The notes beneath the pieces are model-generated. The model made no database searches. It saw only the letters and a list, made by a program, of their open reading frames with translations, and was not told the DNA's origin. Source: an uncultured Gammaproteobacteria bacterium (GTDB taxonomy: Bacteria > Patescibacteriota > Microgenomatia > Daviesbacterales > UBA10151). Taken from it: a stretch of DNA of 64,000 nucleotides. Below are positions 1 to 64,000 of this stretch, one piece after another (positions within the stretch are counted from its first letter, which is position 1; the number at the start of each line of letters is the position of its first letter). The DNA lies in NCBI GenBank assembly GCA_964360965.1, contig CAYHYM010000002.1:1311-65310 (forward strand). The letters are read 5' to 3'. The position numbers and the translations under genes are program-made.

Positions 1-222
1 CAAAAACTCAATGACAAATTGCCTAAATACTTATCAGGGGATACTGCCCTGTCCCATAAAACTGGTGAGATTGGTTTCTATACCCATGATGCAGGCATTG
101 TTTACTCACCAAACGGAGATTATTTGATTATAATTTTATCAGAAAGCGCCTCACCTGCCGCAGCCCAAGAACGGATAGCAACAGTTTCCAAAGCCGTTTA
201 TGATTATTTTATAAAATTATAA
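1..222 (+). CDS. C-terminal fragment of a serine hydrolase (beta-lactamase/PBP-like); the 5' end lies outside the window
   Basis: Reading frame is open from nt 1. KTG motif (SHKTGEIG) typical of serine beta-lactamase/PBP box III. Ends at TAA at 220-222. Confidence 0.4.
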   Translation, partial: QKLNDKLPKYLSGDTALSHKTGEIGFYTHDAGIVYSPNGDYLIIILSESASPAAAQERIATVSKAVYDYFIKL

Positions 223-231
223 GTTGCTTGT

Positions 232-1497
232 TTACCTTCTTAAAATTTTTTCAAACCTGGTGGTATCTTTAAAAGGACCTATTATTTGTAAGTTTATTCT
301 TTCAGAAACAAAAAGCTCCTGGGCCACTTCCTTGATATCATCTGCGCCAACCTCATCAATCTTTTTTAAATAATCATCAAATGATTCCACTTGTCTGTCC
401 AGGACATACTCCGTGCCAAAATATTCTGCCAAAAAATTGGTGGATTCCTGCCTGATGGCCAGTCTGCCTCTGATAATTTCCTTTCCCTTTTTTAACTCAT
501 CATCTGTTACTTTTTCGCTTGCCACTCTTTGCAGTTCTGCCACAATCACCTCCAAGCCCTCCTCAACTTTTTCCAGTTTAAGCCCTGCCGAACTTGCAAA
601 AAAACCAGTATCCTTAAAGGTTTCATGCCCTGCATCTACATGATAAGCCAGTCCTCTTCTCTCTCTAACAGAGATAAAAAGTCTGGAAGACATTCCCTCT
701 CCCAAAATAGTAGCCAAAATTCTGGCAGCATATCTTTTGGAGTTGTAACGGTCGTATCCCTCCACCCCCAAAACTAAATGAACTTGGTCTGTTTTTTTAT
801 AAAAAATATTGACCCTTGGTTTAGTTTGTTTTTTCCTTTTATAGGGATTAAAAGAGTGGGAAGATCTTTTGGGTAGATTTTGGAAAAATTCCCCTGCCAG
901 TTGTCTAATATTTTTAGGTAGCTTGCCGGCATATACCAGCACCATGTTTTGGGGAGAATAAAGATAGTCCATATAAGAAACAAAATCTGCTCTTTTTAAA
1001 GAATTGACAATTTTTTCTTCTCCTCCAATATCCCAACCCAGAGGTTGGTCTCCAAATTGTAATCTTTCATAGAGATCCCACACATAGCGGGTGGGGTTGT
1101 CTCTATACATCCGCAGTTCTTCTATAATTACTCCCTTCTCCCTGCCAATTTCCTCTTCAGCCAACAGTGATTCTTTGAGCATAGATGATAAAATATCTGA
1201 TGCAAGTCCCACATGTTTGGCAGCGGATTTGACCCAATAGACAGTATACTCTTTAGCAGTTCCGGCATTATTGACTGATCCAATACCATCAAGTAAAGTG
1301 GCTATTATTTCAGCAGTCGGGAATTTTGTGGATCCTTTAAAAAACATGTGTTCTAAAAAATGGGAAATGCCGTTTATATTTTTGGTTTCATATCTGGATC
1401 CGGCTCCTACACCTATTAGTGTGGTAACAGAATCAAGATGTGGTAGATCAACAGTTATTAGCGTTAATCCATTTTTTAAAGTAGTTAAATTATGCAT
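232..1497 (-). CDS. M16 family zinc peptidase (insulinase-like)
   Basis: HFLEHMFFKGS inverted zinc-binding motif (HxxEH) near N-terminus. Length 421 aa is typical of M16B. Confidence 0.8.
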   Translation of the reverse strand: MHNLTTLKNGLTLITVDLPHLDSVTTLIGVGAGSRYETKNINGISHFLEHMFFKGSTKFPTAEIIATLLDGIGSVNNAGTAKEYTVYWVKSAAKHVGLASDILSSMLKESLLAEEEIGREKGVIIEELRMYRDNPTRYVWDLYERLQFGDQPLGWDIGGEEKIVNSLKRADFVSYMDYLYSPQNMVLVYAGKLPKNIRQLAGEFFQNLPKRSSHSFNPYKRKKQTKPRVNIFYKKTDQVHLVLGVEGYDRYNSKRYAARILATILGEGMSSRLFISVRERRGLAYHVDAGHETFKDTGFFASSAGLKLEKVEEGLEVIVAELQRVASEKVTDDELKKGKEIIRGRLAIRQESTNFLAEYFGTEYVLDRQVESFDDYLKKIDEVGADDIKEVAQELFVSERINLQIIGPFKDTTRFEKILRR

Positions 1498-2831
1498 TTT
1501 TTAACTTTGGGTCCAGTTGGTGTATCTTCTATTTCAAAGCCCATTTTTTTAATTTTTTTCCTTATCTCATCTGATTTATTAAAATCTCCAGCTTGCCTGG
1601 CGTTTTCTCTTTTTCCCAATAAATCCCTAACCTCCTCAGGAACTTCTAGCGGTTTTCCCAAAATTTGATCCATTCCTAATCCCAAAATTTGATCCATTTT
1701 TAAAAGAGATTCTGCTTTGGCAGAGGTGGGATAACCAGATTTTACCATATCCCAAATGATAGCCAAAGCCTGGGGGGTATTTAAATCATTATTAACAGCT
1801 TCCATAAATTTTTGTTCATATTCAGCACAGCCTACTTTTACCTCTTTCCATTCTCTTATAGTTTCTCTTAAATTGTTTAAGGCATTTTGGGCAGCCCCTA
1901 AAGATTCCCAGGTAAAATTTAATTTATCCCTATAATGAGCAGTTAAACAAAGGTAGCGAAAACTTAAAGGGTCAAAACCTTTATCTTCCAAATCCTGTAG
2001 TCTATAAAAATTCCCGGCAGATTTTGCCATTTTCTGTCCATCAACTAAAAGATGCTCTCCTTCCACAAAAAAGTTGACAAATTTTTTGCCTGTTTTACCT
2101 TCACTCTGGGCAATTTCATTTTCGTGGTGGGGAAAAAGTAAATCTATTCCACCAGCATGTATATCAAAGGATTGACCCAAATATTCCTGGCTCATGACCG
2201 AACACTCAATATGCCAGCCAGGCCTGCCTCTTCCCCAGGATGAGTCATAACCCACCTCATCTGGTTTTACTGATTTCCATAAAGCAAAATCTTGGACATC
2301 ATCTTTTGAGTATTCATCTGACAAAATTCTGGTGCCACTTTTTAGCTCCCTCTTTTCAACACCGGATAATTTTCCATAATCAGGAAACTTTGAAATATCA
2401 AAATAAATCGAGCCATCTTTTTCCATATAAGCCAAACCATTTTCAAGCAAAACCTCTATGTATTTGATCATATGTCCGATGTGTTCTGTAGCCTTTGGAT
2501 AAACATTGGCAGATTTGATATTTAGTCTTGCCAAATCCTCAAAAAAAGCTTGTTCAAACGGCTTGGAAAATTCATTGATCCCCAGTCCCTTCTCCTTTGC
2601 CCCTTTGATAATCTTGTCTTCAATATCAGTAATGTTCATCACCCGATTTACAACATATTCATCAGTTTCCAAAACCCGTTTCAGGATATCCTCAAAAATA
2701 AAAGTCCGCAAATTGCCTATGTGGGCAAAATCATAAGTGGTAGGACCACAGGTATACAGACCCACTTTGGGTGGACTCAGGGGTTTAAATTCTTCTATAT
2801 TCCGAGTGAGAAAATTATAAAGTTTAAGCAC
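1485..2831 (-). CDS. cysS: cysteinyl-tRNA synthetase
   Basis: Class I motifs HIGN (HIGH) and KMAKSAGN (KMSKS). CGPTTYD N-terminal signature of CysRS. Confidence 0.9.
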   Translation of the reverse strand: MLKLYNFLTRNIEEFKPLSPPKVGLYTCGPTTYDFAHIGNLRTFIFEDILKRVLETDEYVVNRVMNITDIEDKIIKGAKEKGLGINEFSKPFEQAFFEDLARLNIKSANVYPKATEHIGHMIKYIEVLLENGLAYMEKDGSIYFDISKFPDYGKLSGVEKRELKSGTRILSDEYSKDDVQDFALWKSVKPDEVGYDSSWGRGRPGWHIECSVMSQEYLGQSFDIHAGGIDLLFPHHENEIAQSEGKTGKKFVNFFVEGEHLLVDGQKMAKSAGNFYRLQDLEDKGFDPLSFRYLCLTAHYRDKLNFTWESLGAAQNALNNLRETIREWKEVKVGCAEYEQKFMEAVNNDLNTPQALAIIWDMVKSGYPTSAKAESLLKMDQILGLGMDQILGKPLEVPEEVRDLLGKRENARQAGDFNKSDEIRKKIKKMGFEIEDTPTGPKVKKCII

Positions 2832-2849
2832 AGCCTAAATTGTAAAGGT

Positions 2850-4091
2850 TTATGATGTGTTTTTAAAGAGGTTGTTTGCAAATTCTTTAGCCCAATCTTC
2901 AGCTTGTCTATCTGTCAGTGTAATACTGACAATGTGAGATGATGTCTCTTTAGCAACACATCCCTTATCTATTTTGCTAACTAATAGTCTAACCTCTTTT
3001 TCACTAGCCACTCCATGACTGGAAATTAGTGGTCCCACTTGAGTTTGGAATTCAGCCATATTAGGAATCTCCTCACCCATGGCTTTTTTAATACAAATGC
3101 CTAAAAATGTATGAAAAGAATCTATATAAACTTGCCTTAAGTTACCTGGTGGTAATGTCCAGATACAGCTTTGAGGTAAAAAATCGCTTCTGAATCTTAG
3201 GTCAGCATCTCTAAAAAAAGCTGGTCTGTTAAAATTGGCAAAATTAATGGCTGCTACTCCCAAAAGTGCCGCCCCTTTATCCTCTGTGATTAAAGGAAAC
3301 TCCACAAAAGGAGATTGTCCTCCCATAAAATCCCATGCCATTGACCGTTCGATCTCGGCCCTCCTTTGAGTTTGAAAATGACCTCCCCCCCTGGTATCAA
3401 CGGCCAAAATAGGAGCAACCTTATGTCCCAGAGCGGCAAAGGCTCCTGTGATATCTTGAGCTGCTCTACCAGAAATTACCGTATCTATCAACACTATCTG
3501 ACTATTTTGAACACCTTGATAATTTTTTAGCTCTGCCACAATTTCGCCGGGGCTCAATTTTTGATCATCATGAAGCTCTCTTTGCATCTTACCCATCAAG
3601 AAATAATACCACCCAAGATCTTCCGGGTATTCCTTGCCTAAAGAGACCAGATCCAAAAATGCTCTGGCACAAGATTCGCGCAGTTTTCTGGCCAGCCATT
3701 CTTCTCCATTTTTCTCGTAAGATACATCAGCAGTAAAAGGGTAAAGTACCACATCTACCTGACTCTCGTCCGATTGATTATGTTGGATAATTCTCCCATC
3801 TGATAAAAATTCAAATACTCTTTTGGGATAATAATTGGTCTGTGAAGGATCTACCAAGGGATGAACTTCATCAAGAGATTTTAGAGCCTGATGAGCCAAT
3901 AAAAAAATTGGTACTGCTCCACGGGAAGGAATCAAAACAACAGGTTTTTTCCCTGCTGAAATGATGTTTTCAGTAATGGTGTGAAACCTCACGGCCACTT
4001 CTTCACAACCGGTGATATATTCACCAATAGACTGTTCTGACAATTCTGGTTCTCTAAATATAACTCCCTGTTCAGTTTTTATTTCACTCAT
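2850..4091 (-). CDS. hypothetical protein with a phosphoribosyltransferase-like nucleotide-binding motif
   Basis: Long ORF, 413 aa. VLIDTVISGRAAQ resembles the PRTase PRPP-binding loop. No other recognisable signature. Confidence 0.45.
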   Translation of the reverse strand: MSEIKTEQGVIFREPELSEQSIGEYITGCEEVAVRFHTITENIISAGKKPVVLIPSRGAVPIFLLAHQALKSLDEVHPLVDPSQTNYYPKRVFEFLSDGRIIQHNQSDESQVDVVLYPFTADVSYEKNGEEWLARKLRESCARAFLDLVSLGKEYPEDLGWYYFLMGKMQRELHDDQKLSPGEIVAELKNYQGVQNSQIVLIDTVISGRAAQDITGAFAALGHKVAPILAVDTRGGGHFQTQRRAEIERSMAWDFMGGQSPFVEFPLITEDKGAALLGVAAINFANFNRPAFFRDADLRFRSDFLPQSCIWTLPPGNLRQVYIDSFHTFLGICIKKAMGEEIPNMAEFQTQVGPLISSHGVASEKEVRLLVSKIDKGCVAKETSSHIVSITLTDRQAEDWAKEFANNLFKNTS

Positions 4092-4093
4092 AG

Positions 4094-4504
4094 TTAGCCA
4101 CCTACACCCCTGCCCATTTTTCGCTCAGCTAAGGTTCTGGCCCGAACTTCTTCCGGAAGAGGCTGTTTTTTCTTTTGTACCTCAAGCTGTTTGACCTGTT
4201 TCTTCTCTTGTTCTTGCTTGTCCCGAGCAATGTCAAGGGATTGCTGTTTTTCCCTGACTTTTCTTTGAGCCTCATCCAAATTTTTCCACCAGGCAATTTT
4301 TCTTCTGACCTCGGCCAATCCTTTCTGTTCCTGCTGCTGTTTTAAAAAGCTCTGCCTGGGGGTAAGTTTTGGTTGTGGCGGACCGGAGAAAACAGTCTGC
4401 GCTCCGATCTCAATGGCTTTACCCAGCTCATCAGCTGCAGGTTTTATTACAGCTTCCCCAATATCTTGCGGCAGTTGTCTAATAAATCCTTTGGAGTTTG
4501 GCAT
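4094..4504 (-). CDS. hypothetical charged, coiled-coil-rich protein
   Basis: ORF in the same orientation as the array. K/E/Q-rich C-terminal half. Confidence 0.45.
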   Translation of the reverse strand: MPNSKGFIRQLPQDIGEAVIKPAADELGKAIEIGAQTVFSGPPQPKLTPRQSFLKQQQEQKGLAEVRRKIAWWKNLDEAQRKVREKQQSLDIARDKQEQEKKQVKQLEVQKKKQPLPEEVRARTLAERKMGRGVGG

Positions 4505-4506
4505 AT

Positions 4507-5811
4507 TTAATTCTTTAACCCTTCCAGCAGTCCGGTAAATTTTTTGATATTTTCTGCTGAATTCTCAATTGGTCCCTGAATGGTTAAATTCAGTTTACTA
4601 AAATCCCAATATTTTTTCATAAAATTCATAATATCTTTCTTACTTACTCTTTCTATCATCTTAGCATATTCATCAGGTGTGTAAATTTTATCTTCCCATA
4701 ATAGATCACCCTCAATCCAACTGGCAATATTACCTGGATGATCAAACTGCATTAGTATTTGATTAACAGTATAATTTTTGGCAAAATTTAATTCTTCCTC
4801 TGTAGGACCATTTTCCAAAAAAGAAGTTAGTTCTTTTATGATCAGCTCCATCACTTCCTCTACCTTGTCAGGTGCTGTTTGGGTGGAGATATAAACATAG
4901 GCAAAATGTTCATAGGTAGTTGCTCCCATATCCACTCCATAAACTAAACCTCGCTGCAACCTTAATAATCTATACAACCTGCTTACCCTAAGTCTCCCTA
5001 AAATACTTCTGGCTATAGACTGAGGAACTTGCTTGAGGATTCCTTCAGAATCAGGGATGGTGGAAAAGCTTAAATCAATATAACAAGTATTTAAAGTTCT
5101 ATCCTCTCTAATAGCCACCCGTCTTCCTGTTAAATCCTTGTTAGTCAATTTGGGAAATCCGGGAAAAGTTTTACCAGGGAGATATTTGCTAAAAAACTTG
5201 TCTATTAACTCTTCAATAATACTGGTATCAAATCCCCCCACCACTACCAGATAGGTATTTTTAGGGTGAAAAAAAATAGACCAAAAATTAACTAGATCTT
5301 TTTTCTGTAATTTTTTAATTATCTCTTCTGATCCACCACTATCAAGTAAGAAAGGATGCCCTTTTTTATATCTTACTGATGAGAAAAATCTGCCTCTTTT
5401 ATACCAATCAGTACCCTGTCTTTGCCAAATTTCCTCCAGGATTGCCCCTCTTTCTTTTTCTATTCCTGTCTCTGGGAAAAGGGGCTTAAAAAACACTTCG
5501 TGTGAAACTTTTAACATATCCTCTAAATGATTTGCCGGACCATTAATATAAAACCTGATCATCTGCGGAGCAGTCATGGCATTAAAACTACCTGCCAAAC
5601 CCTCAATAAAGTTATAGATAGCTTCACTACTGCCAAAAGTAGGGGTACCTTCTATTAAAATATGCTCCATGAAATGAGCCAAGCCTGAAGTTTTAGGGGT
5701 ATCAAAAATTGAACCACCCTTAACAGACTCACTGATAAAAACAGACTTCATCTGTGGAATTGAATAAGTGGCAACTTTTAATCCATTTTTTAAAGTAAAA
5801 GTTTTTAACAT
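4507..5811 (-). CDS. M16 family zinc peptidase, second copy
   Basis: HFMEHILIEGT HxxEH motif. 434 aa. Paired with the upstream M16 gene, as M16 A/B subunits often are. Confidence 0.8.
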   Translation of the reverse strand: MLKTFTLKNGLKVATYSIPQMKSVFISESVKGGSIFDTPKTSGLAHFMEHILIEGTPTFGSSEAIYNFIEGLAGSFNAMTAPQMIRFYINGPANHLEDMLKVSHEVFFKPLFPETGIEKERGAILEEIWQRQGTDWYKRGRFFSSVRYKKGHPFLLDSGGSEEIIKKLQKKDLVNFWSIFFHPKNTYLVVVGGFDTSIIEELIDKFFSKYLPGKTFPGFPKLTNKDLTGRRVAIREDRTLNTCYIDLSFSTIPDSEGILKQVPQSIARSILGRLRVSRLYRLLRLQRGLVYGVDMGATTYEHFAYVYISTQTAPDKVEEVMELIIKELTSFLENGPTEEELNFAKNYTVNQILMQFDHPGNIASWIEGDLLWEDKIYTPDEYAKMIERVSKKDIMNFMKKYWDFSKLNLTIQGPIENSAENIKKFTGLLEGLKN

Positions 5812-6408
5812 TCAGTATTCTTTTCTTCCTTCCAGGGCGCGAGAAAGGGTTGTTTCATCAGCATACTCCAAATCTGATCCCACAGGCAGCCCCCTGGCAA
5901 TCCTGGTTACCATTATTCCCAAAGGGGATATTAATCTTTGGATATACATGGCAGTTGCCTCTCCCTCCATAGTAGGATTGGTGGCCAGAATTATCTCTTT
6001 TACCTTTCCATTTTTGAGCCTCGGTAAAAGCTCCCTTATATGAATTTCATCAGGCCCTATATTTTCCAGAGGGGAAATAACACCATGAAGAACATGATAC
6101 AATCCCTTGTAGTTGGCTTTCTCAAGCGCCAAAACATCTAAGGGGTTTTCCACAATCATTATCACGGACTTATCACGTCCTTCATCTGAACAAATATTAC
6201 AAGGATCCTCTTCTCCAATATTAAAACAGGTTGAGCAAAGAACTGTTCTTTCTTTCATCTGGACTGCTGCATCAGCCAAACTTTCAGCTTCTTCAATAGG
6301 AGCATGAAGTAAATAAAAGGTTAACCTTTGGGCAGTTTTTGGTCCAATCCCCGGCAGTCTTTCAAAAGCTTCGATTAAATTCTGTACACTCTTTGGAACC
6401 CTGGCCAT
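5812..6408 (-). CDS. recR: recombination protein RecR
   Basis: C4 zinc finger CSTCFNIGEEDPCNICSD followed by a Toprim domain. N-terminal HhH (GIGPKTAQR). Confidence 0.9.
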   Translation of the reverse strand: MARVPKSVQNLIEAFERLPGIGPKTAQRLTFYLLHAPIEEAESLADAAVQMKERTVLCSTCFNIGEEDPCNICSDEGRDKSVIMIVENPLDVLALEKANYKGLYHVLHGVISPLENIGPDEIHIRELLPRLKNGKVKEIILATNPTMEGEATAMYIQRLISPLGIMVTRIARGLPVGSDLEYADETTLSRALEGRKEY

Positions 6409-6424
6409 GTTGTGGCCAATTGTA

Positions 6425-6748
6425 TCACATCCCGGGGATGCCTAAACCGCCCATCATGGGTTTCATCTCTTCAGCTGCTACTTTTTGGGATTGTTTTAAA
6501 GCCTCATTAACTGCTTCTGTCACTTTTTGCGGATCCACTAGCCCTGAGCTAGCTTGCCCTGAGCCTGTCGAAGGGGTCGAAGGGTCTCCGGAAATTGACT
6601 GCACTTTTTGATCTGCTGTCATCACCACAGTTACCCCCCGATGTTCCACAGTAATTTTGATCATGGCCAATTTTTTTTGCATTTCCATGGCCTGATTCCG
6701 CATTTTTTTTAAATCACCCAACTGCTTTAAATTATCAAAAATTCCCAT
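6425..6748 (-). CDS. ybaB: nucleoid-associated protein YbaB/EbfC, carrying an in-frame low-complexity insert
   Basis: MGIFDNLKQLGDLKKMRNQAMEMQKKL matches the YbaB N-terminus. Conserved dnaX-ybaB-recR neighbourhood. Confidence 0.85.
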   Translation of the reverse strand: MGIFDNLKQLGDLKKMRNQAMEMQKKLAMIKITVEHRGVTVVMTADQKVQSISGDPSTPSTGSGQASSGLVDPQKVTEAVNEALKQSQKVAAEEMKPMMGGLGIPGM

Positions 6749-6766
6749 GGTATTATTTTAAAATTG

Positions 6767-7495
6767 TTATTGATATTGTTCAATTGCCAATTTTTTGGCT
6801 TCTTCCAAAATTTTTTCCTCACCGGGCAAAATTAGCCTTTGGGTTCTTTTAAAAGATGTTACCCCTCCATTTTGCACTTTTTGCCAAAAATCAATCTGCA
6901 ACTGATGCTCAACTGGCAATACCCTCTTTTGTAATGTTTCAGGGCTGTCATTATCCAAAATTTCCACCTGATGAGTCATCAAAAGTTCTCCCTGATCATA
7001 CTTCTTATTGACCTGATGAATGGTAGCTTCTGTTTGGAAGGGTCTTTTGATTCTTCTTGCAAAATTTAAAACTGCAGCGTGAACCCTTATTCCATACATT
7101 CCCACTCCCCCAAAATCAGGATAGCCTGGATCCAAGGGGCCTGGATGCTGATTAACAATTCTACCTTCAAACTGCTCAACCACATTTTCCGGAGTTAAAA
7201 CCATCCAGCCGTTTTGTGAAACCCAATTAACTTGATACTGGGCAAATTTATCAAGTAGAACCTGGCCATAACTTAAACGAGAAGCTTCCATATCCTCCAC
7301 CCCATCTTTTACCACCTTATATGGTGCTCTGGGCACAATCTCCACCTCCACCATCAATTTTTGAGCTTTTTCTACCACAGCTGCATCTTTATTATTGGTT
7401 ACCACCAACGCCACATCTACCTTCTTAGATTTGATAATGGCCTCAGTAGTGGTGCCTGAACCTGATGCCAAAATGGCCAACCTGATCTTTTCCAT
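6767..7495 (-). CDS. formyltransferase family protein (PurN/GART-like)
   Basis: N-terminal ILASGSGTT Rossmann start. NQHPGPLDP aligns with the PurN NIHPSLLP motif. Aligns with the PurN catalytic HxSLLP segment; no Asp-containing motif could be confirmed by eye. Confidence 0.55.
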   Translation of the reverse strand: MEKIRLAILASGSGTTTEAIIKSKKVDVALVVTNNKDAAVVEKAQKLMVEVEIVPRAPYKVVKDGVEDMEASRLSYGQVLLDKFAQYQVNWVSQNGWMVLTPENVVEQFEGRIVNQHPGPLDPGYPDFGGVGMYGIRVHAAVLNFARRIKRPFQTEATIHQVNKKYDQGELLMTHQVEILDNDSPETLQKRVLPVEHQLQIDFWQKVQNGGVTSFKRTQRLILPGEEKILEEAKKLAIEQYQ

Positions 7496-7504
7496 AATAG
7501 AATT

Positions 7505-9061
7505 CTAATCTATCAGTTTTCCTTCAAAGATTTCAGAGGCTACTCTAATTACTTCATCATCAGCAGCCACCTCCACATTGGCCACATCTTCCAATTTTTG
7601 AGGCCTGGCGCCCAAAACTGTGGACACCTTAATAGATTTTCCCAAAACATCTGAAAAGACTGATTCCAAAAGATCCCTGGACTTTGGCGCCTCCAATATT
7701 CTTTGATGAAAAGAATAGGGAACTTCCAAAATTACCATACCATCAGAGGCATCACTAACTTTAACTGAACGAAGCAGAGCCTCCAAAGAAAAATTAAAAG
7801 GACGGATGGTTTCTAAAACAAAACTCCATTTTTCTTTAAGCTTTAGGATATCAGGGGAATCAGAATTTGACGGTGGATGATTTATTTTTACTTCGTCATT
7901 CTGGAGGGATGTACCATCTCGGTACGTCCCGATAGAATCTTCCATAGATGCTATCGGTCGCTTCGCTCCCTCCAGCATGACAGAGGATTCGTTTTCGCAT
8001 ATTTCCACCACTGCCAGCTCCAGCGGCAGAGCAGGAATTGAGGCAAACTTCATTTTTTCCAAAGCTTGCTGTAAGGTATTCAAAGCGCCAGCCAAATAGT
8101 TGATGCTTAATTTATCTGCCAGATTGTCAAGCAGTTGGTATTGATCTTTTGGATACTCGAGCTCAACCAAACTTTCCCCCAGATCATGTTTGATAAGCAG
8201 GAGTTTTCGCAAGATATTAAGCATCTCCAAATTAAGCTGCCTTGCATCTACTCCCACCTCTAGTTGTCTGGTAATCTCCAATATGGCAGCTTTAACATCA
8301 TTTGAGGCTATTTTCTCAACTGTGCTAAATGCCTCTTCAAACCTGACTACTTGTAAAACCCCTACCACTAAAGCTGCCGTAATTTTGCCCTCCATGCTTG
8401 ATGCCTGATCTAACAGTTTTACTCCATCTCTAAAACTGCCATCTGAGGCTCTGGCCAGAATTTGTAAGGCCTCATCATCTATATCAATTTTTTCATCTTT
8501 GGCCACTTTTTGTAAAAGCGATAAAAGCTCCGGAACAGTGGCCAGTTTAAAATCCAGCCTTTGCACTCGGGATAAAATTGTGGCCGGTATTTTTTCTCCT
8601 TGAGTGGTGGCCAAAATAAAAAGGGCGTGAGTAGGGGGTTCTTCCAGAGTTTTTAAAAGGGCATTTAAAGCCTCTTGAGTTAACATATGCACCTCATCAA
8701 TGATGTAAACTTTTCTTTTGGCGCTGCTTGGTAAAAGTTTTACATTTTCCCGCAAGGCCCTGATATCATCTATTCCCCTGTTGGAAGCAGCATCAATTTC
8801 TATCAGGTCCAGATTAGATCCATCTGTAATAGATGAACAAGTAGAACATTTATTACAAGGAACATTCTGCTTTGCAGAACAATTTACCATTTTGGCCAAA
8901 ATTCGGGCTGTTGATGTTTTACCGCTGCCGCGAGGTCCTACCAAAAGATAGGCATGGGAAAGTTTTCCAGTCAAATATGCTGACTTTAGGTTTTTTTTAA
9001 CATGATCCTGACCAGCCAGAGCATCAAGAGTTTGCGGGCGGTATTTTAAATAAAGTGTCAT
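7505..9061 (-). CDS. dnaX: DNA polymerase III subunit gamma/tau
   Basis: Walker A GPRGSGKTSTARILAK. Zinc module CSAKQNVPCNKCSTCSS. Contains an 87-bp in-frame palindromic insert at 7895-7981. Confidence 0.9.
   Translation of the reverse strand: MTLYLKYRPQTLDALAGQDHVKKNLKSAYLTGKLSHAYLLVGPRGSGKTSTARILAKMVNCSAKQNVPCNKCSTCSSITDGSNLDLIEIDAASNRGIDDIRALRENVKLLPSSAKRKVYIIDEVHMLTQEALNALLKTLEEPPTHALFILATTQGEKIPATILSRVQRLDFKLATVPELLSLLQKVAKDEKIDIDDEALQILARASDGSFRDGVKLLDQASSMEGKITAALVVGVLQVVRFEEAFSTVEKIASNDVKAAILEITRQLEVGVDARQLNLEMLNILRKLLLIKHDLGESLVELEYPKDQYQLLDNLADKLSINYLAGALNTLQQALEKMKFASIPALPLELAVVEICENESSVMLEGAKRPIASMEDSIGTYRDGTSLQNDEVKINHPPSNSDSPDILKLKEKWSFVLETIRPFNFSLEALLRSVKVSDASDGMVILEVPYSFHQRILEAPKSRDLLESVFSDVLGKSIKVSTVLGARPQKLEDVANVEVAADDEVIRVASEIFEGKLID
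7895..7981. repeat. 87-bp palindromic element with 15-bp GTCATTCTGGAGGGA terminal inverted repeats, inserted in-frame in dnaX
   Basis: Left end gtcattctggaggga. Right end tccctccagcatgac (reverse complement gtcatgctggaggga). Internal cccgatagaatc / gatgctatcggtcg pairing. Confidence 0.8.
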
Positions 9062-9447
9062 TGGTGATGAATTCCTAACAGATGATCTACTCCGTGTTCC
9101 ACTAAATCTTTAATTTCATCTTCCACTGAAATTCCGTCCAAGCTGGCATCTTCCAAAGCTTGAGCATAAGAGATGACAATATCCCCCAATCTTAACCACC
9201 TGTCAGGAGAGGACACAAAACCTACTGGATTTGGATCTTCCAAGGCAAAAGATAAAATGTCAGCTGTTGAGTCAATCCCTCTATATTTTCGATTTAGCTC
9301 ATGCATCTTACGATCGCCTATGATGCTAACACCGATCTCTACTCTACCCGTTACTCTGTGTTTTTTCAACGAGTCTATTATTGCATCTTTAATGGCATCC
9401 CTGTTAATATTATATCTCGGATCGGAAGAAACAATAATATTTATCAT
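9058..9447 (-). CDS. ybeY: rRNA maturation endoribonuclease YbeY
   Basis: Metal-binding H3 motif VEHGVDHLLGIHH. 129 aa. Confidence 0.85.
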   Translation of the reverse strand: MINIIVSSDPRYNINRDAIKDAIIDSLKKHRVTGRVEIGVSIIGDRKMHELNRKYRGIDSTADILSFALEDPNPVGFVSSPDRWLRLGDIVISYAQALEDASLDGISVEDEIKDLVEHGVDHLLGIHHQ

Positions 9448-9455
9448 ATTCCTTT

Positions 9456-9535
9456 GTCATTCCGGACTTGATCCGGAATCTATATAATTATTTGTATGGA
9501 TCCTGAATCAAGTTCAGGATGACACTAGGGTGTCA
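9456..9535. repeat. intergenic GTCAT-family palindromic element (nested hairpins)
   Basis: gtcattccggacttgatccggaatc ... cctgaatcaagttcaggatgacactagggtgtca. Related copy at 11271-11301. Confidence 0.7.
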
Positions 9536-9968
9536 GCTTGCCCCTAACTATCCCACTTACAACATTCCCGTCAGCTTGACCTTTAACCTTCCCCATCACC
9601 TTTCCCCTCACCTTCCCCATATCCTGCAAAGAAGTAGCTCCTATTTCATTTATAGCCTGTTGGACTATATTAGTCAATTCCTCAGTTGAAAGTTGAGCTG
9701 GCAGATATCCTTCTAAAATTTTTAGCTCTTGTTCTTCCTTTAAAGCTTGCTCCTCTCTACCTCCAGACCTAAAACCAGAAGCTGCTTCAGATCTCCTCTT
9801 AGTCTCTTTTTGAATAATAGAAATCACATCCTGATCAGATAATTCCTGTCCTTTGGCAATCTGGACATTATGGATTTCAGATAAAAGCAACCGCAAGGTG
9901 GATATTTTTACTTCCTCACGATCAAACTGCGCCTGTTTTAAATCTTCTTGTATTGTAATCAGTAACAT
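9525..9968 (-). CDS. GatB/YqeY domain protein
   Basis: Typical YqeY sequence with ILEGYLP and GKVMGKVKG motifs. Confidence 0.8.
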   Translation of the reverse strand: MLLITIQEDLKQAQFDREEVKISTLRLLLSEIHNVQIAKGQELSDQDVISIIQKETKRRSEAASGFRSGGREEQALKEEQELKILEGYLPAQLSTEELTNIVQQAINEIGATSLQDMGKVRGKVMGKVKGQADGNVVSGIVRGKLTP

Positions 9969-10165
9969 TAACTACCAAATCTTTTGGCCCGCATAATTTT
10001 TCTTCTTTTTTCCGCTAAATATTCCTGCCGAAGCTGTGAGGGTTTTCTATAAAATTCCCTTTGGCGGATCTCCTGTACCACACCCTCCAAAAGAACCTTC
10101 TTTTGGAACTTTCTAATAACCGAATTAGTATTATCTCTGGGACCAGCTTTTACTATGATGCTCAT
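9968..10165 (-). CDS. rpsU: 30S ribosomal protein S21
   Basis: 65 aa, basic. The IRKFQKK...EIRQREFYRKPS...RRK pattern matches bS21. Confidence 0.85.
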   Translation of the reverse strand: MSIIVKAGPRDNTNSVIRKFQKKVLLEGVVQEIRQREFYRKPSQLRQEYLAEKRRKIMRAKRFGS

Positions 10166-11250
10166 TTTAACTCACCCACCATCTTCTTTAGAAGATCCAA
10201 CGTTCTAGTCTGTCTTAAGGCATGGCGAAGATGCAATCTTGGTTCTTGCGCTTCAAACTGTCTTTTTACCCTCTCATCTGTAATCTTCTCCACTTCTGCC
10301 TGAAGCTCCTCCTCACTCACCTGGATATTTTCCAATCTTGCAACTTCTGCCAACCCCAATTCCATCCGCATATTTTTCTCAGCCTGCGGCTTCCATTCAT
10401 TTTTGAGCTGTTCTAAGGTTTTCCCTTGTCCCTTTAAGTAATCCTCCAAGAGTAACCCCATATCAGCCACTCTTCTCTGCAAGGATACCAGCATTCTGTT
10501 TAACTCATCGCTGATCAACACCTCAGGCAGCTCAACCGCGGTAATTTTTTCCACCTCCTGCAGGATGGCCTCTTCAAAATCAAGTTCGGAATTGAGTTTA
10601 ACATGATCTTCCAAATCTTTCCTGATTTTTAATCTCAGGTCAGCCAAACCTGCTGACCCCATGGCTTTGGCAAAAGTATCATCTGGTCCGGCTGCGCTGG
10701 ATTGCCCGTTTGATGATGGAGTCTGAGATGGCTGGTTTTGTTGAAAATTAATTGATCCGCCGGAACTGCTTCGCGCTTGCGCAGCTCCTGCGCCCACACT
10801 CCATCTTTTATACAAATCATCAATCACCTTAGCAACTTCCTCATCAGTCACGAGTTTGGTGGTAGGTCTTGTTACTTTTATTGTTTTATAATCTCCCACA
10901 GTAACTTGCGGCCTGTTGGTGATAGTGGCTTTATATTGAAGCTGACCACCTTTGGCATAAGAAATCAGTTGGTACTTTGGATAATCAATGGGGATAACAT
11001 CAGTGCCTTTTAAAGCCTCTATTAAAAATGATGGTTGAACGCTTTTTAACACTTCATCCTGAAGTTTAACCCCCAAAGACTGCTCAACCATGCTGCCAGG
11101 GGCAGTACCTTTTCTAAAACCAGGCAATTCCACATCAAGGGATAACTTTGTCAGGACCTCATTCCATTTAGGTTCTAAATCTACCCATGGAACAGTAATG
11201 GTTACTTCAACAATACTCTTTGGTTGTTTAATAATATTTTTCTGAATCAT
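10162..11250 (-). CDS. tig: trigger factor (short form, with a low-complexity insert)
   Basis: N-terminal ribosome-binding signature GFRKGTAP. Insert SSSGGSINFQQNQPSQTPSSNGQSSAAGP is encoded by a GC-rich patch. Confidence 0.75.
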   Translation of the reverse strand: MIQKNIIKQPKSIVEVTITVPWVDLEPKWNEVLTKLSLDVELPGFRKGTAPGSMVEQSLGVKLQDEVLKSVQPSFLIEALKGTDVIPIDYPKYQLISYAKGGQLQYKATITNRPQVTVGDYKTIKVTRPTTKLVTDEEVAKVIDDLYKRWSVGAGAAQARSSSGGSINFQQNQPSQTPSSNGQSSAAGPDDTFAKAMGSAGLADLRLKIRKDLEDHVKLNSELDFEEAILQEVEKITAVELPEVLISDELNRMLVSLQRRVADMGLLLEDYLKGQGKTLEQLKNEWKPQAEKNMRMELGLAEVARLENIQVSEEELQAEVEKITDERVKRQFEAQEPRLHLRHALRQTRTLDLLKKMVGELK

Positions 11251-11325
11251 AGGCTGTTTAACGTTTTTGCGTCACTATTTTCAGGATGACACTTGGTGTC
11301 AATTTAACAGAAATCATCTTTAAAA

Positions 11326-12642
11326 TCAATTAGACTTAATAATATCAATCAATTGTTTTAAATCTTTAAAGTTCGTTTCCTTTTCTGATCTTTTTTTAAC
11401 CTCTAATTTATCTTTGGCTCGCCCTGAGTTTACCTGCAGTGAGCCACTCGGTCCTGAGCTCGTGGCCGAAGGGCTTGTCGAACCTGCCGAATGGGCCGAA
11501 TGGGTCTTTTTAGAAATAACCACTCTGTAGGGAATTCCAATTAAATCAGCATCGGCAAATTTTTCTCCGGCAGATACATCTACTCTGTCATCAAACAAAA
11601 CCTCAATTCCTTCAACTTGCAGTAATTTATAAACCTTTTCCGCCTCCCTCATTACAGATTCTTGATCCAAATCCAATCCCACCAAATGAACCTGATATGG
11701 AGCTACAGACTCCGGCCAAATAATGCCTTTTTCATCATTAAATACTTCCACAATTGCTCCCATGGTTCTTGATATCCCCAAACCATAACAGCCTGCGGAG
11801 ACCAGCTTCTCTTTGCCATCCCGATCAACAAAAGTTAATTTAAAAGTTTTGGCAAACGACTCCTTTAAGGGGAAAATATTACCAACCTCAATAGACCTTT
11901 CCAGCGTTAAATTCCCTCCACATTGAACACATTTTTTATCTTCTGCAATTTCTGCATTTGTGGCAGTTTTACAACTCTCACAGACAAAAACAGTATCTTC
12001 TCCTGAAGGAGTCAGGGTTTGAAATTCCAAAGACAGGTTTGAAAAAGTACCTCCACCTGCTTTAGTCTCCACAACTGGTAGAGTCAATCTTTGAAAAATT
12101 TTCAGATAAGCCTTCCTGACAATTTGGTAATACTCATCCCTATCGCTATCATCTGTATGAAAACTGTACAGATCCTTCATCAAAAATTCTCTTCCACGAA
12201 GTAATCCTGCTTTAGCCCTTGGCTCATTTCTAAATTTGGTTTGAACCTGATAAAGACACAAAGGTAAGTCTCTGTAAGATTTTGCGTATTCTTTTACCAG
12301 AGGATAAATTATCTCTTCGTGGGTTGGTCCCAAAACCAAATCAGAGCCACCTCCTTTTAATTTAAAAAGTACATCAAAAGAGGAAAACCTGCCTGTTTTT
12401 TTCCAAGCATCAGCAGGGTGTAAGGCTGGCATAACCAACTCATGTGCCCCAATATCATTCATTTCCTCTCTGACTATATCAGAAATCTTATCTAAAACTC
12501 TCCAACCTAAGGGTAAATAGGTATAAACTCCAGCCATCTCCTGATGGATAAAGCCAGCTCGAGTTAGTAACTGATGATTGATGGACTCAGCCCCTGAGGG
12601 GGCTTGCTTTAAAGTTTTCGGGAAAAGTTTTGAGTATTTCAT
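11326..12642 (-). CDS. proS: prolyl-tRNA synthetase (compact form lacking the large editing domain)
   Basis: Class II ProRS N-terminus (HQLLTRAGF..., VMPALHPADAWKKTGR). Zinc module CESCK...CVQCGG. C-terminal Ser/Pro-rich tail encoded by a palindromic element. Confidence 0.85.
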   Translation of the reverse strand: MKYSKLFPKTLKQAPSGAESINHQLLTRAGFIHQEMAGVYTYLPLGWRVLDKISDIVREEMNDIGAHELVMPALHPADAWKKTGRFSSFDVLFKLKGGGSDLVLGPTHEEIIYPLVKEYAKSYRDLPLCLYQVQTKFRNEPRAKAGLLRGREFLMKDLYSFHTDDSDRDEYYQIVRKAYLKIFQRLTLPVVETKAGGGTFSNLSLEFQTLTPSGEDTVFVCESCKTATNAEIAEDKKCVQCGGNLTLERSIEVGNIFPLKESFAKTFKLTFVDRDGKEKLVSAGCYGLGISRTMGAIVEVFNDEKGIIWPESVAPYQVHLVGLDLDQESVMREAEKVYKLLQVEGIEVLFDDRVDVSAGEKFADADLIGIPYRVVISKKTHSAHSAGSTSPSATSSGPSGSLQVNSGRAKDKLEVKKRSEKETNFKDLKQLIDIIKSN

Positions 12643-13412
12643 CTTACACGTCTTCCCTCACGTTCGAAATCTCCACTTCCATCATTTTTATCCTCTTTAT
12701 TCCTCTCTTTTTGAACCTCTCTTTGTTCTTTTTTATCAGAATGTTCTTTCTCCTTTTTTGACTTTTCTTTTTCCTCTTTTATCTTCTTTTCTATCTCTTC
12801 TATTTTCTTACGAGCTTCATCAATCTCTTTAGCATCAACTCCTCCTTGAGGAGGTTTAGAAGGGGTTACAGGTTGAGCTGACGGAGTGGGTCTTTGGGTA
12901 GGAACTGGAGTCGCAACCAATGTAGCAGATGGTTCTGGTGGAGAAACAACTTCAGTAATGGGCGGGGTTGTAATTTGGTTTGAAGCCTGTTCTAATCCCT
13001 GATCATATTTTTTTATAGAATCCAAAAGTTGATCTGTTAATTGCTCTTTCCTTACAGGATCTTCCACTTTTGCTAACTCATTTGCTGCTATGTCTGTTTG
13101 GGAAACCAGCTCATTTAAAGTTTTAGAAGCAGATTTACCTTGAGCTATTAATGTAGAAAATTCTTTAAATCTTCTGTCAGATCTGGCTGCGGAAAACCAG
13201 GCGCGGGTTATGGGGTTCAAAGATGCAACTGCATATATTCCATCCTCCAAAATCCTTTTAATTGGGTAAGTCGCATCACCAGGCACGGCATTATTGGAAA
13301 TTAAAGCCAAACTGGATGGTGGAAATAATACTATGGCCAAAATTAGAGTGGCAGTAGAGATAATCTTAACCATAATACTAGTATACACCAGAGAGAATTT
13401 TGGAAAGATCAT
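12639..13412 (-). CDS. hypothetical secreted or membrane-anchored protein with Pro-rich linker and Lys/Glu-rich tail
   Basis: N-terminal hydrophobic helix, PT-rich region, KEKEK tail. Confidence 0.5.
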   Translation of the reverse strand: MIFPKFSLVYTSIMVKIISTATLILAIVLFPPSSLALISNNAVPGDATYPIKRILEDGIYAVASLNPITRAWFSAARSDRRFKEFSTLIAQGKSASKTLNELVSQTDIAANELAKVEDPVRKEQLTDQLLDSIKKYDQGLEQASNQITTPPITEVVSPPEPSATLVATPVPTQRPTPSAQPVTPSKPPQGGVDAKEIDEARKKIEEIEKKIKEEKEKSKKEKEHSDKKEQREVQKERNKEDKNDGSGDFEREGRRVR

Positions 13413-14520
13413 TAAAAGTGACCAGTATCATCAAGGTCAACAGGATGGCAAATCCCACACCATGAACCCATTTTTCAACTTGAGCATGAACCCTTTTGCG
13501 CGTTATGGCCTCAATCAAAAGAAAAAACAGCCTGCCTCCATCAAGAGCCGGAAATGGCAGCAAATTTAACACAGCCAGGTTTAAAGATAACAGGGCCATA
13601 AAATCAAAATAGGAAATAACAGGGTTGTGACTTTTGGTTAAAATGATATTGGCAACATAAGTTATTCCCACAGGCCCTGATACTGTGGAGGAAAGCGGGG
13701 TGAGATTTCTCTCTTGTATAGCTTGTCCCACAAAATTTCCCAAGATTCTTCCTGAATAAGCTATCAAATTAACAGAATGTAAGGGTCCGGATAAAATTTT
13801 TTGCCACATATTTTGATATTCAAGATCAGCAATCTGGATCTGCAAAAGCCCCACTCCCAAAGGCCCTTCTCCTTTGGGCGGCTCTTTTCTGGGGGTTATT
13901 AGCACACTCCGAAAACTTCCCCTTTCACCAGATAAGGTAAGTTTCACCCGCTCTCCTGCCAATTTTTTAATTTTATCCAGCAGGTCCAAACTGCCACTCA
14001 CTGGCTGATCATCAACAGCCATAATCGTTTCTCCTATCTTTATACCGGAAATTTGAGCCGGAGAATCTTTGGATATGCTTTGCACCAATACCTGCGACTC
14101 AACTTTTTGATTTACTCCCACAAACTGATGGTTAAAATAAAGCGGAATTTTAGTTTTAAAACCGGAGAATCCTAAAACAATATAAAGCAATACCCAAGCC
14201 AAAATCAGATTCATTACCACCCCTGCAACCACCACTAATATTCTTTTGCCAACATGCGCTGCTGCAAAAGAGCGTTTGTTCTTGAGGATATCTTTATCTA
14301 CCTCATCCTCTCCCAGCAGGCGTACAAATCCTCCAAAAGGCAGCCAATTTACAGAAACTATTGTTTCCCCAATCTTTTTGCCCCAAGCCCTGGGGGGAAT
14401 ACCAAAACCAAATTCCTCAACTTTAATCCCAAATTTTTTGGCTATTAAAAAATGGCCCAGTTCATGAATAACCACCAAAAATAAAATAGTTAGTATAAAA
14501 ATTATAATGGAAAAAATCAT
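13378..14520 (-). CDS. rseP: site-2 protease RseP (M50 family) with PDZ domain
   Basis: HELGHFLIAKKFG HExxH in TM1. C-terminal LDG motif (PALDGGR). Confidence 0.85.
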   Translation of the reverse strand: MIFSIIIFILTILFLVVIHELGHFLIAKKFGIKVEEFGFGIPPRAWGKKIGETIVSVNWLPFGGFVRLLGEDEVDKDILKNKRSFAAAHVGKRILVVVAGVVMNLILAWVLLYIVLGFSGFKTKIPLYFNHQFVGVNQKVESQVLVQSISKDSPAQISGIKIGETIMAVDDQPVSGSLDLLDKIKKLAGERVKLTLSGERGSFRSVLITPRKEPPKGEGPLGVGLLQIQIADLEYQNMWQKILSGPLHSVNLIAYSGRILGNFVGQAIQERNLTPLSSTVSGPVGITYVANIILTKSHNPVISYFDFMALLSLNLAVLNLLPFPALDGGRLFFLLIEAITRKRVHAQVEKWVHGVGFAILLTLMILVTFNDLSKILSGVY

Positions 14521-15071
14521 ATCTGAGTTAACTCCTTTTCCTTAGCTTCCCCCAACTCTTCCACCTCAAGTATTTCCTTATCAATCAGCTCCTGCAGCAG
14601 TCTTGCGCGCCTGAAATTCTCATCCTCACCAAATTGTCCCTGTCCCACCTGCTGCTGCCAGCCGTGACGGGTATCCTGGCGGATTTGTCTGATCTCCACT
14701 TTCACATTTTCCATTTTTTGATGAAGCAGTTTGATAAACTGCTCTCTTCGCTCCTCAGTCAGCGGTGGATGAGGCAGGCGTATCAGCTGACCGTCGCTGA
14801 CGGGATTTAACCCCAAATTTGATCCTTGAATTGCCTTGATAACATTATCAACCAAAGAGCTATCCCAAACCTGTACTATTAAAAGCGTGGGCTGCGGGGC
14901 TGAAATGGTTGCCACCTCATTAAGTTTCATCCTTCCCCCATAAGCTTCAACTAAGATTCCTTCCACCAGAGACGGATTGGCTCTGCCAGCCCTAATGCCG
15001 GCAATTTCCATCTTAAAATGATGAAGTGCATCCTCTATCTTTTGATTAACATCAGTTAAAACAGGGTCCAT
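14517..15071 (-). CDS. frr: ribosome recycling factor
   Basis: The R..GRANP...V..YG pattern matches RRF. Confidence 0.9.
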   Translation of the reverse strand: MDPVLTDVNQKIEDALHHFKMEIAGIRAGRANPSLVEGILVEAYGGRMKLNEVATISAPQPTLLIVQVWDSSLVDNVIKAIQGSNLGLNPVSDGQLIRLPHPPLTEERREQFIKLLHQKMENVKVEIRQIRQDTRHGWQQQVGQGQFGEDENFRRARLLQELIDKEILEVEELGEAKEKELTQI

Positions 15072-15142
15072 AAATTAACTTAATACTAAAGACTGAATAC
15101 TTAAAACTTTTTATTTTTTAGTCTTTAGTTTTCAGTCTTAAG

Positions 15143-15628
15143 TTATTCCCCTAAAGCTATTCTTTCGAATTTTCCAACTCGGATATTTTCCCCCAATTTT
15201 CCAACTACAGATTTTACCAGCTGATCAACAGTCATCGAATTATCCCTAATATACTCCTGATTAAGTAATTCCTCAACAGATGAAGGTTTCATGGAAGCAA
15301 TTTGTAAGGTAAGCTCATGAGCCAAATTCTTAAAATCATCAGTCCTTGCAACAAAATCCGTTTCACAAAGAAGTTCCACTAAAACTCCCACTTTCCCTCC
15401 ATGGGAATAAACATCTACCACTCCAGCTTTAACTTCTCTTTCAGATTTGGAGATAGCTTTGTCCAATCCTTTCTGTTTTAAGATTTCTAAAGCTTTTTTA
15501 ACTACCTCCTCTGAGTAACCTTTCTTCTTAGCTTCAACCAATTCTCTAGCAGCCTCTAATGCTTTCTTTACATCTGCTATTCCAGCACCTGTTTGTTCTC
15601 GAATTTTTTTTATATCTTTAATATCCAT
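15143..15628 (-). CDS. tsf: elongation factor Ts (short form)
   Basis: MDIKDIKKIREQTGAGIADVKKAL UBA-like N-terminus. Start moved to the internal Met to avoid overlap with rpsB. Confidence 0.85.
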   Translation of the reverse strand: MDIKDIKKIREQTGAGIADVKKALEAARELVEAKKKGYSEEVVKKALEILKQKGLDKAISKSEREVKAGVVDVYSHGGKVGVLVELLCETDFVARTDDFKNLAHELTLQIASMKPSSVEELLNQEYIRDNSMTVDQLVKSVVGKLGENIRVGKFERIALGE

Positions 15629-15641
15629 AGCGAACGAGTCT

Positions 15642-16343
15642 CTACAGCGTGAGCGGTGCGTGGGATTTACCTTCCTGATATGCCCCCACAACTGCCTGTG
15701 TGATTATTTTAATTGATTTGATGGCATCATCATTGCCCGGAATAGGAAAATCCAGCAGGGTTGGATCAGCATTTGAATCTGCAATGGCCACCAATTTAAC
15801 ACCAATTCTGTTAGCCTCATTTACAGCAATTCTGTCTTTTTGGGCATCAATTAAAAATAGGGCATCCGGAATTTTACCTAAATTCTCCACCCCTCCATAA
15901 TCACGCTCCAATTTTAATACCTCTCTATCTATCAGCATCTGCTCTTTTTTGGTAAATTTATTAAGCTCCCCTTTTGATCTTTTCTCTTTTAGCTCTTTTA
16001 ATTTTTTGATATTTTTGGAAACTTCTTCAAAATTGGTCAGAAATCCGCCTATCCAACGATTTGCCATATACGGCGCTGCTACAATTTTGGCCAGCTCTTC
16101 CACCACTGCTTGAGACTGCTTTTTAGTACCCACCAAAAGTAAAACTCCACCTGTTTGGCCCAAATTATATACATAATCACAAGCCTCTTTCAGGTATTTT
16201 TCCGTTAAAGTCAAATCTATTATTTGAACTCCTTCTCTGGCTCCATAAATATATGGACCCATTTTGGGGTTACCGCGGGAAACCCGGTGTCCAAAATGAA
16301 CACCAGCCTCAAGAAGTTGTTTGGCTGTTGGAACTTTAAACAT
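15642..16343 (-). CDS. rpsB: 30S ribosomal protein S2
   Basis: KQLLEAGVHFGHRVSRGNPKM is the canonical S2 N-terminus. Start placed at MFKVPT; the ORF track extends to 16436. Confidence 0.9.
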   Translation of the reverse strand: MFKVPTAKQLLEAGVHFGHRVSRGNPKMGPYIYGAREGVQIIDLTLTEKYLKEACDYVYNLGQTGGVLLLVGTKKQSQAVVEELAKIVAAPYMANRWIGGFLTNFEEVSKNIKKLKELKEKRSKGELNKFTKKEQMLIDREVLKLERDYGGVENLGKIPDALFLIDAQKDRIAVNEANRIGVKLVAIADSNADPTLLDFPIPGNDDAIKSIKIITQAVVGAYQEGKSHAPLTL

Positions 16344-16656
16344 ATCAGTCTCTTGTACCTCCTCAAGGTTTGTGGCCTCAGAGACTTTAACCACCTTGAG
16401 TGTATAATGAGGGGAGTATATCAGGACTAGCCCCAAGAGTCAACGTCTGCCATCTTGAGGGACTCTCCTCATCTGCCTTCTAATCTGTCTATCTTGTTCA
16501 AGAATTGGTACTGGTTCCAACCGAAAGGTGGAAAATCTGGGATGAAATCTGACAAACTTATTCTTTATTAGTCAATGGGGAAATTTAATATACGGCGAAT
16601 TTTATTGCCGATACAGTATCGGAATAAATATAACGAAACAGTATCAACTTGGAAAT

Positions 16657-18378
16657 TCAGCTTCTATCAAAGAATTCTACTTTTGAGGCAGGGTCAGGAC
16701 GTTGATCTAACTTAATACCAGAAAGATAGAGATCAGAGTTAGCAATTAGCTGATTGGCTTCATATGCTAATGCCCGATAGTTGATATGTCCACCAGGTCT
16801 ATATCTTAAGTCAGTAAAATAGAGAGCCTGTTTAGGATTACCATGCATATAAAAATCAACCATTTGGCCAAGTGGCATCACGTTGGCTACAAAGCTAAAG
16901 TCTGCTTTATCTCCATATTCAGTTTGTACTTTATCCATTAAACTATATACTCCCTCATAATACCTCTCCATGTCAGTAGTAAAATCTTCTGCCTGCTCTT
17001 CAAACTGATCAACAGCCACTAAATATAATGGCAAACCAAAGCCTTTACAGAGTACCTGTTCTGCTTTCTGTCTACCCCAGGCTTCACCATAAAGCAGTGG
17101 CATAGGCATAAATCTACCCCAGGCTCTTTGTCTGTTAAAATCTCTTTGCACTCCTAAATCAGCAAACACTTGTAAGGTTATATCAGTAACAGCAGCCATA
17201 TAGGAAGGCTCTCGGTACTTATCATGACCATTAAAAATAATTTGACTAATGCGACGTTTAGTTTCATCACTTCTGGTGGACAACCAGCCGTTGACTACCT
17301 CAGCTGGAAGAGCTGGCCAGAGAGTTTGTACGTACTGCATAGCTACCCTTTCCCCCAAACTTATTTGACCCGGTAACAAATTGATTACCTGCTCTTTTCT
17401 TTGAGGAAAACTACCATAGGCTTTAGCAACTCTGAGCAAATCTTCTTTACCCCCAATAAATGTTTTTAACTGCCTTAAGTTTTCATTAACTGTATTATCT
17501 GCTTCGGTATGTCTAATTAAACTGGGTGATTCAGCTTTAAAGATAAGTAATTTTTCAGTCTCTGCATCAGGAGCCAAAAAGGCTTCTAGTTGATTAGCAT
17601 ATCTCCTGTAAAAGGGCACATGTGAAGCCTGAAGTAGAGAAATTATTCTAGACCAGTCTCTAGAGGAGGTCTCGTAAGAAAAACCAGTGCCCTGGCCAAA
17701 CAGCAAAAAGTATCTGGCAGAGTCCAGTACCCGAGAGTTCAGTGCTCCTTTTTGACTGGCATCTGGCTGATAAAATTCTTCATAGGCAGAAGTTAACTTT
17801 TCCCTGTGTTTAGCAAATAACTCTAATGAGAGTCCTCCCAATCCTTGATATTCTTCTTCAATCTCTGGGTTCATTTCATCTATAGGTAAATAGTTACTCA
17901 GTGGATGAAGTACTGCTCTTCTAAAAGAGGGCTGGTAACGGGTGGATTTTTCCTGACCAGAGATGATGTAACCTTCATGAAACATAGTAAAAGCTAGGTG
18001 CATGGGGGTTAAGTGATGGTCTACCTGAATTCTGGCCATATCTCCTACCGACTTATGTCCATATCCAGCAAACATATCATCAATCTTTTGATCAGGATCC
18101 ACTCCTTTTTCACCCATTTCATGATAAATGTCCCAAGGAGTTCCCGGGGCTCTGGATTGCCTGGCTCCACCCCAAGCTTTATGGGCAGCCGTTCTTTTTT
18201 CAGGATTAGCTAGAGGGGAAGTTACTACAACTCCACTCTGTAGATCTTCCATACAGATCATATCCAATCCTGTCTGATCAGCTGAATACCTAAACCAGCG
18301 ATAACCATTATGAGTTAATTCTTTAATTGGTAATAATTCTTGCTGCTCAGACATGTATTCCTCGTATTCCTTTGGCAA
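16657..18378 (-). CDS. large divergent ThyX-like (flavin-dependent thymidylate synthase family) protein with a degenerate active-site motif
   Basis: GHKSVGDMARIQVDHHLTPMHLAFTMFHEGYIISGQEKSTRY aligns with the ThyX block GHETPFEH...FRHRIASYNELSGRY, with RHR replaced by HEG. The C-terminal VMPLGQMVDFYMHGNPKQALYFTDLRY aligns with ThyX [27 protein letters not shown]. Roughly 330 aa lie between the two blocks. Confidence 0.5.
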   Translation of the reverse strand: MPKEYEEYMSEQQELLPIKELTHNGYRWFRYSADQTGLDMICMEDLQSGVVVTSPLANPEKRTAAHKAWGGARQSRAPGTPWDIYHEMGEKGVDPDQKIDDMFAGYGHKSVGDMARIQVDHHLTPMHLAFTMFHEGYIISGQEKSTRYQPSFRRAVLHPLSNYLPIDEMNPEIEEEYQGLGGLSLELFAKHREKLTSAYEEFYQPDASQKGALNSRVLDSARYFLLFGQGTGFSYETSSRDWSRIISLLQASHVPFYRRYANQLEAFLAPDAETEKLLIFKAESPSLIRHTEADNTVNENLRQLKTFIGGKEDLLRVAKAYGSFPQRKEQVINLLPGQISLGERVAMQYVQTLWPALPAEVVNGWLSTRSDETKRRISQIIFNGHDKYREPSYMAAVTDITLQVFADLGVQRDFNRQRAWGRFMPMPLLYGEAWGRQKAEQVLCKGFGLPLYLVAVDQFEEQAEDFTTDMERYYEGVYSLMDKVQTEYGDKADFSFVANVMPLGQMVDFYMHGNPKQALYFTDLRYRPGGHINYRALAYEANQLIANSDLYLSGIKLDQRPDPASKVEFFDRS

Positions 18379-19006
18379 TTAGCTTTGGTTTTATACAAAG
18401 TATAATCCTTTCATGGACTGATTTTATGTCCTCGGTTCCATCTAATAAAACTGCATTGGGATGTTCTTTAGTATATTCTAAATACCCCTCTCTTAATTTT
18501 TTAGAAAACTCTAATCCCTGATGTTCATATATTAAATCTTGCCCCTGCCGATCTTCATTTGATCTCCTTCTAAAACTTTCTTCTGCCGGAATATCTAGCA
18601 CCACAGAAACATCTGGCTGATACTTGTATCCTACAACTAGCCTACTAAGACTCTGGACAAAATCTGTAGCACCCTGAGTATATCCCTGATAGACATAAGT
18701 TGATGGCTCAAAACGGTCTGTAATAACTGTTACCCCCGATGATAAATTTGGCTCCACTATACTTTTAAGAAACTCTACTCTAGCAGCATAGAAAAGCAAA
18801 GCCTGAGCCTGAGGATCCATCATTTTATCTCTTTTCTTAAGTAAAATCTCTCTAATTTCTTCACCCACTTCTGTTCCACCTGGCTCTCTGGTTTGCACAA
18901 CAGGTAAACCTTTACCCTCCAAATATTCTTTCAATAAACCAGACTGAGTAGTTTTACCAGAGTTATCAATTCCTTCAATAACAATAAATAATCCTTTTTC
19001 AACCAT
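18347..19006 (-). CDS. tmk: thymidylate kinase
   Basis: P-loop IEGIDNSGKTTQ. TREPGGT motif. Confidence 0.85.
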   Translation of the reverse strand: MVEKGLFIVIEGIDNSGKTTQSGLLKEYLEGKGLPVVQTREPGGTEVGEEIREILLKKRDKMMDPQAQALLFYAARVEFLKSIVEPNLSSGVTVITDRFEPSTYVYQGYTQGATDFVQSLSRLVVGYKYQPDVSVVLDIPAEESFRRRSNEDRQGQDLIYEHQGLEFSKKLREGYLEYTKEHPNAVLLDGTEDIKSVHERIILCIKPKLIAKGIRGIHV

Positions 19007-19643
19007 GAAGTACTCCATTTCCATTTATGAAATTTTTCCAATATTCACTCGGTATTGGTCTGGGGTCTTCTGAATACTCATTACTATATCTTTTACTCCC
19101 TAAAGAGGGATCTCCATATAAAACATCCGCCGGAGAAGATAAAATTGAAAACCTCATCTGTCCTACCGGCATATTTGGATAGACAATGATCGGTCTCTCA
19201 GTTAGATTAGTTATTTCCAAAGTGCCGTGTCCCCTAAAACCAGGATCAAAAAATCCAGCTGTAGCATGGACCACAAAGCCAAGTCTGCCTAAGCTGCTTT
19301 TTCCATCTAAATTACCTATCAACTGTGCAGGAAAACCAATCCACTCACGAGTAACTCCTAAGAAAAATTCTCTTGGATGTATAGCATGCCCCCTAACTGG
19401 ATCAATAACTTCATAGTCATAAAAATCTTCTACTGGCTTTTTAAGATCTATAGCCGCCTCTCGTACTCTACCTCTGGAAATAAAGGCCAATGTTCTGGCC
19501 AAGTGTAACTCAAGAGAGGCGGGTTGAATATCTAAAGCACAAGGAGCCTTTATCTCTATAAGTCCTGAATCAATCGCTAGTTTAATATCTGGACGGGATA
19601 AAACTGCACCTGGGTATTTTAGGAAATGTAACTCTTCTACCAT
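18999..19643 (-). CDS. dcd: dCTP deaminase (dUTPase superfamily)
   Basis: Length and beta-rich pattern match Dcd, including the conserved GVID-like VIDP region. Confidence 0.65.
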   Translation of the reverse strand: MVEELHFLKYPGAVLSRPDIKLAIDSGLIEIKAPCALDIQPASLELHLARTLAFISRGRVREAAIDLKKPVEDFYDYEVIDPVRGHAIHPREFFLGVTREWIGFPAQLIGNLDGKSSLGRLGFVVHATAGFFDPGFRGHGTLEITNLTERPIIVYPNMPVGQMRFSILSSPADVLYGDPSLGSKRYSNEYSEDPRPIPSEYWKNFINGNGVLHG

Positions 19644-19724
19644 AAGCTTGTCACACAGCGCTAAATCAATTTATACAAAATGGGGAAATTTTTCAAGTCC
19701 CCAAAATGGGTTTATATCAGTAAA

Positions 19725-20234
19725 TTAATCTCTTTTGCTGGGTTCTAGGTAGAAAAGATTAGCTCCTCTTTTCTTCCACTGATTTACTATTTCAGCTCTG
19801 GTAGTATTTGGCCAATAAACTGATACAGCCACAAAGTTAACTTTAAGTTTCTCACTAACTTGAACTAAAGTATCTAATAACTTTTCACCCACTGTTTCTT
19901 CACCAATCAGATGAGGTATCTCCACAATACCTGTCGGTGATTTTCCAAAAGATGGAGGACAAACTAAAAAAGACTCATCATATGGACTAAATTTACGTCC
20001 TTCTAAAACATACTGATAAAAGTGATTTCTTCTAGCCCCCAAAGGATACATTGACTCCACCACGGTAGCTGATAATTTTTCTAAATCACCTAACCCTTGA
20101 CAGGAAATTAGATTTAACCTTGAAAGTAGAACTGCAGCATATAAAGGGTCAAGGTAGTTTAAATTAATTATTGTTTCACCAAGCGGAGTAGTAGGATAAA
20201 GTGGCCTTTGAACTTCAACTCGGTCAATTACCAT
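19725..20234 (-). CDS. hypothetical protein
   Basis: 169-aa ORF in the operon orientation upstream of dcd. No motif recognised. Confidence 0.45.
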   Translation of the reverse strand: MVIDRVEVQRPLYPTTPLGETIINLNYLDPLYAAVLLSRLNLISCQGLGDLEKLSATVVESMYPLGARRNHFYQYVLEGRKFSPYDESFLVCPPSFGKSPTGIVEIPHLIGEETVGEKLLDTLVQVSEKLKVNFVAVSVYWPNTTRAEIVNQWKKRGANLFYLEPSKRD

Positions 20235-20329
20235 AAATTTTGGGGAGATTTTTAGGGGCCCCCTTTAAACTATCAAGTACCCATGTTTTTGTCAAGGAGT
20301 AACAACCATCTACACACCTTGGATGTGTG

Positions 20330-22390
20330 CTAGGTAGACACCTTAGTATTATCCCTACCTTTCGGCTTTGTCCAACTAGCATATTTGCACTTGGGCCAGT
20401 TTTTACAGCCATAAAAAGTTCTACCTTTGCGGGTTCTTCTGACCACAACCTCTCCACCATCATCAGGACATAAACCTGCTATTTTTTCTTCCAAAGATTC
20501 TGTATATTTACATTCAGGAAATCCGGAACAGGCCAAAAACTTGCCGAATTTGCCTGTCCGGACTATCAGTTCTTTACCACAATCCGGACATTTTTTACCT
20601 GCATACTCCACAACCAATTTAACTTTCTCGGCAGTTTCAATAATCTCTGCCAATTTTTTGGCAAAAGGAGTATAAAACTCTCTTAAGGTGGGCACCCATG
20701 ATCTCTCTCCTCTGGAGATCTCATCCAACTCATCCTCCATTTGGGCGGTGAATTGATAATCCACTATATCGGCAAAATTTTTAACCAGAAAATCAGTCAC
20801 AGCAAACCCCAATGCAGTGGGAATAAACCTTCGCAGCTGCCTTTCCACATAAAATCTGTCCACAATTATGGATAAAATTGCAGCATAGGTAGAAGGCCTG
20901 CCAATGCCCAACTCCTCTAATTTTTTAATTAAAGATGCTTCAGTATATCTTGGAGGTGGTTCTGTGAAATGCTGTCCAGGAATGATCTGGATCAGATTAA
21001 GTGGATCATTTTGTGAAAGCTTTGGTAAAACTTGTTTTTTCTCTTCACCATCTTCCCTTGACTCGCCGGAGCCTTCGGCGGAGGCGGTTTCTGCCTCTTT
21101 GCCATATAATTTTAACCAGCCATCGAACTTAATCACAGAACCAGTTGCTCTTAGCAAGTACACCTCGAAGGAGTCAAAGCCCACCTTCGAGGTGGAGGCC
21201 TTCACATCCACTGTGGTTTGATCCATCACTGCTTCATTCATCTGACAGGCCACAAATCTTTTCCAAATTAGATCATATAGCCTGACATGATCCCTGTTCA
21301 TCCCTGGTAAGCTTCGCAAGGCCTGGCCTTGCGTGCGTACATCAGTCGTCCTTATCGCCTCATGAGCTTCTTGTATATTTTTGGCTTTGGATTTGTATAA
21401 TCTTGGGCTTTTGGGTAAATATTGTCTACCAAACTCTTTACCAATAAATTCTCTGGCAGATGCAATTGCCTGGGACGCAAGATTTACTGAATCAGTTCTC
21501 ATATAAGTGATTAAACCCCGCTCATAGAGATTTTGGGCCAGCATCATGGCACGCCTGGCGCTAAATCCTAGCCTGTTTGAGGCTGTTTGCTGCAGGGTGG
21601 AGGTGGTAAATGGAGGAAAAGGGTAGCGGCGAACTTCTTTTTTGGTAACTTTGGCAATCTGATAATCTGCTTTTTGCAGATTTTTTACATGCCCATCAGC
21701 TTCATTTTTATTTTTAATGGTTAATTTTTTACCATTTTGTTCTATTAAGATTGCAGTAAAGGAGGCGAAGTCTGAGCCAACCAACCCCAATATAGCTTCA
21801 ATTATCCAGTACTCCTGAGGTTTAAAAGTGGTAACTTCTCTTTCTCTTTCAACCACAAGGCGTAGCGCCACAGACTGCACCCTTCCGGCAGACAAACCCC
21901 TTTTAACTTTTTGCCAAAGAAGTGGAGATAATTTATAACCAACCAATCTATCCAAAACTCTCCTGGCTTGTTGAGCATCAACCAGTTTTAGGTCAATGCC
22001 ACGAGGATTCTCGAAGGCTTCTTTAATGGCCTCTGGAGTAATCTCATGGAAGACCACTCTTTTAATGTCTTTGCTGATACTCCGATCCACTGACCCACTG
22101 ACTAACTGGGCTATATGCCAGGCAATGGCCTCACCTTCCCGATCAGGATCTGTGGCTAGCCAAAGTGTTTTGGTTCCTTTAGCAATTTTTTTTAAGTTAT
22201 TAACAGTTTTTAATTTGGCTTTGGGAATAATATATCTAGGTTCAAAATTATGTTCCACATCCACTCCCAAATCGCCTTTGGGCAAATCTCTTACATGCCC
22301 CATGGAAGCCTCAATTTGATATTTATCACCTAAAAAGCTCTGGAGGGTGCGCGCCTTAACAGGTGACTCAACTATCACTAAATTCTGCAT
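20330..22390 (-). CDS. topA: DNA topoisomerase I with C-terminal C4 zinc ribbons
   Basis: Toprim N-terminus LVIVESPVKARTL. Two C-terminal CxxC...CxxC zinc ribbons. Start placed at MQNLVIV. Confidence 0.9.
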   Translation of the reverse strand: MQNLVIVESPVKARTLQSFLGDKYQIEASMGHVRDLPKGDLGVDVEHNFEPRYIIPKAKLKTVNNLKKIAKGTKTLWLATDPDREGEAIAWHIAQLVSGSVDRSISKDIKRVVFHEITPEAIKEAFENPRGIDLKLVDAQQARRVLDRLVGYKLSPLLWQKVKRGLSAGRVQSVALRLVVEREREVTTFKPQEYWIIEAILGLVGSDFASFTAILIEQNGKKLTIKNKNEADGHVKNLQKADYQIAKVTKKEVRRYPFPPFTTSTLQQTASNRLGFSARRAMMLAQNLYERGLITYMRTDSVNLASQAIASAREFIGKEFGRQYLPKSPRLYKSKAKNIQEAHEAIRTTDVRTQGQALRSLPGMNRDHVRLYDLIWKRFVACQMNEAVMDQTTVDVKASTSKVGFDSFEVYLLRATGSVIKFDGWLKLYGKEAETASAEGSGESREDGEEKKQVLPKLSQNDPLNLIQIIPGQHFTEPPPRYTEASLIKKLEELGIGRPSTYAAILSIIVDRFYVERQLRRFIPTALGFAVTDFLVKNFADIVDYQFTAQMEDELDEISRGERSWVPTLREFYTPFAKKLAEIIETAEKVKLVVEYAGKKCPDCGKELIVRTGKFGKFLACSGFPECKYTESLEEKIAGLCPDDGGEVVVRRTRKGRTFYGCKNWPKCKYASWTKPKGRDNTKVST

Positions 22391-22405
22391 AAAATACTCC
22401 TTATT

Positions 22406-22548
22406 GTCATTCTGAGTGTAACGAAGAATCTCTTGCGAATGCAAGTACTATTGTAGTGATGTTGTCAAGGGTCGCCGAAGGCGACCCGCAGACCCTGAGC
22501 ACTGAGCTTGTCGAAGTGTCGAATGGGTCAATAGTTCGACTACGCTCA
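22406..22548. repeat. composite GTCAT / cctgagc / gtcgaa...gaatgggtc repeat cluster upstream of topA
   Basis: gtcattctgagtgtaacgaagaatc. gtcgccgaaggcgac palindrome. ccctgagcactgagcttgtcgaagtgtcgaatgggtc, shared with copies in ybaB, proS and at 37600-37720 and 61650-61720. Confidence 0.7.
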
Positions 22549-22788
22549 CTATTCAAAATCAGAATCCAAAATTTGTGGGTTAACCTTTTCCAACTCCACC
22601 TTTAGATCAGTAGAAGAATTAAATTTAAATTCCTTTTTAATTGGAGTTGGAGATGGAACTGGAGTCTGAACTGTCCCGGAGAAGGGACTTATCATTTTTT
22701 TACCTTCCCACCCTTGGGGTGCAAACTTAAAAATTGTTATAACTGTTATAACAATTAAAATTATTATAAAAATTACCTTTTTATTCAT
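22549..22788 (-). CDS. small membrane-anchored hypothetical protein
   Basis: N-terminal TM helix IFIIILIVITVITIF. Confidence 0.4.
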   Translation of the reverse strand: MNKKVIFIIILIVITVITIFKFAPQGWEGKKMISPFSGTVQTPVPSPTPIKKEFKFNSSTDLKVELEKVNPQILDSDFE

Positions 22789-23143
22789 TTAAAGCCTTTC
22801 CTGCCTCTTTTTTAGCCCTTAATACCTTGCCTTTTAAAACCTCCAGACTGGAACGTAACCCGGCTTTTGAAGAAAATTCTTGAGCTCTCTGATATGCAAT
22901 TGCCTCTGCAGCATACGTTATCCAATAATCAGCTGATTTTATGGGTGTATCCACTCCCCCAAAAGCCACTCTAGTTTCTGTAATTCCCTTTCTATCTCTC
23001 AACTGCTCCATAATAGCAGCAAGCCTTGAAACATCTTCTTCAAATCTATTACAAACTTTTTGATTTATCTGATCAGTGGCTGGCGCTGCCAAAACAGTAA
23101 TGGGGGTGATAAACAGTATACACAACAAAACCAACCACTTCAT
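22781..23143 (-). CDS. secreted hypothetical protein
   Basis: Signal-peptide-like N-terminus MKWLVLLCILFITPITVLAAPA. Confidence 0.5.
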   Translation of the reverse strand: MKWLVLLCILFITPITVLAAPATDQINQKVCNRFEEDVSRLAAIMEQLRDRKGITETRVAFGGVDTPIKSADYWITYAAEAIAYQRAQEFSSKAGLRSSLEVLKGKVLRAKKEAGKALNE

Positions 23144-23238
23144 TATATTTAATAATACACTAAAAAGTCATTCTGGAGCGAAGCAATAGAATCTTTTTAT
23201 CGAGGGGATCGAGAGGTCGGAATAGAACCGGGCGGACC

Positions 23239-23742
23239 CTATCTTGGTGATCTAAGTAGTACAGAGGGTAGAGATAACGCTGAAAGTATTACCCCTACAA
23301 CAACTGCTATTGTTCCACCAACCATCAAATAAGTGTTTCTCTCATCACTCTGCTGAAATGATTCCCTGAGGGTGGCGGCATAACTTTGTCTCTCTGCTTG
23401 TTTATCTAAAATATCTAAATCATCATTCAATCTATTATCTAATCCAGCTGCTACTTGTTTTATCTCTGCTATCCTGGCTCTGAAACTGGCTGTGTCTAAA
23501 GTATTACCCCATTTATTCCAAGTTTGAGCATCTACCAATTTAGTTATCTCCCCTGAAGCACCTTTTAGTTCAGACTTGGCAGCACTTACCTCATCTCCAG
23601 ACAAAACTCCCTTAGCCTGATCTACTTGAGGGTCAATTATCCCATTTATTTCCATATTATCTACCACTCCTACAGCCAAAGATGCACCTCCTAATAAAAA
23701 TGCAGTCACCCCTCCTAAAAATACTATTCGCTCAGTTCTCAT
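23239..23742 (-). CDS. membrane hypothetical protein (N- and C-terminal TM helices)
   Basis: Hydrophobic termini with a coiled-coil-like middle. Confidence 0.5.
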   Translation of the reverse strand: MRTERIVFLGGVTAFLLGGASLAVGVVDNMEINGIIDPQVDQAKGVLSGDEVSAAKSELKGASGEITKLVDAQTWNKWGNTLDTASFRARIAEIKQVAAGLDNRLNDDLDILDKQAERQSYAATLRESFQQSDERNTYLMVGGTIAVVVGVILSALSLPSVLLRSPR

Positions 23743-23772
23743 TGATTAAATATTATAGCATAGATCAGATAA

Positions 23773-26292
23773 CTATGCAACTAATATCTCTGGGCCACTT
23801 TTAAACATTTGTCCTTTCTCTATTTTTCTCTCTAGAATTTTTCTAGATAAATTAGCTTCTAGGGTATCTTGAATTAATCTTCTTAAGGGTCTTGCTCCAA
23901 GTACTGGATCAAAGCCGCGTTTGGCCAGTTCCCCTACCAACTTTTGATCAAATTCCACCAAATATCCCTGTTCTTTTAACCTACCCTGAAGCTGAACCAG
24001 TTTAAGTTGAACAATTTTTTGAAGATTATCCTCTGTTAAGGATTTAAATAACACCACATCATCAAAGCGGTTTATCAGCTCTGGTGTAAAAATTTGCAAC
24101 AGTTCGTCATTGACCTGCTTATTAAGCTGGAGGAGACTTTTTCCATCTTTAAGTCCCCTGGCTATAATTAAAGAGGCGGCATTAGAGGTGGCAATAATAA
24201 TGGTGTGAGTAAAATCAATGGTTCTACCTGACCCATCTGTTAACCTGCCATCTTCTAAAACTTGTAAAAATAAAGTCAAAATTTTTTGATCTGCTTTTTC
24301 AAATTCATCCAAAAGCAACAGGGCATATGGTCTTATCCTAACTGCTTCTGTAAGCAATCCTCCTTCTCCCGATGCGCCGATCAACCGACTCACTGAATCA
24401 GGATTCTGATATTCCGACATGTCAAATCGCAAAAAAACTGCTGCATTTTTAAAGTATTCTTGAGCCAAAATCCTGGCCAGTTCTGTTTTACCCACACCTG
24501 TGGGCCCTACAAATAAAAATGAACCAATGGGGCGGTTTGCCTCCCGGAGTCCTGTGGCAGATCTTCTTAAAGAATCAGAAACTGCTTTGACTGCCTCTTG
24601 TTGATCAATCAGCTTTGTGTGAATTTGATCTTCCAGATTGAGCAGTTTTTGCTTCTCCATATTTCCCACCTCTAAAACAGGCACATTGATTCTGGAAGCC
24701 ACCACTTCCTGGATAATTTTTTGAGTAATCCAACCATCTGCAGATTGAGTTTGAGCCTGTTCCAAAATGGCAATGGCTGAGTCCGGCAAAACCCGATCAT
24801 GAATCAGCCTGGCAGCCAGCTGAACGCATTTTTTAATGGCCAAATATGATACTTTAATCTTTTGTTTTTTTTCTATTTGGGCACTTCGCTGTTCCAAAAT
24901 CATCACAGTCTCATCCTCTGATGCGGGAGGAAGTTCCACTTTGGTAAAAAGCCTGGCAAAGGAGCCATTTTTCTCCAATGTTTTGGTATAATTTTCAGGT
25001 TCAGTGGTGGCAATAAACTGAAAATTGGCGCCTTCCAGATATGGCAGCATTAATGAGTATAAATTATACTCAGATCCCACTTCACCCAGACTTAAGTTGT
25101 GAATTTCCTCAACTGCCACTATCACATTTTGGGTAAATGATACTTCTTCAAAAATATTTTTGACCCGATCTGCCAGCTCTCCCTGGGTCCTGATGCCTGA
25201 TAACAGTTTTGTCAAATTGAGCAGCACCAGTCTTTTGATAGCTAAAGCTGTGGGCGCATTGCCTTTGACAATCTGCCTGGCCAACAATTGTAAAAAAGCA
25301 GTTTTACCTGATCCCGGGGGTCCCACCACCACTACATTTTTTTGCGTTTCTTGAGATAAGATATTAATAGCCTGCGATACCACCTGTAATCTTCCGATAA
25401 AATCTGCAAAACCAACCCCTGAGGCCTCTCTGGTTAAATCAACTGAAACGCTGTCCAAATCTGGAGTTGGTACTCCAATCCAGCCGCGATTTACCCCTTT
25501 TAAGTGTCTCACGACAAAATCATCATCCCAGATAAAAACAGACCGTTTTAAATTTTTCTTTATTTCAACATAAAATAAAGCTTCCTCCACATCTGTTAAT
25601 TTAAGATCCATTTTTAAAAGAAAATTGTCAATCCCCTGTTGAGTTTTTAATGCTGCCACAAAAAAATGACCCCAGGTAATGTAGGGACTGCAAGGACTAC
25701 AACTCCTTCTGGCCAAATCAAAAGCCAGCTGTCCCACAAGATCTACATCAAGGGCTCTAAATTGAGAAAAATTGCCCGCATCTTTTTCCAAGTAACTAAG
25801 CAATTCCCTAACCTCCCAACTACCCAACAGATTTATCCAGGATAAATTTTCCTTTTTGACAGATGAGCTTTGCCAAAAACCCTGACCTTCCCGAATGAAC
25901 CACACTTTTTTATGAGGATGAGTCAGGGTGTGGAAGAAAAAAATACCGGCTCCCAAAAACAGTCCCATCCTGCTCCAAAACCCCCCAATATCAAAAATGG
26001 CAAAAAAGGGCAAAAACAAAAAGTAGCCTGTTAAAAGTAACATAAAGAAAGCCACCAAAGCAAAAGCGAAAAGGCCAATTAAAATCCTTACTATTCTAAA
26101 TATTAGACTCAAAATTCTGCCTATGGGGCTGGCATCATGAAAAAGAGGCACCAATAAAAGCCTCCACATCAGACTTACTGCCAGATCTTCTTCCAGAAAA
26201 AGGATTAAATTTCTAAAGCTACGGGCAAAAACAAAAAGGCATTCATAGTACCAGAACCTTAGTAAATGAATAGGCAACATCAAATACTTCAT
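23773..26292 (-). CDS. Clp/Hsp100-family double AAA+ ATPase with an N-terminal transmembrane region replacing the Clp_N domain
   Basis: Two Walker A motifs (VVVGPPGSGKTAFL and FLFVGPTGVGKTELAR). Sensor-2 region GARPLRR. First ~130 aa are strongly hydrophobic (LILGLFAFALVAFFMLLLTGYFLFLPFFAIF). Confidence 0.75.
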   Translation of the reverse strand: MKYLMLPIHLLRFWYYECLFVFARSFRNLILFLEEDLAVSLMWRLLLVPLFHDASPIGRILSLIFRIVRILIGLFAFALVAFFMLLLTGYFLFLPFFAIFDIGGFWSRMGLFLGAGIFFFHTLTHPHKKVWFIREGQGFWQSSSVKKENLSWINLLGSWEVRELLSYLEKDAGNFSQFRALDVDLVGQLAFDLARRSCSPCSPYITWGHFFVAALKTQQGIDNFLLKMDLKLTDVEEALFYVEIKKNLKRSVFIWDDDFVVRHLKGVNRGWIGVPTPDLDSVSVDLTREASGVGFADFIGRLQVVSQAINILSQETQKNVVVVGPPGSGKTAFLQLLARQIVKGNAPTALAIKRLVLLNLTKLLSGIRTQGELADRVKNIFEEVSFTQNVIVAVEEIHNLSLGEVGSEYNLYSLMLPYLEGANFQFIATTEPENYTKTLEKNGSFARLFTKVELPPASEDETVMILEQRSAQIEKKQKIKVSYLAIKKCVQLAARLIHDRVLPDSAIAILEQAQTQSADGWITQKIIQEVVASRINVPVLEVGNMEKQKLLNLEDQIHTKLIDQQEAVKAVSDSLRRSATGLREANRPIGSFLFVGPTGVGKTELARILAQEYFKNAAVFLRFDMSEYQNPDSVSRLIGASGEGGLLTEAVRIRPYALLLLDEFEKADQKILTLFLQVLEDGRLTDGSGRTIDFTHTIIIATSNAASLIIARGLKDGKSLLQLNKQVNDELLQIFTPELINRFDDVVLFKSLTEDNLQKIVQLKLVQLQGRLKEQGYLVEFDQKLVGELAKRGFDPVLGARPLRRLIQDTLEANLSRKILERKIEKGQMFKSGPEILVA

Positions 26293-26295
26293 ACC

Positions 26296-26652
26296 TTATT
26301 TCACTCTAATCAAATTTCCATCAAGATCCAGTTCCACAAAATGTTTGGCCCGTCCCTCAATAAAGGCCGGACATTGATTTTGGGAATCATCATCTAAAGC
26401 TTGCCTGGGACTGTGGGCAATATCAACCACCCAACCCGGAGAAATATCATTGGATAAACATGGACCCTGGGAAAAATCTAAACCTGCCTCTTTTTTTGTT
26501 TGATATAAATGTTGGGCCTGATTAATAGCATTATCCGCCTCTCTCCAAATACCGGGCTTATAACTTGTGGGAGTAACATTTCTAAGATAGATCAGAAATG
26601 CGGATATCAAAATTACAGTCAATGAAACTATTAAAATTGTTGATTTAGGCAT
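26296..26652 (-). CDS. secreted hypothetical protein
   Basis: N-terminal TM/signal ILIVSLTVILISAFLIYL. Confidence 0.5.
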   Translation of the reverse strand: MPKSTILIVSLTVILISAFLIYLRNVTPTSYKPGIWREADNAINQAQHLYQTKKEAGLDFSQGPCLSNDISPGWVVDIAHSPRQALDDDSQNQCPAFIEGRAKHFVELDLDGNLIRVK

Positions 26653-26682
26653 AGATTTAAACCTAAAGATAAGTATAACACT

Positions 26683-27765
26683 TTAGGGAATTTTACAATA
26701 AATTCCAGACCCTAAGTTTCTGACCACCCCTTTTATTTCCATTTTTAAAAGACCCGATGAAACCTCGGCTGCGCCAAGTTCCAAAATCCTGCATATTTCA
26801 TCTATGTGTTTATTATCATTTTGAAGACAATCAATTATTTTCTTTTCATTTTCGGAAAGATCTGAAACTTTAACCATCTCCTTTTTTACTCCCTCCATTC
26901 CCAACTCCTGTAAAATTTCAGATGAGTCAAAAACCGGCCTGGCCCCTTCTTTGATTAAAGACATTGGGCCTTTTGATAGATCAGAGGTGATTGGTCCTGG
27001 CACGGCAAAAACATCTCTTCCTTGTTCCAAAGCCAATCTGGCAGTAATCAAAGAACCGGAATCCTGAGCCGCCTCGGTTATCAAGACTGCCAAAGATAAC
27101 CCGGCTATAATACGGTTGCGGGAAGGGAAATTTCCGGCCAGAGAAGGATAATCAGGAGGATACTCGGAAATGACAGCCCCAAAACCTTCCGCAATTCTCT
27201 TTACCAGTTGGGTATTTTCAGCCGGAAAGATTTTATTTAACCCCCCACCCAAAACAGCCATAGTTCGGCCCTTCGGCAGGCTCAGAGCAGTCTTGTGCGC
27301 TTGAGTGTCAATCCCCCTGGCCAAACCTGAAACAATGGTAAAGCCTGACAGAACCAGATCACGGGTAAATTTTTCTGTTACCAGCTTGCCGTAACCAGTC
27401 ATTTTTCTGGTACCCACCACAGCAATGGCCCGATCATCCCCAGGTACAATCTCACCTTTATAGTACAAAACTATGGGAGAATCATAAATTTGTTTAAGTA
27501 AGTCAGGGTAGTTATCGTCAAAAATTGTTAACCAGGAAACACCCATCTTCTTAATAGACTCAGCATAAAGGATAGGATCCAGAATCTTTCTGGTTTCTGC
27601 CAAAAGATCCAAAACAGTTTGCGGCACCCCTATTTGTCTAATCTCCTTTAAATTAGCCTCCCAGGCCAGTTTCGGATCTTTAAAATAATCAATTATTGCC
27701 TTCAGCCTAATAGGACCTAGCCCATCAATACTATGCAGCGCCAAAAGATAAGCAATATTTTTCAT
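26683..27765 (-). CDS. dprA: DNA processing protein DprA (Smf)
   Basis: Rossmann-like DprA core GNFPSRNRIIAGLSLAVLITEAAQDSGSLITARLALEQGRDVFAVPG. Start placed at MKNIAY. Confidence 0.85.
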   Translation of the reverse strand: MKNIAYLLALHSIDGLGPIRLKAIIDYFKDPKLAWEANLKEIRQIGVPQTVLDLLAETRKILDPILYAESIKKMGVSWLTIFDDNYPDLLKQIYDSPIVLYYKGEIVPGDDRAIAVVGTRKMTGYGKLVTEKFTRDLVLSGFTIVSGLARGIDTQAHKTALSLPKGRTMAVLGGGLNKIFPAENTQLVKRIAEGFGAVISEYPPDYPSLAGNFPSRNRIIAGLSLAVLITEAAQDSGSLITARLALEQGRDVFAVPGPITSDLSKGPMSLIKEGARPVFDSSEILQELGMEGVKKEMVKVSDLSENEKKIIDCLQNDNKHIDEICRILELGAAEVSSGLLKMEIKGVVRNLGSGIYCKIP

Positions 27766-27793
27766 AATTACCAACTCTTAAGTGTAAAAGGTA

Positions 27794-27820
27794 CTCTTCA
27801 TTATATTCTCGGTCGAGAAC
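27794..27820 (-). promoter_or_regulatory. 27-bp palindrome-plus-TATAAT module, copy upstream of dprA
   Basis: Minus strand reads gTTCTCGaCCGAGAAtataatgaagag, about 30 nt before the dprA ATG. Identical to 28312-28338. Confidence 0.6.
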
Positions 27821-27828
27821 GTTTTGTA

Positions 27829-28311
27829 TCAAAACTTTATAGTACTCGACTCGAAAATACTTACCCATTCGTCTATTCCAACCTTTTTAATATACTCATT
27901 TAGTAGATCAGCACAATTCTTTTTGCTTACCCAAATGCTATTTTGAAACCTTATAAACCCTAATTGTTTTAATTGATGTCTTAATAAATCTCTGGCCTTT
28001 CTCCTTTTTTCTGGAATATCCCACATTATTATTCTCCATTTCCCATCCCATTTTTCATCCTCCAGTTTCATCTTTGCCCAAAGTGCCTTAGTCTTTCCCT
28101 CGTCAGTAATTCTAGCAGCTAGCTCTTCATCACTTATTAGTTCTACAAATCCATTTTCTCTAAGCCTTTTAAAAACAAGTGCCAGCTCTGATTTTTTAAC
28201 TGGTCTCTCTAACAAAGGATTGTGTATAAAATCATCAAACTTAACATAACCATCCACTGTTTTTTCTAAGGTTAGGAGAACTATTTTAGCCAAGCTATTT
28301 TTCTTATTCAT
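27829..28311 (-). CDS. small PaaX-like regulator: winged-helix N-domain plus Cas2-like C-domain
   Basis: C-terminal WRIIMWDIPEKRRKARDLLRHQLKQLGFIRFQNSIWVS follows the Cas2/PaaX-C pattern (YDI...RRR...L...G.R.QNSVF). Flanked by identical 27-bp modules. Confidence 0.55.
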   Translation of the reverse strand: MNKKNSLAKIVLLTLEKTVDGYVKFDDFIHNPLLERPVKKSELALVFKRLRENGFVELISDEELAARITDEGKTKALWAKMKLEDEKWDGKWRIIMWDIPEKRRKARDLLRHQLKQLGFIRFQNSIWVSKKNCADLLNEYIKKVGIDEWVSIFESSTIKF

Positions 28312-28338
28312 CTCTTCATTATATTCTCGGTCGAGAAC
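28312..28338 (-). promoter_or_regulatory. 27-bp palindrome-plus-TATAAT module, copy abutting the start codon of the PaaX/Cas2-like gene
   Basis: Identical 27-mer. The TATAAT lies 6 nt before the ATG, implying a leaderless transcript. Confidence 0.6.
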
Positions 28339-28407
28339 TTATTGTCAATACAGCATAACCATTCCCTCTTGACATCTGATAGGATAAGTTATTTAATACA
28401 GCTAATT

Positions 28408-29094
28408 ATGCCAGCAGAAGTTCCATTTAGCTTTAAATATACCAATCTGAGTGATAAGTTTTATTTAGAATCAAGAGTGGCTAGTAATCAAAAAGATCTT
28501 GAAGAAACATTAGAGCACATCCACATTGCTAGATATATGGCAGTCCAAGAAACTCAAGATATAGTAAAGGCTACTATGGAAGGGTGGATGGAAAGAACCC
28601 CTAGATCTACCTGGTGGGAACAAAAACCTACTAAAATGACTGCCTCTGTCAATGTTGACCTCCAGCATTTAGCTATAGCGGGCTGGAAATATTCAGGTCG
28701 TGAAGGACTATCCTTCCCTCCAGGAATAGAACCCTACAAACCTTATCTTCTACAACTGACGTATAGAAAGTATCCACAATATGCTAATAGAGATGTGGAT
28801 GAGGCTGTAATCATTAGATGGGAGCAAGCTGCTGTTGAGAGAAGAGCAGATTTAGAATTACTTCGCCTTAGGAGTAGTCGAGCTGAATTTAGCTTTAGAA
28901 ATGATAATGGACCTTTCTGGATGCTACAAGAAACTGCCAAGTGGATTAATTTTTTTGCGGCTGAAGCTGCAGTTAGAAACCCCGTCTTAGTAGATGATCC
29001 TGAATATGGTGAGGATGATGAGGCAACAATTATTTTTGAGAATAGAGATGTCGCAGTAGAAACCGCAACCTCACTCCCCCAAGGTTCTGGCTGA
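28408..29094 (+). CDS. hypothetical protein (Trp/Arg-rich)
   Basis: ORF with ATG at 28408. No motif recognised. Converges on the PBP2 gene. Confidence 0.45.
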   Translation: MPAEVPFSFKYTNLSDKFYLESRVASNQKDLEETLEHIHIARYMAVQETQDIVKATMEGWMERTPRSTWWEQKPTKMTASVNVDLQHLAIAGWKYSGREGLSFPPGIEPYKPYLLQLTYRKYPQYANRDVDEAVIIRWEQAAVERRADLELLRLRSSRAEFSFRNDNGPFWMLQETAKWINFFAAEAAVRNPVLVDDPEYGEDDEATIIFENRDVAVETATSLPQGSG

Positions 29095-30879
29095 ATCTGT
29101 GGCAGTCTGATAAGTATCCTGTATCAGTTTACTTTTCTCTTCAGAAAAGAACCAGCGAAAAACTTCTTTAACAATAGGTGAGGCAACAGATGACCCTTCT
29201 CCTCCACCTTCTATCAGAACTGTCATGGCTATTTTGGGGTCATCTGAGGGAGCAAAAGATGTATACCAGGCATGAGTTCTGCCTTTGGGGTCACCATATT
29301 CTGAAGTACCAGTTTTGCCAGCCGTTTTAATGGGAAAGGTAAAAAAAGGCCAGGCAGTACCACCTGCTGATGCCACCTGCTCCAATCCCTCTTTGATTAC
29401 TTTGATATGCTCCGAAGAGGCAATATTTTCTGCCAAAATCTCGCTCTTAAACGCTTTTTGTATATTTCCATTTTCATCTGTGATCTTAAGCAGAAGCTGC
29501 GGCCTAAAAAGCTTGCCGTCTGCAGCGATAAATGAAGTGATCCCCAAAATTTGCAAAGGGGTGGTCAATATAAAACCCTGGCCAATTGATAAATGCAGCG
29601 TATCTCCGGGAAACCAGACTTCCCCTTTTTCTTTTTTCTTCCAAGTCTCATCCGGCACTAGTCCCATATCCTCCTGGGGCAAATCTATCTTAAGTTTCCC
29701 TCCCAAGTGCAGTTTTCTGGCCCATTCGGAAAGCATTTTTTCACCTATAGTTTGTCCCACTCTGTAAAAATAGGTATCGTTTGATCTTTTGAGGGCTTTT
29801 TTAATATCAACCGAACCCTCAAGTCTTCCATATTGGGTAAAATACCAGTTGGTAAAGCGAAAAGACCCCAAAAAAATTTCTCCCGTATCCTCAATTTGAG
29901 TCTGGGGAGTAATTTTGCCTGAGGACAGCGCTGCCAGGGCAGATACAATTTTAAAAGTTGAGCCCGGCGGATACTGACCTGCTATGGCCCTGTTTAAAAG
30001 CGGAGCATCTTTTCCTTGTAAAATTTGTTCAATTTCCCTTTCATCAGCCTGGCTGGTCAATACATTACCATCAAATGAAGGTAAAGAGGTAAGGGCTAAC
30101 ACCTGTCCGGATTTAGGGTCCATGGCCATGGCCGCGCCGCAGCAGCTGCCGCTCTTTTTAATGGCAGCAGAAAGTTCATCAAAAAGAATCTTCTGGATGT
30201 CAGCATCCAAAGTTAAAGTAATACTTTTGCCGGGGATTGGGGCAACCGCTCTTAGGGTTCTTATGATCCTGCCCAAATTGTCAACCTCAATCACTTCCCC
30301 ACCATCCACTCCCCGCAATATATTCTCATAGTAAGCCTCCTCTCCCAGCTGACCCACCCGATCGCCAATTTTATATCCGGAAAACTTAACATCTTTAAGC
30401 TGATTCTCTGATATTTCTCCCACATAACCTACGCTGTGAGCTGCCATCTCACCCAATGGATAATGCCTTTTTGAATCAATTTCCAAATTGGAAAAGTTGG
30501 GATCTTCACTCACTTCCATTTTCAAAGCCTGTTCCCGGGATAACAGGACGGCTTTTTTACTCTTGGGATCAACCAGCCTAAAAGCGGGGGAATTGGCTGC
30601 CAGCACCCTACCATTACGGTCAAAAATAACCCCCCGGGGAGCATGGATCACTTTTATGGCAATCCTGTTTCCTTCAGCCAATTGTCTGTTTTTTTCTCCC
30701 TGGGTAATTTGCAAATGGAAAAGGCGTAAAAAAAGAACAAAAAATAAACCTGCTGCAAATGTTAAAAACCAAGTCCTTTGCCAAAGGGTGGTATTTTTTT
30801 GTAATACTCCGGGCGTTTTAAAACCAGGCAAAAGCGCATCTTCCCATTCTTCAAATATTTTTTTTCCGGATTGGTCCAT
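29071..30879 (-). CDS. mrdA: penicillin-binding protein 2 (class B transpeptidase)
   Basis: STFK (SxxK), SIGQG (SxN-like) and KTGTSE (KTG) motifs. Lies downstream of mreCD. Confidence 0.85.
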   Translation of the reverse strand: MDQSGKKIFEEWEDALLPGFKTPGVLQKNTTLWQRTWFLTFAAGLFFVLFLRLFHLQITQGEKNRQLAEGNRIAIKVIHAPRGVIFDRNGRVLAANSPAFRLVDPKSKKAVLLSREQALKMEVSEDPNFSNLEIDSKRHYPLGEMAAHSVGYVGEISENQLKDVKFSGYKIGDRVGQLGEEAYYENILRGVDGGEVIEVDNLGRIIRTLRAVAPIPGKSITLTLDADIQKILFDELSAAIKKSGSCCGAAMAMDPKSGQVLALTSLPSFDGNVLTSQADEREIEQILQGKDAPLLNRAIAGQYPPGSTFKIVSALAALSSGKITPQTQIEDTGEIFLGSFRFTNWYFTQYGRLEGSVDIKKALKRSNDTYFYRVGQTIGEKMLSEWARKLHLGGKLKIDLPQEDMGLVPDETWKKKEKGEVWFPGDTLHLSIGQGFILTTPLQILGITSFIAADGKLFRPQLLLKITDENGNIQKAFKSEILAENIASSEHIKVIKEGLEQVASAGGTAWPFFTFPIKTAGKTGTSEYGDPKGRTHAWYTSFAPSDDPKIAMTVLIEGGGEGSSVASPIVKEVFRWFFSEEKSKLIQDTYQTATDSARTLGE

Positions 30880-30880
30880 G

Positions 30881-31300
30881 TTAGAATCTTTCTTCCCAAA
30901 ATTTGACTATGGCAAAAATAGGTATGGATAAAAAACCCTCTATTAATAATATAATGGGAAAAATATTGATGGTCTCACCCAAAAGCATTGAGGCCAGTAT
31001 TCTATCTACAGATACCCCTATCACTCCCAGGACCACCACAGTTAAAAAATGCGCTGATAAATGAGATCTGGACACCACTTGAGTCAGCTGCACCAGTACC
31101 AGATAGATGATACTTTGCACTCCCAGTTGGGTAAAATTTAAATGAGACATTAAAAGACCCATCGAAAATGCCAAATAGAGGTTTGATCTATCCACTCTCA
31201 CAAATGATCTTAAAATAAGGACCAGCAGCACTAAATTTACCCCTAAAATGGTATTTTGAAGCAAGGACAAAGCCACAAGAAACACAATTAAAGTTTTCAT
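30881..31300 (-). CDS. mreD: rod shape-determining protein MreD (polytopic membrane)
   Basis: Hydrophobic 139-aa protein between mreC and PBP2. Confidence 0.6.
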   Translation of the reverse strand: MKTLIVFLVALSLLQNTILGVNLVLLVLILRSFVRVDRSNLYLAFSMGLLMSHLNFTQLGVQSIIYLVLVQLTQVVSRSHLSAHFLTVVVLGVIGVSVDRILASMLLGETINIFPIILLIEGFLSIPIFAIVKFWEERF

Positions 31301-32085
31301 TCTATAATGATAAAAACAAGCTCTAAATCTCTGATATCAAAAATGGGGGCAAGGATGGCTTTTTTAAAAACTTCATTTTCCTTTTCCTCAACCCTGGTCA
31401 CTTTACCCAACACCAATCCCCTTGGTAAAAAATTCTCCAGCCCTTCCGTATAAACCAGGTCTCCCGCTTGTATTTTTTCTTCATGCAAAATTTTATCAAA
31501 CAGCATTTCCTGGCCAAATTGGCCTGTCACAACTCCTTTGGCTTTCCCCGAAAGCCCCTGGGAAAAAGCGGAAATTTTGGAATCCGGATCTGTCAGTAAT
31601 TTGACATTGGCCCCTTTTTCGGATGTCTCAGTTACCTGACCGATCAAATTATCTTTAAAAACAACAGCTTGATTTTTCTTCACCTTATCATTTGAACCTC
31701 TGTCTATTTTTAAATGCCTACTTAGTCCAATCGGTCTGGCAACAAGCAAATTAAAAATCTGTGGATTTAAAGACTGTTGTTGGGAAAGTTGCGCTTCTAC
31801 CTCTGCCAGTTTATTGCGAAGCTTAGCATTTTCTGATAACAGCTCCCCCAGCTGCTCTTTTAAGGCTTTGTTTTCCTGAGCAGACAAACGGGCGGCAAAA
31901 ATAAAATAAAACTGGCGCTCAAACCCCTGTTTGGTTTTATATAGACCAAAAGTTATGGGATTGGTTAAATAATAGAGAGCAATTTTAGGCCATTTGAGGA
32001 AATTGATGCTGTCTAAACCAAAGATCATCAGTGATATCAGTATCAGGATGAGGAATAATTGCAGGTTGGGAATAACTTTATCCAT
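31297..32085 (-). CDS. mreC: rod shape-determining protein MreC
   Basis: N-terminal TM, coiled coil (LKEQLGELLSENAKLRNKLAEVEAQL), then beta-rich domain. Confidence 0.75.
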   Translation of the reverse strand: MDKVIPNLQLFLILILISLMIFGLDSINFLKWPKIALYYLTNPITFGLYKTKQGFERQFYFIFAARLSAQENKALKEQLGELLSENAKLRNKLAEVEAQLSQQQSLNPQIFNLLVARPIGLSRHLKIDRGSNDKVKKNQAVVFKDNLIGQVTETSEKGANVKLLTDPDSKISAFSQGLSGKAKGVVTGQFGQEMLFDKILHEEKIQAGDLVYTEGLENFLPRGLVLGKVTRVEEKENEVFKKAILAPIFDIRDLELVFIIIE

Positions 32086-32647
32086 CTGGGAAAATATACC
32101 ACATTTTAAAGGTGAGGATAAAGAGAGGGAGTTTTGGGCTACTCATGATTCCACAGAATATGTTGATTGGTCTAAGCGGGGAAAAGATGATACTTTCGGA
32201 GAGCGAAAACTAACTGAGCCCCAGGATCCCACCTGTTGTCAGGTTTAGCCCAAAAGGCGCCCAACCAAAGCCCATTAGCATTGCGTTCCAGTTTGAACAC
32301 GTTCGGATTACCGTTACGGTCAGTAATGTATGATATGCCAACTACCTCTCACTGCTTACATAATTTATTTTAAAAGATGTATAGCTGTATTTTATTCGCG
32401 GATTAATCCGACAAGCACATCACACCAAGTAATTCTTTTTTAAGACAATATAAATCACTCCGAGGAAAATCGTAACCTCCCTCGTTCCCGATCTATAACT
32501 ATCAGAAGGATCTTGAAAAGCCTTAGCCTATCTTTTGTCAAGATTCAGAAGGGAATTGAAGGGTAAGTGAAGATTTTAATGATTGATCTTCTTTGAGATT
32601 ATTTGTCTTAGTTGACTGGGAACTATCCTTTAAAATAAACTTAAGGC

Positions 32648-32836
32648 ATGCTTACTAAGAAAGATAAAGAAGATATTAAGGATATTGTGGTTGATGTCTT
32701 AGAAGATGTGGTTATGCCATCATTTGATCTTGTGGCAACAAAAACAGATTTGAAAAAAGTTGAAACCAGATTGGAAACTGTTGAAACCAGCGAAGAACGC
32801 ATTAAAAATCTAGAATCACAAAGAGCGCTCACCTAA
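32648..32836 (+). CDS. small coiled-coil hypothetical protein (XhlA-like pattern)
   Basis: 62-aa ORF with realistic composition (DLKKVETRLETVETSEERIKNLES). Weak call. Confidence 0.3.
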   Translation: MLTKKDKEDIKDIVVDVLEDVVMPSFDLVATKTDLKKVETRLETVETSEERIKNLESQRALT

Positions 32837-33044
32837 GGGAAAATATACCAGAAAACTACCATAACTATTCAGTATTTCCCGGAAACTGTCATCCCTGCGA
32901 AGGCAGGGATCCAATTAACTATTTCTGCTAATTAGATTCCCGCATATGCGGGAGTGACACTGGGAAGAACTGAACTCATACAAACTACCCTATTGACAAA
33001 GGTGTAAGTAAAGTATTATTTTAAGAAACAACTGCTCCAAGATA

Positions 33045-33932
33045 ATGGCTGAGAGAATATACAACGAACTCTTTGATCAACAGCACGCTCTTCGAAAACA
33101 TACCTGTGTTGGCTTAGATACTAATGACGAAGTTGTTCAACAAATGGTGGAGGGTGGCCTTGAACTAGAAGGAGATACTCCAGGTGAGCTAGTAGTTGCT
33201 TATAACACCATGGTGCTCGAGGAAACTGCCGATATAGCTGGAATATATAAACCTAATTTACAATTTTACTTAGGGTTAGGATATGAGGCGATAACTACCT
33301 TAAAACAAACCTTCCAAAAAGCTCACTCTATTGCTCCCGAAGTTCCCATAGTTTTAGATGCTAAATTTCAGGATATTGATTCTACTAATAACGGTTCAAT
33401 GAAACTTCTAAAATTCCTAGAAGCAGATGGGGCAACTTTGCATGTTTATTTAGGTAGCCAGGCTAGCAGCCCATTTCTAGATGTAAAAAATATGGGATTC
33501 TTTGCTTTAGATAGAACTTCTAATCCAGGAGCTGGTGAGTTTCAAGATTTATGGGTAGCTACTAATCAGGGAGAGCCAGCAACAAAAAAACTATATGAAG
33601 TGGCGGCTGAGATTATTCATGAGAAATGGAACCGTAATGGCAACTGCGGTTTGGTAGCTGGAGCCACTTATCCAGATGAAGCTGGAATAATTAGAAATAT
33701 TGTTGGATCAGATCTGATGGTGCTATTCCCGGGTGTAGGCACTCAAGGTGGTACAGCACCTGAAATAGTTCTCCAGGCACTTAGAAGAGGTCAAAAGGGA
33801 GTTGTCAATGCTTCCCGATCTACCATATTTGCTGCAAGGTTGGAAGGGGAAACCCAAAGACAGGCCATTAGAAGAGCTGCTTTTAAACTTCACGATGAAA
33901 TATTTGATACTCAAGAGCAATTAGCAGCATAA
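33045..33932 (+). CDS. pyrF: orotidine 5'-phosphate decarboxylase (long type-2 form)
   Basis: VGLDT, the IVLDAKFQDIDST D-x-K-x-x-D-I-x-x-T motif, and C-terminal VLFPGVGTQGG. Confidence 0.8.
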   Translation: MAERIYNELFDQQHALRKHTCVGLDTNDEVVQQMVEGGLELEGDTPGELVVAYNTMVLEETADIAGIYKPNLQFYLGLGYEAITTLKQTFQKAHSIAPEVPIVLDAKFQDIDSTNNGSMKLLKFLEADGATLHVYLGSQASSPFLDVKNMGFFALDRTSNPGAGEFQDLWVATNQGEPATKKLYEVAAEIIHEKWNRNGNCGLVAGATYPDEAGIIRNIVGSDLMVLFPGVGTQGGTAPEIVLQALRRGQKGVVNASRSTIFAARLEGETQRQAIRRAAFKLHDEIFDTQEQLAA

Positions 33933-33933
33933 G

Positions 33934-34587
33934 ATGGCAGCTGAAGCAGAAAGAACAAGTCAAATCCTTTTGGACATTGGGGCTGTGACCCTTAATTTAG
34001 AAAATCCTTACACTTATGTATCTGCAATCAGAAGCCCTGTTTATACTGATTGCCGTCTCTTAATGGGTTATCCTCAGGAAAGAAGAACCATTGCTCACTT
34101 ACTTGCTGAAAAGATAGCTCAAACAGGAAATTTTGATGTTATTGCTGGCACAGCCACAGCTGGTATACCCCATGCTGCTTGGGTATCAGAAAGATTAGGC
34201 AAACCCATGGTTTATGTTAGAAGTGAAGCTAAAGGTCATGGCAAACAAAACCAGATTGAGGGTCCAACCATATCTGATGGTCAAAAAGTAGCTGTGGTAG
34301 AAGATTTAATATCTACAGGTAGTAGCTCTATCGCAACCGTTGAAGCTCTCAGAGAAGCCGGAGCAACAGTTGATTTTATCTTTGCCATTATGACTTATGG
34401 GATGGCTAAAGCTGATGAAAATTTTGCCAAGACTAGGGTTAGACCAATTGTTTTAGCCACCTTTGAAGATCTAGTCACAAAAGCAGCAGCCATAGGACAA
34501 ATTAATGATAGCCAAAGAGAGGTTATTTTAGACTGGACTAAAGATACTGCTGGTTGGTGGAATAGAGTTCAAGGTCAAACTACCTAA
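33934..34587 (+). CDS. pyrE: orotate phosphoribosyltransferase
   Basis: PRPP-binding motif VAVVEDLISTGSS. OPRTase-like N-terminus. Confidence 0.85.
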   Translation: MAAEAERTSQILLDIGAVTLNLENPYTYVSAIRSPVYTDCRLLMGYPQERRTIAHLLAEKIAQTGNFDVIAGTATAGIPHAAWVSERLGKPMVYVRSEAKGHGKQNQIEGPTISDGQKVAVVEDLISTGSSSIATVEALREAGATVDFIFAIMTYGMAKADENFAKTRVRPIVLATFEDLVTKAAAIGQINDSQREVILDWTKDTAGWWNRVQGQTT

Positions 34588-35387
34588 AGTAGGTCTGTTA
34601 AAGGGGTGGCCATATTCCATAAAGTTTCAAAAATTGTTTTTTGCATATTAGCAAAATTTTCACCTTCTATTTCAAACCCATTAATCTCTCGATCATGCAA
34701 ATATAGTTCAGCAAAGATATTGTCATAGATAAAAGTTTCTCCTTTAATCCAAACATGCTGTTGGTCTATCCCTCTGATAGAAGTGGGGAGTGTTCTGCCA
34801 ATTGATGTACCAGCATATTTTCTGACTGACTCTAAAAGATGTTCTCTGGGGTTAACTAACACTCTCTCTTTAATCTGTCTTTGTTTTGATTCACTAACAA
34901 AGCTTTTATAAAAGTTAATCCCCACATAACTACCCCTACCCCAAGCACTATAAACTAAAACTGTCTCCTTGGTACTTAAAGTATTCCATAGAAGCTGTCT
35001 TGCTCCTGAAACCCCTTTATAGTAACGGACAGTGGCTGGTTGAGGCCTTTTATTTCCGGGTAAGGATTCAATCACACTTTCCAAATGATCTAGTTTATCC
35101 ATCTGGGTTTGCAGCTCAATCAATTTTTCCCTTAAAGTGTGCTTCATAGAACTTAGGGGGTAAGGATTAATCCTGACAAAGTTGTCTTCTACAATTCTTT
35201 CCACCAATCCCAGTTGTAGGAGAATTTTTAAACTATCTGCCACAGTGGTTCTGGGGATACTTGCTAAGTTAGCAATTTCTTGAATTCTTAAAGAGCCGTG
35301 TTGGATTAAAGTTAGATATATTAAAACTTGATTTTCAGATAAGCCAAATCTTTTTAGCTCGTTTTTGACCTCTTTTAAATTTGCCAT
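34584..35387 (-). CDS. TrmB-family (archaeal-type sugar-regulator-like) transcriptional regulator
   Basis: N-terminal wHTH LSENQVLIYLTLIQHGSLRIQEIANLASIPRTTVADSLKILLQLGLVE plus a C-terminal ligand-domain-like region. Divergent from the DHODH-like gene. Confidence 0.6.
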   Translation of the reverse strand: MANLKEVKNELKRFGLSENQVLIYLTLIQHGSLRIQEIANLASIPRTTVADSLKILLQLGLVERIVEDNFVRINPYPLSSMKHTLREKLIELQTQMDKLDHLESVIESLPGNKRPQPATVRYYKGVSGARQLLWNTLSTKETVLVYSAWGRGSYVGINFYKSFVSESKQRQIKERVLVNPREHLLESVRKYAGTSIGRTLPTSIRGIDQQHVWIKGETFIYDNIFAELYLHDREINGFEIEGENFANMQKTIFETLWNMATPLTDLL

Positions 35388-35488
35388 TTTTGTTTAATAA
35401 TAATGGCAGGTTACAAAGTTAGAAAAATGACGACAAATTCCGTCATCAGATTTACTAACTTGGTGGATATTAACATAATTAGATTAAC

Positions 35489-36652
35489 ATGACTAGAGAA
35501 GTTATAGGGCTACCATCAGCAGAATCTTTAAGACACCCCAACCAACCACCACTTTTATATCAAATGGATAGATCATGGATAGCTAATGTTTATGCAGGAC
35601 CACAATGGTTAGGTGATTACCCTCCTTTACCAAAAAATAAAGATTATAGCTTTTTGGGTAAAAGAATAATCTCTCCGATAGAGTGTGCTGCAGGTCCAGC
35701 AGGAGGCAGAAAGTGGACCGCCTTTGCTCTTAGAATGGGGTTTGGCATAGTTAACCAAAAAACAATGAGAACAATTGCTTGGGAAGCCAATCAGCTTCCT
35801 AATATCACTTTGGTAGAAGAAACAGATTTGGTTGATGAGCAGAATATGCCAGATCATTTACTAGGAAGTTTTGATTTAAAAGATGCGGGTAGATATCTTA
35901 ATATGGGTAACTCTTTTGGTAATCCATCATTTCCCGTAATAGACTGGACTAATGATTTTAGACAACAATTAAAGGATGTCGGAGATGGTCAAATACTAGC
36001 CATGAGTGTCACCCCATCTATTAGAGATAATCCACTCTGCAAAGAGTTGTTTGGTAGGGACTCGGAAGTTGATTTAGCTATTGAAGCTGCTAATGATCTA
36101 GTTCATGGTGCAGTGGCTGCAGCTGTAGCAGGAGCAACTATGGAAGAGATGAATGTTTCTTGCAATAACGTAGTACAACATCCTCAAGAAGGACAGATGT
36201 ATATGAACGCCCCCCTAGTCGGTTACGCAGTCAGATCATTTAAAGAGATATCTCCTGGAGTAGATATAGGTATCAAATGCGGGCCATTTAGAAGCGCTGA
36301 CCAGACGACCAGAACTATTGATGCTTGTCAGGGAGAATTAAATTTTATCTCTCTAATTAATACCTTTCCAGCTAGAGTAGTAAATCCTGAAGGTGTTGCT
36401 GTTATGCCAGGGAGAGAACAGATTGGTTTTTCCGGTCCAGCTATTCAAGATGTGGCATTAAGAAACGTCGAATGGGCTGCTAAAGCTAGGGATAGTTTAG
36501 GTATATCTCTTGGTATTAAGGGTGGTGGAGGTGTTAATACTCCGGAAGATGTGGATAGATTTATAAACGCTGGAGCTGATGTAGTTTTTGTTGCAAATCG
36601 CTTTTTACGAGATCCCCTTTTCGCTTATGAATATTACCTCTACAAACACTGA
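35489..36652 (+). CDS. dihydroorotate dehydrogenase family 1-like protein (Cys active site)
   Basis: NVSCNNV matches the class-1 DHODH NxSCPN active-site motif. C-terminal IKGGGGVNTPEDVDRFINAGADVVFVANRFL matches the FMN-binding GxGGI...AGA tail. Confidence 0.6.
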   Translation: MTREVIGLPSAESLRHPNQPPLLYQMDRSWIANVYAGPQWLGDYPPLPKNKDYSFLGKRIISPIECAAGPAGGRKWTAFALRMGFGIVNQKTMRTIAWEANQLPNITLVEETDLVDEQNMPDHLLGSFDLKDAGRYLNMGNSFGNPSFPVIDWTNDFRQQLKDVGDGQILAMSVTPSIRDNPLCKELFGRDSEVDLAIEAANDLVHGAVAAAVAGATMEEMNVSCNNVVQHPQEGQMYMNAPLVGYAVRSFKEISPGVDIGIKCGPFRSADQTTRTIDACQGELNFISLINTFPARVVNPEGVAVMPGREQIGFSGPAIQDVALRNVEWAAKARDSLGISLGIKGGGGVNTPEDVDRFINAGADVVFVANRFLRDPLFAYEYYLYKH

Positions 36653-36687
36653 CCTTCTTTGAATATTTTTGTCTCAATTGAAAACAG

Positions 36688-36984
36688 TTATCTAGGTATA
36701 AAATGTAGCTCTACTTTCATTCCTATAGCATTGGCTAATCTTTTAATTAAAGATAGAGATGGGCTGGCATTAGCATTCTCTAACCTAGAAATAACAGCCT
36801 GTCCTGTTCCCATTCTTCTAGCTAACTCCTCTTGACTAATTTTTTTCTTAACTCTGGCATCAATCATAGCTTGGATGATAGTAAATTCTGGCTGCAAATC
36901 TTCATAAGCCTTTTTAGCTCCTTTAGTAGATAAGAGTAGTTTTTTGAGTTCCTCAACCGTATAATATTTAGGTGTTTTTTTCAT
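36688..36984 (-). CDS. HTH XRE-family antitoxin (HigA-like)
   Basis: HTH_XRE core ISQEELARRMGTGQAVISRLEN. Overlaps the upstream toxin gene by 4 nt. Confidence 0.7.
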   Translation of the reverse strand: MKKTPKYYTVEELKKLLLSTKGAKKAYEDLQPEFTIIQAMIDARVKKKISQEELARRMGTGQAVISRLENANASPSLSLIKRLANAIGMKVELHFIPR

Positions 36985-37283
36985 AATTGATACTCCTTAA
37001 GACGCTTCCTAGCTGTTTCTATTTCCTTTTTAGGGATCTTCTGACTCTTCTTTTTAAAACCATTTACTACAACCATTGTTGTACCTACTTTACCTATGAG
37101 CAATCTAATATCACCTGGCCTTAACTCCCATAAATTATTTTCTATCTTTTTTAAATATTGTCCTGGTAAATTAAATCCATTTTTCTCAAACAACTCAATA
37201 TACCCTTGGGCCCGACCTTGATCTGCTTCAACACAAGAATCTAGAAACTTTTTGACTCGTCCATCAGTGATTACTGTCAACAT
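36981..37283 (-). CDS. RelE/ParE-superfamily toxin (HigB/Gp49-like)
   Basis: LWELRPGDIRLLIGKVGTTMVVVNGFKKKSQKIP matches Gp49/HigB-like toxins. Toxin lies upstream of the antitoxin. Confidence 0.65.
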   Translation of the reverse strand: MLTVITDGRVKKFLDSCVEADQGRAQGYIELFEKNGFNLPGQYLKKIENNLWELRPGDIRLLIGKVGTTMVVVNGFKKKSQKIPKKEIETARKRLKEYQL

Positions 37284-37339
37284 AATTTTATGATAAATTT
37301 GTCATAATGTCAATCCTTCGACTATGCTCAGGACAAGTT

Positions 37340-37591
37340 TTATCTTAATCCTCTGGTCACTATATCTACTAACTCAGCGATACCCTCAATTACATAATCA
37401 GGCTTAGCTAGAGCTATATCTTCTCCTCCAAAACCATAAGTTACTCCTACCGTTTTTACTCCAGCTGCTCTTTCTAAAACTGCAAAGCCATTGGCAGAAA
37501 GTGCATATTCATATGCCTGAAAAATAAACTCTCTAGTATCGAGCAAAGTTCCATCAACATCCAGTAGAACTGCTACTTCTCCTTCTATCAT
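37340..37591 (-). pseudogene. HAD-superfamily phosphatase remnant (motif I and C-terminal motifs retained, core missing)
   Basis: LLDVDGTLLD is HAD motif I. GVTYGFGGED...KPDYVIEGIAEL is the HAD C-terminus. Only about 85 aa remain. Confidence 0.5.
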
Positions 37592-37720
37592 CTTAACCCT
37601 CCTGTTACCCCTTCGACCCATTCGATTAACACTCAGGTCTTCGACTCCGAGGTCGCTCAGACTCGAGGAGGTCGTACTGAGTGGAATCGAAGTACGGCTT
37701 CGCTCAGGGTCGTGGTCGGT

Positions 37721-38776
37721 TTAACGCAAACCTCCCGTGACTTTAACTTTAGACAGTAAATCCAGATTATTTAACACTTCCCCACAGCCCCTAACCACAG
37801 TAGTTAGCGGATCATCTACCACGACAACCGACAGCTTAACCTCCTGAGTAATTTTTTTATCCAAACCAGCAAGTAATGCCCCTCCACCGGCCAAATATAT
37901 ACCATGGTCTAAAATATCAGACATTAGTTCCGGAGGTGTTTCTTCCAAAATCTCCTGAATCCCGGAAACTATTTGATTGACTGTGGGAGCAATAGCTTCC
38001 CTGACCTCATCAGAGGTAATTTTTAAACTTTTTGGCAGTCCTGTTGATAAATCTCTTCCTCTTACCACAGCCTCTTTATTCCCCATGTCATAGGCTGAAC
38101 CTATGTCAATTTTTATCTCTTCAGCTGACCTTTGTCCTATCAAAAGAGAGTAGCGCGTTCTTAAATAATTGATGATATCCTCATCCATCTCATCACCACC
38201 AATCCTCAAAGATTTATTTATCACCATTCCTCCCAAAGATATCACCGCAATCTCTGTGGTTCCCCCCCCAATATCTGTAATCATCACCCCTTGCGGCTCC
38301 TCTATACTCAGTTTGGAGCCAATGGCAGCTGCCATTGGCTCCTCTATTAAAAAAGCCTGCCTGGCTCCAGCTGACAAACAAGCATCCTGTACTGCCCTTC
38401 TTTCCACCTCTGTCACCCCGGATGGAATGCCCACCACTACCCTTGGTTTGGGAATTTTTGGCAGCCCCCATTTGGTGGTGGGGGGGTTTTTATGAACCTT
38501 TTGGATAAAATAGCGCAGCATGGCCTCAGTGGTATCAAAATCGGAAATAACCCCGTCCCGCAAAGGTCTGACTGCTTCAATGGCAGCAGGGGTTCTGCCC
38601 AGCATTCTTTTGGCCTCAGAGCCAACAGCCAAAATTTGTCTGGTTTTTCTATGCAGCGCCACCACACTTGGCTCCCGGATGAGGATTCCTTTGCCTTTAA
38701 CATAAACTAAGGTATTAACAGTGCCTAAATCAATACCTATATCATGGGAGAAAATTTGCCAGATGCGATCTAACAT
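37721..38776 (-). CDS. mreB: rod shape-determining protein MreB
   Basis: Actin-like ATPase start IGIDLGTVNTLVYVKGKGIL. DIGGGTTEIAV phosphate-2 motif. Confidence 0.9.
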   Translation of the reverse strand: MLDRIWQIFSHDIGIDLGTVNTLVYVKGKGILIREPSVVALHRKTRQILAVGSEAKRMLGRTPAAIEAVRPLRDGVISDFDTTEAMLRYFIQKVHKNPPTTKWGLPKIPKPRVVVGIPSGVTEVERRAVQDACLSAGARQAFLIEEPMAAAIGSKLSIEEPQGVMITDIGGGTTEIAVISLGGMVINKSLRIGGDEMDEDIINYLRTRYSLLIGQRSAEEIKIDIGSAYDMGNKEAVVRGRDLSTGLPKSLKITSDEVREAIAPTVNQIVSGIQEILEETPPELMSDILDHGIYLAGGGALLAGLDKKITQEVKLSVVVVDDPLTTVVRGCGEVLNNLDLLSKVKVTGGLR

Positions 38777-38842
38777 GATGGGAGTTTAACACATAAAGCT
38801 TTCCTCAAACAAGGTTTTCTGGTAAGCTAGTGGCAAGAATCT

Positions 38843-40933
38843 ATGCTTGACAAAATCATTCAATATTCTTTTTATCTTTTATTCTTTCTCACTCCCCTTT
38901 TTTGGACTCCTGTAAATTATGAGCTTTTTGAATTCAATAAAATGCTGCTGGTTTACTTTTTAACCATTGTAATAGTGCTGACTTGGATTTTAAAAATGAT
39001 AAATCAAAAAACACTGATCTTAAACAGGACCCCCTTAGATATTCCACTTCTTTTATTTTTGGGAGCGAATATCTTGTCTACCATCTTTTCCATAGATACC
39101 CATACTTCTATTTGGGGATACTACTCAAGATCAAATGGGGGGCTTCTATCCATAGTTTCATACCTGCTATTATATTGGGCCTTTGTTTCAAACATGGATG
39201 CGCCCAAGGTCTTAAACACCCTCAAGTTTGGGTTAGTATCAGGACTGATCATCTCTTTATGGGGAATTGCAGAACACTTTGGAGTGTCACCTTCTTGTGT
39301 GATCTTGCGAGGGGAATTCAATGCCTCCTGTTGGATACAGGATGTGCAATCCAGAGTTTTTGCCACTTTAGGCCAGCCCAACTGGCTAGCGGCATACCTT
39401 GCCATGTTAATTTTTCCAAGCTTATATTTCTTTTTAACAGCCAAAAACCGTATACTACAAACTACCTACTACCTACTACTAGTTACCTCTTATCTGGCTT
39501 TTACTTTTACCTACTCCAGAGGCCCAATTTTGGGGCTGATAACTGGAATGATAGTGTTTCTCATTCTGTCATTCCCGCGTAGGTCATCGACCGTCGGGAT
39601 GACAAAAAGGGTACTTATCGTTTTAGCTACATTTTTTCTTATCAATCTCCTCTTTGGCTCTGCCTTAACCAACTTTAGACTGGTCTCCAAATTTGCCCCC
39701 CCACCCAGACCGGCTATTTCACTACCTACTCCAGCCTCAACTGTCACCCAGCTTGAACAAGGCGGAACCGAATCAGGACAAATCCGCTTGATTGTCTGGA
39801 AAGGGGCTTTGGAGATCTTCAAACATTTCCCAATTTTTGGTTCAGGTGTGGAAACCTTTGCCATATCCTACTTCCAGTTCCGGCCACAGGCTCATAATTT
39901 GGTCTCAGAATGGGATTTTTTATATAACAAGGCCCACAATGAGTTTTTAAATTATTTAGCCAATACCGGACTGGTGGGACTGGGGACATATTTGATAATT
40001 ATTATAACTTTTATAATAATTATACTAAAGCGCAAAGGAACCGACCATTTACTACTTTTATCCCTCCTTGCCAGCTATTTAAGCTACCATGTGACCAACT
40101 TTTTTGGCTTTTCCGTTGTTGCAACAGCCCTCCTTTTTTACCTATTTCCAGCATTAGCCTTTGTTGCCACAGAATCCACAAAAGCGCTTAAATTGTCAAC
40201 TGTCAATTGGATCTACCGTCGTCCCCTTTACACCAAACTTGCCAAAGGCGTGGTGATCTTTTTAACTCTCTATCTTCTATATTTCATTATTAAGCTTTGG
40301 TATGCGGATAACCTTTTTGCCAAAGGCATGAAAGAATCAGAGACCGGTAATGTGGGATCATCTTATAATTTTTTATTGTCTGCCAGCATTTTAAACAGCA
40401 ACGAGCCATTTTATAGATCTGAGCTGTCATTTGCAGCAGCCTCTGCAGCGCTGTCTCTTTCACCGGGTGAAGCCACGCTTTCGACAAAACTTAAAGATCA
40501 GGCCACTCAAGAATCAGAAAAAGTGCTTAAATCATCCCCCAAAAATGTGTCATTTTGGCGAACTGCCATCAGAACCTATTTTCAACTATCAGCTCTTGAT
40601 GAATCATTTTTCCCAAAAACCATGGCAGCCCTTGATCAAACCATCAAGCTGGCTCCCACTGATGCCAAACTGTACTACAACAAAGCCATACTTTTGGGAC
40701 AAAAAAATGATAATGAAGATGCCAAAGAAGCTTTAAAAAAAGCCATTGAACTTAAACCAAATTATAGGGAAAGTTACCTTGCTTTAGGGATATTTTACTT
40801 TGATGAAGGAAAGAGTAAAGAGGCTGTTGAGACTATGCAAAAAGTGCTGACTTTAGTGCCGGGTGATGCTGATGCGCTTAATCAGCTTAATGAGTGGGGC
40901 AAGCAAGGAATTGCTACGCAATCAGGGCAATGA
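38843..40933 (+). CDS. polytopic membrane protein with an O-antigen ligase/polymerase-like (Wzy_C) domain and C-terminal TPR repeats
   Basis: More than 10 TM helices. NKAHNEFLNYLANTGLVGL matches the WaaL/O-antigen-ligase motif. C-terminal TPR-like region (AKLYYNKAILLGQKND...ALKKAIELKPNY). Contains a 36-bp GTCAT-TIR insert at 39568-39603. Confidence 0.7.
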   Translation: MLDKIIQYSFYLLFFLTPLFWTPVNYELFEFNKMLLVYFLTIVIVLTWILKMINQKTLILNRTPLDIPLLLFLGANILSTIFSIDTHTSIWGYYSRSNGGLLSIVSYLLLYWAFVSNMDAPKVLNTLKFGLVSGLIISLWGIAEHFGVSPSCVILRGEFNASCWIQDVQSRVFATLGQPNWLAAYLAMLIFPSLYFFLTAKNRILQTTYYLLLVTSYLAFTFTYSRGPILGLITGMIVFLILSFPRRSSTVGMTKRVLIVLATFFLINLLFGSALTNFRLVSKFAPPPRPAISLPTPASTVTQLEQGGTESGQIRLIVWKGALEIFKHFPIFGSGVETFAISYFQFRPQAHNLVSEWDFLYNKAHNEFLNYLANTGLVGLGTYLIIIITFIIIILKRKGTDHLLLLSLLASYLSYHVTNFFGFSVVATALLFYLFPALAFVATESTKALKLSTVNWIYRRPLYTKLAKGVVIFLTLYLLYFIIKLWYADNLFAKGMKESETGNVGSSYNFLLSASILNSNEPFYRSELSFAAASAALSLSPGEATLSTKLKDQATQESEKVLKSSPKNVSFWRTAIRTYFQLSALDESFFPKTMAALDQTIKLAPTDAKLYYNKAILLGQKNDNEDAKEALKKAIELKPNYRESYLALGIFYFDEGKSKEAVETMQKVLTLVPGDADALNQLNEWGKQGIATQSGQ

Positions 40934-41196
40934 AATCAATAAAAACTATCATTGCAGAAACTAAATTCAAAGCCAGGCCTAAAAACATCAGCCGTGAGTT
41001 TCAAGTTTATGGAGTCTATCTGGCAGAAACTTTAAATGATACCAAACACTATTCTTTATATATCAAGCTGGCTAAAGAGCTGCCCAGACCAATTTTAGAG
41101 GAGGCCTTAAATTTCACCAAGGGATATTATGGAGCCAAATCAAAAGCCAAAATCTTCATGTGGAAATTACAGCAATTAAAGAGTAAAATAATATAA
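40930..41196 (+). CDS. hypothetical protein
   Basis: ATGA overlap with the upstream stop codon. 88 aa. Confidence 0.4.
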   Translation: MKSIKTIIAETKFKARPKNISREFQVYGVYLAETLNDTKHYSLYIKLAKELPRPILEEALNFTKGYYGAKSKAKIFMWKLQQLKSKII

Positions 41197-41198
41197 AT

Positions 41199-41513
41199 AT
41201 GGCTGAAGAAAAATTTGATCAATCATCCCGACCTGTTCCTCTTGCAGAGAGTGATCTTTCTCCTATTAAACCTTTAACTGCTTCTAACGTGCTAAAAATT
41301 GCCCAAAGATACATCGAAGCTTCATTCGCCAATAGAAGATTTAACAAAATAATTGCTCAAGCCACAGGAGATATAGATGAAGAAGTCATTATGGAATTTC
41401 ATTATGAGGCAGGACAAGCTGATGCATTCAGGAAAGTCTTAAAAATGGTGGGCCAGGACAATTTAGTATCCAAAGTCAATAAAGGTCTGGATCAAGTGAT
41501 TGAACAGCCTTAA
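41199..41513 (+). CDS. hypothetical protein
   Basis: 104-aa ORF immediately downstream. Confidence 0.45.
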   Translation: MAEEKFDQSSRPVPLAESDLSPIKPLTASNVLKIAQRYIEASFANRRFNKIIAQATGDIDEEVIMEFHYEAGQADAFRKVLKMVGQDNLVSKVNKGLDQVIEQP

Positions 41514-42115
41514 AGGGAGAGAATTTGGGAATAATCGTGCGGGACAAAACTTAACTTTCTTGGTAAAATTTTATGGTCCTTCCATCTTCGACGGTTTTTG
41601 GGGTCAACTTGTATCTGGATCGAATGGTTAAAACCTGCCGGCTCAATATTGGGCAAACCGCTGATATTTAATTCCGCTTGTTCACCTTCATCAGGATAAA
41701 GAAGATATCCGAACCTTCCAACCTGTAAATGTTCTATCAGATGAACGATTTTTAACTGATCAGCATCTACCTCACCCAACCTAATCCTGATGGCAATTTC
41801 CCAGGCAGTAATTCTCCCATCCTCTGGTAAATACTCCAAGAAATGTTGTTTGGCCCCAAAACCCAAAAAATGCTGACTCCATAAAATGGCACCGTCATCA
41901 GTTGCAAAAGTACCATTAGGCTTTAAGCTTTCAGGCTTAATTCCTGACTTTAAACGCCTGATAATGGGAGGCAAATCCCAAGTAGCACTTAGTTTTGTAT
42001 GCACTAATTTATCCAATTTGTTACAATCCCCATAATGGAAGTTGTCAAAGCGCCTGATCCCAGGCTTAAAATTCAGACAAAACCTGTCAAAAAAATAAAT
42101 CCAGCTCTTTTGCAA
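41510..42115 (-). CDS. hypothetical protein (start uncertain; annotated ATG overlaps the def start)
   Basis: 201-aa ORF. Its 5' 80 nt overlap the def N-terminus. Confidence 0.4.
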   Translation of the reverse strand: MQKSWIYFFDRFCLNFKPGIRRFDNFHYGDCNKLDKLVHTKLSATWDLPPIIRRLKSGIKPESLKPNGTFATDDGAILWSQHFLGFGAKQHFLEYLPEDGRITAWEIAIRIRLGEVDADQLKIVHLIEHLQVGRFGYLLYPDEGEQAELNISGLPNIEPAGFNHSIQIQVDPKNRRRWKDHKILPRKLSFVPHDYSQILSL

Positions 42116-42610
42116 ATTTTAAAAGAGATGATTAAACTGACCAAAACCTTTAAGGAACCGGAAGGTGTGGGTTTGGCCTCCACCCAAATAGGTTTGGATG
42201 AGGCTTTTTTTGTAGCTCGCCTCGATGAGTCGGCGAAGCCACGCCAAAGGCGGGCGAAGCGGGCCAAAAATGGCAATCCGCCAGCTGGCGGATTTATTTC
42301 TGTTATAAATCCTAAAGTTTTATCTTATGGTAAACGCACTAAAAAATATTTTGAAGGATGCCTGTCTTCTCCCAATATTTGGGGTGAAGTTAAAAGATAT
42401 ACCTTAATGAAGGTTTCTTACCAGGATTCACATGGAAAATCCATCACCCAGACTTTCAAAGGAATCACTGCCTGGATTTTCCAGCATGAAATGGATCACT
42501 TAAATGGAATTTTATTCCAGGATCGGGTTTTGCAACAAAAAGGCAAGTTTTTTAAATTTACAGGCCGTGATAAAACAGGTCAGGATATATTTGAAGAGGT
42601 AACAATATGA
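42035..42610 (+). CDS. def: peptide deformylase with an in-frame basic insert
   Basis: Motifs GVGLASTQIG, EGCLS and HEMDHL. Insert DESAKPRQRRAKRAKNGNPPAGG is encoded by a GC-rich repeat. Confidence 0.85.
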   Translation: MEVVKAPDPRLKIQTKPVKKINPALLQILKEMIKLTKTFKEPEGVGLASTQIGLDEAFFVARLDESAKPRQRRAKRAKNGNPPAGGFISVINPKVLSYGKRTKKYFEGCLSSPNIWGEVKRYTLMKVSYQDSHGKSITQTFKGITAWIFQHEMDHLNGILFQDRVLQQKGKFFKFTGRDKTGQDIFEEVTI

Positions 42611-43476
42611 AAAAAATTGTTTATTTCGGTACTCCTGAGTTTAGCGCCTATATCCTGGAAAAACTGCTTCAGTTTTGCCAGACAAAAAAATTCATTGTTC
42701 AGACAGTGGTCACTAGAGCAGATAAACCTGTGGGCAGAGAACAGACTGTGATGCAATCTCCAGTTGCCATGGTGGCCCAAAAATATGGCATTCTTGCTTT
42801 AAAACCACTTAAGCTTGATGAGCAGTTCCTCATTACCAACTACCCACTACTAACTGCTGACCTCTTCATAGTGGCTTCTTATGGCAAAATTATCCCTCAA
42901 AGTTTACTTGATATACCCAGGTTAGGCTCAATTAATGTTCATCCATCTCTTCTACCTAAATATAGGGGGCCAGCACCAATCCTTACCCCCATCTTAAATG
43001 GTGATAAAGAAACTGGAGTAACAATCATGTTAATGGACGCGGAAATGGATCATGGGCCACTTCTTGCTACAAGCAAGATTAGTATATCAGATCAGGATAA
43101 TCATCAGACTCTGACTACAAAACTTGCTCAGGGGTCTGCCCCACTTTTAATTGAAACTTTGGTTAAATTTGTTGGGGGAAGGATAAAACCCAAGAAACAA
43201 AAACACTCTCAGGCCACTTTTACCAAGTTTACCAAAAAAGAAGATAGTTATTTTGATATTAGCAGTCCCCCTGATCCAGAGGTTTTAGAAAGAATGATCA
43301 GGGCATATTATCCCTGGCCAGTTGTTTGGACCCGCTTTCGCCCTTCGGGCTCCAGCGGGCAAGCCCGCATCGTTAAATTCCTACCCAACAATATGCTGCA
43401 AATGGAAGGCAAAAAGCCAATATCTTTCAAAGACTTCCTAAACGGCTACCCAGATTTTCCCTTTAAAAGTATTTAA
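42607..43476 (+). CDS. fmt: methionyl-tRNA formyltransferase
   Basis: N-terminal IVYFGTPEFS. HPSLLPKYRG formyltransferase motif. def-fmt operon. Confidence 0.85.
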   Translation: MKKIVYFGTPEFSAYILEKLLQFCQTKKFIVQTVVTRADKPVGREQTVMQSPVAMVAQKYGILALKPLKLDEQFLITNYPLLTADLFIVASYGKIIPQSLLDIPRLGSINVHPSLLPKYRGPAPILTPILNGDKETGVTIMLMDAEMDHGPLLATSKISISDQDNHQTLTTKLAQGSAPLLIETLVKFVGGRIKPKKQKHSQATFTKFTKKEDSYFDISSPPDPEVLERMIRAYYPWPVVWTRFRPSGSSGQARIVKFLPNNMLQMEGKKPISFKDFLNGYPDFPFKSI

Positions 43477-43632
43477 AATTTGAAATTTAGTAAAAAATTT
43501 GTATAATTCATCCTTGGTGGAGAAAGTGGCAGCAGAGATTTCCCACTTGCAGACAATCCAAGCACTTAAATAGCTTTCAAGATTTCCTCAATAGTTATCC
43601 AGATCTTCCAATAATTTCTCTTCCTCCTAAAA

Positions 43633-45477
43633 TTAGACTTTAAGATCACCATAACGAGCGTAAATATGACCTCTATGTCCAATTGCTTCCACCAGACAGT
43701 TGTTACCACCCAAAGGATTGTAAACTATTCTAAAATCACCTACTCTATCAACTAATCTTTTACCACCGGACCACTCAATCATTTTAGGTCGAACTTGACC
43801 TAAGGCAAACATCCTGATATGCTCACTCATTTTATCAACATCTTTTGGCCTGGGATGTCCCCCCATTAGTTCAGTCAGTGAGAATCTGGAAGAATTTATA
43901 ACATGATATTTAGGTTCTGGCAACTCTGTTGTATTAACTGGTTTAGGCCCAGCCAAATATTGAGCTATAGGAGTGAACACTTTACTCACCTTATGATGCT
44001 CCCTCTTTGGAAATGGTAACCTAATAGGCTCTTGCCAAACAGCTTCTTGATCTACTTGAGCAGGTTGAACTTCTGCTTGTTCCACTCTGCGATAATCAGA
44101 CAATCTGATTGGTTCCCGATTGGGATGCATTTTTCTGGCTTCTTCTAATATGGGAGGCAAGATATCGGAAAATACTGCTTTGATAAAATGTTCGTGATCT
44201 ACTACAAGTTTGGCTGGCATTCCATAAAATTTACCATTCTGACCAATTTCTAAAGTAAGATGAGTTTCATCATCAGCAAAATGCAAAATAAGGACAAGAG
44301 TTTGTTTGTTTTGGCAAGTCAAAGTTATATTAGTTACAACATGACCTTCCGGCATTTTAAAATTTAGTTGTCTGTGAGGTGAACGCATCACATCAGAATA
44401 TAAATCCTTAAAATAGAAATCTATCAATCTATCAATTAAATTATCCGAATTATTATAAAGACCTTCAAGTTCTGTATCTGTCAGCTTATTTTTACCATAA
44501 AATTGAGCAAATTGATCTAGAGCCCGACCATCCGTTTTTTCATCATAATGTTGGTATTTTTCTAAATTAGCAGGTAAAGTTTTTTCTCTATATGCCTCTT
44601 TGGCCCCCATCTCCATTGTTTCTAATATCCCGCTGTTTCTCCAGAAGAATGGGGAAAAGGAAGTTTCTACCCTGGTTTGAAAAAGCTTGATGGCAGATGA
44701 AGGTGTAATGCCAAGCCTTCCTGGCATGTATATGCCCAAAGCCAGTGGCAATCCTGGCTCGGTGTAGGCTAAAGTTTTACGAAAGGAGAACTCATCCTTA
44801 AGACCCATATCAAAGTTAACCATTAAATCTTTATAGTAGTCAAAGTAAGCGACCAGCCTATTATGCAAAGGATGTAAGGAGGGGAAAACTAAATTTTTCT
44901 GCTCGGGCCTGGCAAATTCTTGTGTTGCCAAATAGATCATGGCCTGGAGCATAACCGGAGATCTTCCAGCATGAAACATCCGATTTATTCTTCTGATACC
45001 TTCTGTGGGAAGGGGCAGGGACATTTGCTCTATATCAAAAAAAGAAGTTCCTTCAGAAGTTATTAAACCCAAAAAATTACTGCCACCTAATTCTTGAGAA
45101 TAAAAATCCTGCTCTTTGAATCTTTTGATTGCTGATTGGGGAAGAGTAACTAAACCTTTGTTTTCTGTTTGAGCCCGCTCCAAAAATATGGACAGTCCTC
45201 TTCTAACTTCCAGCCAGCGGCTTATAAAAGGTTTACCCCTATAAATAACTTTAGTGGGTTGGTGATCTTGTTCGTCAACAATCTGATTCCATTCATCTAT
45301 AGTTTCACCTAATAAATTATAATGTCTATTGTATTGCCCAGCTAAAGCCTGTGCTGAAGATGAATTTGATGACCTATTTTTGCGTCTGTCGGCACGGTTA
45401 CCTAGCCCAACTTGAGGCTGGGTTTCTTGTTGGCCAGGTTGTATTTCCCTTCTGTCAAACATTTTATTAGGCAACAA
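43633..45477 (-). CDS. large hypothetical protein with a C-terminal RelE/ParE-like toxin-fold domain
   Basis: C-terminus RVGDFRIVYNPLGGNNCLVEAIGHRGHIY matches the RelE/ParE core RVGDYRIIY...IL.IGHRKDIY. The N-terminal ~540 aa are unrecognised. Confidence 0.5.
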   Translation of the reverse strand: MLPNKMFDRREIQPGQQETQPQVGLGNRADRRKNRSSNSSSAQALAGQYNRHYNLLGETIDEWNQIVDEQDHQPTKVIYRGKPFISRWLEVRRGLSIFLERAQTENKGLVTLPQSAIKRFKEQDFYSQELGGSNFLGLITSEGTSFFDIEQMSLPLPTEGIRRINRMFHAGRSPVMLQAMIYLATQEFARPEQKNLVFPSLHPLHNRLVAYFDYYKDLMVNFDMGLKDEFSFRKTLAYTEPGLPLALGIYMPGRLGITPSSAIKLFQTRVETSFSPFFWRNSGILETMEMGAKEAYREKTLPANLEKYQHYDEKTDGRALDQFAQFYGKNKLTDTELEGLYNNSDNLIDRLIDFYFKDLYSDVMRSPHRQLNFKMPEGHVVTNITLTCQNKQTLVLILHFADDETHLTLEIGQNGKFYGMPAKLVVDHEHFIKAVFSDILPPILEEARKMHPNREPIRLSDYRRVEQAEVQPAQVDQEAVWQEPIRLPFPKREHHKVSKVFTPIAQYLAGPKPVNTTELPEPKYHVINSSRFSLTELMGGHPRPKDVDKMSEHIRMFALGQVRPKMIEWSGGKRLVDRVGDFRIVYNPLGGNNCLVEAIGHRGHIYARYGDLKV

Positions 45478-45700
45478 CCGAAGCTTCAGTTACTTCGGGT
45501 CTCTTATATGGGGCTTTCACAATCCTTAAACACTTAGTACAATATTTTTTACCTTTATATACATGCAAATTAGGTTTTTGGACTCTTTTGTGAATAGGCG
45601 CTCTTAGAGCCCACACACCTCCTGCTCCTGAGGATCCTTTTTTATGCCTGGAGAAAGAGATCATGTTCTTACCTTTACCACAACGGTAACAGATTAACAT
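45467..45700 (-). CDS. rpmB: 50S ribosomal protein L28
   Basis: CYRCGKG N-terminus. SFSRHKK...KPNLH matches the bL28 pattern (N.SH..N.TKR...PNL). Confidence 0.65.
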   Translation of the reverse strand: MLICYRCGKGKNMISFSRHKKGSSGAGGVWALRAPIHKRVQKPNLHVYKGKKYCTKCLRIVKAPYKRPEVTEASVVA

Positions 45701-45716
45701 ATGGTAGAATTATATC

Positions 45717-46355
45717 ATGAATCCTGAGTTTTTAGCATTATCAATCATTATCCTGTTATTTTCCGTCATCTTACATGAGGTCATGCATGGATATGTAGCC
45801 TTAAGGTTTGGTGACCATACGGCACAGCGGGCTGGTAGATTAACCTTAAATCCTCTTCCTCATATTGATCTATTTGGCACCATACTTTTGCCAGGACTTT
45901 TGATCCTGTCCGGCTCCCCCATTCTGTTTGGCTGGGCCAAACCTGTGCCTGTAAACCCTTTAAATTTTTCCAACTTAAGAAAGGGGGAACTGTTGGTCTC
46001 ATCTGCCGGCATACTGGCCAACTTTGCTTTGGCTGCCGCTGCTACCATCCTCTACCACATCCTCAATGGTTTACCTCAAACTTTCCCTTTTTTGGTGGGA
46101 GCCCTGCTGCGCTTTACAGTTACCATTAATTTGGTGTTGGCAATTTTTAACCTTTTTCCCATTCCACCTTTGGATGGATCAAAAGTGCTTTTGTCTCAGC
46201 TGCCATATAAATTGGCCAAACAATATCAAAAACTGGAACAATATGGCTTTATCATTTTACTGATTCTTCTGATGATCCCATTTGGCCAATCATCACTTTT
46301 ACAAACTATCTTGGGTTTTTTGGTGAGAATATTTTCCAGAGTATTGGGATTTTAA
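45717..46355 (+). CDS. M50-family (site-2 protease-like) membrane metalloprotease
   Basis: HEVMHGYVA HExxH within TM1. Polytopic. PPLDGS LDG-type motif. Confidence 0.7.
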   Translation: MNPEFLALSIIILLFSVILHEVMHGYVALRFGDHTAQRAGRLTLNPLPHIDLFGTILLPGLLILSGSPILFGWAKPVPVNPLNFSNLRKGELLVSSAGILANFALAAAATILYHILNGLPQTFPFLVGALLRFTVTINLVLAIFNLFPIPPLDGSKVLLSQLPYKLAKQYQKLEQYGFIILLILLMIPFGQSSLLQTILGFLVRIFSRVLGF

Positions 46356-46707
46356 ACCATTTAAATACCGTAATCTACACAACCCTATTGACAAACATCA
46401 TAAGCTGTGCAACAATTAAATTACCCTAAAGGGGCTTAAGTAGATGGCCTTAAAGGGTGACTGTCCCTACATAGCACGTTTAAAGCCAAAATATTTTTCT
46501 TCACTGTTTTGTAACTTTACGGGAGTTCGGAGTAGACGTTCAGTTTACATGAACGTCTCAGAACACCCACCTCAATATAATTGAGGGAAAAATTTGGCTA
46601 AACGACTATAGTAGGGAGGAATTATTCTAGTTAGTTTGTAATAATTTACTTCTTCCACGATTTATATCGTAAATATTTCTAATTTTTTGGTAGAATATAC
46701 TGTGTGT

Positions 46708-46782
46708 GCCTCCTTAGCTCAATGGTAGAGCAACGGTTCTGTAAACCGTCGACGACAGTTCGATTTCTGTCAGGAGGCTCCA
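46708..46782 (+). tRNA. tRNA, probable anticodon UGU (Thr), atypical anticodon loop (apparent C33) and 8-nt T-loop
   Basis: Cloverleaf: acceptor gcctcct/aggaggc, D-arm gctc-aatggta-gagc, anticodon arm acggt-tctgtaa-accgt, T-arm gacag-ttcgattt-ctgtc. CCA is encoded. Confidence 0.55.
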
Positions 46783-46807
46783 TGTTTACAGTGAGCGAAG
46801 CCGAACT

Positions 46808-46879
46808 GCCGACATAGCTTAGTGGCAAAGCACTTCATTGGTAATGAAGAGAGCGCGGGTTCGATCCCCGCTGTCGGCT
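46808..46879 (+). tRNA. tRNA-Thr (anticodon GGU)
   Basis: Acceptor gccgaca/tgtcggc. Anticodon arm cttca-ttGGTaa-tgaag. T-arm gcggg-ttcgatc-cccgc. Confidence 0.8.
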
Positions 46880-46914
46880 CTGGATTTACTTAAGACTGAA
46901 GACTTAATACAAAA

Positions 46915-47271
46915 ATGGCATTCAGATTTAGGAATTTTCCGATTTATGAGGATATACGTTCGTTCATTAAAGATATCTATCAATTGGCTAATAAGCTACC
47001 AAAACAGGAACAATTTGAACTAGCTTCTCAATTAAGGCGCGCAGCTACCTCTATATTACTTAATCTAGCAGAAGGTTCTATGAAAAGATCTGATGCGGAG
47101 TTTAATCGTTTTCTAATGATCTCAGTGGGTTCAGTAAGCGAAATTGTAGCTATTTTAGACGTTTGTTTTGACCTGGATTATATTAGTGCTCCAACACATC
47201 AACAATTTATGCTAAAATGTGAATCTATTGCTAAAAGACTCTATGGTTTTAGTAGAAGATTAAAATCTTAA
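46915..47271 (+). CDS. four-helix-bundle protein (23S rRNA intervening-sequence protein family)
   Basis: LAEGS motif and LL.IS.GS...E pattern of the TIGR02436-like family. Located among tRNA genes. Confidence 0.6.
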   Translation: MAFRFRNFPIYEDIRSFIKDIYQLANKLPKQEQFELASQLRRAATSILLNLAEGSMKRSDAEFNRFLMISVGSVSEIVAILDVCFDLDYISAPTHQQFMLKCESIAKRLYGFSRRLKS

Positions 47272-47304
47272 GTCTTTAGTGTTATGTATTAAGTATTTTG
47301 TAAT

Positions 47305-47478
47305 ATGGCTAAAAAGGGAAATAGACAATTAATATCTTTTCAATGTTCTGAATGTAAAAACAGGAATTATACCTCATCAAAAAACACTATCAATAGCAAA
47401 GATCGTCTTACTTTGAACAAATTTTGTAAACATTGCAGAAAGCATACAGAGCACCAAGAGGTCAAAATAGGCAAATAA
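47305..47478 (+). CDS. rpmG: 50S ribosomal protein L33
   Basis: Translation MAKKGNRQLISFQCSECKNRNYTSSKNTINSKDRLTLNKFCKHCRKHTEHQEVKIGK (57 aa, C4 zinc ribbon). Absent from the ORF track because it is under 60 aa. Confidence 0.85.
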   Translation: MAKKGNRQLISFQCSECKNRNYTSSKNTINSKDRLTLNKFCKHCRKHTEHQEVKIGK

Positions 47479-47514
47479 ACTAAATTTTTTCCTCTTAAAA
47501 TTTTAACCCCATAT

Positions 47515-48216
47515 TTGACAAATGAGTTCGAACCATATATGATGGTTGTGAAACCCATGCCCTATTCCATAGATACTAAAGAAAAAGCAATATCCCTTCG
47601 AAAACAGGGATACTCCATAAAAGAAGTTGCAGCACTACTCAATATAGCACAAAGCACATCTTCTTTATGGTTAAGGGAGATAATACTTTCACCTCAAGCA
47701 CAAGATCGCCTCAGAGATAGGAAAATTCTAGGGCAATATAAAGCTATTGAAACTCATAGAAAAAAGAGGTTATCTGTAATAAATGGATTCCATAAAATAG
47801 CTCTGGATGAATTATCAAAGGTTAAATTTAATAAAGCTATATATAAACTTTTGTGTGCGCTCTTTTTCTGGACAGAGGGAGGGAGATCAACAGATAGCTA
47901 TGTATATTTTATTAACTCTGATCCTGTTATGGTAAAAACTTTTGTCAAACTTCTTCATCTGTCTTTCCCTATTGAAGAAAGAAAACTGCGTGCTATGGTC
48001 CAAATACACGAGTATCATAACGATGTCGATACCAAGAAATTTTGGTCAGAAATAACACAAATTCCTGTTGGTCAATTCTCTAAAAGTTATTTAAAACCTC
48101 ATACAGGAAAAAGGATTAGAGACGGATACCAAGGAAGTATAAGAATAAGATATTACGATTATAAGATTGCATTAGAACTACGCGCATTCTATAATGTGTT
48201 GGCTCAAATAATATAG
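47515..48216 (+). CDS. HTH-domain protein, possible degenerate LAGLIDADG-type homing-endonuclease-like protein abutting tRNA-Trp
   Basis: N-terminal HTH (YSIKEVAALLNIAQSTSSLW). LFFWTEGGRS weakly resembles LAGLIDADG. Stop codon overlaps the first nt of tRNA-Trp. Confidence 0.35.
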   Translation: MTNEFEPYMMVVKPMPYSIDTKEKAISLRKQGYSIKEVAALLNIAQSTSSLWLREIILSPQAQDRLRDRKILGQYKAIETHRKKRLSVINGFHKIALDELSKVKFNKAIYKLLCALFFWTEGGRSTDSYVYFINSDPVMVKTFVKLLHLSFPIEERKLRAMVQIHEYHNDVDTKKFWSEITQIPVGQFSKSYLKPHTGKRIRDGYQGSIRIRYYDYKIALELRAFYNVLAQII

Positions 48217-48259
48217 GGGTGTAGCTCAGTTGGTAGAGCACTCGTCTCCAAAACGAGCG
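48215..48259 (+). tRNA. tRNA-Trp (anticodon CCA); only 48215..48259 given
   Basis: Acceptor aggggtg/cgcccct. Anticodon arm ctcgt-ctCCAaa-acgag. T-arm gtagg-ttcgact-cctac. Discriminator G at 48259; the 3' CCA is not fully encoded. The acceptor 5' end is read as starting at the a at 48215. Confidence 0.8.
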
Positions 48260-48344
48260 GTCGTAGGTTCGACTCCTACCGCCCCTGCAAAATCTATCTA
48301 TACAATGTATTGACAATTAATGTACAAAAGGTTACTATACTCAT

Positions 48345-48647
48345 GTGGCTTTTGGTATTAAGTTTAATGAGGAAAAAAATGAATTACTGAAAGCTACAAG
48401 AAAAGTTAGTTTTGAGGATGTCTTGGAGGCTTTCAAGGAAGAGAAACTGTTAGCTGATATTGCTCACCCAAGTCAAAAGCATCCTCATCAGAAATTATAT
48501 GTAATAGAAATTAAAGGGTATGCATATGCAGTTCCCTATGTTTTAGATACTAGAAAACAAGAAATATTTTTGAAAACAGTCTATCCAAGTAGAACGTTGA
48601 CAAAAATATATTTGAAAGGTGAAAAGTATGAAAAAAAGAAAAAGTAA
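48345..48647 (+). CDS. brnT: BrnT-like type II toxin (DUF497 ribonuclease)
   Basis: IKFNEEKNELLKATRKVSFEDVLEAF matches the BrnT signature FEWDE.KN..N..KHGVSFEEA. Confidence 0.7.
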   Translation: MAFGIKFNEEKNELLKATRKVSFEDVLEAFKEEKLLADIAHPSQKHPHQKLYVIEIKGYAYAVPYVLDTRKQEIFLKTVYPSRTLTKIYLKGEKYEKKKK

Positions 48648-48936
48648 TCTTTTTGATAATTTGCTTTTAGATAAGCAAGAAAAACTACTGGAAGAATCCT
48701 TGGAAAGAGGCGAATTTGAGGACAGTCCTAATTTTGAAAATACTAAGAGAATGTTGCAGGAAGCGGCAACCCGGTATTCGGAGTTGCATACTTCCAAACC
48801 AGTTACACTTAGGATCAACCAACTTGATTTAATTAAAATTAAAGCCAAAGCCAAACGAAAACAAATCCCCTATCAAACGCTGATCGGGGCTTTACTTCAT
48901 GAGTATGCTGTAGGAGAAAAAGATTTAAGTCTATAA
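48619..48936 (+). CDS. brnA: BrnA-like antitoxin
   Basis: C-terminal IKIKAKAKRKQIPYQTLIGALLHEYAVG matches the BrnA motif KAKA...GIPYQTLI..LH.YA.G. Overlaps brnT. Confidence 0.7.
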   Translation: MKSMKKRKSNLFDNLLLDKQEKLLEESLERGEFEDSPNFENTKRMLQEAATRYSELHTSKPVTLRINQLDLIKIKAKAKRKQIPYQTLIGALLHEYAVGEKDLSL

Positions 48937-48958
48937 TACCTTCCAACATAGTCCTTCG
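48931..48958. repeat. direct repeat copy 1 (ctataataccttccaacatagtScttcg)
   Basis: Starts at the brnA stop codon. Second copy at 49818-49847. Together they bracket the 49117-49653 gene. Confidence 0.7.
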
Positions 48959-49116
48959 ATAAACTCACCATAAATTCACCAAGACCTGCCCAGTGTGCTT
49001 ATTTTGGACTATAATAGCAAGCTTTTCTAGGATCGCTCTAAATCAAGTCCCTAAATCCTAATAAAGGTTGACGCTTTGGAACTGCTACCTTTTTGATACA
49101 TCTTGAAAAGATATTA

Positions 49117-49653
49117 TTACTCTGCTTTTTTTGCAATTTCCCTAGGTTGATCCAAGAAATCATCTCTTAACCATAATCCTCCTACCCGTAAAATGGTCTC
49201 GATATTTAAGGCATTTTTATAGACATATTCCTTGACTGGATTCATCATTGCATCTTCTTTTAGAGAAAGTAAAACATTCCTAGCTGTTTCTTGAACATCA
49301 TATTCTGTATAATCTTTTGGTAAAGAATTTTTAAGATTCTTCAATAAAAATTCTTTACTCTCATCAAGAATTTTCTCTAAGCCACTTTCTCTAATTAACA
49401 TTGCACCATATTCTGTAGGCTGTAACGGGCTACCTGGTGCCTCTGTTAGTAAATGATCTAACTGAATTCCAGCACTTCTGAAATAAGTTTGAATTTCGAT
49501 AATAGCATTGCCCATCCTCTTAATGGATCTACCTAGAGGATCGAGCTTACGATTCAAAATAATCACTATGAAAAAAGCTAGAATAAGAAATGGTGTAATA
49601 TTACTTGGGGTAATCCCCACATATTTTAGAAATTCAAAAATTTCACTTAACAT
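49117..49653 (-). CDS. hypothetical membrane-anchored protein, flanked by 28-30-bp direct repeats
   Basis: N-terminal TM (ITPFLILAFFIVIIL). No motif recognised. Confidence 0.5.
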   Translation of the reverse strand: MLSEIFEFLKYVGITPSNITPFLILAFFIVIILNRKLDPLGRSIKRMGNAIIEIQTYFRSAGIQLDHLLTEAPGSPLQPTEYGAMLIRESGLEKILDESKEFLLKNLKNSLPKDYTEYDVQETARNVLLSLKEDAMMNPVKEYVYKNALNIETILRVGGLWLRDDFLDQPREIAKKAE

Positions 49654-49817
49654 TCTTTTCTCCCTCCCATCTAGCCATTATAATCTTGATTGTAACGTTT
49701 GGGTACTAATATTAAAAGTATCAAACTATCCCACCCATTTCGATTAAGCTATTACAGATTTATAAATCGATAAGATAAGCTAGGCATAGCTTTGAAGTAG
49801 AATAAATCTATTATTTT

Positions 49818-49847
49818 CTCTATAATACCTTCCAACATAGTGCTTCG
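49818..49847. repeat. direct repeat copy 2
   Basis: ctctataataccttccaacatagtgcttcg. Confidence 0.7.
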
Positions 49848-49938
49848 GCTTCGCTCAGTATAAATTTACCCTTCGGTAAACTCAGGACAAGCCAGGGCCT
49901 GCATATCAGAACGAACTTGACTATGTTAACATATAAGT

Positions 49939-51252
49939 ATGGCTGATGATCCACCAAGAAAGCAGCATGAGCATGCCTCTTTGATTTTCCCCAAAGACTT
50001 TTTATGGGGAACTGCCACATCTGCCCATCAGGTAGAAGGGAACAACTTTTTTAATGATTGGTGGGACTGGGAAATACGCCATCAGCCTTTATCCATGCGC
50101 TCAGGGCGAGCCTGTGACCAATATCATTTATATGAAAAAGATTTTAATCTGGCCCGCTCTTTGGGCCATAATGCCCACAGGTTATCTATTGAATGGTCCA
50201 GGATAGAACCCGAAGAAGGAAAATTTGATGAGGCTGAAATTGAGCATTATGTTAAGTTACTTAAATACCTTAAATCGCTTAATTTTAAGGTGATGTTGAC
50301 TCTTTGGCACTTTACACTTCCGAAGTGGTTAGCAGATAGGGGTGGCTGGGAAAATGGTAAAACTGTTGATTATTTCATCAGATTTGTGGAAAAAATTGTA
50401 CCCAAACTAAAAGATGATATTGATCTATGGATCACCATCAATGAACCTGGAGTGGCTGTTTCTCAGGGGTATTTAGTGGCTGTTTGGCCTCCCCAAAAAA
50501 AGAGCAAATGGGCTGCTTTGAAAGCCTACTGGAATATGACCCAAGCTCACAAAAAAGCTTATAAAATCATCCATAGACTGGTACCAGACGCTCAAGTTGG
50601 TATAGCCAATAACCTAGCTTCTTTTGATGCCTTTCATCACCACTCGGTCTTAGAAGGAATCTCTGAATGGGGACTAGATATTATTAATAATCACCTATTT
50701 TATAAATTAACAGGCATGGGAACCCATGATTTTTTAGGCATTAACTATTACTTTAATCAGTATATTAGCTTCAGTGGCAAATCCAGATTTCCTTCCCTGG
50801 TTGATATCTCAACCACTAAAAAAGATGTTTCTGATATGGGATGGGAGATCTATCCGGAGGGGATGTTTGACATATTGATGGACTTTTCTGATTATCACAA
50901 ACCGATGTATATTACTGAAAATGGTTTGGCTTCTACCAATGATGATCGTAGGGTTAGGTTTTTACTCTCTTATCTTAAAGAAATTTATCATGCCATCCAA
51001 ACAGGAGCGGATGTGAAAGGATATTTTCATTGGAGTCTAATTGATAACTTTGAATGGACAGACGGCTTTACCCCCAGATTTGGTCTGATGGAAGTTGACT
51101 ATTCTACTCAGAAGCGTATTCCCAGACCCTCAGCTTATGTTTATCAAGAAATTATTAAGCATAATGGTATAGAACATAAAATGTTAAAACTACTTGGCCA
51201 TGGATTAAATGTAGAAGAGGAGCTAAAAAAGATGGCCAAAAAGGATCATTAA
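49939..51252 (+). CDS. glycoside hydrolase family 1 beta-glucosidase/beta-galactosidase
   Basis: GH1 N-terminal signature FLWGTATSAHQVEG. Acid/base region TINEP and nucleophile motif ITENG. Confidence 0.85.
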   Translation: MADDPPRKQHEHASLIFPKDFLWGTATSAHQVEGNNFFNDWWDWEIRHQPLSMRSGRACDQYHLYEKDFNLARSLGHNAHRLSIEWSRIEPEEGKFDEAEIEHYVKLLKYLKSLNFKVMLTLWHFTLPKWLADRGGWENGKTVDYFIRFVEKIVPKLKDDIDLWITINEPGVAVSQGYLVAVWPPQKKSKWAALKAYWNMTQAHKKAYKIIHRLVPDAQVGIANNLASFDAFHHHSVLEGISEWGLDIINNHLFYKLTGMGTHDFLGINYYFNQYISFSGKSRFPSLVDISTTKKDVSDMGWEIYPEGMFDILMDFSDYHKPMYITENGLASTNDDRRVRFLLSYLKEIYHAIQTGADVKGYFHWSLIDNFEWTDGFTPRFGLMEVDYSTQKRIPRPSAYVYQEIIKHNGIEHKMLKLLGHGLNVEEELKKMAKKDH

Positions 51253-51809
51253 TGACTGAACAAGTACAACCCCCTGATTTTCGTAGGCAGCTCTGGATTG
51301 ATCTTCTTAAAGCGGCGCGGGAAGGTAGACCAATCAGTGAACAGGACAAGAAGGCCTTAGAGTTAAGAAAGTTATGTCTTCAGGTAGCTGATACTTTAAC
51401 AGATTTAGTGATTGATCCTAAGATTGAAAATAGTGTAGAAGAGGCTGAACTAGTTGCTAAGCTAGCAGATGAGTTACAAAACATCAAAGAATATGGTGTT
51501 GTAGGCAGTATGCATGTAGGGGACCCCCCAGAATCATTTAATACTACCCTCAAAATGACTGAATATCTGGCAGGACAAATTATAAACGCATTGGAACAAG
51601 CAACTTTAGTTACACCTACCCAGATTAATCCTCAACTAGAAGAATTTAGTGAGGTCTACCAGAAAACACCAGATGGAGTAATGGCTATGATGAATAGTGA
51701 CTATATCTCTCCAAACGTGACTGATTTTACTGTAATAGTTGGAGTTAGAAATTTAACACGCGCAAGACTTTACGCTGACTTAGAAAGTTCTCTAGAAAAT
51801 CAGACCTAA
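51252..51809 (+). CDS. hypothetical protein
   Basis: 185-aa ORF. ATGA overlap with the GH1 stop. Confidence 0.5.
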   Translation: MTEQVQPPDFRRQLWIDLLKAAREGRPISEQDKKALELRKLCLQVADTLTDLVIDPKIENSVEEAELVAKLADELQNIKEYGVVGSMHVGDPPESFNTTLKMTEYLAGQIINALEQATLVTPTQINPQLEEFSEVYQKTPDGVMAMMNSDYISPNVTDFTVIVGVRNLTRARLYADLESSLENQT

Positions 51810-51865
51810 GAATAAAAAGGCGTAGCTTGAATGCTACAGTGTCCACATAGTATGGTAAATACAGT

Positions 51866-52762
51866 ATGAATTTTTTAACTATTACTGTCTTAGGTTATGC
51901 CTTAAATGGTTTGACTGTCTTAATTGATAAAATTTTACTCAATAAAGCTCTGCCACACCCCATTATTTATACCTTTTATATCTCTGTGATGGGTTTTGTG
52001 ACGATTTTTTTTGCCCCCTTTGGATTTCACCTAAATTTTGGAGTAGCGCTCTGGGGCACCCTAGCTGGTATTTTTGGAGTTTTGGGTACTGTTGCCTATT
52101 TTGAAAGTTTAAAACATGGAGAAGCTTCCACGGTCCCAGCTGTAATTGGGGCTCTAAATCCTATTTTTACTCTCATTTTAGGCTTTGCCCTATTTAAAGA
52201 TACTTTAACTACTACCCAAATTTTAGCTTTTTTTACTTTACTTTTGGGAGCAGCTATTTTAACTACTAAGTACTGGATGAAAGTAAGAGTAAATAAACAA
52301 CTAGCTTTGATGTTCCTGTCAGGATTTTTATTTGCCCTGACAGCTTTAACCTTAAGAGAGTCTTTTTTAGCTAGTAATTTTATCTCAGGACTAGTAGTTA
52401 GTAGAGTAGCTGGAGGTTTGTTAGTGCTGCCACTTCTTTTTTCCTCTCATTTTAGAATCCAGATATTTGCTTCAAGGTTAACTAAACACCACTTTGCTAA
52501 TAAAACCTCTATGCTTTTATTAGGGGGGCAGTTAATGGGAGCTGTAGGAGGACTCCTTCTGACCTTTGCTATCTCCCTAGAAAATCCAGCTTTAGTTAAT
52601 TCCCTGTTTGGAGTTCAATATCTGGTTATTCTAACAGTAGCTTTGAGTTTATATAAAAAGCATCCTCATCTTTTCGATGAGAGATTAACCAAATCTGTGG
52701 TCATTCAAAAAATTATAGGAGTATTATTTTTAAGTCTTGGTCTTTACCTACTGGCAACATAA
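51866..52762 (+). CDS. EamA/DMT-superfamily transporter
   Basis: Ten predicted TM helices in two repeat halves. Confidence 0.7.
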   Translation: MNFLTITVLGYALNGLTVLIDKILLNKALPHPIIYTFYISVMGFVTIFFAPFGFHLNFGVALWGTLAGIFGVLGTVAYFESLKHGEASTVPAVIGALNPIFTLILGFALFKDTLTTTQILAFFTLLLGAAILTTKYWMKVRVNKQLALMFLSGFLFALTALTLRESFLASNFISGLVVSRVAGGLLVLPLLFSSHFRIQIFASRLTKHHFANKTSMLLLGGQLMGAVGGLLLTFAISLENPALVNSLFGVQYLVILTVALSLYKKHPHLFDERLTKSVVIQKIIGVLFLSLGLYLLAT

Positions 52763-52763
52763 C

Positions 52764-53795
52764 ATGAAGAAAGTATACAAAAAGATTAACCATACAAAAC
52801 ATTTAATTATCATCGTAGCCTTGGGAATAGTTGGACTTTTTACTGTTTTAGTTATGGGTAATATTTATTATGAAAAAATTTATCCTGTCTCATCCAGTGT
52901 TCAATTTGGAGTCACTTTTTCTCCTTATTATGCTCAGGATTTAGGACAAGATTGGAAAACCACCTATTTAAGTTTAATCCAAGATTTAAAAGTTAAAAAT
53001 ATCAGATTAAATAGCTACTGGGATATCATCCAACCTGCTCCAACCCAGTTTAATTTCCAAGATTTAGATTACATGTTTGATCTGGCCAGTAAAAATAATG
53101 TTAAAGTTTTATTGATAGTGGGCATTAAACAGTCTCGCTGGCCAGAGTGTAGAATTCCAGGGTGGGCCAAGGAGCTATCTTTAGGTGAACGTCGTCAAAA
53201 AAATCTAGAGTTTATAGAGAAAGTTATCACCAGATATCAAAATAACTCCAGTTTATGGGCTTATCAGGTAGAAAATGAACCTTTGCTTAACTATGGACAT
53301 GCTTGTGATCCTCATGATAGAGATTATTTAAAACAAGAGGTGCAATTTGTTAAAAAATTAGATCCTCGAAAACCTATTATTCTAACTGATTCTGGAGAGC
53401 TAAGATTTTGGAGAACACCTATGCAGCTAGCTGATATTTTTGGTACTACCCTTTATCGTGAAACTTATAATCCCATCCTGGGCTATTTTTACTGGCCGCT
53501 ACCTCCTGCCTTTTATAATTTTAAATCTAGCTTAATTACCAAAATATTTGCCCAGGGAATTCAAAAAACCATTATTGTGGAGCTTCAAACTGAACCTTGG
53601 CTTCCTCAAGAACCCGCTAAAATACCAGTTGAGGATCAAATTGAGATTTTTGACTTAGATAATTTTAAAAATAATGTAGAGTTTGCCAGAAGAACTGGTT
53701 TTGATACCACTATTTTATGGGGGGTTGAGTGGTGGTATTATATGTCCTCAAAAAATCATCCAGAATATCTGGAATATGCCAAAACACTATTTTAA
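52764..53795 (+). CDS. membrane-anchored clan GH-A glycoside hydrolase (GH5-like TIM barrel)
   Basis: N-terminal TM. VENEPL catalytic acid/base NEP motif. Later EL.TEPW region. Confidence 0.5.
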   Translation: MKKVYKKINHTKHLIIIVALGIVGLFTVLVMGNIYYEKIYPVSSSVQFGVTFSPYYAQDLGQDWKTTYLSLIQDLKVKNIRLNSYWDIIQPAPTQFNFQDLDYMFDLASKNNVKVLLIVGIKQSRWPECRIPGWAKELSLGERRQKNLEFIEKVITRYQNNSSLWAYQVENEPLLNYGHACDPHDRDYLKQEVQFVKKLDPRKPIILTDSGELRFWRTPMQLADIFGTTLYRETYNPILGYFYWPLPPAFYNFKSSLITKIFAQGIQKTIIVELQTEPWLPQEPAKIPVEDQIEIFDLDNFKNNVEFARRTGFDTTILWGVEWWYYMSSKNHPEYLEYAKTLF

Positions 53796-53906
53796 AAAGA
53801 GCTGTCCCTGAGGTGTATCTCATCTTCTGCTAAATTCCCTCTTGCATAAATTCAATTCAATTTATAAAATGCCCTCAAAGAGAGAGTAGAATGCCTGCAG
53901 GTAAAA

Positions 53907-56129
53907 ATGAACAAGTTCTTGCTCCGCCCCCTATCCCTTGTCCTTCTTTTGTCCCAATTTATCTTGATTAAAATAGGTGAGTTGCCTTTTTGGCTAATTA
54001 GCAGGACGCTTGCGTTAGCAAGCAAGAGAGTGAGGTTGCCGGCCGAAGCGTTCCGCTGGCATCGTGGTCGTGGCCGTCCACCCAAATTATGGAATAAAAT
54101 TCCCCAAAAAATTAAGATCATTACCTCTATAGCGGTTTTGGCATTAATTTTTTTTCTCTATACCAATTTTGTTTTTATGGCTGCTTATCAGTTGCCAAAC
54201 CCTGATCGTCTTACCTCCCCCACCCAACCCTTAACAACTGAAATTTATGACAGAAAGGGACAGCTTTTATACAGGCTTTATGAGGACAGAAACAGAAGCC
54301 TGATTAAATTTGAAGATTTGCCAAAATATCTGATACATGCCACTATTGCCATAGAAGATAAAAATTTTTATCAGCATCTAGGCGTAGATTCATCAGCCAT
54401 CATCCGGGCTATTTATCACAACATCACCCAAAAAAACCTGCAAGGCGCCTCCACCATTACCCAGCAACTGATCAAAAACACTCTATTAACAACCGAACAA
54501 ACATACCAGCGAAAAATAAAGGAAATTTTTTTGGCATTTTGGGCAGAGAGAATTTATTCTAAAGACCAGATTCTTAAGATGTATTTTAATGAAGCGCCAT
54601 TCGGGGGAACCGCCTGGGGAGTAGAGGCTGCCTCGCAAACTTATTTTGGGAAAACCACCCGCGATCTAAATTTGGCTGAATCAGCCTATCTGGCAGGGCT
54701 GCCGGCCTCACCCACCCAATTTTCACCTTTTACCGCATCTTTCCAGGTGGCCAAAACCCGCCAAAAAGAGGTCTTGAGCAAAATGGTGGAGGCAGGATTT
54801 ATTGACAAACTACAAGCTCATGAAGCTACAGATAAACCTTTAAACTTACTGCCCCAAAAAAACAGTATTCTGGCCCCGCACTTTGTGATGTATGTTAAAG
54901 ATTTGCTCTCTCAAAAATTCGGTCCCAGAGTGGTTTCCCAGGGTGGGTTAAAAATTACCACCACCCTGGATTTAAACCTTCAGCAAAATTTGGAAAAAAT
55001 TGTCAAAGAAGAAGTGGAAAAATTAACAGAACTTAATGTGCAAAATGGAGCAATTCTTGTAACTGACCCAAAATCCGGACAGATTCTGGCTATGGTGGGA
55101 AGTAAAGATTACTATCAGGAAAGCTTTGGTAATTTCAATGTGACAACAGCCCTGCGCCAACCAGGCTCATCCATCAAACCAGCAACCTATGCAGCGGCTT
55201 TTGAGGCAGGATACTCCCCGGGCAACACCATTTTAGATGCTCCGGTTAACTTTATTCAACCAGGCAGCAAACCTTACTCTCCCCTAAATTATGATGGTAT
55301 ATTTCATGGGCCTGTATCAATACGGGTAGCCTTAGGTTCATCTTATAATGTGCCTGCTGTAAAGATGCTCTCCACAGTGGGAATTCCCCGTATGATTGCA
55401 ACTGCCAAAAGTTTGGGGATCACCACTTTTGATCCGCCAACTGGCGGACCACAAAGGTTTGGTCTATCACTGACTCTGGGTGGTGGAGAGGTTAAAATGA
55501 TTGACATGATGGCGCTTTATGGCACATTTTCCCAGATGGGCCGATTTAATCGGCCCACACCAATTCTTAAGGTGACAGACTCAAATGGAAATGTCCTGGA
55601 AGAATACTCCAACCAGAGTATCCAAGCGCTCCAGCCTGAAATTGCCTATCTTGTAACTCACATCTTATCTGATAACAAAGCCAGAACCCCTGCTTTTGGG
55701 GCAAATTCACAGCTTTTTATCGCAGACCATCAGGTGGCTGTAAAAACCGGCACCTCTGATAATAAAAGGGATAACTGGACCTTTGGCTATACCCCTTCCT
55801 TTGTGGTGGGGGTGTGGGTGGGCAATAATGACAACTCCCCCATGAACCCTACTTTAACCTCAGGTGTAACCGGTGCCGCTCCTATTTGGAATAGGATTAT
55901 GAAGCAGCTTTTGGCAAATCATCCCTTTTTAGGATTTGTCCGTCCGGCAGGGATTGTTGAGGCGCAAATTGACGGAAGACAAGATCTGACCCTTTCCAGA
56001 AATATTCCCAAATCTTTAGTCAGGATTAGAAAAGATGGTGATAACTTTCACTATTCTGATGCCTTCTCAACGTTTGCCACCTCCTCTGCCGAGTCAAACT
56101 CGGCTAGGACGTTTGACAGTACAAATTAG
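53907..56129 (+). CDS. class A penicillin-binding protein (PBP1A; GT51 transglycosylase plus transpeptidase)
   Basis: GT51 motifs IAIEDKNFYQHLGVD and STITQQL. Transpeptidase motifs SSIK (SxxK), SYN and KTGTSD. Confidence 0.85.
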   Translation: MNKFLLRPLSLVLLLSQFILIKIGELPFWLISRTLALASKRVRLPAEAFRWHRGRGRPPKLWNKIPQKIKIITSIAVLALIFFLYTNFVFMAAYQLPNPDRLTSPTQPLTTEIYDRKGQLLYRLYEDRNRSLIKFEDLPKYLIHATIAIEDKNFYQHLGVDSSAIIRAIYHNITQKNLQGASTITQQLIKNTLLTTEQTYQRKIKEIFLAFWAERIYSKDQILKMYFNEAPFGGTAWGVEAASQTYFGKTTRDLNLAESAYLAGLPASPTQFSPFTASFQVAKTRQKEVLSKMVEAGFIDKLQAHEATDKPLNLLPQKNSILAPHFVMYVKDLLSQKFGPRVVSQGGLKITTTLDLNLQQNLEKIVKEEVEKLTELNVQNGAILVTDPKSGQILAMVGSKDYYQESFGNFNVTTALRQPGSSIKPATYAAAFEAGYSPGNTILDAPVNFIQPGSKPYSPLNYDGIFHGPVSIRVALGSSYNVPAVKMLSTVGIPRMIATAKSLGITTFDPPTGGPQRFGLSLTLGGGEVKMIDMMALYGTFSQMGRFNRPTPILKVTDSNGNVLEEYSNQSIQALQPEIAYLVTHILSDNKARTPAFGANSQLFIADHQVAVKTGTSDNKRDNWTFGYTPSFVVGVWVGNNDNSPMNPTLTSGVTGAAPIWNRIMKQLLANHPFLGFVRPAGIVEAQIDGRQDLTLSRNIPKSLVRIRKDGDNFHYSDAFSTFATSSAESNSARTFDSTN

Positions 56130-56157
56130 CTGGTTACGCACGCAAGGCCTGGCCTCC

Positions 56158-56550
56158 CTACTCACCCAGCGCCACCCAGCCTCTTAGGTCTTTTTTTGAA
56201 AGTTTGAGGGGTGAGGTAATAAAAGGATCAACTTCCCCTATAAAAATTAAAGTGCCATATTTGGCAGTTTCTTTACCTTTCCAGTAACTTTCATCAACAG
56301 CTAACTTACTTCCATACTTTTCCCTGACCTCCCCGATATCCCCAACCTCTAACCCATCATAAAAGATCACTTTTTTTACTCTAAATTGACCGATTGGATC
56401 TTTTCCAGAAGGCTTTATATAAACCAAATCCCCTGCTGATATCTGGCCAAAAGGTGGATCGCGCCTTTTAGAAAACCTGCTTTCAATAGTTTTTTTACCG
56501 GATAAAATTAACTCCCCCACATCATTTTTAAAAATAGCCAGATGTTTCAT
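56158..56550 (-). CDS. ASCH (PUA-like) domain protein
   Basis: ILSGKKTIESR matches the ASCH core. Confidence 0.65.
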   Translation of the reverse strand: MKHLAIFKNDVGELILSGKKTIESRFSKRRDPPFGQISAGDLVYIKPSGKDPIGQFRVKKVIFYDGLEVGDIGEVREKYGSKLAVDESYWKGKETAKYGTLIFIGEVDPFITSPLKLSKKDLRGWVALGE

Positions 56551-56647
56551 AGCTTGGCCATTATATCATTTAAGAAGATATTGATTATCATATGTCTACC
56601 TGTTATACTTGACAAAGTTCCTCCAAAATTGGAGGATTTTTTATACT

Positions 56648-56842
56648 ATGAATAAAGTGATCAGCTTTTTGAATGAAGCGAAAGAAGAGTTAAATAAGGT
56701 AGCCTGGCCCACCAGGGAGCAAACTATCCGCTACACTGTTTTGGTTATTTTGGTGACTGTGGTTGTTGGGGTGGCCTTGGGAGGGTTAGACTATATATTG
56801 ACTTTACTGACTACCTTTTTAATAGAAAACTATGGAAGATAA
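56648..56842 (+). CDS. secE: preprotein translocase subunit SecE
   Basis: Start moved to MNKVISFL. KVAWPTREQ motif plus a single TM. Immediately upstream of nusG. Confidence 0.8.
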   Translation: MNKVISFLNEAKEELNKVAWPTREQTIRYTVLVILVTVVVGVALGGLDYILTLLTTFLIENYGR

Positions 56843-57389
56843 ACAAACAGGCAAAACCGATGTTCCAGGCGCCCGTTGGTATGTGGTCCATACCTATTCC
56901 GGGCATGAAAATAAAGTGTCAGCCCAGCTGAAACAAAGAATAGAATCAGAACGTCTGGAAAACAAAATTTTGGAAATTTTGGTGCCTATTCAGAACAAAA
57001 TTGAAATTAAATCAGGTAAAAAAGTAACTGTGGCTGAAAAAATTTTTCCGGGATATATTTTGGTAAAAATGGTAATGGATGAGGCTTCCTGGCTGGCTGT
57101 CAGAACCACACCAGGAGTAACCGGTTTTGTGGGTATGGGTTCAAAACCTACTCCCATCTCCGATGATGAGGTTAAAACCATCATTCAGTTTACCAAAGCA
57201 GAAACACCCATCTTCAAACAGGTATTTGAAATCTCTGATACTGTTAAAATAGTTGACGGGCCTTTTGCAGATTTTATTGGTAAAGTGGATAACGTGGATG
57301 AGGAAAGAGGCAAGGTGAAGGTATTAGTGTCCATATTCGGACGCGAGACACCGGTAGAACTTGATTTCCTACAGGTTCAAAAGATATGA
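56832..57389 (+). CDS. nusG: transcription antitermination factor NusG
   Basis: NGN domain WYVVHTYSGHENKV. C-terminal KOW. Confidence 0.9.
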   Translation: MEDKQTGKTDVPGARWYVVHTYSGHENKVSAQLKQRIESERLENKILEILVPIQNKIEIKSGKKVTVAEKIFPGYILVKMVMDEASWLAVRTTPGVTGFVGMGSKPTPISDDEVKTIIQFTKAETPIFKQVFEISDTVKIVDGPFADFIGKVDNVDEERGKVKVLVSIFGRETPVELDFLQVQKI

Positions 57390-57427
57390 CACCACTATAG
57401 TGGTGAGCGAGCGAAGCGAGTCGAACC

Positions 57428-57850
57428 ATGGCTAAGAAAGTTAAAACTTATATTAAATTAAACATTCCGGCAGGACTAGCCACTGCTGCCCCGCCTGTGG
57501 GACCGGCTTTGGGCCAGCATGGTTTGCCCATCATGGAGTTTGTCAAAGCTTTTAATGAAAGAACTGCAGAAAAACAGGGCAATATCTTGCCTGTAGTAAT
57601 CACAGTTTATGAGGATCGGACTTTTTCCTTTATCACCAAACAGCCACCTGTGGCTGAAATGATCAAAAAAGCCCTGAGTTTGGAAAAAGGATCCGGAAAA
57701 GCTTTAAAAGAACCTGTGGGGAGTATAACTCATACTCAAGTTGAGCAAATTGCCCGCTCCAAAATGCCGGATTTAAATACTAGAAATCTTGAGGCTGCCA
57801 CAAAAATTGTGGAGGGAACAGCCAGATCAATGGGGGTTAAAGTACAGTAA
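57428..57850 (+). CDS. rplK: 50S ribosomal protein L11
   Basis: [25 protein letters not shown] is the canonical uL11 N-terminus. Confidence 0.9.
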
Positions 57851-57904
57851 ATGAAAGGAGAACCCTTCGTCCTGAGTTAGTCGAAGGACGAAGTGAGTCG
57901 AACC

Positions 57905-58741
57905 ATGGGTAAAACTAAAATTAAAATAATAGATGATTCTGCTGCGGTTGGTAGACAAGATGAGTTGGTGGAAAAATTAAAAACAGAACTGGGAATAAAA
58001 GATGTACAGCAAAAGAATGGTAAGCCGGCAAAGTCTGAGTCAGCCAAAGCAATGGGTGAAGTTAATGACAAGACTAAAAAAGCCCAAAAGACTGGCAAAG
58101 CCAAACCCAGATCTAAAAAATACCAGGAACTGGTCAAAGATCTGGACAGATCCAAAACTTATCCTATTCCGGAAGCAGTTGACATGGTTAAAAAATTGTC
58201 CTATGCTAAATTTAATGGGACCTTAGAAGCTCATATAAATACCGCACAAACGGGGATCGCTGGTTACGTCTCCTTACCCTATGCGTCCGGCAAGAAACTT
58301 AGCATTTTAGCTTTTGGCCCTCTGCCCTCGCCCGAGGAATATGAAGGAGTAAGTTTTGGTGATGATTCAACCATAGAATCCATTTCCCAGGGTAAGGTGG
58401 ATATTGATTTGATAATAACTACTCCCGAATGGATGCCTAAACTTGCCAAAGTAGCCAAAATTTTAGGACCTAGGGGTTTAATGCCCAGCCCCAAAAATGG
58501 CACAATAACTGATGACATTAAGAAAACTGTAGAGTCCTTCCAAACCGGAAAAACAGAGTATAAAACAGAACCTAAGACCCCCATTATCCATCTGGCTCTG
58601 GGGAAATTAGACCAACCAAATGAGGAACTTGAGGCCAATGTTAAAATTCTGCTTTCTACTTTGGGCAAAACCAGAGTTAAAAAGGTATCTTTATCCCCCA
58701 CCATGGGACCATCTGTTAAGGTGGATTTAGCTTCTGTGTAA
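57905..58741 (+). CDS. rplA: 50S ribosomal protein L1 with a ~70-aa Lys-rich N-terminal extension
   Basis: uL1 core starts at KKYQELVKDLDRSKTYPIPEAV. Start placed at the ccATGG context shared with rplK. Confidence 0.85.
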   Translation: MGKTKIKIIDDSAAVGRQDELVEKLKTELGIKDVQQKNGKPAKSESAKAMGEVNDKTKKAQKTGKAKPRSKKYQELVKDLDRSKTYPIPEAVDMVKKLSYAKFNGTLEAHINTAQTGIAGYVSLPYASGKKLSILAFGPLPSPEEYEGVSFGDDSTIESISQGKVDIDLIITTPEWMPKLAKVAKILGPRGLMPSPKNGTITDDIKKTVESFQTGKTEYKTEPKTPIIHLALGKLDQPNEELEANVKILLSTLGKTRVKKVSLSPTMGPSVKVDLASV

Positions 58742-59704
58742 AGCTTTTTTTAGGATCATTCTCAGATCAATCTTTAAAAAGTAAACAGAAATGATGCCAA
58801 AAATTAGGATAAAGACAGCAGTTAAAATATGAAACAGCACCACCATGGCAGAGGCAAGGTTGGGTTCAAGTCCAAAAACTCCGGAAAAAATCAGCAAGCC
58901 TGATGCTTCAGCAGATCCCACATAGCCCGGTGCTGCCGGAATAAGGTAAGTTAAAGCAGACAGAAGTTGTCCCAAATACATATTAATAAAAGGCTGGGGG
59001 TATGAAATGGCCAAAAAAGTAAAATACCAGATGGCTGCATCTGTGGCGTATGCCAGTATAGTTAAAAAAAGGAGCGAAAATAAATCTATTGGCTTCCTAT
59101 TTAAAATAGTAAAAGAATCTAAAATAAAACTACTAAACCTCTCAAAATATATCTTAATATTCTTAAATATTAATAGATTAATCAAAAATTTAACTAATTT
59201 TTGAGCAAAATCTTTATTAAAAATGGCTAAATAAGTTACAAGCAAGGCTAAAGATAGTATAATAATTATAATTGTTATAAAATTTATACTAAGAGAGGTG
59301 GGAATTATCAGCAAAAGTACACCTGATAAAAGTAAAACCACCAGAAAATCCAAAAAACGGTCCAAAAATACCCATACCAGTGATTTTGAAAGCGGCAAGC
59401 CATATTGGGTATTTAAATAAATTCCCTTGGCTATTTCCCCTGCTCTGATGGGAATATAAAAATTAAAAAGCATGGCTACCCCGTTTAAGAAAAGCAAATC
59501 AGAAAATTTAATCCTTTTAATCTTGGAAAGAAAAATTTTAAATCTTAAACTTCTAATAAAAATGGAAAAAAATAGAAAAATAAACACTAAAATAAGATAG
59601 GACAGGTTAGTTTGGGAAAGAGTTAAAAAAATTTGTCCAACATCTACAAATTGCAGCCATAAAAAAATCAGCGCCAATCCTATCGCTGTATTAAGTGCTA
59701 GCAT
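58727..59704 (-). CDS. polytopic membrane protein of the flippase-like/lysyl-phosphatidylglycerol-synthase TM (UPF0104) type
   Basis: 8 TM helices. Lys/Arg-rich loops. Wedged between rplA and rplJ. Confidence 0.5.
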   Translation of the reverse strand: MLALNTAIGLALIFLWLQFVDVGQIFLTLSQTNLSYLILVFIFLFFSIFIRSLRFKIFLSKIKRIKFSDLLFLNGVAMLFNFYIPIRAGEIAKGIYLNTQYGLPLSKSLVWVFLDRFLDFLVVLLLSGVLLLIIPTSLSINFITIIIIILSLALLVTYLAIFNKDFAQKLVKFLINLLIFKNIKIYFERFSSFILDSFTILNRKPIDLFSLLFLTILAYATDAAIWYFTFLAISYPQPFINMYLGQLLSALTYLIPAAPGYVGSAEASGLLIFSGVFGLEPNLASAMVVLFHILTAVFILIFGIISVYFLKIDLRMILKKALHRS

Positions 59705-59734
59705 ATAATTAACTATACTTCAAAAAGATAAACT

Positions 59735-60535
59735 TTGTATAATAAAATTATGTTTACTACTTTAAAACAAAAAATTATTCTGGCCATCTATATCTTTATT
59801 CTTATTTCAATACCAATTGGCTCGTATCTGGCATCTTCCCGTCAAACTTATAAAAGCAAAGCCGCAGAAGCAGATCATGTCATTATTTCTTCACCTGATG
59901 AGGAAAAAGAAAAATCTGCCACCAAATCTGCCAAAAAAACAACCACTCCAGCTTCCACTCCTTCGCCTTCGCCCACAGTGGCTGTATCTTTTGGGCCTAC
60001 CATGAACTTAAAGCTTATTTTGGAAGGAAGACCCAAAGACAAATATGCCGGCAAAGTTTTTATTGGCATTGCCGAAGGGACATCTTTCTCATCTGGCGGG
60101 CCCAAATATCTGCTGCAGTTTACTATAGACTTGCCCTCATCTGGATTTTTTGAAGGTTTGTCTTTGGCAGGACTCTCAGCTGGCACTACTTACTCAGCCT
60201 ATATCAAACCTACAGTTCAAATTGCCACCTCTTCCGCTTTTATCATGTCACCATCAATTACCAATTTAAACAGCGGAGCTCCTTTGACCATTTTAACAGG
60301 TGATTTAAATGAGGATAACACCATAAATTCGGCTGATTACTCCATTGCCAAGGCAGCTTTTGGCGCAATACCATCATCCTCAAATTGGAATGAAAATATT
60401 GATTTTAATAAGGATCAAAGAATAAACAGCTTTGATTTGGGGCTGATTGTTAAAAATTTTGGCAAAACAGGACTGTCCGGAGTGTGGATTTCACCCACCC
60501 CCGCCACTAAATCAGGATCAATTGACAAATTATAA
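59735..60535 (+). CDS. secreted protein with C-terminal dockerin-like repeats
   Basis: N-terminal TM/signal. STP-rich linker. Paired Ca-binding-like repeats DLNEDNTINSADYS and DFNKDQRINSFDLGLI. Confidence 0.55.
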   Translation: MYNKIMFTTLKQKIILAIYIFILISIPIGSYLASSRQTYKSKAAEADHVIISSPDEEKEKSATKSAKKTTTPASTPSPSPTVAVSFGPTMNLKLILEGRPKDKYAGKVFIGIAEGTSFSSGGPKYLLQFTIDLPSSGFFEGLSLAGLSAGTTYSAYIKPTVQIATSSAFIMSPSITNLNSGAPLTILTGDLNEDNTINSADYSIAKAAFGAIPSSSNWNENIDFNKDQRINSFDLGLIVKNFGKTGLSGVWISPTPATKSGSIDKL

Positions 60536-60589
60536 CAACTAAGGTAAAATTATAACAGCTTAAGATAGTAGGCAGGTTAAAATTTTGAC

Positions 60590-60636
60590 CATAAGACTTA
60601 CTGAGGCAAAAACTCCTCGGTAGAAGGAGTTTTTTA
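60590..60636 (+). promoter_or_regulatory. hairpin that sequesters the rplJ Shine-Dalgarno (L10-leader-like)
   Basis: aaaactcctcggtagaaggagttttttaATG. The stem aactcct/aggagtt contains the AGGAG ribosome-binding site. Confidence 0.4.
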
Positions 60637-61197
60637 ATGGCTAAAACAAGATTACAAAAAAAGCAAACAATTACTGATTTAAAGCAAAAGCTTGACCGGG
60701 CCAAGGCTGTGGTTTTTGCAGATTATAAAGGCTTAACCATGAAGCAGTTATCTGATCTGCGAAGTAAACTGTATGACCTTAACGCAGAGTTTACAATTAC
60801 CAAAAATACTCTTCTTAAAAGAGCTTTAGCAGCGATGGGTGACAGCGAGGAGGGATCCCTGGCGATCTTTGATGGTCCCACAGCCACCCTTTTTGCTTAC
60901 GGCGATGAAATCTCCCCTATTAAAACTTTGGCCAAAATCTTAAAAGATGCAGGCCTTGGTAAGGTAAAAGCCGGATTTTTGAGGCTCCAGGGGGACGCCT
61001 TGGAGGCACGATTTGAGGCACTTGATGAATATAGAGTAATTTCACTTTCACAGCTTCCAGGAAAAGATGAACTCAGAGGACAAACCGTAAGTGTATTATT
61101 TGCTCCCCTTCAGGGGATAGTTGGAGTCCTAAATGGTAATTTAAGAAATCTGGTATATGCATTAAATCAAATTAAATTACAGAAAGGTGGTGAATAA
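60637..61197 (+). CDS. rplJ: 50S ribosomal protein L10
   Basis: [25 protein letters not shown] matches the uL10 N-domain. Confidence 0.9.
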
Positions 61198-61205
61198 AAT
61201 TTACT

Positions 61206-61637
61206 ATGGCAAACGATACACAAAAATTGGAAAAAATTAGCGCTCCGCTGAGTAATTCCTTAAAAGGAATTATAGAACAAATTGAAAAACTTTCTGTTTT
61301 GGAACTGGCTGATTTGGTTCATGCACTCGAAGATAGATTTGGTGTTTCAGCGCAAGCTTCGGTTGCTGTTGCAGCAGGACAGGCCGCCTCCGCACAAGGC
61401 TCCGGCGAGCCGATGGAAGAAAAAACAACTTTCAATGTTGTTTTAACTCAAGCAGGAGCAAATAAAATTGCAGTTATTAAAGCTGTAAGAGAATTGGTTC
61501 AAACATTAGGATTAAAAGAAGCTAAAGATTTGGTAGAAGCAGCTCCAAAACCTGTTTTGGAATCTGTAAACAAAGCTACTGCTGAAGAAGCAAAAACTAA
61601 ATTAACAGCAGCTGGAGGAACAGTTGAGTTGCAGTAA
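61206..61637 (+). CDS. rplL: 50S ribosomal protein L7/L12
   Basis: N-terminal dimerisation helix, Ala/Gly hinge, [11 protein letters not shown]...KLTAAGG. Confidence 0.9.
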
Positions 61638-61783
61638 TGCAACGAAACCCTGAGCATAGTCGTACTTCGAGTTCCCTCAGTATGACCCTGAGTGCTAATC
61701 GAATGGGTCGAAGGGTGGAATTACAGTGAATGAAATTGAGGGATTGACACCCATTGTTTTCTTATGATATACAATGAGACAGA

Positions 61784-62017
61784 ATGGCAGACAAGTTATC
61801 ACTTGACAATTTACCTGATCTTTTAACAGTTAGAGAAGTGGCTGAAATTTTAAGAGTCTCTCCTTTAACCATTAAAAGATGGGGTAAAAGAGGCAAACTG
61901 CCTGCCATTAGAATTAATTCCAGAGGAGATAGAAGATATAAGAAGGAAGCCGTACTTTGGCTGCTGGGAATAACCCAGAAATCATCAACAAGTGAAACTC
62001 AGCAATCATCTTATTAG
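61784..62017 (+). CDS. excisionase/MerR-like HTH DNA-binding protein
   Basis: LLTVREVAEILRVSPLTIKRW helix-turn-helix. Confidence 0.55.
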   Translation: MADKLSLDNLPDLLTVREVAEILRVSPLTIKRWGKRGKLPAIRINSRGDRRYKKEAVLWLLGITQKSSTSETQQSSY

Positions 62018-62060
62018 CCTGCTAACTGGTCATGAATATGTTGTCACAAAGGCAAAATAA

Positions 62061-62579
62061 TTACTCAGTAGTTATTTGAGCATGGACCCTGTAGGTTGGA
62101 TTTGGTTCAAAAACAATCTCACCCCTTTTTTCAACTATATAATAAGCAAAGCCTGACTTTTCTTCTACTGTCTTATAATCATGGTCAATGGGATCTGATG
62201 AAGAATTATCAAGCACCACTAAAAAGTTTTTACCGGTATTAACAACAGCATGACCAAATCCGGAAGGTACCACCACTGTTTTACCTACCACCAATGTGAC
62301 TACTTTAAACTCTTTTGCCTCACCTTGCTCATCATTTCTTTGCATCAGCAGTATACCTTGACCAAAAAGGCACTGATAAATTTCAGCTGACATGGATTTA
62401 TGAAAATGCCCATGAGTTTTATAATATTCCTGGCCCAAAAGGCCGGACATTAAAACTGTGATATTATACCCCTTTCCGGTAATCACAAAATAAATTTCCT
62501 TTATTGTTTTTGATGGGCTTATCAAAACATCTTTGATATCTTTACTGGTTTTGGTAATGATAACTTTATTTAACATCAT
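62061..62579 (-). CDS. cupin-type (archaeal-like) glucose-6-phosphate isomerase family protein
   Basis: THGHFH metal-binding-like cupin motif and GFGHAVVNTG. Size ~170 aa fits cPGI. Confidence 0.45.
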   Translation of the reverse strand: MMLNKVIITKTSKDIKDVLISPSKTIKEIYFVITGKGYNITVLMSGLLGQEYYKTHGHFHKSMSAEIYQCLFGQGILLMQRNDEQGEAKEFKVVTLVVGKTVVVPSGFGHAVVNTGKNFLVVLDNSSSDPIDHDYKTVEEKSGFAYYIVEKRGEIVFEPNPTYRVHAQITTE

Positions 62580-62597
62580 CTTAGCTTACCAGTATAC

Positions 62598-63311
62598 TTA
62601 TCTTTTAGTCAATAAAAGAAAAAGATATTTAAAAAGTTTAAGCTGCCTTTTAATCCTCCAGGGCTGATTAGTAAGTCTAAATAACCATTCCAGGCCCAAA
62701 GACCTTAAAAAGTAAGTGGCTCTGGGAACTATTCCTGAAAGATAGTCCAATGATCCGCCCACACCCATGGCCACTTTTACCGGAATGTGAGGCAAATTTT
62801 GAGCAATCCAGTATTCCTGTTTAGGATGACCAAAAGCCACAAATAGGATATCAGTGGGAGGAAAGTTGCGAGGGGGCAACCTGCCTTCTCTATCTACCTC
62901 TCCACCACTTTCCGCAAATGTCACCTTAAGTTTAGGATATTTTATTTTTAAGCACTCTGCAGTTTTTTCTGCAGTTTGGTTTCTTCCTCCCAAAAAAGCA
63001 ACTGAAAACCCTCTTTTGGCTGACATTTCCACCAATTTTTCCATCAAATCTACTCCGGGAGTGGTATTTTTGATCTTACCTGATAATTTTAGACCCATAC
63101 CATCTGGAATAGATAAATCTGCGCTGTTTAAGATCTTTTTAAAACCAGGATTATTTTGAGCATCGACTATAAATTCAGGATTAGGAGTCACAATAAAATG
63201 CTTTTCCTCTTGCAAGGCCAGGCCTTGCAAGGCTAACCAATTGTAAACTTTCTTTAAAGCCTCATCCATTGTGACATCATCAATTTTAACTCCCAAAATA
63301 TCTATTTTCAT
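62598..63311 (-). CDS. WecB/TagA/CpsF-family glycosyltransferase
   Basis: MKIDILGVKID start and IVTPNPEFIV...DGMGL pattern of the WecG/TagA family. Confidence 0.75.
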   Translation of the reverse strand: MKIDILGVKIDDVTMDEALKKVYNWLALQGLALQEEKHFIVTPNPEFIVDAQNNPGFKKILNSADLSIPDGMGLKLSGKIKNTTPGVDLMEKLVEMSAKRGFSVAFLGGRNQTAEKTAECLKIKYPKLKVTFAESGGEVDREGRLPPRNFPPTDILFVAFGHPKQEYWIAQNLPHIPVKVAMGVGGSLDYLSGIVPRATYFLRSLGLEWLFRLTNQPWRIKRQLKLFKYLFLLLTKR

Positions 63312-63331
63312 AAAAAATACTTTCTGTTCGT

Positions 63332-64000
63332 TCAGGATGACAATAACACCTTTAGTGTTTCCTTTGCACATTTTTCCCAGGAAAACCTTTTGATGTTTTC
63401 AAAACCTGCTTTTACACTTTGCACTCTCCACTTTGCACTTTGCACTTTTTCCATCCCCCTCACTATATCATCAATGGAATATGGATTCACCAAAATGGCA
63501 GCCTTGCCAGCTACGTTTCGGTTTACACGAACGTAGCCAGCCACCTCCGGCATACTTGACACATCCGATGTGATCACTGGACATCCGCAAGCCTGAGCCT
63601 CCAAAATAGGTAATCCAAACCCTTCAAAAAGAGAGGGAAAGAGCAGAGCTTTGGCTCCGGAGTATAGGGCCGGTAAATCTTTATCAGCTACATAACCCAG
63701 GAATTTAACCTTATCTTCTATACCTAGCTTCTTAGGAAGCTGATAAACCTCATCACTCATCCAACCTTTGGAACCAGCAATTACAAGTTTAGAAGCGGCG
63801 AAGTCACGAGCGACTATTGAAAAAGCCTTAATTATCCTCTCCAGATTCTTCCTGGGCTGTACAGTCCCCACAAATAGAAAGTACTTTCCCTCCTCTATAT
63901 CAAAGTATTTCAATGTATTTCTAAGTATTTCTTCTTTTACTGATCTAAACAACTCCTTATCATACCCCTCATATACCACTCTGATTTTATCCTCTTCTAT
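63332..64000 (-). CDS. GT4-family glycosyltransferase, C-terminal domain only (N-terminus beyond the window)
   Basis: EGFGLPILEAQACGCPVITSDVSSMPEVAG matches the GT4 E-x7-E region. The reading frame stays open to the window edge. Confidence 0.7.
   Translation of the reverse strand: MEEDKIRVVYEGYDKELFRSVKEEILRNTLKYFDIEEGKYFLFVGTVQPRKNLERIIKAFSIVARDFAASKLVIAGSKGWMSDEVYQLPKKLGIEDKVKFLGYVADKDLPALYSGAKALLFPSLFEGFGLPILEAQACGCPVITSDVSSMPEVAGYVRVNRNVAGKAAILVNPYSIDDIVRGMEKVQSAKWRVQSVKAGFENIKRFSWEKCAKETLKVLLSS

Follow-up and report, generated by a model that had tools for sequence, protein, structure and literature searches.

The stretch of DNA analysed here, 64,000 nucleotides from a groundwater bacterium and referred to below as the window, carries a dnaX gene with a long palindrome inside its reading frame. 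This raises the question of what the palindrome is and how it came to be part of an essential gene. A preliminary description had reported an 87-bp palindromic element at 7895-7981, in frame and exactly 29 codons long, and we found its coordinates, sequence and frame to be correct. The host gene is the following.

7505..9061, minus strand: dnaX (DNA polymerase III gamma/tau), an ORF of 518 aa; the element forms residues 361-389, within the linker that joins domain III to the C-terminal domain.

Because 9061-7981 = 1080, codon 361 begins at base 7981, and the 87 bp coincide with codons 361-389 on the minus strand, which gives exactly 29 residues (VMLEGAKRPIASMEDSIGTYRDGTSLQND). The segment is situated between the Pfam domains DNA_pol3_gamma3 (residues 228-356) and DnaX_C (residues 407-492). 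An identical DnaX is present in two independent replicate assemblies from Hainich H51 groundwater (ENA ERZ1292623 and ERZ1292627) and is recorded as well on an 82-kb NCBI contig, so the element is not an assembly artefact.

The outermost arms of the palindrome, 7895-7909 (GTCATTCTGGAGGGA) and 7967-7981 (TCCCTCCAGCATGAC), lie 57 nt apart and are complementary at 14 of 15 positions (93%). We calculate that chance would give about 0.5 inverted repeats of 14/15 within 200 nt per 64 kb. The arms by themselves are therefore not significant, and significance comes from the fold and from the family evidence. As RNA, the 87 nt fold with -41.4 kcal/mol (z -6.5), which none of 200 shuffled sequences equalled; folding of the RNA had been proposed as a test in the preliminary description. 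The fold is strong on both strands: the RNA of the opposite strand folds comparably (z -6.8), and the DNA fold has an energy of -23.0 kcal/mol (z -6.4).

Rather than a simple element bounded by terminal inverted repeats, the palindrome is a dimer of two hairpin modules with their tags outside ('head-head'). A structural scan delimits the two modules as follows.

7895..7939, plus strand: left module ('T-type'), cGTC-ATTCT-GGA-[GGGATGTACC atctc GGTACGTCCC]-GAT-AGAAT-C.
7940..7946, no strand assigned: spacer TTCCATA, 7 nt, between the modules.
7947..7981, minus strand: right module ('G-type'), tGTC-ATGCT-GGAGGGAGCGAAGCGACCGAT-AGCAT-C in the minus-strand reading, with a GCGAAGC motif inside.

Both modules follow one plan, consisting of a (C/T)GTC tag, a stem that begins with AT, a loop, the returning stem that ends in AT, and a 3' C. 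The outer stems are 5 bp long and the 'loops' of 21-31 nt hold an inner hairpin, with GGA/GAT internal loops. Compared with ATTCT/AGAAT on the left, the right outer stem ATGCT/AGCAT carries a compensatory double change. The conserved structure is each module's own stem, and the long end-to-end pairing is a by-product of two inverted modules. What had been described as GTCAT terminal inverted repeats is therefore confirmed as regards the near-complete complementarity of the arms, but not as regards the nature of the ends. The left module on its own folds as DNA with -10.4 kcal/mol (z -3.6) and fits the pattern GTCATNCTGGAG..CGATAGNATC, whose 20 specified bases recur in at least 120 genome stretches. 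The DNA fold of the right module alone is not significant when nearest-neighbour energies are used (-3.4 kcal/mol, z about 0), which counts against our interpretation.

Further copies are present in the window, where modules of the strict form GTCAT-stem(≥5 bp)-ATC occur 9 times, against 1.10 +/- 1.04 with a maximum of 7 in 500 dinucleotide shuffles. All of the related sites named in the preliminary description exist, as two full dimers, two single modules and two remnants.

9456..9523, no strand assigned: intergenic tags-out dimer of canonical modules, 9456-9480 (plus) and 9499-9523 (minus), with 8-bp stems and 5-nt loops.
32888..32958, no strand assigned: intergenic tags-out dimer, 32888-32911 (plus; GTCATCCCTGCGAAGGCAGGGATC, tail CCA) and 32935-32958 (minus; GTCACTCCCGCATATGCGGGAATC).
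22406..22430, plus strand: single module GTCATTCTGAGTGTAACGAAGAATC; the likely start codon of topA (MQNLVIVESP) follows 16 nt downstream.
23167..23193, plus strand: single intergenic module GTCATTCTGGAGCGAAGCAATAGAATC of the GGAG..AATAG subtype, as in the dnaX modules.
11271..11290, minus strand: degenerate 20-bp remnant, GTCATCCTGAAAATAGTGAC (minus strand), in the intergenic space that separates ORF 10162..11250 from ORF 11326..12642.
39568..39603, no strand assigned: internally deleted dimer remnant of 36 bp, in frame, 12 codons (SFPRRSSTVGMT).

The dimer at 9456-9523 has stop codons in all six frames and fills the spacer between yqeY and ybeY, which measures 77 nt here and 5 nt in L002, one of the loci with an orthologous dnaX; in another, L004, the two genes overlap. 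The module ending at 32958 has one stem mismatch. The 36-bp remnant, which had correctly been recognized as a second in-frame copy, sits in a loop of a Wzy_C/TPR membrane protein (38843..40933, plus strand), and in orthologues of this protein that loop holds full dimers, as in P0252 (SFPRRSST...IPAFAGMT). An Rfam scan of the whole window returned three tRNAs only, and no known RNA family at any repeat.

The family to which the dnaX modules belong was characterized across genomes. Among 131 distinct modules of the dnaX subtype, 122 have a Watson-Crick combination at the variable stem pair (T-A in 76, C-G in 41 and G-C in 5), whereas independence of the two positions predicts 62.7. A G-T wobble at this pair is present in none of the 131, which points to pairing of DNA and not of RNA. 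When distinct dimers are considered, the stem bases differ between the two modules in 39 of 40, and both modules are still paired in 35 of 40. It is thus the module hairpins that are conserved, and not the long palindrome. In nearly every dimer of the dnaX subtype a T-type module is combined with a C/G-type one, giving a heterodimer. Adjacent module pairs in 0.99 Mb are arranged tags-out in 65 cases, tags-in in 9 and in tandem in 23, and the elements in dnaX, at 9456 and at 32888 are all tags-out. Among 344 modules, position -1 is T in 61% and C in 27% (together 88%) and G in 3%, and the position after ATC (+1) is a pyrimidine in 92%. Within long open frames the tags-out dimers have spacers of 2-17 nt. 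The dimer length is a multiple of three in 9 of 17 dimers inside long ORFs, which is not clean enough to serve as evidence; the likely cause is that GTC...GAC does not mark the real ends of the insert exactly and that some of the ORFs are spurious.

These features match a known superfamily. CGTC-tagged REPs were defined by Di Nocera, De Gregorio & Rocco (2013, BMC Genomics 14:522; PMC3733652), who described head-head dimers and intragenic dimers encoding 20-30 aa, and the superfamily takes in Neisseria dRS3/NTS as well as Rickettsia RPE-4 and RPE-6. These repeats have an unpaired CGTC (or TGTC/CCTC) tag at one end of a short stem-loop, and so do the dnaX modules, with CGTC on the left (7892-7895, ahead of ATTCT) and TGTC on the right. 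The stem starts with complementary A-T at positions one and two and is followed by a 3-nt unpaired tail; all clean modules of the window read GTC-AT...AT-C, with the tails CTT, CTA or CCA. The predominance of head-head dimers with the tags outside is shared too, as is the addition of 20-30 residues by intragenic dimers, often to proteins of replication and repair. The format of CGTC families 1-4 (8-9-bp stem, 4-5-nt loop) is found at 9456, 9523 and 32888, and with one mismatch at 32958. The dnaX modules differ from these families in their 5-bp outer stem, GGA/GAT internal loops and freely varying inner hairpin. Five phyla are listed for the CGTC REPs, and CPR/Patescibacteria are not among them (PMC3733652).

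In Neisseria, NTS repeats are substrates of SsnA, a small GIY-YIG nuclease of single-stranded DNA, for which the GTC is critical for cleavage and the 3' C for binding (Chenal et al. 2025, Nat Commun 16:2388; PMC11893778). The nucleases of this system are members of CDD family cd10448 and cut ssDNA beside the repeat (PMC11893778). Both dnaX modules and all clean modules of the window have the GTC just 5' of the palindrome and the C just 3' of it, with a non-G before GTC and a pyrimidine after C, and the flank bases across genomes agree with the published H-GTC...C-Y ends. The published degenerate SRM string, HGTCWYN(0-2)YYVSBRHN(0-5)WNVSBRGN(0-2)RNCYNB, does not match the dnaX modules and has no exact match in the window. 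With one substitution allowed it matches 9455-9483 and 32932-32959, and the total of 5 matches against 3.7 in shuffled sequences is not an enrichment. Copies in coding regions and Patescibacteria are not mentioned by Chenal et al. (PMC11893778).

The resemblance to Rickettsia palindromic elements (RPE), reportedly described by Ogata et al. in 2000, had been suggested in the preliminary description and turns out to be closer than an analogy. Palindromic repeats lie in frame in essential genes of a small genome, where they are tolerated in surface or linker regions, and there are multiple in-frame copies, of 29 codons in dnaX and 12 codons in the Wzy_C gene. In other lineages in-frame dimers are found in AtpG, GatB, ClpC-like, TopA and glycosyltransferase genes. 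The RPE-4 and RPE-6 of Rickettsia conorii are CGTC-tagged palindromic repeats, equated with CGTC-4 and CGTC-1, and our link between their tag-and-stem signature and the modules here rests on that statement (PMC3733652). Each RPE family has a consensus sequence that is specific to Rickettsia, and RPE-1 differs in being longer (about 100-150 bp), a separate, longer palindromic insertion in PMC3733652. We conclude, with a probability of roughly 80%, that the dnaX element is a dimer of the CGTC-REP/SRM type placed in frame in the dnaX linker. It had been expected that such a family in a reduced genome would be noteworthy. The superfamily is widespread and already described (CGTC REPs; NTS/SRM, PMC11893778), and the find is less new than hoped: a known family in a new lineage, in a bulged-hairpin variant. 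It does extend the RPE phenomenon of in-frame palindromic repeats in essential genes to the ultra-small genomes of CPR/Patescibacteria, with hairpins of the same CGTC-tagged superfamily as in Rickettsia and Neisseria.

The orthologues of DnaX agree with this assignment. In L001 (P0001) the same dimer is found at the same site and between the same flanks, and it keeps the same palindromic nucleotide signature. The right module is identical to that of L001 at 34 of 35 nt, and the identity between the window and L001 is about 91% across the first module and spacer, compared with 68% for dnaX as a whole. In the second module of L001 another inner hairpin has taken the place of the one seen here, and the upstream linker of L001 also contains a decayed or internally deleted repeat copy. 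A related dimer occupies the same place in L002. DnaX without the segment exists as well: L004 (P0016) has no element, and its linker is 37 aa shorter than that of L002. Each of the tests put forward in the preliminary description thus favoured its interpretation. The linker is hypervariable in orthologues, and repeat-derived peptides are present in it in 21 of 111 (about 19%). The best non-identical orthologue of DnaX is 62% identical, and the same-species matches are the two replicate assemblies with the identical gene. An exact empty site in a close relative was not found, and the term 'insertion' consequently rests on the family-level comparison.

A candidate for the enzyme that acts on the modules comes from other genomes. 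In L085, L099 and L113 a gene for a single-domain GIY-YIG protein (94 aa, PF01541, E 8e-21) is bracketed by modules of the dnaX subtype, tags out. For 74 metagenomic GIY-YIG genes with enough flanking sequence, a module lies within 150 nt in 68, with a '+' module upstream in 52 and a '-' module downstream in 50. The full tags-out bracket is present in 42 of the 74, at median distances of 27 and 21 nt. Where both ends are of the dnaX module subtype, 12 of 15 units have two different end types. Tyr17 and Glu64 of the bracketed protein occupy the positions that were mutated in SsnA. Judged from its sequence, the module-bracketed unit appears to be the Ssn architecture of Chenal et al. (2025), in which NTS-ssnA-NTS looks like an insertion sequence (PMC11893778). 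For the protein itself, NCBIfam gave no family-level name, only a sub-threshold match to group I intron endonucleases, and a sequence search of the PDB gave only a distant UPF0213 match. Viral contigs yielded pattern matches to the gene, with no relative confirmed.

A GIY-YIG unit with the same module subtype, L137, occurs in the same metagenome; its GC content is 41-49%, compared with 39% for the window, and it is therefore not assignable to this genome. The gene was detected neither in the window, which was searched with a motif regex and with tblastn, nor in about 30 kb of other Daviesbacteria-like DnaX-orthologue loci, and no entry named Daviesbacteria is among its best 120 homologues.

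Since the same module subtype brackets the GIY-YIG gene elsewhere, the dnaX element is best read as the ends of such a unit without the gene. It would be a miniature, non-autonomous copy, consisting of the two ends of a GIY-YIG unit, and would have entered the linker that separates domain III of DnaX from the C-terminal domain, in an ancestor shared with the L001 lineage. The hairpins may act as single-stranded DNA, in which an Ssn-type nuclease would nick opposite strands, in each case a few nt 5' of the tag, and host repair or recombination would then copy the unit. That an Ssn-type nuclease mobilizes the element is a tentative and rather doubtful proposal. The element could persist because it is a stop-free stretch of 29 codons in a linker of variable length; it would be translated as 29 extra residues, which probably have no role in DnaX, although the neutrality of the insert is inferred.

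More generally, it is possible, but doubtful at present, that the tags-out dimers are non-autonomous copies of a selfish unit whose sole gene encodes a hydrolytic GIY-YIG nuclease of the Ssn family acting on single-stranded DNA, and whose T-type and C/G-type ends are nicked on opposite strands. They would then represent a class of mobile element without a transposase that spreads across phyla and that, in CPR, repeatedly colonizes and lengthens linkers and loops of essential proteins (DnaX, AtpG, GatB, TopA, ClpC). Two points of background count against mobilization by such a nuclease. GIY-YIG enzymes are hydrolytic nucleases and not transposases, and we know of no CGTC repeat for which transposition has been demonstrated. 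If true, the proposal would answer what moves the CGTC repeats and Rickettsia RPE-4 and RPE-6. The find itself joins three threads, those of the RPEs, the CGTC REPs and the NTS/Ssn nucleases. The resemblance of the dimers to the two ends of a GIY-YIG unit, with left and right systematically different, offers a testable handle on the spread of the repeats, and it bears on how disordered linkers grow in essential proteins.

One alternative keeps the nuclease and gives up mobility. The hairpins could be recognition sites for an Ssn-type nuclease that the host maintains, neither selfish nor mobile. They might serve, as they do in Neisseria, to tune recombination or the uptake of single-stranded DNA, and the dnaX copy would be kept for its use at the DNA level. 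NTS/SsnA does modulate natural transformation (Chenal et al.; PMC11893778), and many orthologues have repeats of this kind at the same protein loops. The element is also more conserved than the surrounding linker when the window is compared with L001, which could mean function and counts against the reading as a gene-less copy. We nevertheless consider host maintenance unlikely, because decayed or internally deleted copies are found at 11271, at 39568 and in the upstream linker of L001, presence and absence vary among orthologues, inner hairpins are freely replaced, and no nuclease gene was found in this lineage in the searches given above.

A second alternative is that the element is a classical MITE, or a REP/REPIN moved by a DDE or RAYT tyrosine transposase, with the GTCAT ends as terminal inverted repeats recognized by the enzyme. 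The ends are inverted at 14 of 15 positions and several copies are dispersed in the window. GTAG REPs and REPINs likewise consist of tagged hairpins in inverted pairs that can form one long hairpin, with a small bracketed gene, and movement of CGTC repeats by RAYT is left open in PMC3733652, although Table 1 of that paper gives no transposase association for them. A classical MITE, defined by terminal inverted repeats and a target-site duplication, is ruled out, since identical flanking k-mers (k = 2-8) occur in at most 3 of 62 dimers, which amounts to no target-site duplication. GTAG REPs differ in their tag, their IS200/IS605-type tyrosine transposase and their common G-T stem pairs; the modules here have a (C/T)GTC tag, a GIY-YIG gene and no G-T pairs. 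The two ends moreover differ systematically, each module keeping its own stem, and the gene between such ends encodes a nuclease and not a transposase. Mobilization by a transposase is for these reasons distinctly improbable.

The palindrome might also be a functional structure of the dnaX mRNA, for example a roadblock from which a short, gamma-like product results at the boundary of domain III. In E. coli, frameshift signals in dnaX yield the gamma product. The very stable RNA fold lies just after domain III, the next reading frame of the coding strand stops after 9 codons, and many orthologues have some hairpin repeat at this spot. However, the 30 nt upstream contain no slippery heptamer, and G-T (G-U) pairs are lacking among the 131 covarying stems. 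The same modules are also found in intergenic DNA, on both strands and within unrelated proteins, and about 80% of the orthologues have no such element, all of which makes a role in the mRNA very improbable. A last alternative is that the linker is native and its palindrome a coincidence, or that the assembly is at fault. The hypervariable linker and the expectation of about 0.5 such inverted repeats per 64 kb could be cited for it, but it is effectively refuted by the fold z-scores of -6.4 to -6.8, the same dimer in L001, the 20-base module pattern in at least 120 genome stretches and the identical gene in two replicate assemblies.

Repeats of this kind also affect gene annotation, where they create spurious N-terminal extensions and small ORFs, as at topA in the window.

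The 87-bp element lies at 7895-7981, with the sequence exactly as in the preliminary description, and the sole long open reading frame spanning it is dnaX (7505..9061, minus strand, 518 residues). Codon 361 begins at base 7981, so the 87 bp are precisely codons 361-389, VMLEGAKRPIASMEDSIGTYRDGTSLQND, and the proposed in-frame insert of 29 codons is confirmed. Pfam assigns DNA_pol3_gamma3 to residues 228-356 and DnaX_C to residues 407-492, which places the insert in the interdomain linker. The closest homologues, all at 62% identity or less, are the DNA polymerase III gamma/tau proteins of Microgenomates, Candidatus Daviesbacteria among them. The window DnaX is itself in the protein collection (cluster P0361/P0362), but the representative of its 90% cluster is an unrelated-looking 38-residue fragment (P0362), and the search therefore gave nothing above 62%. 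An assembly artefact was ruled out, because the identical protein is present in two replicate Hainich H51 groundwater metagenome assemblies (ENA ERZ1292623 and ERZ1292627) and is also recorded on an 82-kb NCBI contig.

A repeat search identified arms of 15 nt at 7895-7909 and 7967-7981, which are 93% complementary and separated by 57 nt. By our own arithmetic, a 14/15 inverted repeat is expected about 0.5 times per 64 kb, so the argument is carried by the fold together with the family evidence. The anticipated hairpin was borne out by folding of the 87 nt, both as RNA (-41.4 kcal/mol, z -6.5, with the opposite strand equally good) and as DNA (-23.0 kcal/mol, z -6.4).

The element consists of two inverted modules, each a hairpin tagged with GTC, and the tags are on the outside. 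Modules of this kind in the window are as follows.

7895-7939, plus strand: left dnaX module, GTC-ATTCT-GGA-[GGGATGTACC atctc GGTACGTCCC]-GAT-AGAAT-C
Between the left and right dnaX modules: spacer of 7 nt
7981 to 7947, minus strand: right dnaX module, GTC-ATGCT-GGAGGGAGCGAAGCGACCGAT-AGCAT-C
9456-9480 with 9499-9523, plus and minus strands: tags-out dimer of simple modules, 8-bp stems, 4-5-nt loops
11271-11290: remnant
22406: single module
23167: single module
32888-32911 with 32935-32958, plus and minus strands: tags-out dimer of simple modules, 8-bp stems, 4-5-nt loops
39568-39603: 36-bp remnant, in frame in a Wzy_C/TPR membrane protein

The outer stems are ATTCT/AGAAT in one dnaX module and ATGCT/AGCAT in the other. 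The lone mismatch of the "terminal inverted repeat" belongs to this compensatory change between the module stems, as one of its two halves. The ends are complementary, as claimed for GTCAT terminal inverted repeats, but the element is two inverted hairpins and the long palindrome is not the conserved part. All further sites listed in the preliminary description are of this type too. The window holds 9 strict modules, whereas 500 dinucleotide shuffles gave 1.10 +/- 1.04. The intergenic dimers have stops in six of six frames, whereas three of the six stay open in the dnaX copy, the pattern expected from selection on coding copies. The GAC end of a module also overlaps a small palindrome, GACAC-N3-4-GTGTC, at two places (9519-9537 and 11286-11301) to give ATGACACnnnGTGTCA; a junction of this type reads EMTQSVILSE when translated in several DnaX orthologues. 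The overlap may be a tags-in junction or a piece of a longer element end.

This anatomy resembles that of CGTC-tagged REPs, which are defined by a terminal CGTC tag, often TGTC, and form hairpins with an 8-9-bp stem starting A-T, a 4-5-nt loop and a 3-nt tail (Di Nocera et al. 2013, PMC3733652). They occur chiefly as head-head dimers, that is, with the tags outside, and have no associated transposase; intragenic copies are found in known proteins, many of them encoded by replication or repair genes, where dimers encode 20-30 residues (PMC3733652). CGTC-1 is the Neisseria dRS3 repeat, and in R. conorii RPE-6 is CGTC-1 and RPE-4 is CGTC-4 (PMC3733652), which supports the likeness to Rickettsia palindromic elements (RPEs) proposed at the outset. 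The dnaX element shares the CGTC/TGTC tags and the head-head layout, but its bulged-hairpin module variant falls outside the four described CGTC families. The Neisseria version, NTS (CGTCATTCCCGCGMAVGCGGGAATCYRG), and related "Ssn-related motifs" (SRM) flank ssnA, a 94-residue GIY-YIG gene, and the NTS-ssnA-NTS unit has been likened to an insertion sequence (Chenal et al. 2025, PMC11893778). Binding of SsnA to the hairpin requires single-stranded DNA, and its cut falls a few nucleotides upstream; the GTC 5' of the palindrome is critical for cleavage and the adjacent 3' C for binding (PMC11893778). Patescibacteria and coding-region copies are not mentioned in that paper, and the bulged variant does not match its NTS/SRM search string.

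Alignment of 120 DnaX orthologues (P0001-P0120) showed that the insertion site is a hypervariable linker of 4-93 residues, flanked by LPLELAVVEIC and SPDILKLKEKW. DNA was fetched for three of the loci. In L001, whose protein is 62% identical, the same dimer occupies the same site, and the flanks are shared (tct|GTCATG...AATGAC|gaagtaaa). The first L001 module matches the window at all but 1 of 35 nt, and the inner hairpin of the second is swapped for an unrelated perfect 7-bp hairpin. Nucleotide identity between the two genes is 0.68 overall and about 91% in the first module plus spacer. L002, from a Daviesbacteria MAG, carries a related dimer with outer stems ATCCT/AGGAT and ATTCT/AGAAT, and L004, with a linker 37 residues shorter than that of L002, has no element. 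This family-level comparison supports an insertion: the L004 DnaX lacks the segment, and L001 shares it as the same hairpin dimer at the DNA level. Both head and tail of the peptide signature are present in 14 of 111 orthologues and the head only in 7 more (about 19%). The peptides derive from several module subtypes (VILSE.., VIASEAKQ.., VIARSE..), and all begin within a few residues of one point, after LPLELAVVEIC; this could reflect a hot spot, or an ancient insertion remodelled by gene conversion. In L001, a decayed module (ITVRNEVMKQS) lies immediately upstream of the intact dimer.

Two further sites point in the same direction. Between yqeY and ybeY the window has 77 nt, filled by the 9456-9523 dimer, and L002 has 5 nt; in L004 the genes overlap. 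The Wzy_C/TPR loop, site of the 36-bp remnant in the window, is a second recurrent site in many Daviesbacteria orthologues, with full or partial dimers in P0250, P0252 (full, SFPRRSST...IPAFAGMT), P0259, P0260, P0264, P0281, P0283 and P0287.

A family pattern of 20 specified bases, GTCATNCTGGAG-N(5-30)-CGATAGNATC, matched 7 viral contigs and at least 120 stretches among one-genome-per-species contigs. The matches listed include Roizman-, Curtiss-, Levy-, Woese-, Komeili- and Falkowbacteria, Parcubacteria, WWE3 and Saccharibacteria, and, outside the Patescibacteria, Fibrobacter, Gammaproteobacteria-labelled MAGs, Clostridia, Bacteroidales, Cloacimonadota and two archaea. Adjacent modules are arranged tags-out in 65 pairs, in tandem in 23 and tags-in in 9. 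Stem bases differ between the two modules in 39 of 40 distinct dimers, and both modules are still paired in 35; the two ends of a dimer are distinct in type, and what is conserved is not the long palindrome. At position -1, T or C occurs in 88%, and the closing C is followed by a pyrimidine in 92%. Seventeen dimers lie within long open frames, with hosts that include AtpG, GatB, a ClpC-like ATPase, TopA, glycosyltransferases and O-antigen-ligase-like proteins.

Three of the family-pattern loci (L085, L099 and L113) encode a GIY-YIG protein of 94-95 residues (PF01541, E 8e-21 and 1e-16), and each gene is bracketed tags-out by family modules, mostly of the dnaX subtype. A metagenome scan with this protein gave 80 loci, and the counts cover the 74 genes whose flanks reach at least 160 nt on each side. 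A module lies within 150 nt of 68 of them, on the same strand upstream in 52 and on the opposite strand downstream in 50; the full bracket is present in 42, at median distances of 27 and 21 nt. Where both ends are of the GGA..GATAG subtype, the two end types differ in 12 of 15 units, a pattern shared with the gene-less dimers. The nuclease belongs to a very large protein family: of at least 7166 matches, the best 120 show 65-80% identity, and they span Parcubacteria, Omnitrophota, Xanthobacteraceae, Thermodesulfobacteriota, Poribacteria and Cytophagales (P0121-P0240). Such identity is unusually high given how distant the hosts are, and it suggests that the nuclease is often transferred horizontally. 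The 64-kb window contains no GIY-YIG open reading frame. Three units come from its own metagenome; one of these, L137, carries modules of the dnaX subtype, but with a GC content above that of the window it is not assignable to the same genome.

The dnaX element, in frame in the DnaX linker, is probably (about 80%) made of two CGTC/TGTC-tagged hairpin repeats in a head-head dimer. Its anatomy, the family signature, the orthologue variation and the gene association in other genomes are observed directly. Judged by sequence, the layout is that of both ends of a putative Ssn-type GIY-YIG unit minus the gene. In a scenario of mobilisation that we rate as less likely than not, the hairpins would act as single-stranded DNA, an Ssn-type enzyme would nick both sides of the unit, and host repair would copy it. 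The insert, a translated, stop-free multiple of three in a linker tolerant of length change, would be neutral for DnaX. The element is a known kind of repeat, in a bulged-hairpin variant, in a lineage for which we found no description. This reading ties RPE-type coding insertions to CGTC REPs and to Ssn nucleases, and the rule of differentiated ends makes the question of mobilisation testable.

That the hairpins are instead nuclease sites useful to the host is unlikely, though it is the strongest competitor. A classical MITE or a RAYT-driven REPIN is more doubtful still: no target-site duplication was found at the family-pattern loci, the bracketed gene is a GIY-YIG nuclease, and PMC3733652 gives no transposase for CGTC repeats. 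A regulatory mRNA hairpin in dnaX is very improbable despite the RNA fold. The free stem position is Watson-Crick paired in 122 of 131 distinct modules, against 62.7 expected, and G-T pairs are absent, which favors pairing as DNA. A chance palindrome can practically be dismissed.

Modules can also produce spurious N-terminal extensions. The mechanical topA frame (20330..22444, minus strand) begins at TTG and runs through the 22406 module, adding MHSQEILRYTQNDNKEYF ahead of the likely true start, MQNLVIVESP. Several GIY-YIG homologues of 115-138 residues may be extended in the same way. Many modules occur in MAGs titled "uncultured Gammaproteobacteria" (L018, L024, L028, L099, L101, L106, L110 and L125), a label that may be wrong; by eye, at least one gene, the L110 TopA, resembles that of the window. 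A phage-like IMG/VR contig of 5357 bp (L007), which encodes a candidate large terminase subunit as judged by eye, has seven dnaX-subtype modules (1011-1046, 1431-1463, 1514-1549, 3504-3548, 3762-3806, 4803-4837 and 4886-4921) inside longer repeated blocks of about 500 bp. A second repeat family, with core CCTGAGCCTGTCGAAGGG, has three copies in the window (6539-6583, 22501-22518 and 27269-27286) against none expected. The copy at 27269, inside a DprA-like frame, may be native sequence, and that at 6539-6583, in ybaB (6425..6748, minus strand), is a clean 15-residue insert, PSTPSTGSGQASSGL, relative to the 73%-identical L002 orthologue.

Follow-up and report, generated by a model that had tools for sequence, protein, structure and literature searches.

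A long ThyX homologue in a dcd-tmk cluster with two fused ThyX domains between which the catalytic motif is divided

Canonical ThyX enzymes consist of chains of 200-250 aa that assemble into 222-symmetric homotetramers, in which three subunits contribute to every active site. Subunit A provides the RHR triplet and R174 (numbering of the T. maritima enzyme, Tm), which activates dUMP, subunit B provides T55 and R165 as ligands of the FAD phosphate, and subunit C provides the loop with E86, S88, R90 and Y91, which serves dUMP binding and methylene transfer; these contributions are called roles A, B and C below. A ThyX fold is also present in PolB, the polyoxin UMP/dUMP C5-methylase (PDB 4p5a/4p5b); PolB is short and has one domain, and its gene lies in an antibiotic cluster. 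In addition, long-form ThyX of 500-600 aa are found in Patescibacteria, Ktedonobacteria, DPANN archaea and Microcystis phages (PHROG 36506), and these are full-length homologues with a split motif common to all. At least 858 clusters from CPR bacteria, Ktedonobacteria, DPANN archaea and cyanophages belong to this family. Its members already carry the name FAD-dependent thymidylate synthase or ThyX in databases, and the gene described here, which most likely stems from a Daviesbacteria-like CPR genome, is one of them. ThyX of Chlamydia trachomatis (CT632) is reportedly biochemically active and about 529 aa long. Cloning and assay of this enzyme have been published (PMC3498832). If this length is right, CT632 may be a characterised long-form ThyX, and its membership, if true, would anchor the function of the family; a search started from a 529-aa long-form member returned Patescibacteria only. 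In the library searched, nothing relevant was found on tandem, fused or duplicated ThyX or on ThyX in CPR, DPANN or Ktedonobacteria, and a Saccharibacteria Tn-seq paper does not mention thymidylate synthesis.

In the window (the whole stretch of 64,000 nucleotides that was analysed) the long ThyX gene is present as a maximal open reading frame of 573 aa starting from TTG (16657..18378, minus strand, as are all features given below). The real start is probably the ATG at 18354 (Met9, 565 aa), judging from its surroundings: GAGGA is located 4 nt upstream, and the ATG overlaps the stop of tmk by 8 nt (ATGTCTGA). An identical 8-nt tmk overlap is found in the Daviesbacteria orthologue, which has 566 aa. 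The dTMP kinase gene tmk (18347..19024; TIGR00041, 1.7e-48, 164.9 bits at a cut-off of 83.25) is in turn overlapped by dcd, of the dCTP deaminase family (18999..19643; TIGR02274, 2e-36, 125.3 bits at a cut-off of 92.8). The linkage of long ThyX to these genes is conserved: of 82 loci, at least 15, DPANN archaea included, have tmk next to it, and at least 22 have dcd. Its place in metabolism, after Dcd and before Tmk, is that of canonical ThyX. A first-pass annotation had described the 573-aa frame as a divergent ThyX-like protein with a degenerate catalytic motif that overlaps tmk and lies next to dcd; the reading frame, the segment HEGYIISGQEKSTRY (residues 134-148, 17935-17979) and the context dCTP to dUMP to dTMP to dTDP are all real.

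Assignment to the ThyX family, against which the lack of a Thy1 profile match or of the ThyX fold would have spoken, was examined with profiles and predicted structures and held. The protein matches Pfam PF02511 (Thy1) in two stretches (E 3.7e-11) and, with 43.6 bits, exceeds the gathering score of 24.8, a similarity well past chance, and the same profile was matched by 40 of 41 relatives. With the thyX equivalog profile NCBIfam TIGR02170 a score of 12.3 bits was obtained, below the cut-off of 87.9; at E<0.01 this profile was matched by 29 of the 41 relatives and not by the window protein. PHROG 36506 ('thymidylate synthase') matched from end to end (6e-33). In sequence searches of the PDB, ThyX was not found with the single protein or a close-family profile, and with a broad family profile the C-half matched PBCV-1 ThyX (2cfa, E 7.5e-8). 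In the fold search, the predicted full-length model matched exclusively ThyX and PolB folds, and the C-half modelled alone (pLDDT 91.7) gave 87 Foldseek matches at E≤1e-3, of which the best 50 were all ThyX or PolB. According to these models, long ThyX is a protein of ThyX fold. A solved structure of any long-form member was not among the results of the PDB searches, and a split-domain ThyX architecture is absent from the solved structures and papers of the library searched. Within the window neither a canonical thyA nor a short thyX was detected (tblastn E≥0.18 only).

When the two halves of the protein were compared with canonical ThyX by hhalign, the N-half aligned to residues 7-215 and the C-half to residues 9-217 of Tm ThyX, each with a probability of 91.5% and an E-value of 8.6e-7; for the canonical references used here, 34 of 34 checked residue numbers as well as both lengths fit the literature. 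Since both halves independently match full-length canonical ThyX, the tandem ThyX-ThyX architecture of the protein is shown at the level of profile alignment, which bears out internal duplication, one of the options raised earlier. A direct profile comparison of the N-half with the C-half revealed no detectable similarity (hhalign probability 0.6%), the duplication being too old for this comparison, and canonical ThyX served as intermediate. Y148 and the second conserved block (R525-R535) are about 377 aa apart, and not about 330 aa as previously estimated.

The N-terminal ThyX domain comprises residues 35-285 (17524..18276) by hhalign to Tm ThyX, with the best Thy1 stretch at 98-253. Conservation was counted over 373 family members of 23-77% identity. 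In GARQSR (residues 71-76, 18151..18168), S75 corresponds to Tm S30, and both S75 and R76 are conserved in 100% of the family. HKSVGD (residues 108-113, 18040..18057) carries residues of role B: H108 (Tm H53, 100% conserved), S110 (T55, 99%) and D113 (E58, 90%). The slot of RHR in the N-half is occupied by HEG (residues 134-136, 17971..17979); Arg is found there in 0% of the family, i.e. the triplet is absent from this half family-wide. In SGQEKSTRYQ (residues 140-149, 17932..17961), by contrast, the dUMP loop is complete, with E143 (Tm E86, 94%), S145 (S88, 100%), R147 (R90, 100%) and Y148 (Y91, Y or F in 100%). Further downstream, the stretch from R216-x-x-D219-x-x-R222 to R240 (17659..17733) contains D219 (Tm E144, 100%), R222 (R147, 99%) and R240 (R165, 97%). 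By these equivalences the N-half would provide the dUMP loop of role C together with the FAD-phosphate and folate residues of role B.

The C-terminal ThyX domain (residues 326-566, 16681..17403), delimited by hhalign to Tm ThyX and by the profile match to 2cfa, has the opposite set. In RDFNRQRAWGRF (residues 412-423, 17110..17145), R416, Q417 and R418 correspond to Tm R78, H79 and R80; after R418 a 6-residue deletion removes the equivalents of E86 and S88, and R422 (R90) and F423 (Y91) follow. R416 is conserved in 99%, R418 in 98% and R422 in 97% of the family, while position 417 is His in 94% and Gln in 6%. The window protein and its close Daviesbacteria relatives belong to the latter, with RQR in place of the RHR of other long-form members. 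RYRPGGHINYR (residues 525-535, 16774..16806) contains R525, the equivalent of Tm R174 (100%), and H531, which approximately matches H178 (86%). The C-half is thus predicted to provide the RHR triplet and the dUMP-activating Arg, i.e. role A. The earlier statement that RHR is replaced by HEG is correct for the N-half position; for the whole protein it does not apply, since R416-Q417-R418 is present in the C-half.

A contiguous RHRx7S(xRY) motif is located on neither domain of long ThyX and exists solely in split form; among 71 genomic homologues none has it intact on one domain. The residue set for at least one full site (equivalents of RHR, R174, T55, R165, E86, S88, R90, Y91 and R147) is present across both halves, with R416/Q417/R418 and R525 in the C-half and S110, R240, E143, S145, R147, Y148 and R222 in the N-half. 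Each of these residues is 94-100% conserved in the 373 relatives, and across these members the complementarity of the two residue sets is nearly absolute. As read from the alignments, the motif is split between the fused domains and not degenerate; the earlier term is misleading, as the motif is divided between domains in the way in which canonical ThyX divides it between subunits. Compared with canonical ThyX (TM0449 of T. maritima, Rv2754c of M. tuberculosis, A674R of PBCV-1), the fold and the FAD, dUMP and methylene residue set are alike, whereas the arrangement differs: canonical ThyX has four identical sites and carries RHRx7SxRY on one chain, and long ThyX, of ~570 aa, has its E-x-S-x-R-Y part on the N-terminal and its R-H/Q-R part on the C-terminal domain, with two of four sites predicted to be dead. 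Although assigned to these dead sites, R422 (Arg in 97%), F423 and probably also H385 (His in 87%) are kept in the C-half, and their conservation would be left unexplained by a simple model of live and dead sites. The invariant residues R76, D413, Y520 and Y534/R535 have no canonical counterpart and are specific for the family.

These data are best explained by a two-domain ThyX with complementary residue loss that acts as a homodimer in normal dTMP synthesis, a reading that we hold to be probable. A tandem duplication of ThyX would have been followed by loss of complementary halves of the active site, such that the C-half retained the role-A set alone (R416-Q417-R418, R525 and H531) and the N-half the sets of role B (H108, S110, R240) and role C (E143, S145, R147, Y148, R222) alone. 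Two chains would then form a pseudo-tetramer with two complete and two dead sites. As the residue pattern and the 222 symmetry leave one consistent solution, we propose a homodimer in which each chain accounts for a single FAD site and a single dUMP site. From this pattern we infer the dimeric assembly, the two live sites, catalytic activity and a role as the thymidylate synthase of the cell. The predicted reaction is that of normal ThyX (dUMP + CH2-THF + NADPH to dTMP), for which the adjacent Dcd would supply the substrate and the translationally coupled Tmk would take over the product; ordinary dUMP to dTMP synthesis is the most likely function. The linkage to dcd and tmk and the folate-using enzymes encoded in the window support this reaction indirectly. 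Points that speak against the overall reading are the low TIGR02170 score, RQR in place of RHR, the conservation of R422, F423 and H385, and the lack of profile similarity between the two halves. A more far-reaching version appears doubtful to us. It holds that the family has a structurally undescribed architecture, an obligate asymmetric pseudo-tetramer in which two sites were repurposed, e.g. for NADPH or an allosteric nucleotide, as is hinted at by the conservation of R422, F423 and H385, and that much of the CPR and DPANN radiations has no other thymidylate synthase, the family having spread horizontally across domains and to cyanophages.

The same three residues also bear on the unlikely alternative that long ThyX is functional in another assembly, as a monomer or a different oligomer, or with the 'dead' sites kept as NADPH or allosteric sites. 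Their conservation in the C-half would fit such an arrangement, and the shortened C-half loop could move R422 into the live site. However, roles B and C sit on separate subunits in canonical ThyX and both sets are confined to the N-half here, so that a single chain cannot complete the canonical site, and 222 symmetry permits only A and D as C-half with B and C as N-half. That the protein is a dead pseudo-enzyme or a regulatory nucleotide-binding protein of ThyX descent is very improbable. Taken singly, both halves appear inactive, as RHR and R174 are missing from the N-half and the Ser loop is missing from the C-half, but the losses are exactly complementary, and the catalytic residues are 94-100% conserved in one half at identities of 23-77%; the combination is a selection signature of a working composite site. 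In addition, the family is common in reduced genomes, where dead enzymes seldom persist. The pseudo-enzyme option of the first-pass annotation is therefore not upheld, with each known dUMP or FAD residue conserved in one of the two halves.

The same conservation speaks against its option of altered chemistry or substrate, since no residue with a known part in the binding or activation of dUMP and FAD is missing from both halves. In this explanation long ThyX would be a paralogue beside a normal synthase encoded elsewhere, for instance a PolB-like UMP/dUMP methylase, an enzyme specific for dCMP or a modified pyrimidine, or a hydroxymethylase; we regard it as improbable, if less so than a dead enzyme. 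It would account for the strong divergence from canonical ThyX, with TIGR02170 far under its cut-off and a sequence-level PDB match via the broad profile only, for the PolB structures among the best fold matches, for the family-specific invariants, and for homologues in cyanophages, as these phages often modify nucleotides. Yet true ThyX folds match at least as well as PolB, and R525 (R174 in Tm), the Arg of uracil recognition and activation, is invariant together with the S/R/Y triad of methylene transfer. The conserved neighbours dcd and tmk flank the dTMP synthesis step, in many minimal genomes. Unlike PolB, the two-domain long ThyX is encoded among the housekeeping genes topA, dcd, tmk, rpsB, tsf and frr, with no biosynthetic or phage-like cluster; neither of the marks of a PolB-type enzyme, a nucleoside-antibiotic cluster and a single ThyX domain, was found.

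A further frame of 169 aa (19725..20234) had been thought to complete the operon. It exists and is uncharacterised as described, but it is an orphan in a variable slot outside the conserved cluster: profile searches gave no family match, a search of 5.8e9 proteins returned only the frame itself, and no homologue was found in the 82 long-ThyX loci. In the closest relative the equivalent slot is occupied by an unrelated frame of 193 aa. The cluster in the window is without pyrG, and the orphan occupies its place; that it is what remains of pyrG, or a partner conserved with the cluster, was ruled out, as the frame has no homologue and the slot is variable. Scans of the cluster for promoters (12 found, 10.3 expected) and terminators (2 found, 3.0 expected) stayed at chance level, and operon boundaries are therefore not claimed.

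For annotation, these results imply that a ThyX-like protein without RHR beside SxRY should not be called degenerate before the protein has been examined for a second domain. To enzymology, the family offers a natural experiment in which sequence alone confirms the three-subunit active site of ThyX, and the predicted half-of-the-sites enzyme would lend itself to asymmetric mutagenesis, as a chain offers only one place at which a given role can be mutated. Ultra-small CPR and DPANN symbionts are often described as lacking nucleotide synthesis. The long-form family appears to be the form of thymidylate synthase of many of them. The window also encodes pyrE-, pyrF- and pyrD-like genes; together with long ThyX these predict that the organism keeps the capacity for pyrimidine and dTMP synthesis.

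The first-pass annotation had placed a ThyX-like ORF in a dcd-tmk cluster, and this was borne out. Four consecutive ORFs on the minus strand, flanked by topA upstream and rpsB-tsf-frr downstream, comprise an orphan ORF of 169 aa (19725-20234), dcd (18999-19643; NCBIfam equivalog 125.3 bits, cut-off 92.8), tmk (18347-19024; 164.9 bits, cut-off 83.25) and the 573-aa ThyX-like ORF (16657-18378). The maximal thyX ORF begins with a TTG in the region 18347-18378, from which residues are numbered here. An ATG at 18354 (Met9), giving 565 aa, overlaps the tmk stop by 8 nt (ATGTCTGA) and is preceded by GAGGA 4 nt upstream; the Daviesbacteria orthologue (566 aa) has the identical overlap with tmk, and orthologues begin at the Met9-equivalent ATG. 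Based on this overlap, the GAGGA and the orthologue starts, the true start is probably the ATG at 18354, which yields a 565-aa product translationally coupled to tmk. The previously described overlap of thyX and tmk persists even from this start.

Pfam Thy1 matched the 573-aa protein in two stretches with 43.6 bits (gathering score 24.8, E 3.7e-11), in agreement with the ThyX-family alignment proposed earlier, and its full length matched PHROG 36506 (6e-33), a phage protein family with the annotation thymidylate synthase. The TIGR02170 thyX equivalog reached 12.3 bits, far under its cut-off of 87.9. The protein shares profile family, fold and residue set with canonical ThyX, but it lacks the contiguous ThyX motif and scores under the TIGR02170 cut-off.

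Canonical ThyX active sites are assembled from three subunits. Subunit A contributes the RHR motif (FAD phosphates, ribityl, isoalloxazine and dUMP) and Arg199 of the Mycobacterium tuberculosis enzyme (R174 in Thermotoga maritima ThyX), subunit B contributes Ser71 and Arg190 (T55 and R165), and subunit C contributes Gln103 (via its backbone), Ser105, Arg107 and the Tyr108 lid (E86, S88, R90 and Y91) (PMC6514825). dUMP is activated by R174, while S88, R90 and Y91 assist methylene transfer from the flavin carbinolamine (PMC8316439). Hence, also in a normal ThyX the RHR and SxRY that line a given site are located on different chains.

Alignment to T. maritima ThyX revealed that these residue sets (roles A, B and C, after the contributing subunit) are divided between the two ThyX domains of the protein. 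The N-half (residues 35-285) retains S75, H108, S110, D113, E143 and S145 (T. maritima S30, H53, T55, E58, E86 and S88) as well as R147, Y148, D219, R222 and R240 (R90, Y91, E144, R147 and R165), and has lost R78/H79/R80, which are H134/E135/G136, and R174, which is L249. The C-half (residues 326-566) retains R416/Q417/R418 (R78/H79/R80), R422 (R90), F423 (Y91), R525 (R174) and H531 (H178). Here the equivalents of E86 and S88 are removed by a 6-residue deletion, which recurs independently in a HMMER alignment to PBCV-1 ThyX; R147 is lost (A498) and the R165 position is variable (K516). By alignment, the set in the C-half matches role A precisely, and that in the N-half matches roles B and C. 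The peptide quoted in the first-pass annotation, HEGYIISGQEKSTRY, corresponds to residues 134-148; its reading that SxRY is kept (S145/R147/Y148) and RHR replaced by HEG was correct for this segment, whereas RHR is not absent from the protein, as its position is held by the RQR of the C-half. The motif is therefore split rather than degenerate, and we regard a tandem split-motif architecture as very probable. Searches of the PDB and of a literature library turned up neither a solved structure nor a publication in which the tandem arrangement or the splitting of the motif is described.

The same division was seen in an alignment of 373 full-length family members with 23-77% identity to the query. 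In the C-half, role A is R 99%, H 94% (Q 6%) and R 98%, with the R174 equivalent R in 100%, and Arg is found in 0% at all of the corresponding N-half positions. Role B in the N-half is H 100%, S 99% and R 97%, and the R165 equivalent of the C-half is K 45% or D 37%. Role C in the N-half is E 94%, S 100%, R 100% and Y/F 100%, with the R147 equivalent R in 99%; in the C-half Glu and Ser are deleted and the R147 equivalent is variable. The query shares RQR, in place of RHR, with its relatives in Daviesbacteria and with 6% of the family. An intact RHRx7SxR[YF] in cis was absent from all 71 full-length homologues taken from bacterial and archaeal genomes; 70 had the N-half motif and 63 the strict C-half pattern, at a spacing of about 276 aa. 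Family-specific invariants that have no canonical ThyX counterpart were also observed (D413, Y520, Y534/R535, R76 and a C-terminal EFFDRS).

ThyX tetramers have 222 symmetry. If subunits A, B and C take roles A, B and C in site 1, symmetry generates the other three sites as (B, A, D), (C, D, A) and (D, C, B). With role A restricted to C-halves and roles B and C to N-halves, the sole solution would place C-halves at A and D and N-halves at B and C. In a homodimer of fused chains, two sites would then be complete, and the other two would be without RHR, R174, the Ser loop and R165. Such a homodimer would have roughly one site each for FAD and dUMP per chain, with otherwise normal ThyX chemistry. 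The residue pattern and the 222 symmetry make this two-site homodimer somewhat likely. It leaves unexplained why R422 (97% Arg) and F423 (F/Y 88%), in the C-half segment of residues 412-423 (17110-17145, minus strand), and probably H385 (87% His, ambiguously aligned), are conserved despite falling in the predicted dead sites. The shortened C-half loop might place these residues within the live site; alternatively, the 'dead' sites might retain another role.

The query is no oddity but a member of a large subfamily of long forms, which already carries the ThyX label in databases; NCBI and JGI name many members 'FAD-dependent thymidylate synthase' or 'ThyX'. A word-index search returned 311 homologues. 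Profile searching against 1.84 billion cluster representatives returned 858 clusters at E<=1e-3, of which 177 reached E<=1e-30; nearly all were 500-600 aa long. In a scan of species-representative genomes the family was found in Patescibacteria/CPR (Davies-, Woese-, Dojka-, Sacchari- and Paceibacteria, SR1), Ktedonobacteria, DPANN archaea (Woesearchaeota, Nanoarchaeota) and some Bdellovibrionota and Limisphaerales, the nearest relatives being Candidatus Daviesbacteria (73-76% identity). Among the fetched loci L005-L082, one subclade of about 576 aa (43-54% identity) unites CPR Microgenomates (Davies-, Woesebacteria), free-living, large-genome Ktedonobacteria and DPANN archaea, while other CPR lineages carry a type of about 531 aa with only 28-34% identity, which suggests horizontal movement across phyla and domains. 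A few of these loci are labeled as Methanosarcinales, Pseudomonadales or Gammaproteobacteria MAGs and may be mis-binned. A Microcystis cyanophage homologue (27% identity, 89% coverage) is annotated as thymidylate synthase. Long forms occur in Microcystis phages Ma-LMM01 and the MaMV group and in a Microcoleus phage (e.g. NC_008562.1, 15795-17168), annotated as thymidylate synthase in some and hypothetical protein in others.

Long thyX is directly adjoined by dcd in at least 22 and by tmk in at least 15 of 82 fetched loci; these are lower bounds, as tblastn with the Dcd of the window missed the annotated Dcd of the Daviesbacteria genome CP066688.1. Such loci include distant CPR lineages and DPANN archaea with only 28-45% ThyX identity to the query. 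In Daviesbacteria relatives the order is topA-pyrG-dcd-tmk-thyX-rpsB, and in Ktedonobacteria long thyX is solitary, without these neighbours. Within the 64-kb window no canonical ThyA or ThyX and no dut gene were found. CPR genomes are usually described as lacking nucleotide synthesis, which makes a pyrimidine de novo cluster at 33045-36652 notable; it encodes PyrF (OMP decarboxylase), a PyrE-like phosphoribosyltransferase and a DHO-dehydrogenase-like protein (387 aa, weakly matched in its C-terminal part only). A TrmB/MarR-type regulator lies inside it on the opposite strand. Two formyltransferase-domain proteins, one of 242 aa with the Formyl_trans_N domain only (6767-7495) and Fmt adjoining def (42035-43476), indicate folate cofactor use, which fits a CH2-THF-dependent ThyX. 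Together these genes imply that the organism makes pyrimidines and uses folates. That the query functions as a dTMP synthase is likely, and it is most likely a thymidylate synthase of ordinary function with an uncommon but widespread tandem architecture. The ThyX of Chlamydia trachomatis is about 529 aa long and enzymatically active. It has been cloned and assayed (PMC3498832), and if it belonged to the long-form subfamily, the function would be anchored experimentally. One Foldseek match, 3ge9, is a solved structure of Corynebacterium glutamicum ThyX whose title reads 'structurally atypical... not required for thymidylate biosynthesis'. It cautions that cells possessing ThyA may be able to do without a ThyX homologue, a point relevant to the large Ktedonobacteria genomes carrying the long form.

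The 169-aa ORF had been proposed to complete the operon. It matched nothing in Pfam, NCBIfam or PHROG, had no homologue among the 82 related loci, and its sole match among 5.8 billion proteins was itself; it is not a conserved cluster member. In relatives, the interval between topA and dcd (19725-20329) holds pyrG (CTP synthase), alone or together with a small ORF that varies; in the closest relative, pyrG is joined by a 193-aa ORF unrelated to the 169-aa ORF, which here stands in the interval without pyrG. The unrelated ORFs and the missing pyrG mark this interval as a variable slot. Of the first-pass annotation, the observations (ORF, peptide and cluster) thus stand, and of its interpretation the ThyX family, not the degenerate motif or the 169-aa operon member.

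Elsewhere in the window, a 160-aa protein with a PaaX central (Cas2-like) domain adjoins dprA (26683-28311), as in the Daviesbacteria genome CP066688.1 (2157-3813 of the fetched locus), and the two form a conserved pair. The segments 49939-53795 and 59735-60535 encode a GH1 beta-glucosidase, a GH42-like protein and an EamA transporter, as well as a 266-aa protein that carries a dockerin type I domain; these genes are carbohydrate-related and unusual in a small CPR genome.

Follow-up and report, generated by a model that had tools for sequence, protein, structure and literature searches.

PaaX, the closest characterised relative of the protein considered here, is a phenylacetyl-CoA-responsive repressor of paa operons of ~305–316 aa, in which an N-terminal wHTH is followed by a Cas2-like middle (dimerisation) domain (E. 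coli W, PDB 8a39; Jannaschia, 3l09). It binds dyad-symmetric DNA and represses its own promoter by steric hindrance of RNA polymerase (PMC9493321). The autoregulated local repressors of the MarR/PadR type are small dimeric wHTH proteins as well, with a palindrome over their own promoter and control of an adjacent gene. The known regulators of dprA are ComX/sigma-X in streptococci, ComK in Bacillus and CRP-Sxy in Haemophilus. The locus analysed here encodes a 160-aa protein that shares the predicted domain order of PaaX, and its candidate operators recall the arrangement of MarR/PadR systems; its dprA gene would likewise lie under a dedicated transcriptional control element, although the predicted element is a local, adjacent operator and not a global competence regulator, and the site was found at no other competence gene. 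The protein departs from PaaX in its length and in the absence of the C-terminal effector (phenylacetyl-CoA-binding) domain, the chain ending at residue 160; in having no paa genes nearby; in a compact CGNNCG-centred palindrome as opposed to TGATTC-N27-GAATCA; and in a gene that is bracketed by two candidate operators, appears to have a leaderless promoter and occurs as several paralogues per genome. Unlike MarR/PadR regulators, it would dimerise by the Cas2-like domain and not by helices, and its second operator is placed at the 3' end of its own gene instead of in a divergent intergenic region. From Cas2 and VapD it is set apart by the fusion of the Cas2-like domain to a wHTH, with neither an array nor cas neighbours.

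The window, by which we mean the whole 64-kb stretch of DNA analysed, comes from an uncultured groundwater bacterium of the Daviesbacteria type of CPR. As the first-pass annotation had claimed, the 27-mer GTTCTCGACCGAGAATATAATGAAGAG (minus-strand sense) is present ahead of both the 160-aa gene and dprA, at 28312–28338 and 27794–27820, with 0 mismatches between the copies (Table 1). The upstream copy directly adjoins the start codon of the 160-aa reading frame; the downstream copy begins 9 nt past the stop codon of that frame and leaves 28 nt to the dprA ATG. The repeat grows to 34 nt, 32 of them identical (27794–27827 and 28312–28345). A third match to the 27-mer is absent from the window with up to 3 mismatches allowed (0 expected), 100 shuffles gave 0 matches, and TTCTCGNNCGAGAA, at up to 2 mismatches, occurs only at the same two places. 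The window contains nine CG[AG][TC]CG cores, and palindromic arms surround only those in the two module copies; the random scatter that the annotation had set as a warning against its own reading is thus not seen in the 64 kb. Its description of a 14-bp palindrome with a TATAAT is right as to the hexamer, which is perfect, but full self-complementarity over 14 bp does not hold: AC, in the middle, cannot pair with itself, and the palindrome is strictly 6+2+6. Three independent assemblies (L001–L003) carry the module pair at this locus in identical form, and it therefore is no assembly artefact. The gene layout, with two copies of the regulator's own predicted promoter and site, the second facing dprA, is confirmed as a real observation.

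Table 1. Features of the regulator–dprA locus, in positions of the window.
Feature	Position	Strand	Remark
dprA (DNA-processing protein A)	26683..27765	-	PF02481 E 2.4e-76, DprA_WH, TIGR00732
Candidate promoter P2 of dprA: TATAAT (27800-27805) + GAAGAG	27794..27805	-	read from sequence; without good -35
Candidate operator O2, TTCTCG-AC-CGAGAA, identical to O1	27806..27819	-	core 13 nt past regulator stop codon
Mini-PaaX regulator, 160 aa	27829..28311	-	Pfam PaaX_M E 1.3e-24
P1 -10 hexamer TATAAT	28318..28323	-	followed by 6 nt GAAGAG (28312-28317), ATG at 28311
Candidate operator O1, TTCTCG-AC-CGAGAA	28324..28337	-	fills 19-nt spacer between -35 and -10
P1 -35 hexamer TTGACA	28343..28348	-	perfect, 9 nt upstream of CGACCG core; read from sequence

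As judged from its predicted structure, the 160-aa protein is a two-domain "mini-PaaX", comprising a wHTH and a Cas2-like dimerisation domain without the effector domain. PaaX_M (PF20803), one of the PaaX-family entries alongside PF07848, PF08223 and TIGR02277, matches residues 86–158 with 86.6 bits against a cut-off of 24. The AlphaFold model (pLDDT 78) exhibits a wHTH plus Cas2-like topology, with residues 3–68 arranged as H-beta-H-H-beta-beta, and its best Foldseek match is E. coli PaaX (8a39; E 3e-5, 161 columns aligned), followed by MarR/PadR regulators and Cas2. The PaaX/Cas2-like fold proposed in the first pass is thus borne out by model and structural search. The N-terminal half resembles MarR/PadR regulators by structure and weakly by sequence; the Pfam model of the PaaX N-domain finds no match in the protein. 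With the full-length equivalog model TIGR02277 the protein reaches 32.3 bits, where the cut-off is 264.55, and operators of the E. coli PaaX type (TGATTC-N25-29-GAATCA) give 0 matches in the window.

PaaX_M and Cas2 are the protein's sole matches in Pfam, NCBIfam and PADLOC. The NCBIfam cas2 model scores 29.0 bits, above its cut-off of 24.5, so that annotation pipelines may mislabel the protein as Cas2, a stronger PaaX_M match covering the same residues; Pfam CRISPR_Cas2 stays below its cut-off (23.0 against 23.8), and the PADLOC Cas2 models reach E 2.6e-7. The invariant Asp98 aligns with the Asp that ends strand beta-1 of Cas2. An association with CRISPR was considered and rejected: the 64-kb window holds no CRISPR-like array or repeat family, in agreement with the first pass; no cas domains were found among the genes called around the locus, and housekeeping genes surround more than 50 related loci; PADLOC returned only weak Cas2-model matches over the PaaX_M region. 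The earlier suggestion of a Cas2-like fold working outside CRISPR is not new, being established for PaaX (PF20803; 8a39).

Comparison across the family gives the upstream module its meaning. The sequence TTGACA, palindrome, -10 hexamer, ~6 nt and ATG recurs in this order in 46–48 of ~50 family loci. Of 51 loci, 48 have a palindrome centred on CG[AG][TC]CG ~21 nt ahead of the start codon, the background frequency being ~0.7 per kb, and a -35 hexamer with 0–2 mismatches is found at the same 9-nt distance to the core in 38 of 46 related loci. The palindrome is hence supported, by comparison of sequences, as a candidate operator set within the regulator's own promoter, and the autoregulatory role assigned to it earlier gains from the recurrence of the layout. 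The spacing of P1 implies that the regulator mRNA would be leaderless, a proposal of the first pass that holds up in comparison: the modal distance from -10 to start codon is 6 nt family-wide, P1 leaves no space for a Shine-Dalgarno site between -10 and ATG, and such sites are few genome-wide (9 of 67 ORFs).

Downstream, at least 13 further reference genomes (L004, 8, 11, 12, 14, 16, 17, 19, 21, 27, 29, 30, 33) preserve the linkage of regulator and dprA, as do the metagenome contigs L069, L074, L080 and L086. The dprA start codon lies 28 nt past the repeat, and an mRNA from P2 would therefore carry a leader of ~27 nt here. In close relatives, dprA itself follows the module at the spacing of a leaderless mRNA. 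In L080, the module copy reads TATAAT-gaagtt-ATG(dprA), leaving 6 nt from -10 to the dprA ATG. In L068 and L027, dprA stands behind a complete TTGA(T/C)A / 19 nt / TATAAT / 6 nt / ATG module without a regulator immediately upstream. The same mreC-mreD-pbp2-X-dprA synteny is occupied by the regulator in the window, L080 and L086, and is empty in L068. That dprA is placed under the same module as the regulator, the core of the co-regulation claimed earlier, is supported at the level of sequence; the wider claim of a DNA-uptake or competence regulon is not, for no further copy of the palindrome (up to 2 mismatches) exists in the 64-kb window, and the genes behind solo sites and in sister subfamilies are unrelated ones. 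The regulator's neighbours in the window are dprA, PBP2, mreCD and a Clp-type ATPase. In sister subfamilies the gene that follows codes for an M1 peptidase, a Mur-type ligase, EF-P or a metal transporter, and in metagenomes the solo copies of the window's operator stand before genes for EF-P, RDD, DUF378 and unknown membrane proteins; no identifiable com or pilus genes, which the first pass had named as places to look for further copies, stand behind these solo operators, and Rfam and ARAGORN detected no RNA gene after the solo modules of L067 and L078. Extra palindromic cores in the 4-kb flanks of the reference loci are rare (n = 7): three fall inside long coding regions, two are O1/O2 sites, one is the dprA module of L027 and one belongs to the tandem paralogue of L054. 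The layout is the signature of a large local-regulator family, not of a special competence switch.

That family comprises ~600 clusters at 50% identity (E ≤ 1e-10), mostly of 160–200 aa. Clades of the protein coincide with types of operator and with the gene downstream (dprA, M1 peptidase, Mur ligase, EF-P), and the same two-operator bracket is present in Saccharibacteria and Berkelbacteria relatives of 30–40% identity. Nearest protein neighbours share genomic context, not genome. Concerted evolution or a recent exchange of cassettes, for which similarity by genome was looked for, is not seen. The protein phylogeny tracks context across genomes, which argues for orthologous groups that are old and vertically inherited. 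Operator arms vary, yet the predicted recognition helix (KKSxLxxxLKRLRE) hardly changes, and so no simple recognition code is visible; a comparison of predicted H3 and wing with operator arms for 52 proteins gave no obvious residue–base correlation, only co-variation at the level of clades.

Based on the collective evidence, the small protein is probably an autoregulated local repressor that also controls dprA, with the operator bracket as a hallmark of local regulators in CPR bacteria. A dimer of the 160-aa protein would bind TTCTCG-NN-CGAGAA and, when placed at O1 between -35 and -10, would exclude RNA polymerase, with negative autoregulation as the outcome. The P1 transcript would start at the ATG or within 1–2 nt of it, hence without a leader. 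O2 with its own TATAAT, located directly past the stop codon, faces dprA, which may be gated by the same protein either through repression of P2 or through a block to read-through from P1; in the family, operator variant and downstream gene are specific to each orthologous group. From sequence we infer the DNA binding, its repressive sign, promoter activity at P1 and P2, the leaderless start and a signal relieving repression. The closest solved structure, PaaX, is an autorepressor, which counts for the repressor reading.

A possible but doubtful alternative takes O2 as a second operator and not as a promoter, with regulator and dprA co-transcribed from P1. The bound protein might then act as a roadblock, or loop with O1 across the ~520-bp gene, so as to tighten autoregulation and set the read-through to dprA, the TATAAT having been carried along by the duplication. 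In 43 of 51 family loci a second core follows the stop codon at ~12 nt, mostly between +11 and +14, its position being fixed relative to the regulator's stop codon and not to the next gene, and the distance between the O1 and O2 cores stays within 518–560 bp. In favour of the main reading, the arms of the two sites agree at 8.8 of 12 positions within a locus and at 4.7 of 12 between loci, a difference that 0 of 10,000 permutations reach. Orthologous pairs such as L014 and L016 also keep O1 and O2 separately conserved, and differences between O1 and O2 are often conserved between species. On the side of the alternative, the -35 is missing at O2 in most loci, the window included, where P2 lacks a good one because the regulator's stop codon TGA occupies the place of the "TTG". 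In the pepN clade, the O2 -10 carries a conserved change from TACATT to TACAAA that would weaken a promoter, and in L029 and L016 the ATG of the next gene overlaps the -10-like element, an arrangement incompatible with O2 as promoter in these loci. O2 is also kept where the next gene is convergent, in at least nine Daviesbacteria loci and in most Saccharibacteria loci, and therefore it is not only a "promoter of the downstream gene". By the same token, a duplication that is family-wide and persists at convergent neighbours offers no proof of co-regulation by itself, and the weight given to it in the first-pass annotation is not sustained. Against a purely operator role stand the perfect TATAAT that the window's subclade retains before dprA, the TATAAT exactly 6 nt from the dprA ATG in L080 and, above all, the full dprA module including its -35 in L068 and L027, hard to explain without an adjacent regulator unless it is a working promoter. 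A point against the main reading is that some O2 sites are perfect palindromes of 30–46 nt, unusual for a simple operator. A role of O2 as intrinsic terminator was discarded: the minus-strand segment 27770–27850 folds at -13 kcal/mol (z = -0.46 against shuffles), and O2 shows no U-tract and receives no terminator call in a consensus scan.

Unlikely, in our view, is that the direct repeats were left behind by movement of the gene, without selection for regulation. Recombination between the modules of 27–35 nt would excise or insert the ORF together with one module, occupied (module-ORF-module-target) and empty (module-target) loci would interconvert, and the gene would spread into promoters having its own operator. 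The repeats do bracket the ORF precisely, with up to 35–36 nt of perfect identity that ends at the ATG and restarts at the stop codon (L015, L044, L020); the dprA synteny exists in both versions, solo modules place the same operator before other genes, genomes contain several paralogues (a tandem pair in L054), and the O2 of L015 has been homogenised to its own O1, unlike that of its clade-mates. Opposed to this are the age of the orthologous groups and the species-conserved differences between O1 and O2, which point to long-term selection on both sites and not to fresh duplication. Two closely related genomes, alike except that one lacks the gene, were not found; the DprA of L068 is only 68% identical to that of the window. 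Nor does the gene resemble an insertion sequence or mobile cassette such as the small IS200/IS605-like elements with their palindromic ends. The protein has no transposase or recombinase motif (HUH plus Tyr, DDE, Ser/Tyr), and no His or Tyr is invariant in 28 aligned members. Near-identical copies at variable positions were not seen; the window has one copy, and paralogues are 50–75% identical. An extension of the idea, very unlikely on our assessment, makes the mini-PaaX gene a self-propagating regulatory cassette, whose excised ORF and module re-enter promoters with the same operator. If it were true, regulons would give rise to new regulator/target pairs, and the existence of dprA loci with and without the gene would be explained, as would the solo modules and the several paralogues per genome; in a stronger form, the invariant Cas2-type Asp98 could represent a retained nuclease that acts at the CGRYCG core and promotes movement.

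We also regard as quite unlikely that the protein is an activator of the MerR type, which binds a palindrome in a presumably over-long 19-nt spacer and realigns -35 and -10, its binding at O2 substituting for the missing -35. The operator fills the spacer exactly, the spacer is 19 nt in the window, lengths of 18–19 nt are the most frequent across the family (29 of 46 loci), and an O2 site that lacks a -35 would not be expected to fire unaided. A strict 19-nt spacer throughout the family is, however, only partly true, since estimates span 16–22 nt according to the A/T-rich hexamer chosen as -10. The protein, moreover, is not MerR-like, and PaaX acts as a repressor, in competition with RNA polymerase. 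Finally, a coincidental or assembly-made duplication without function, for which nothing speaks beyond the resemblance of A/T-rich promoters to one another, is ruled out by the shuffles, the three assemblies and the recurrence of the same anatomy at over 40 loci, spread across several phyla and many genomes.

Lastly, the analysis has importance for the CPR/Patescibacteria as a whole, in which almost nothing is known of transcriptional regulation; we found no literature linking PaaX-like proteins with these bacteria or discussing their leaderless promoters. The large local-regulator family is undescribed in CPR bacteria, while its kind, the PaaX-type regulators, is already known. Its ~600 clusters gain a testable model, in which every orthologous group has a predicted operator and target gene (dprA, pepN, efp, Mur-type ligase and others) and the promoter has a set architecture with a leaderless start. 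Proteins that may come to be annotated as "Cas2" or "PaaX" in these genomes are probably neither CRISPR components nor phenylacetate regulators. The layout of a gene bracketed by its own operators, kept from Daviesbacteria to Saccharibacteria, constitutes an unusual regulatory design, and at the locus of the window it would provide a local control element on dprA in organisms that are thought to depend on DNA uptake.

The 160-aa mini-PaaX gene (the regulator) lies between two exact copies of a 27-mer (GTTCTCGACCGAGAATATAATGAAGAG, minus-strand sense) in a bacterium of the Patescibacteria/Daviesbacteria type from groundwater well H51 at Hainich, and the gene downstream of it is unambiguously dprA. 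The sharing of this 27-mer by regulator and dprA, claimed in the first-pass annotation, is confirmed as exact and limited to two copies in the window, with no third copy at up to three mismatches and no match in 100 dinucleotide-preserving shuffles; at relaxed identity the repeat extends to 34 nt (32/34 identical). Its dyad has a 6+2+6 architecture, TTCTCG-AC-CGAGAA; with up to two mismatches allowed it occurs in the 64-kb window just at the two 27-mer positions, the only ones among nine CG[AG][TC]CG cores to carry palindromic arms. Both module copies are present in three independent assemblies of the locus. The palindrome before the regulator start codon is termed O1 and lies in the regulator's promoter, P1; that after the stop codon is O2, at the candidate dprA promoter, P2. 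Divergent from the regulator, in every assembly of the locus, lies a gene whose product has no match in Pfam, NCBIfam or PADLOC.

Positions of features (window coordinates, or those of the related locus where an L-number is given)
Feature	Position	Strand	Remark
27-mer at O2	27794-27820	-	starts 9 nt past regulator stop codon, ends 28 nt before dprA ATG (27765)
Regulator, 160 aa	27829-28311	-	ATG at 28311
27-mer at O1	28312-28338	-	directly abuts regulator ATG
P1 -10, TATAAT	28318-28323	-	then GAAGAG, ATG
P1 spacer		-	19 nt, last 14 nt are the palindrome
P1 -35, TTGACA	28343-28348	-	
Promoter-like TTGACA of divergent gene	28369-28374		then 17 nt, TTTAAT; back to back with P1
Divergent gene, 228 aa	28408-29094	+	
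ORF start	48345		TTGACA, 17 nt, TACTAT, 6 nt, GTG
29-nt repeat, first copy	48930-48958	+	
178-aa ORF	49117-49653	-	no Pfam match
29-nt repeat, second copy	49819-49847	+	~90 nt upstream of GH1 gene
GH1 glycosidase gene	49939-51252		
24-nt repeat, first copy	57412-57435	+	
Ribosomal protein L11 gene	57428-57850		
24-nt repeat, second copy	57889-57912	+	
Ribosomal protein L1 gene	57893-58741		
HTH (XRE-like) gene	L027 4540-4800	-	
Tandem family member	L054 986-1504		own O1
Long palindrome	L062 ~4400-4450		
Long palindrome	L063 ~2825-2860		
Long palindrome	L055 ~4280-4320		
Long palindrome	L017 ~4497-4526		
Long palindrome	L048/L050		at O1
Solo module without ORF	L067 ~549-600		
Solo module without ORF	L078 ~6991-7040		

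Alignment on the start codon of upstream regions from 60 related loci in reference genomes reveals one order of elements in nearly all of them: TTGACA, ~9 nt, a palindrome centred on CG[AG][TC]CG, an A/T-rich -10, ~6 nt and ATG. O1 cores lie in the 45 nt ahead of the start in 48/51 loci (mostly -21/-22) and O2 cores within 50 nt past the stop codon in 43/51 (mostly +12/+13), the background in the same sequences being ~0.7 per kb; the -35 is 9 nt from the core in 38 of the 46 scorable loci, the spacer measures 18-19 nt in 29/46, and the distance from -10 to start codon has its mode at 6 nt. Window P1 is a textbook example of this family geometry. The palindrome's position within the regulator's own promoter at 48/51 loci supports, as comparative evidence from sequence, the autoregulation proposed earlier; likewise, the conserved spacing of -10 and ATG implies transcription starting at or beside the ATG and hence mRNAs that would be leaderless, as first suggested for the regulator alone. 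No literature on leaderless promoters in Patescibacteria was found. Shine-Dalgarno cores (GGAG/GAGG/AGGA at -18 to -5) precede 9/67 non-overlapping window ORFs of at least 100 aa, and the source genome may commonly use leaderless or SD-independent starts. Several window ORFs show a TAnnnT hexamer 5-8 nt ahead of the start codon.

Within each locus O1 and O2 are alike over ~35 nt, and the shared sequence varies by locus. The 6+6 arm positions are identical at 8.8/12 within and 4.7/12 between loci, the outer flanks at 11.4/16 and 8.1/16, and the observed arm and flank identities were each reached in 0/10,000 permutations. Near-exact second copies resembling the window's occur at 13 loci; the longest exact ones (35-36 nt; L015, L044) run up to the ATG and resume at the stop codon. 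Elsewhere O1 differs from O2 and the difference is kept between species (L014/L016; the pepN clade, with a downstream M1 aminopeptidase gene), so that both sites are considered old and under selection; exact pairs, the window's for example, are probably the result of occasional homogenisation. The -35 'TTG' is usually absent from O2 because the regulator stop codon occupies that position.

A metagenome scan with TTCTCGRYCGAGAATATAAT as query returned 26 contigs. L080 and L086 have O1-regulator-O2-dprA as in the window with exact double modules, L080 reading TATAAT-gaagtt-ATG in both copies, one into the regulator and the other into dprA. In L068 the mreC-mreD-pbp2-X-dprA synteny of the window is found with the regulator gene absent, and dprA has a single complete module (TTGATA, 19 nt, TATAAT, 6 nt, ATG); in L027, where a small convergent HTH gene separates regulator and dprA, the latter is preceded by a separate complete module that includes the window's exact 14-mer. 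These arrangements argue for a working promoter-operator ahead of dprA in the window's subclade, and the suggested control of dprA thus gains comparative backing. A good -35 is missing from window P2, which would give dprA a leader of ~27 nt. Convergent next genes, with which O2 is nonetheless retained, and the overlap of its -10-like element by the next gene's ATG in L029 and L016 speak against generalising a promoter role to the family. A rival reading makes O2 purely a looping or roadblock operator; these loci favour it, and the dprA modules of L080, L068 and L027, complete in the latter two, speak against it. A further rival, in which the repeats are by-products of recombinational gene insertion or excision at occupied and empty sites, is to be set beside both the regulator-less L068 and the species-conserved differences between O1 and O2. 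O2 as a terminator was rejected, there being no terminator-like fold.

The regulator family is not competence-specific. The gene downstream is dprA in the window and 13 loci, an M1 aminopeptidase gene in 12, a Mur-ligase-like gene in 4 and EF-P in 2-3; ZIP, CDF and EamA transporters, a methyltransferase and NIF3 also occur there. Each regulator's nearest relatives are from different genomes with the same context and operator type, and therefore constitute vertically inherited orthologous groups of one operator class apiece: TTCTCG..CGAGAA in the window's dprA subgroup, TCCTCCG..CGTGGTA with pepN and TACCxACGGCCGTGATAA with the Mur ligase. Solo modules that have the window's operator and -35 spacing precede several other genes on metagenome contigs that may not derive from genomes encoding a TTCTCG-type regulator: EF-P (L082, L083), an RDD protein (L087), a DUF378 protein (L071, L079), membrane proteins of no known function (L065, L066) and a 180-aa protein of no known function (L070), L065 and L070 being from the same sample as the window. 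No com or pilus gene is recognisable behind them, and the DNA-uptake regulon originally envisaged is not borne out. Matches in L075, L076, L081 and L088 fall inside coding regions and are probably unrelated. In L067 and L078, the sequence behind the solo operator-TATAAT modules is GC-rich and conserved (ggcggtagattaattagttggac(t/c)tc(g/t)ggttcta), contains no ORF and gave no match with Rfam or ARAGORN; it may be an unclassified small RNA.

The two-operator bracket also surrounds distant PaaX_M genes (30-40% identity) of Saccharibacteria and Berkelbacteria. L058 has TTTCTCGACCGAGAAA ahead of the ATG and again from the stop codon onward, L056 a 21-mer including TTGGTCGATCGACCAA common to the upstream and downstream positions, and the downstream sites of L062 (CCCCATTGCTCCATTTTCGTCGA|TCGACGAAAATGGAGCAATGGGG, after the Saccharibacteria gene), L063 and L055 form perfect palindromes measuring 46, 32 and 38 nt. 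Perfect 30-46-nt palindromes centred on CGATCG, CGGTCG or CGGCCG occur in some family members; unusually long for an operator, they are possibly a hairpin/cruciform or an extended PaaX-style footprint, and long dyads fit this protein type because E. coli PaaX binds TGATTC-N27-GAATCA (PMC9493321). The pepN-linked loci L005, L006, L013, L015 and L007 have in common a conserved stretch 40-110 nt past the regulator stop (...ggactggaca.g.gat.g.gatttaggtaaagtaccaaa...), located after O2 and ahead of the M1-peptidase gene; it could be the promoter from which the peptidase is really transcribed, or a leader RNA element. In L054 another family member lies in tandem, 3 kb upstream.

Two other repeats were observed in the window. 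A separate 29-nt direct repeat, TCTATAATACCTTCCAACATAGT[C/G]CTTCG (28/29 identical, containing TATAAT), encloses an 861-nt segment with the 178-aa ORF and resembles a further case of a promoter duplicated on either side of an inserted gene. A 24-nt repeat, CGAAG[C/T]GAGTCGAACCATGG[C/G]TAA, overlaps the start codons of the adjacent L11 and L1 genes and may serve both as an element for translational control or initiation.

Residues 86-158 of the regulator match Pfam PaaX_M, the 'central Cas2-like domain' of PaaX (E 1.3e-24). Its AlphaFold model (28-sequence alignment, pLDDT 78) divides into three parts, and Foldseek against the PDB places E. coli PaaX first (8a39, E 3e-5), followed by MarR/PadR regulators on the N-terminal and Cas2 on the C-terminal half; profile searching of PDB sequences gave a concordant result, so the predicted structure is consistent with the HTH/Cas2-like fold initially assigned. 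Two of the three PaaX domains are thus shared, whereas the C-terminal effector domain is absent (TIGR02277 score 32 bits, cut-off 264), and neither paa context nor split operator was found. Nor was the cas1/array context that defines Cas2, among the genes called around the locus and in an array search of the 64-kb window, in keeping with the earlier placement outside CRISPR, and by defining features the protein fails as a true PaaX and as Cas2. The two-domain family comprises 598 clusters (50% identity, E<=1e-10), mostly of 160-200 aa; its predicted recognition helix is nearly invariant, whereas the operator arms vary. No literature linking PaaX-like proteins with CPR bacteria was found.

Beyond anatomy, conservation and fold, we infer a mechanism in which the regulator would dimerise via its Cas2-like domain, as in PaaX, and the dimer would occupy the dyad in the promoter spacer, exclude RNA polymerase and so establish negative autoregulation; at O2, it would control dprA by repressing P2 or blocking read-through. 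Activation in place of repression, the remaining rival, would depart from the PaaX and MarR/PadR autorepressors to which the proposed action is likened. Cas2 models match the protein weakly, yet it passes the NCBIfam cas2 cut-off (29.0 against 24.5 bits), the equivalog score arising from residues 92-142 in the PaaX_M-type domain. Because this curated cut-off is passed, such CPR genes may be annotated automatically as orphan Cas2.
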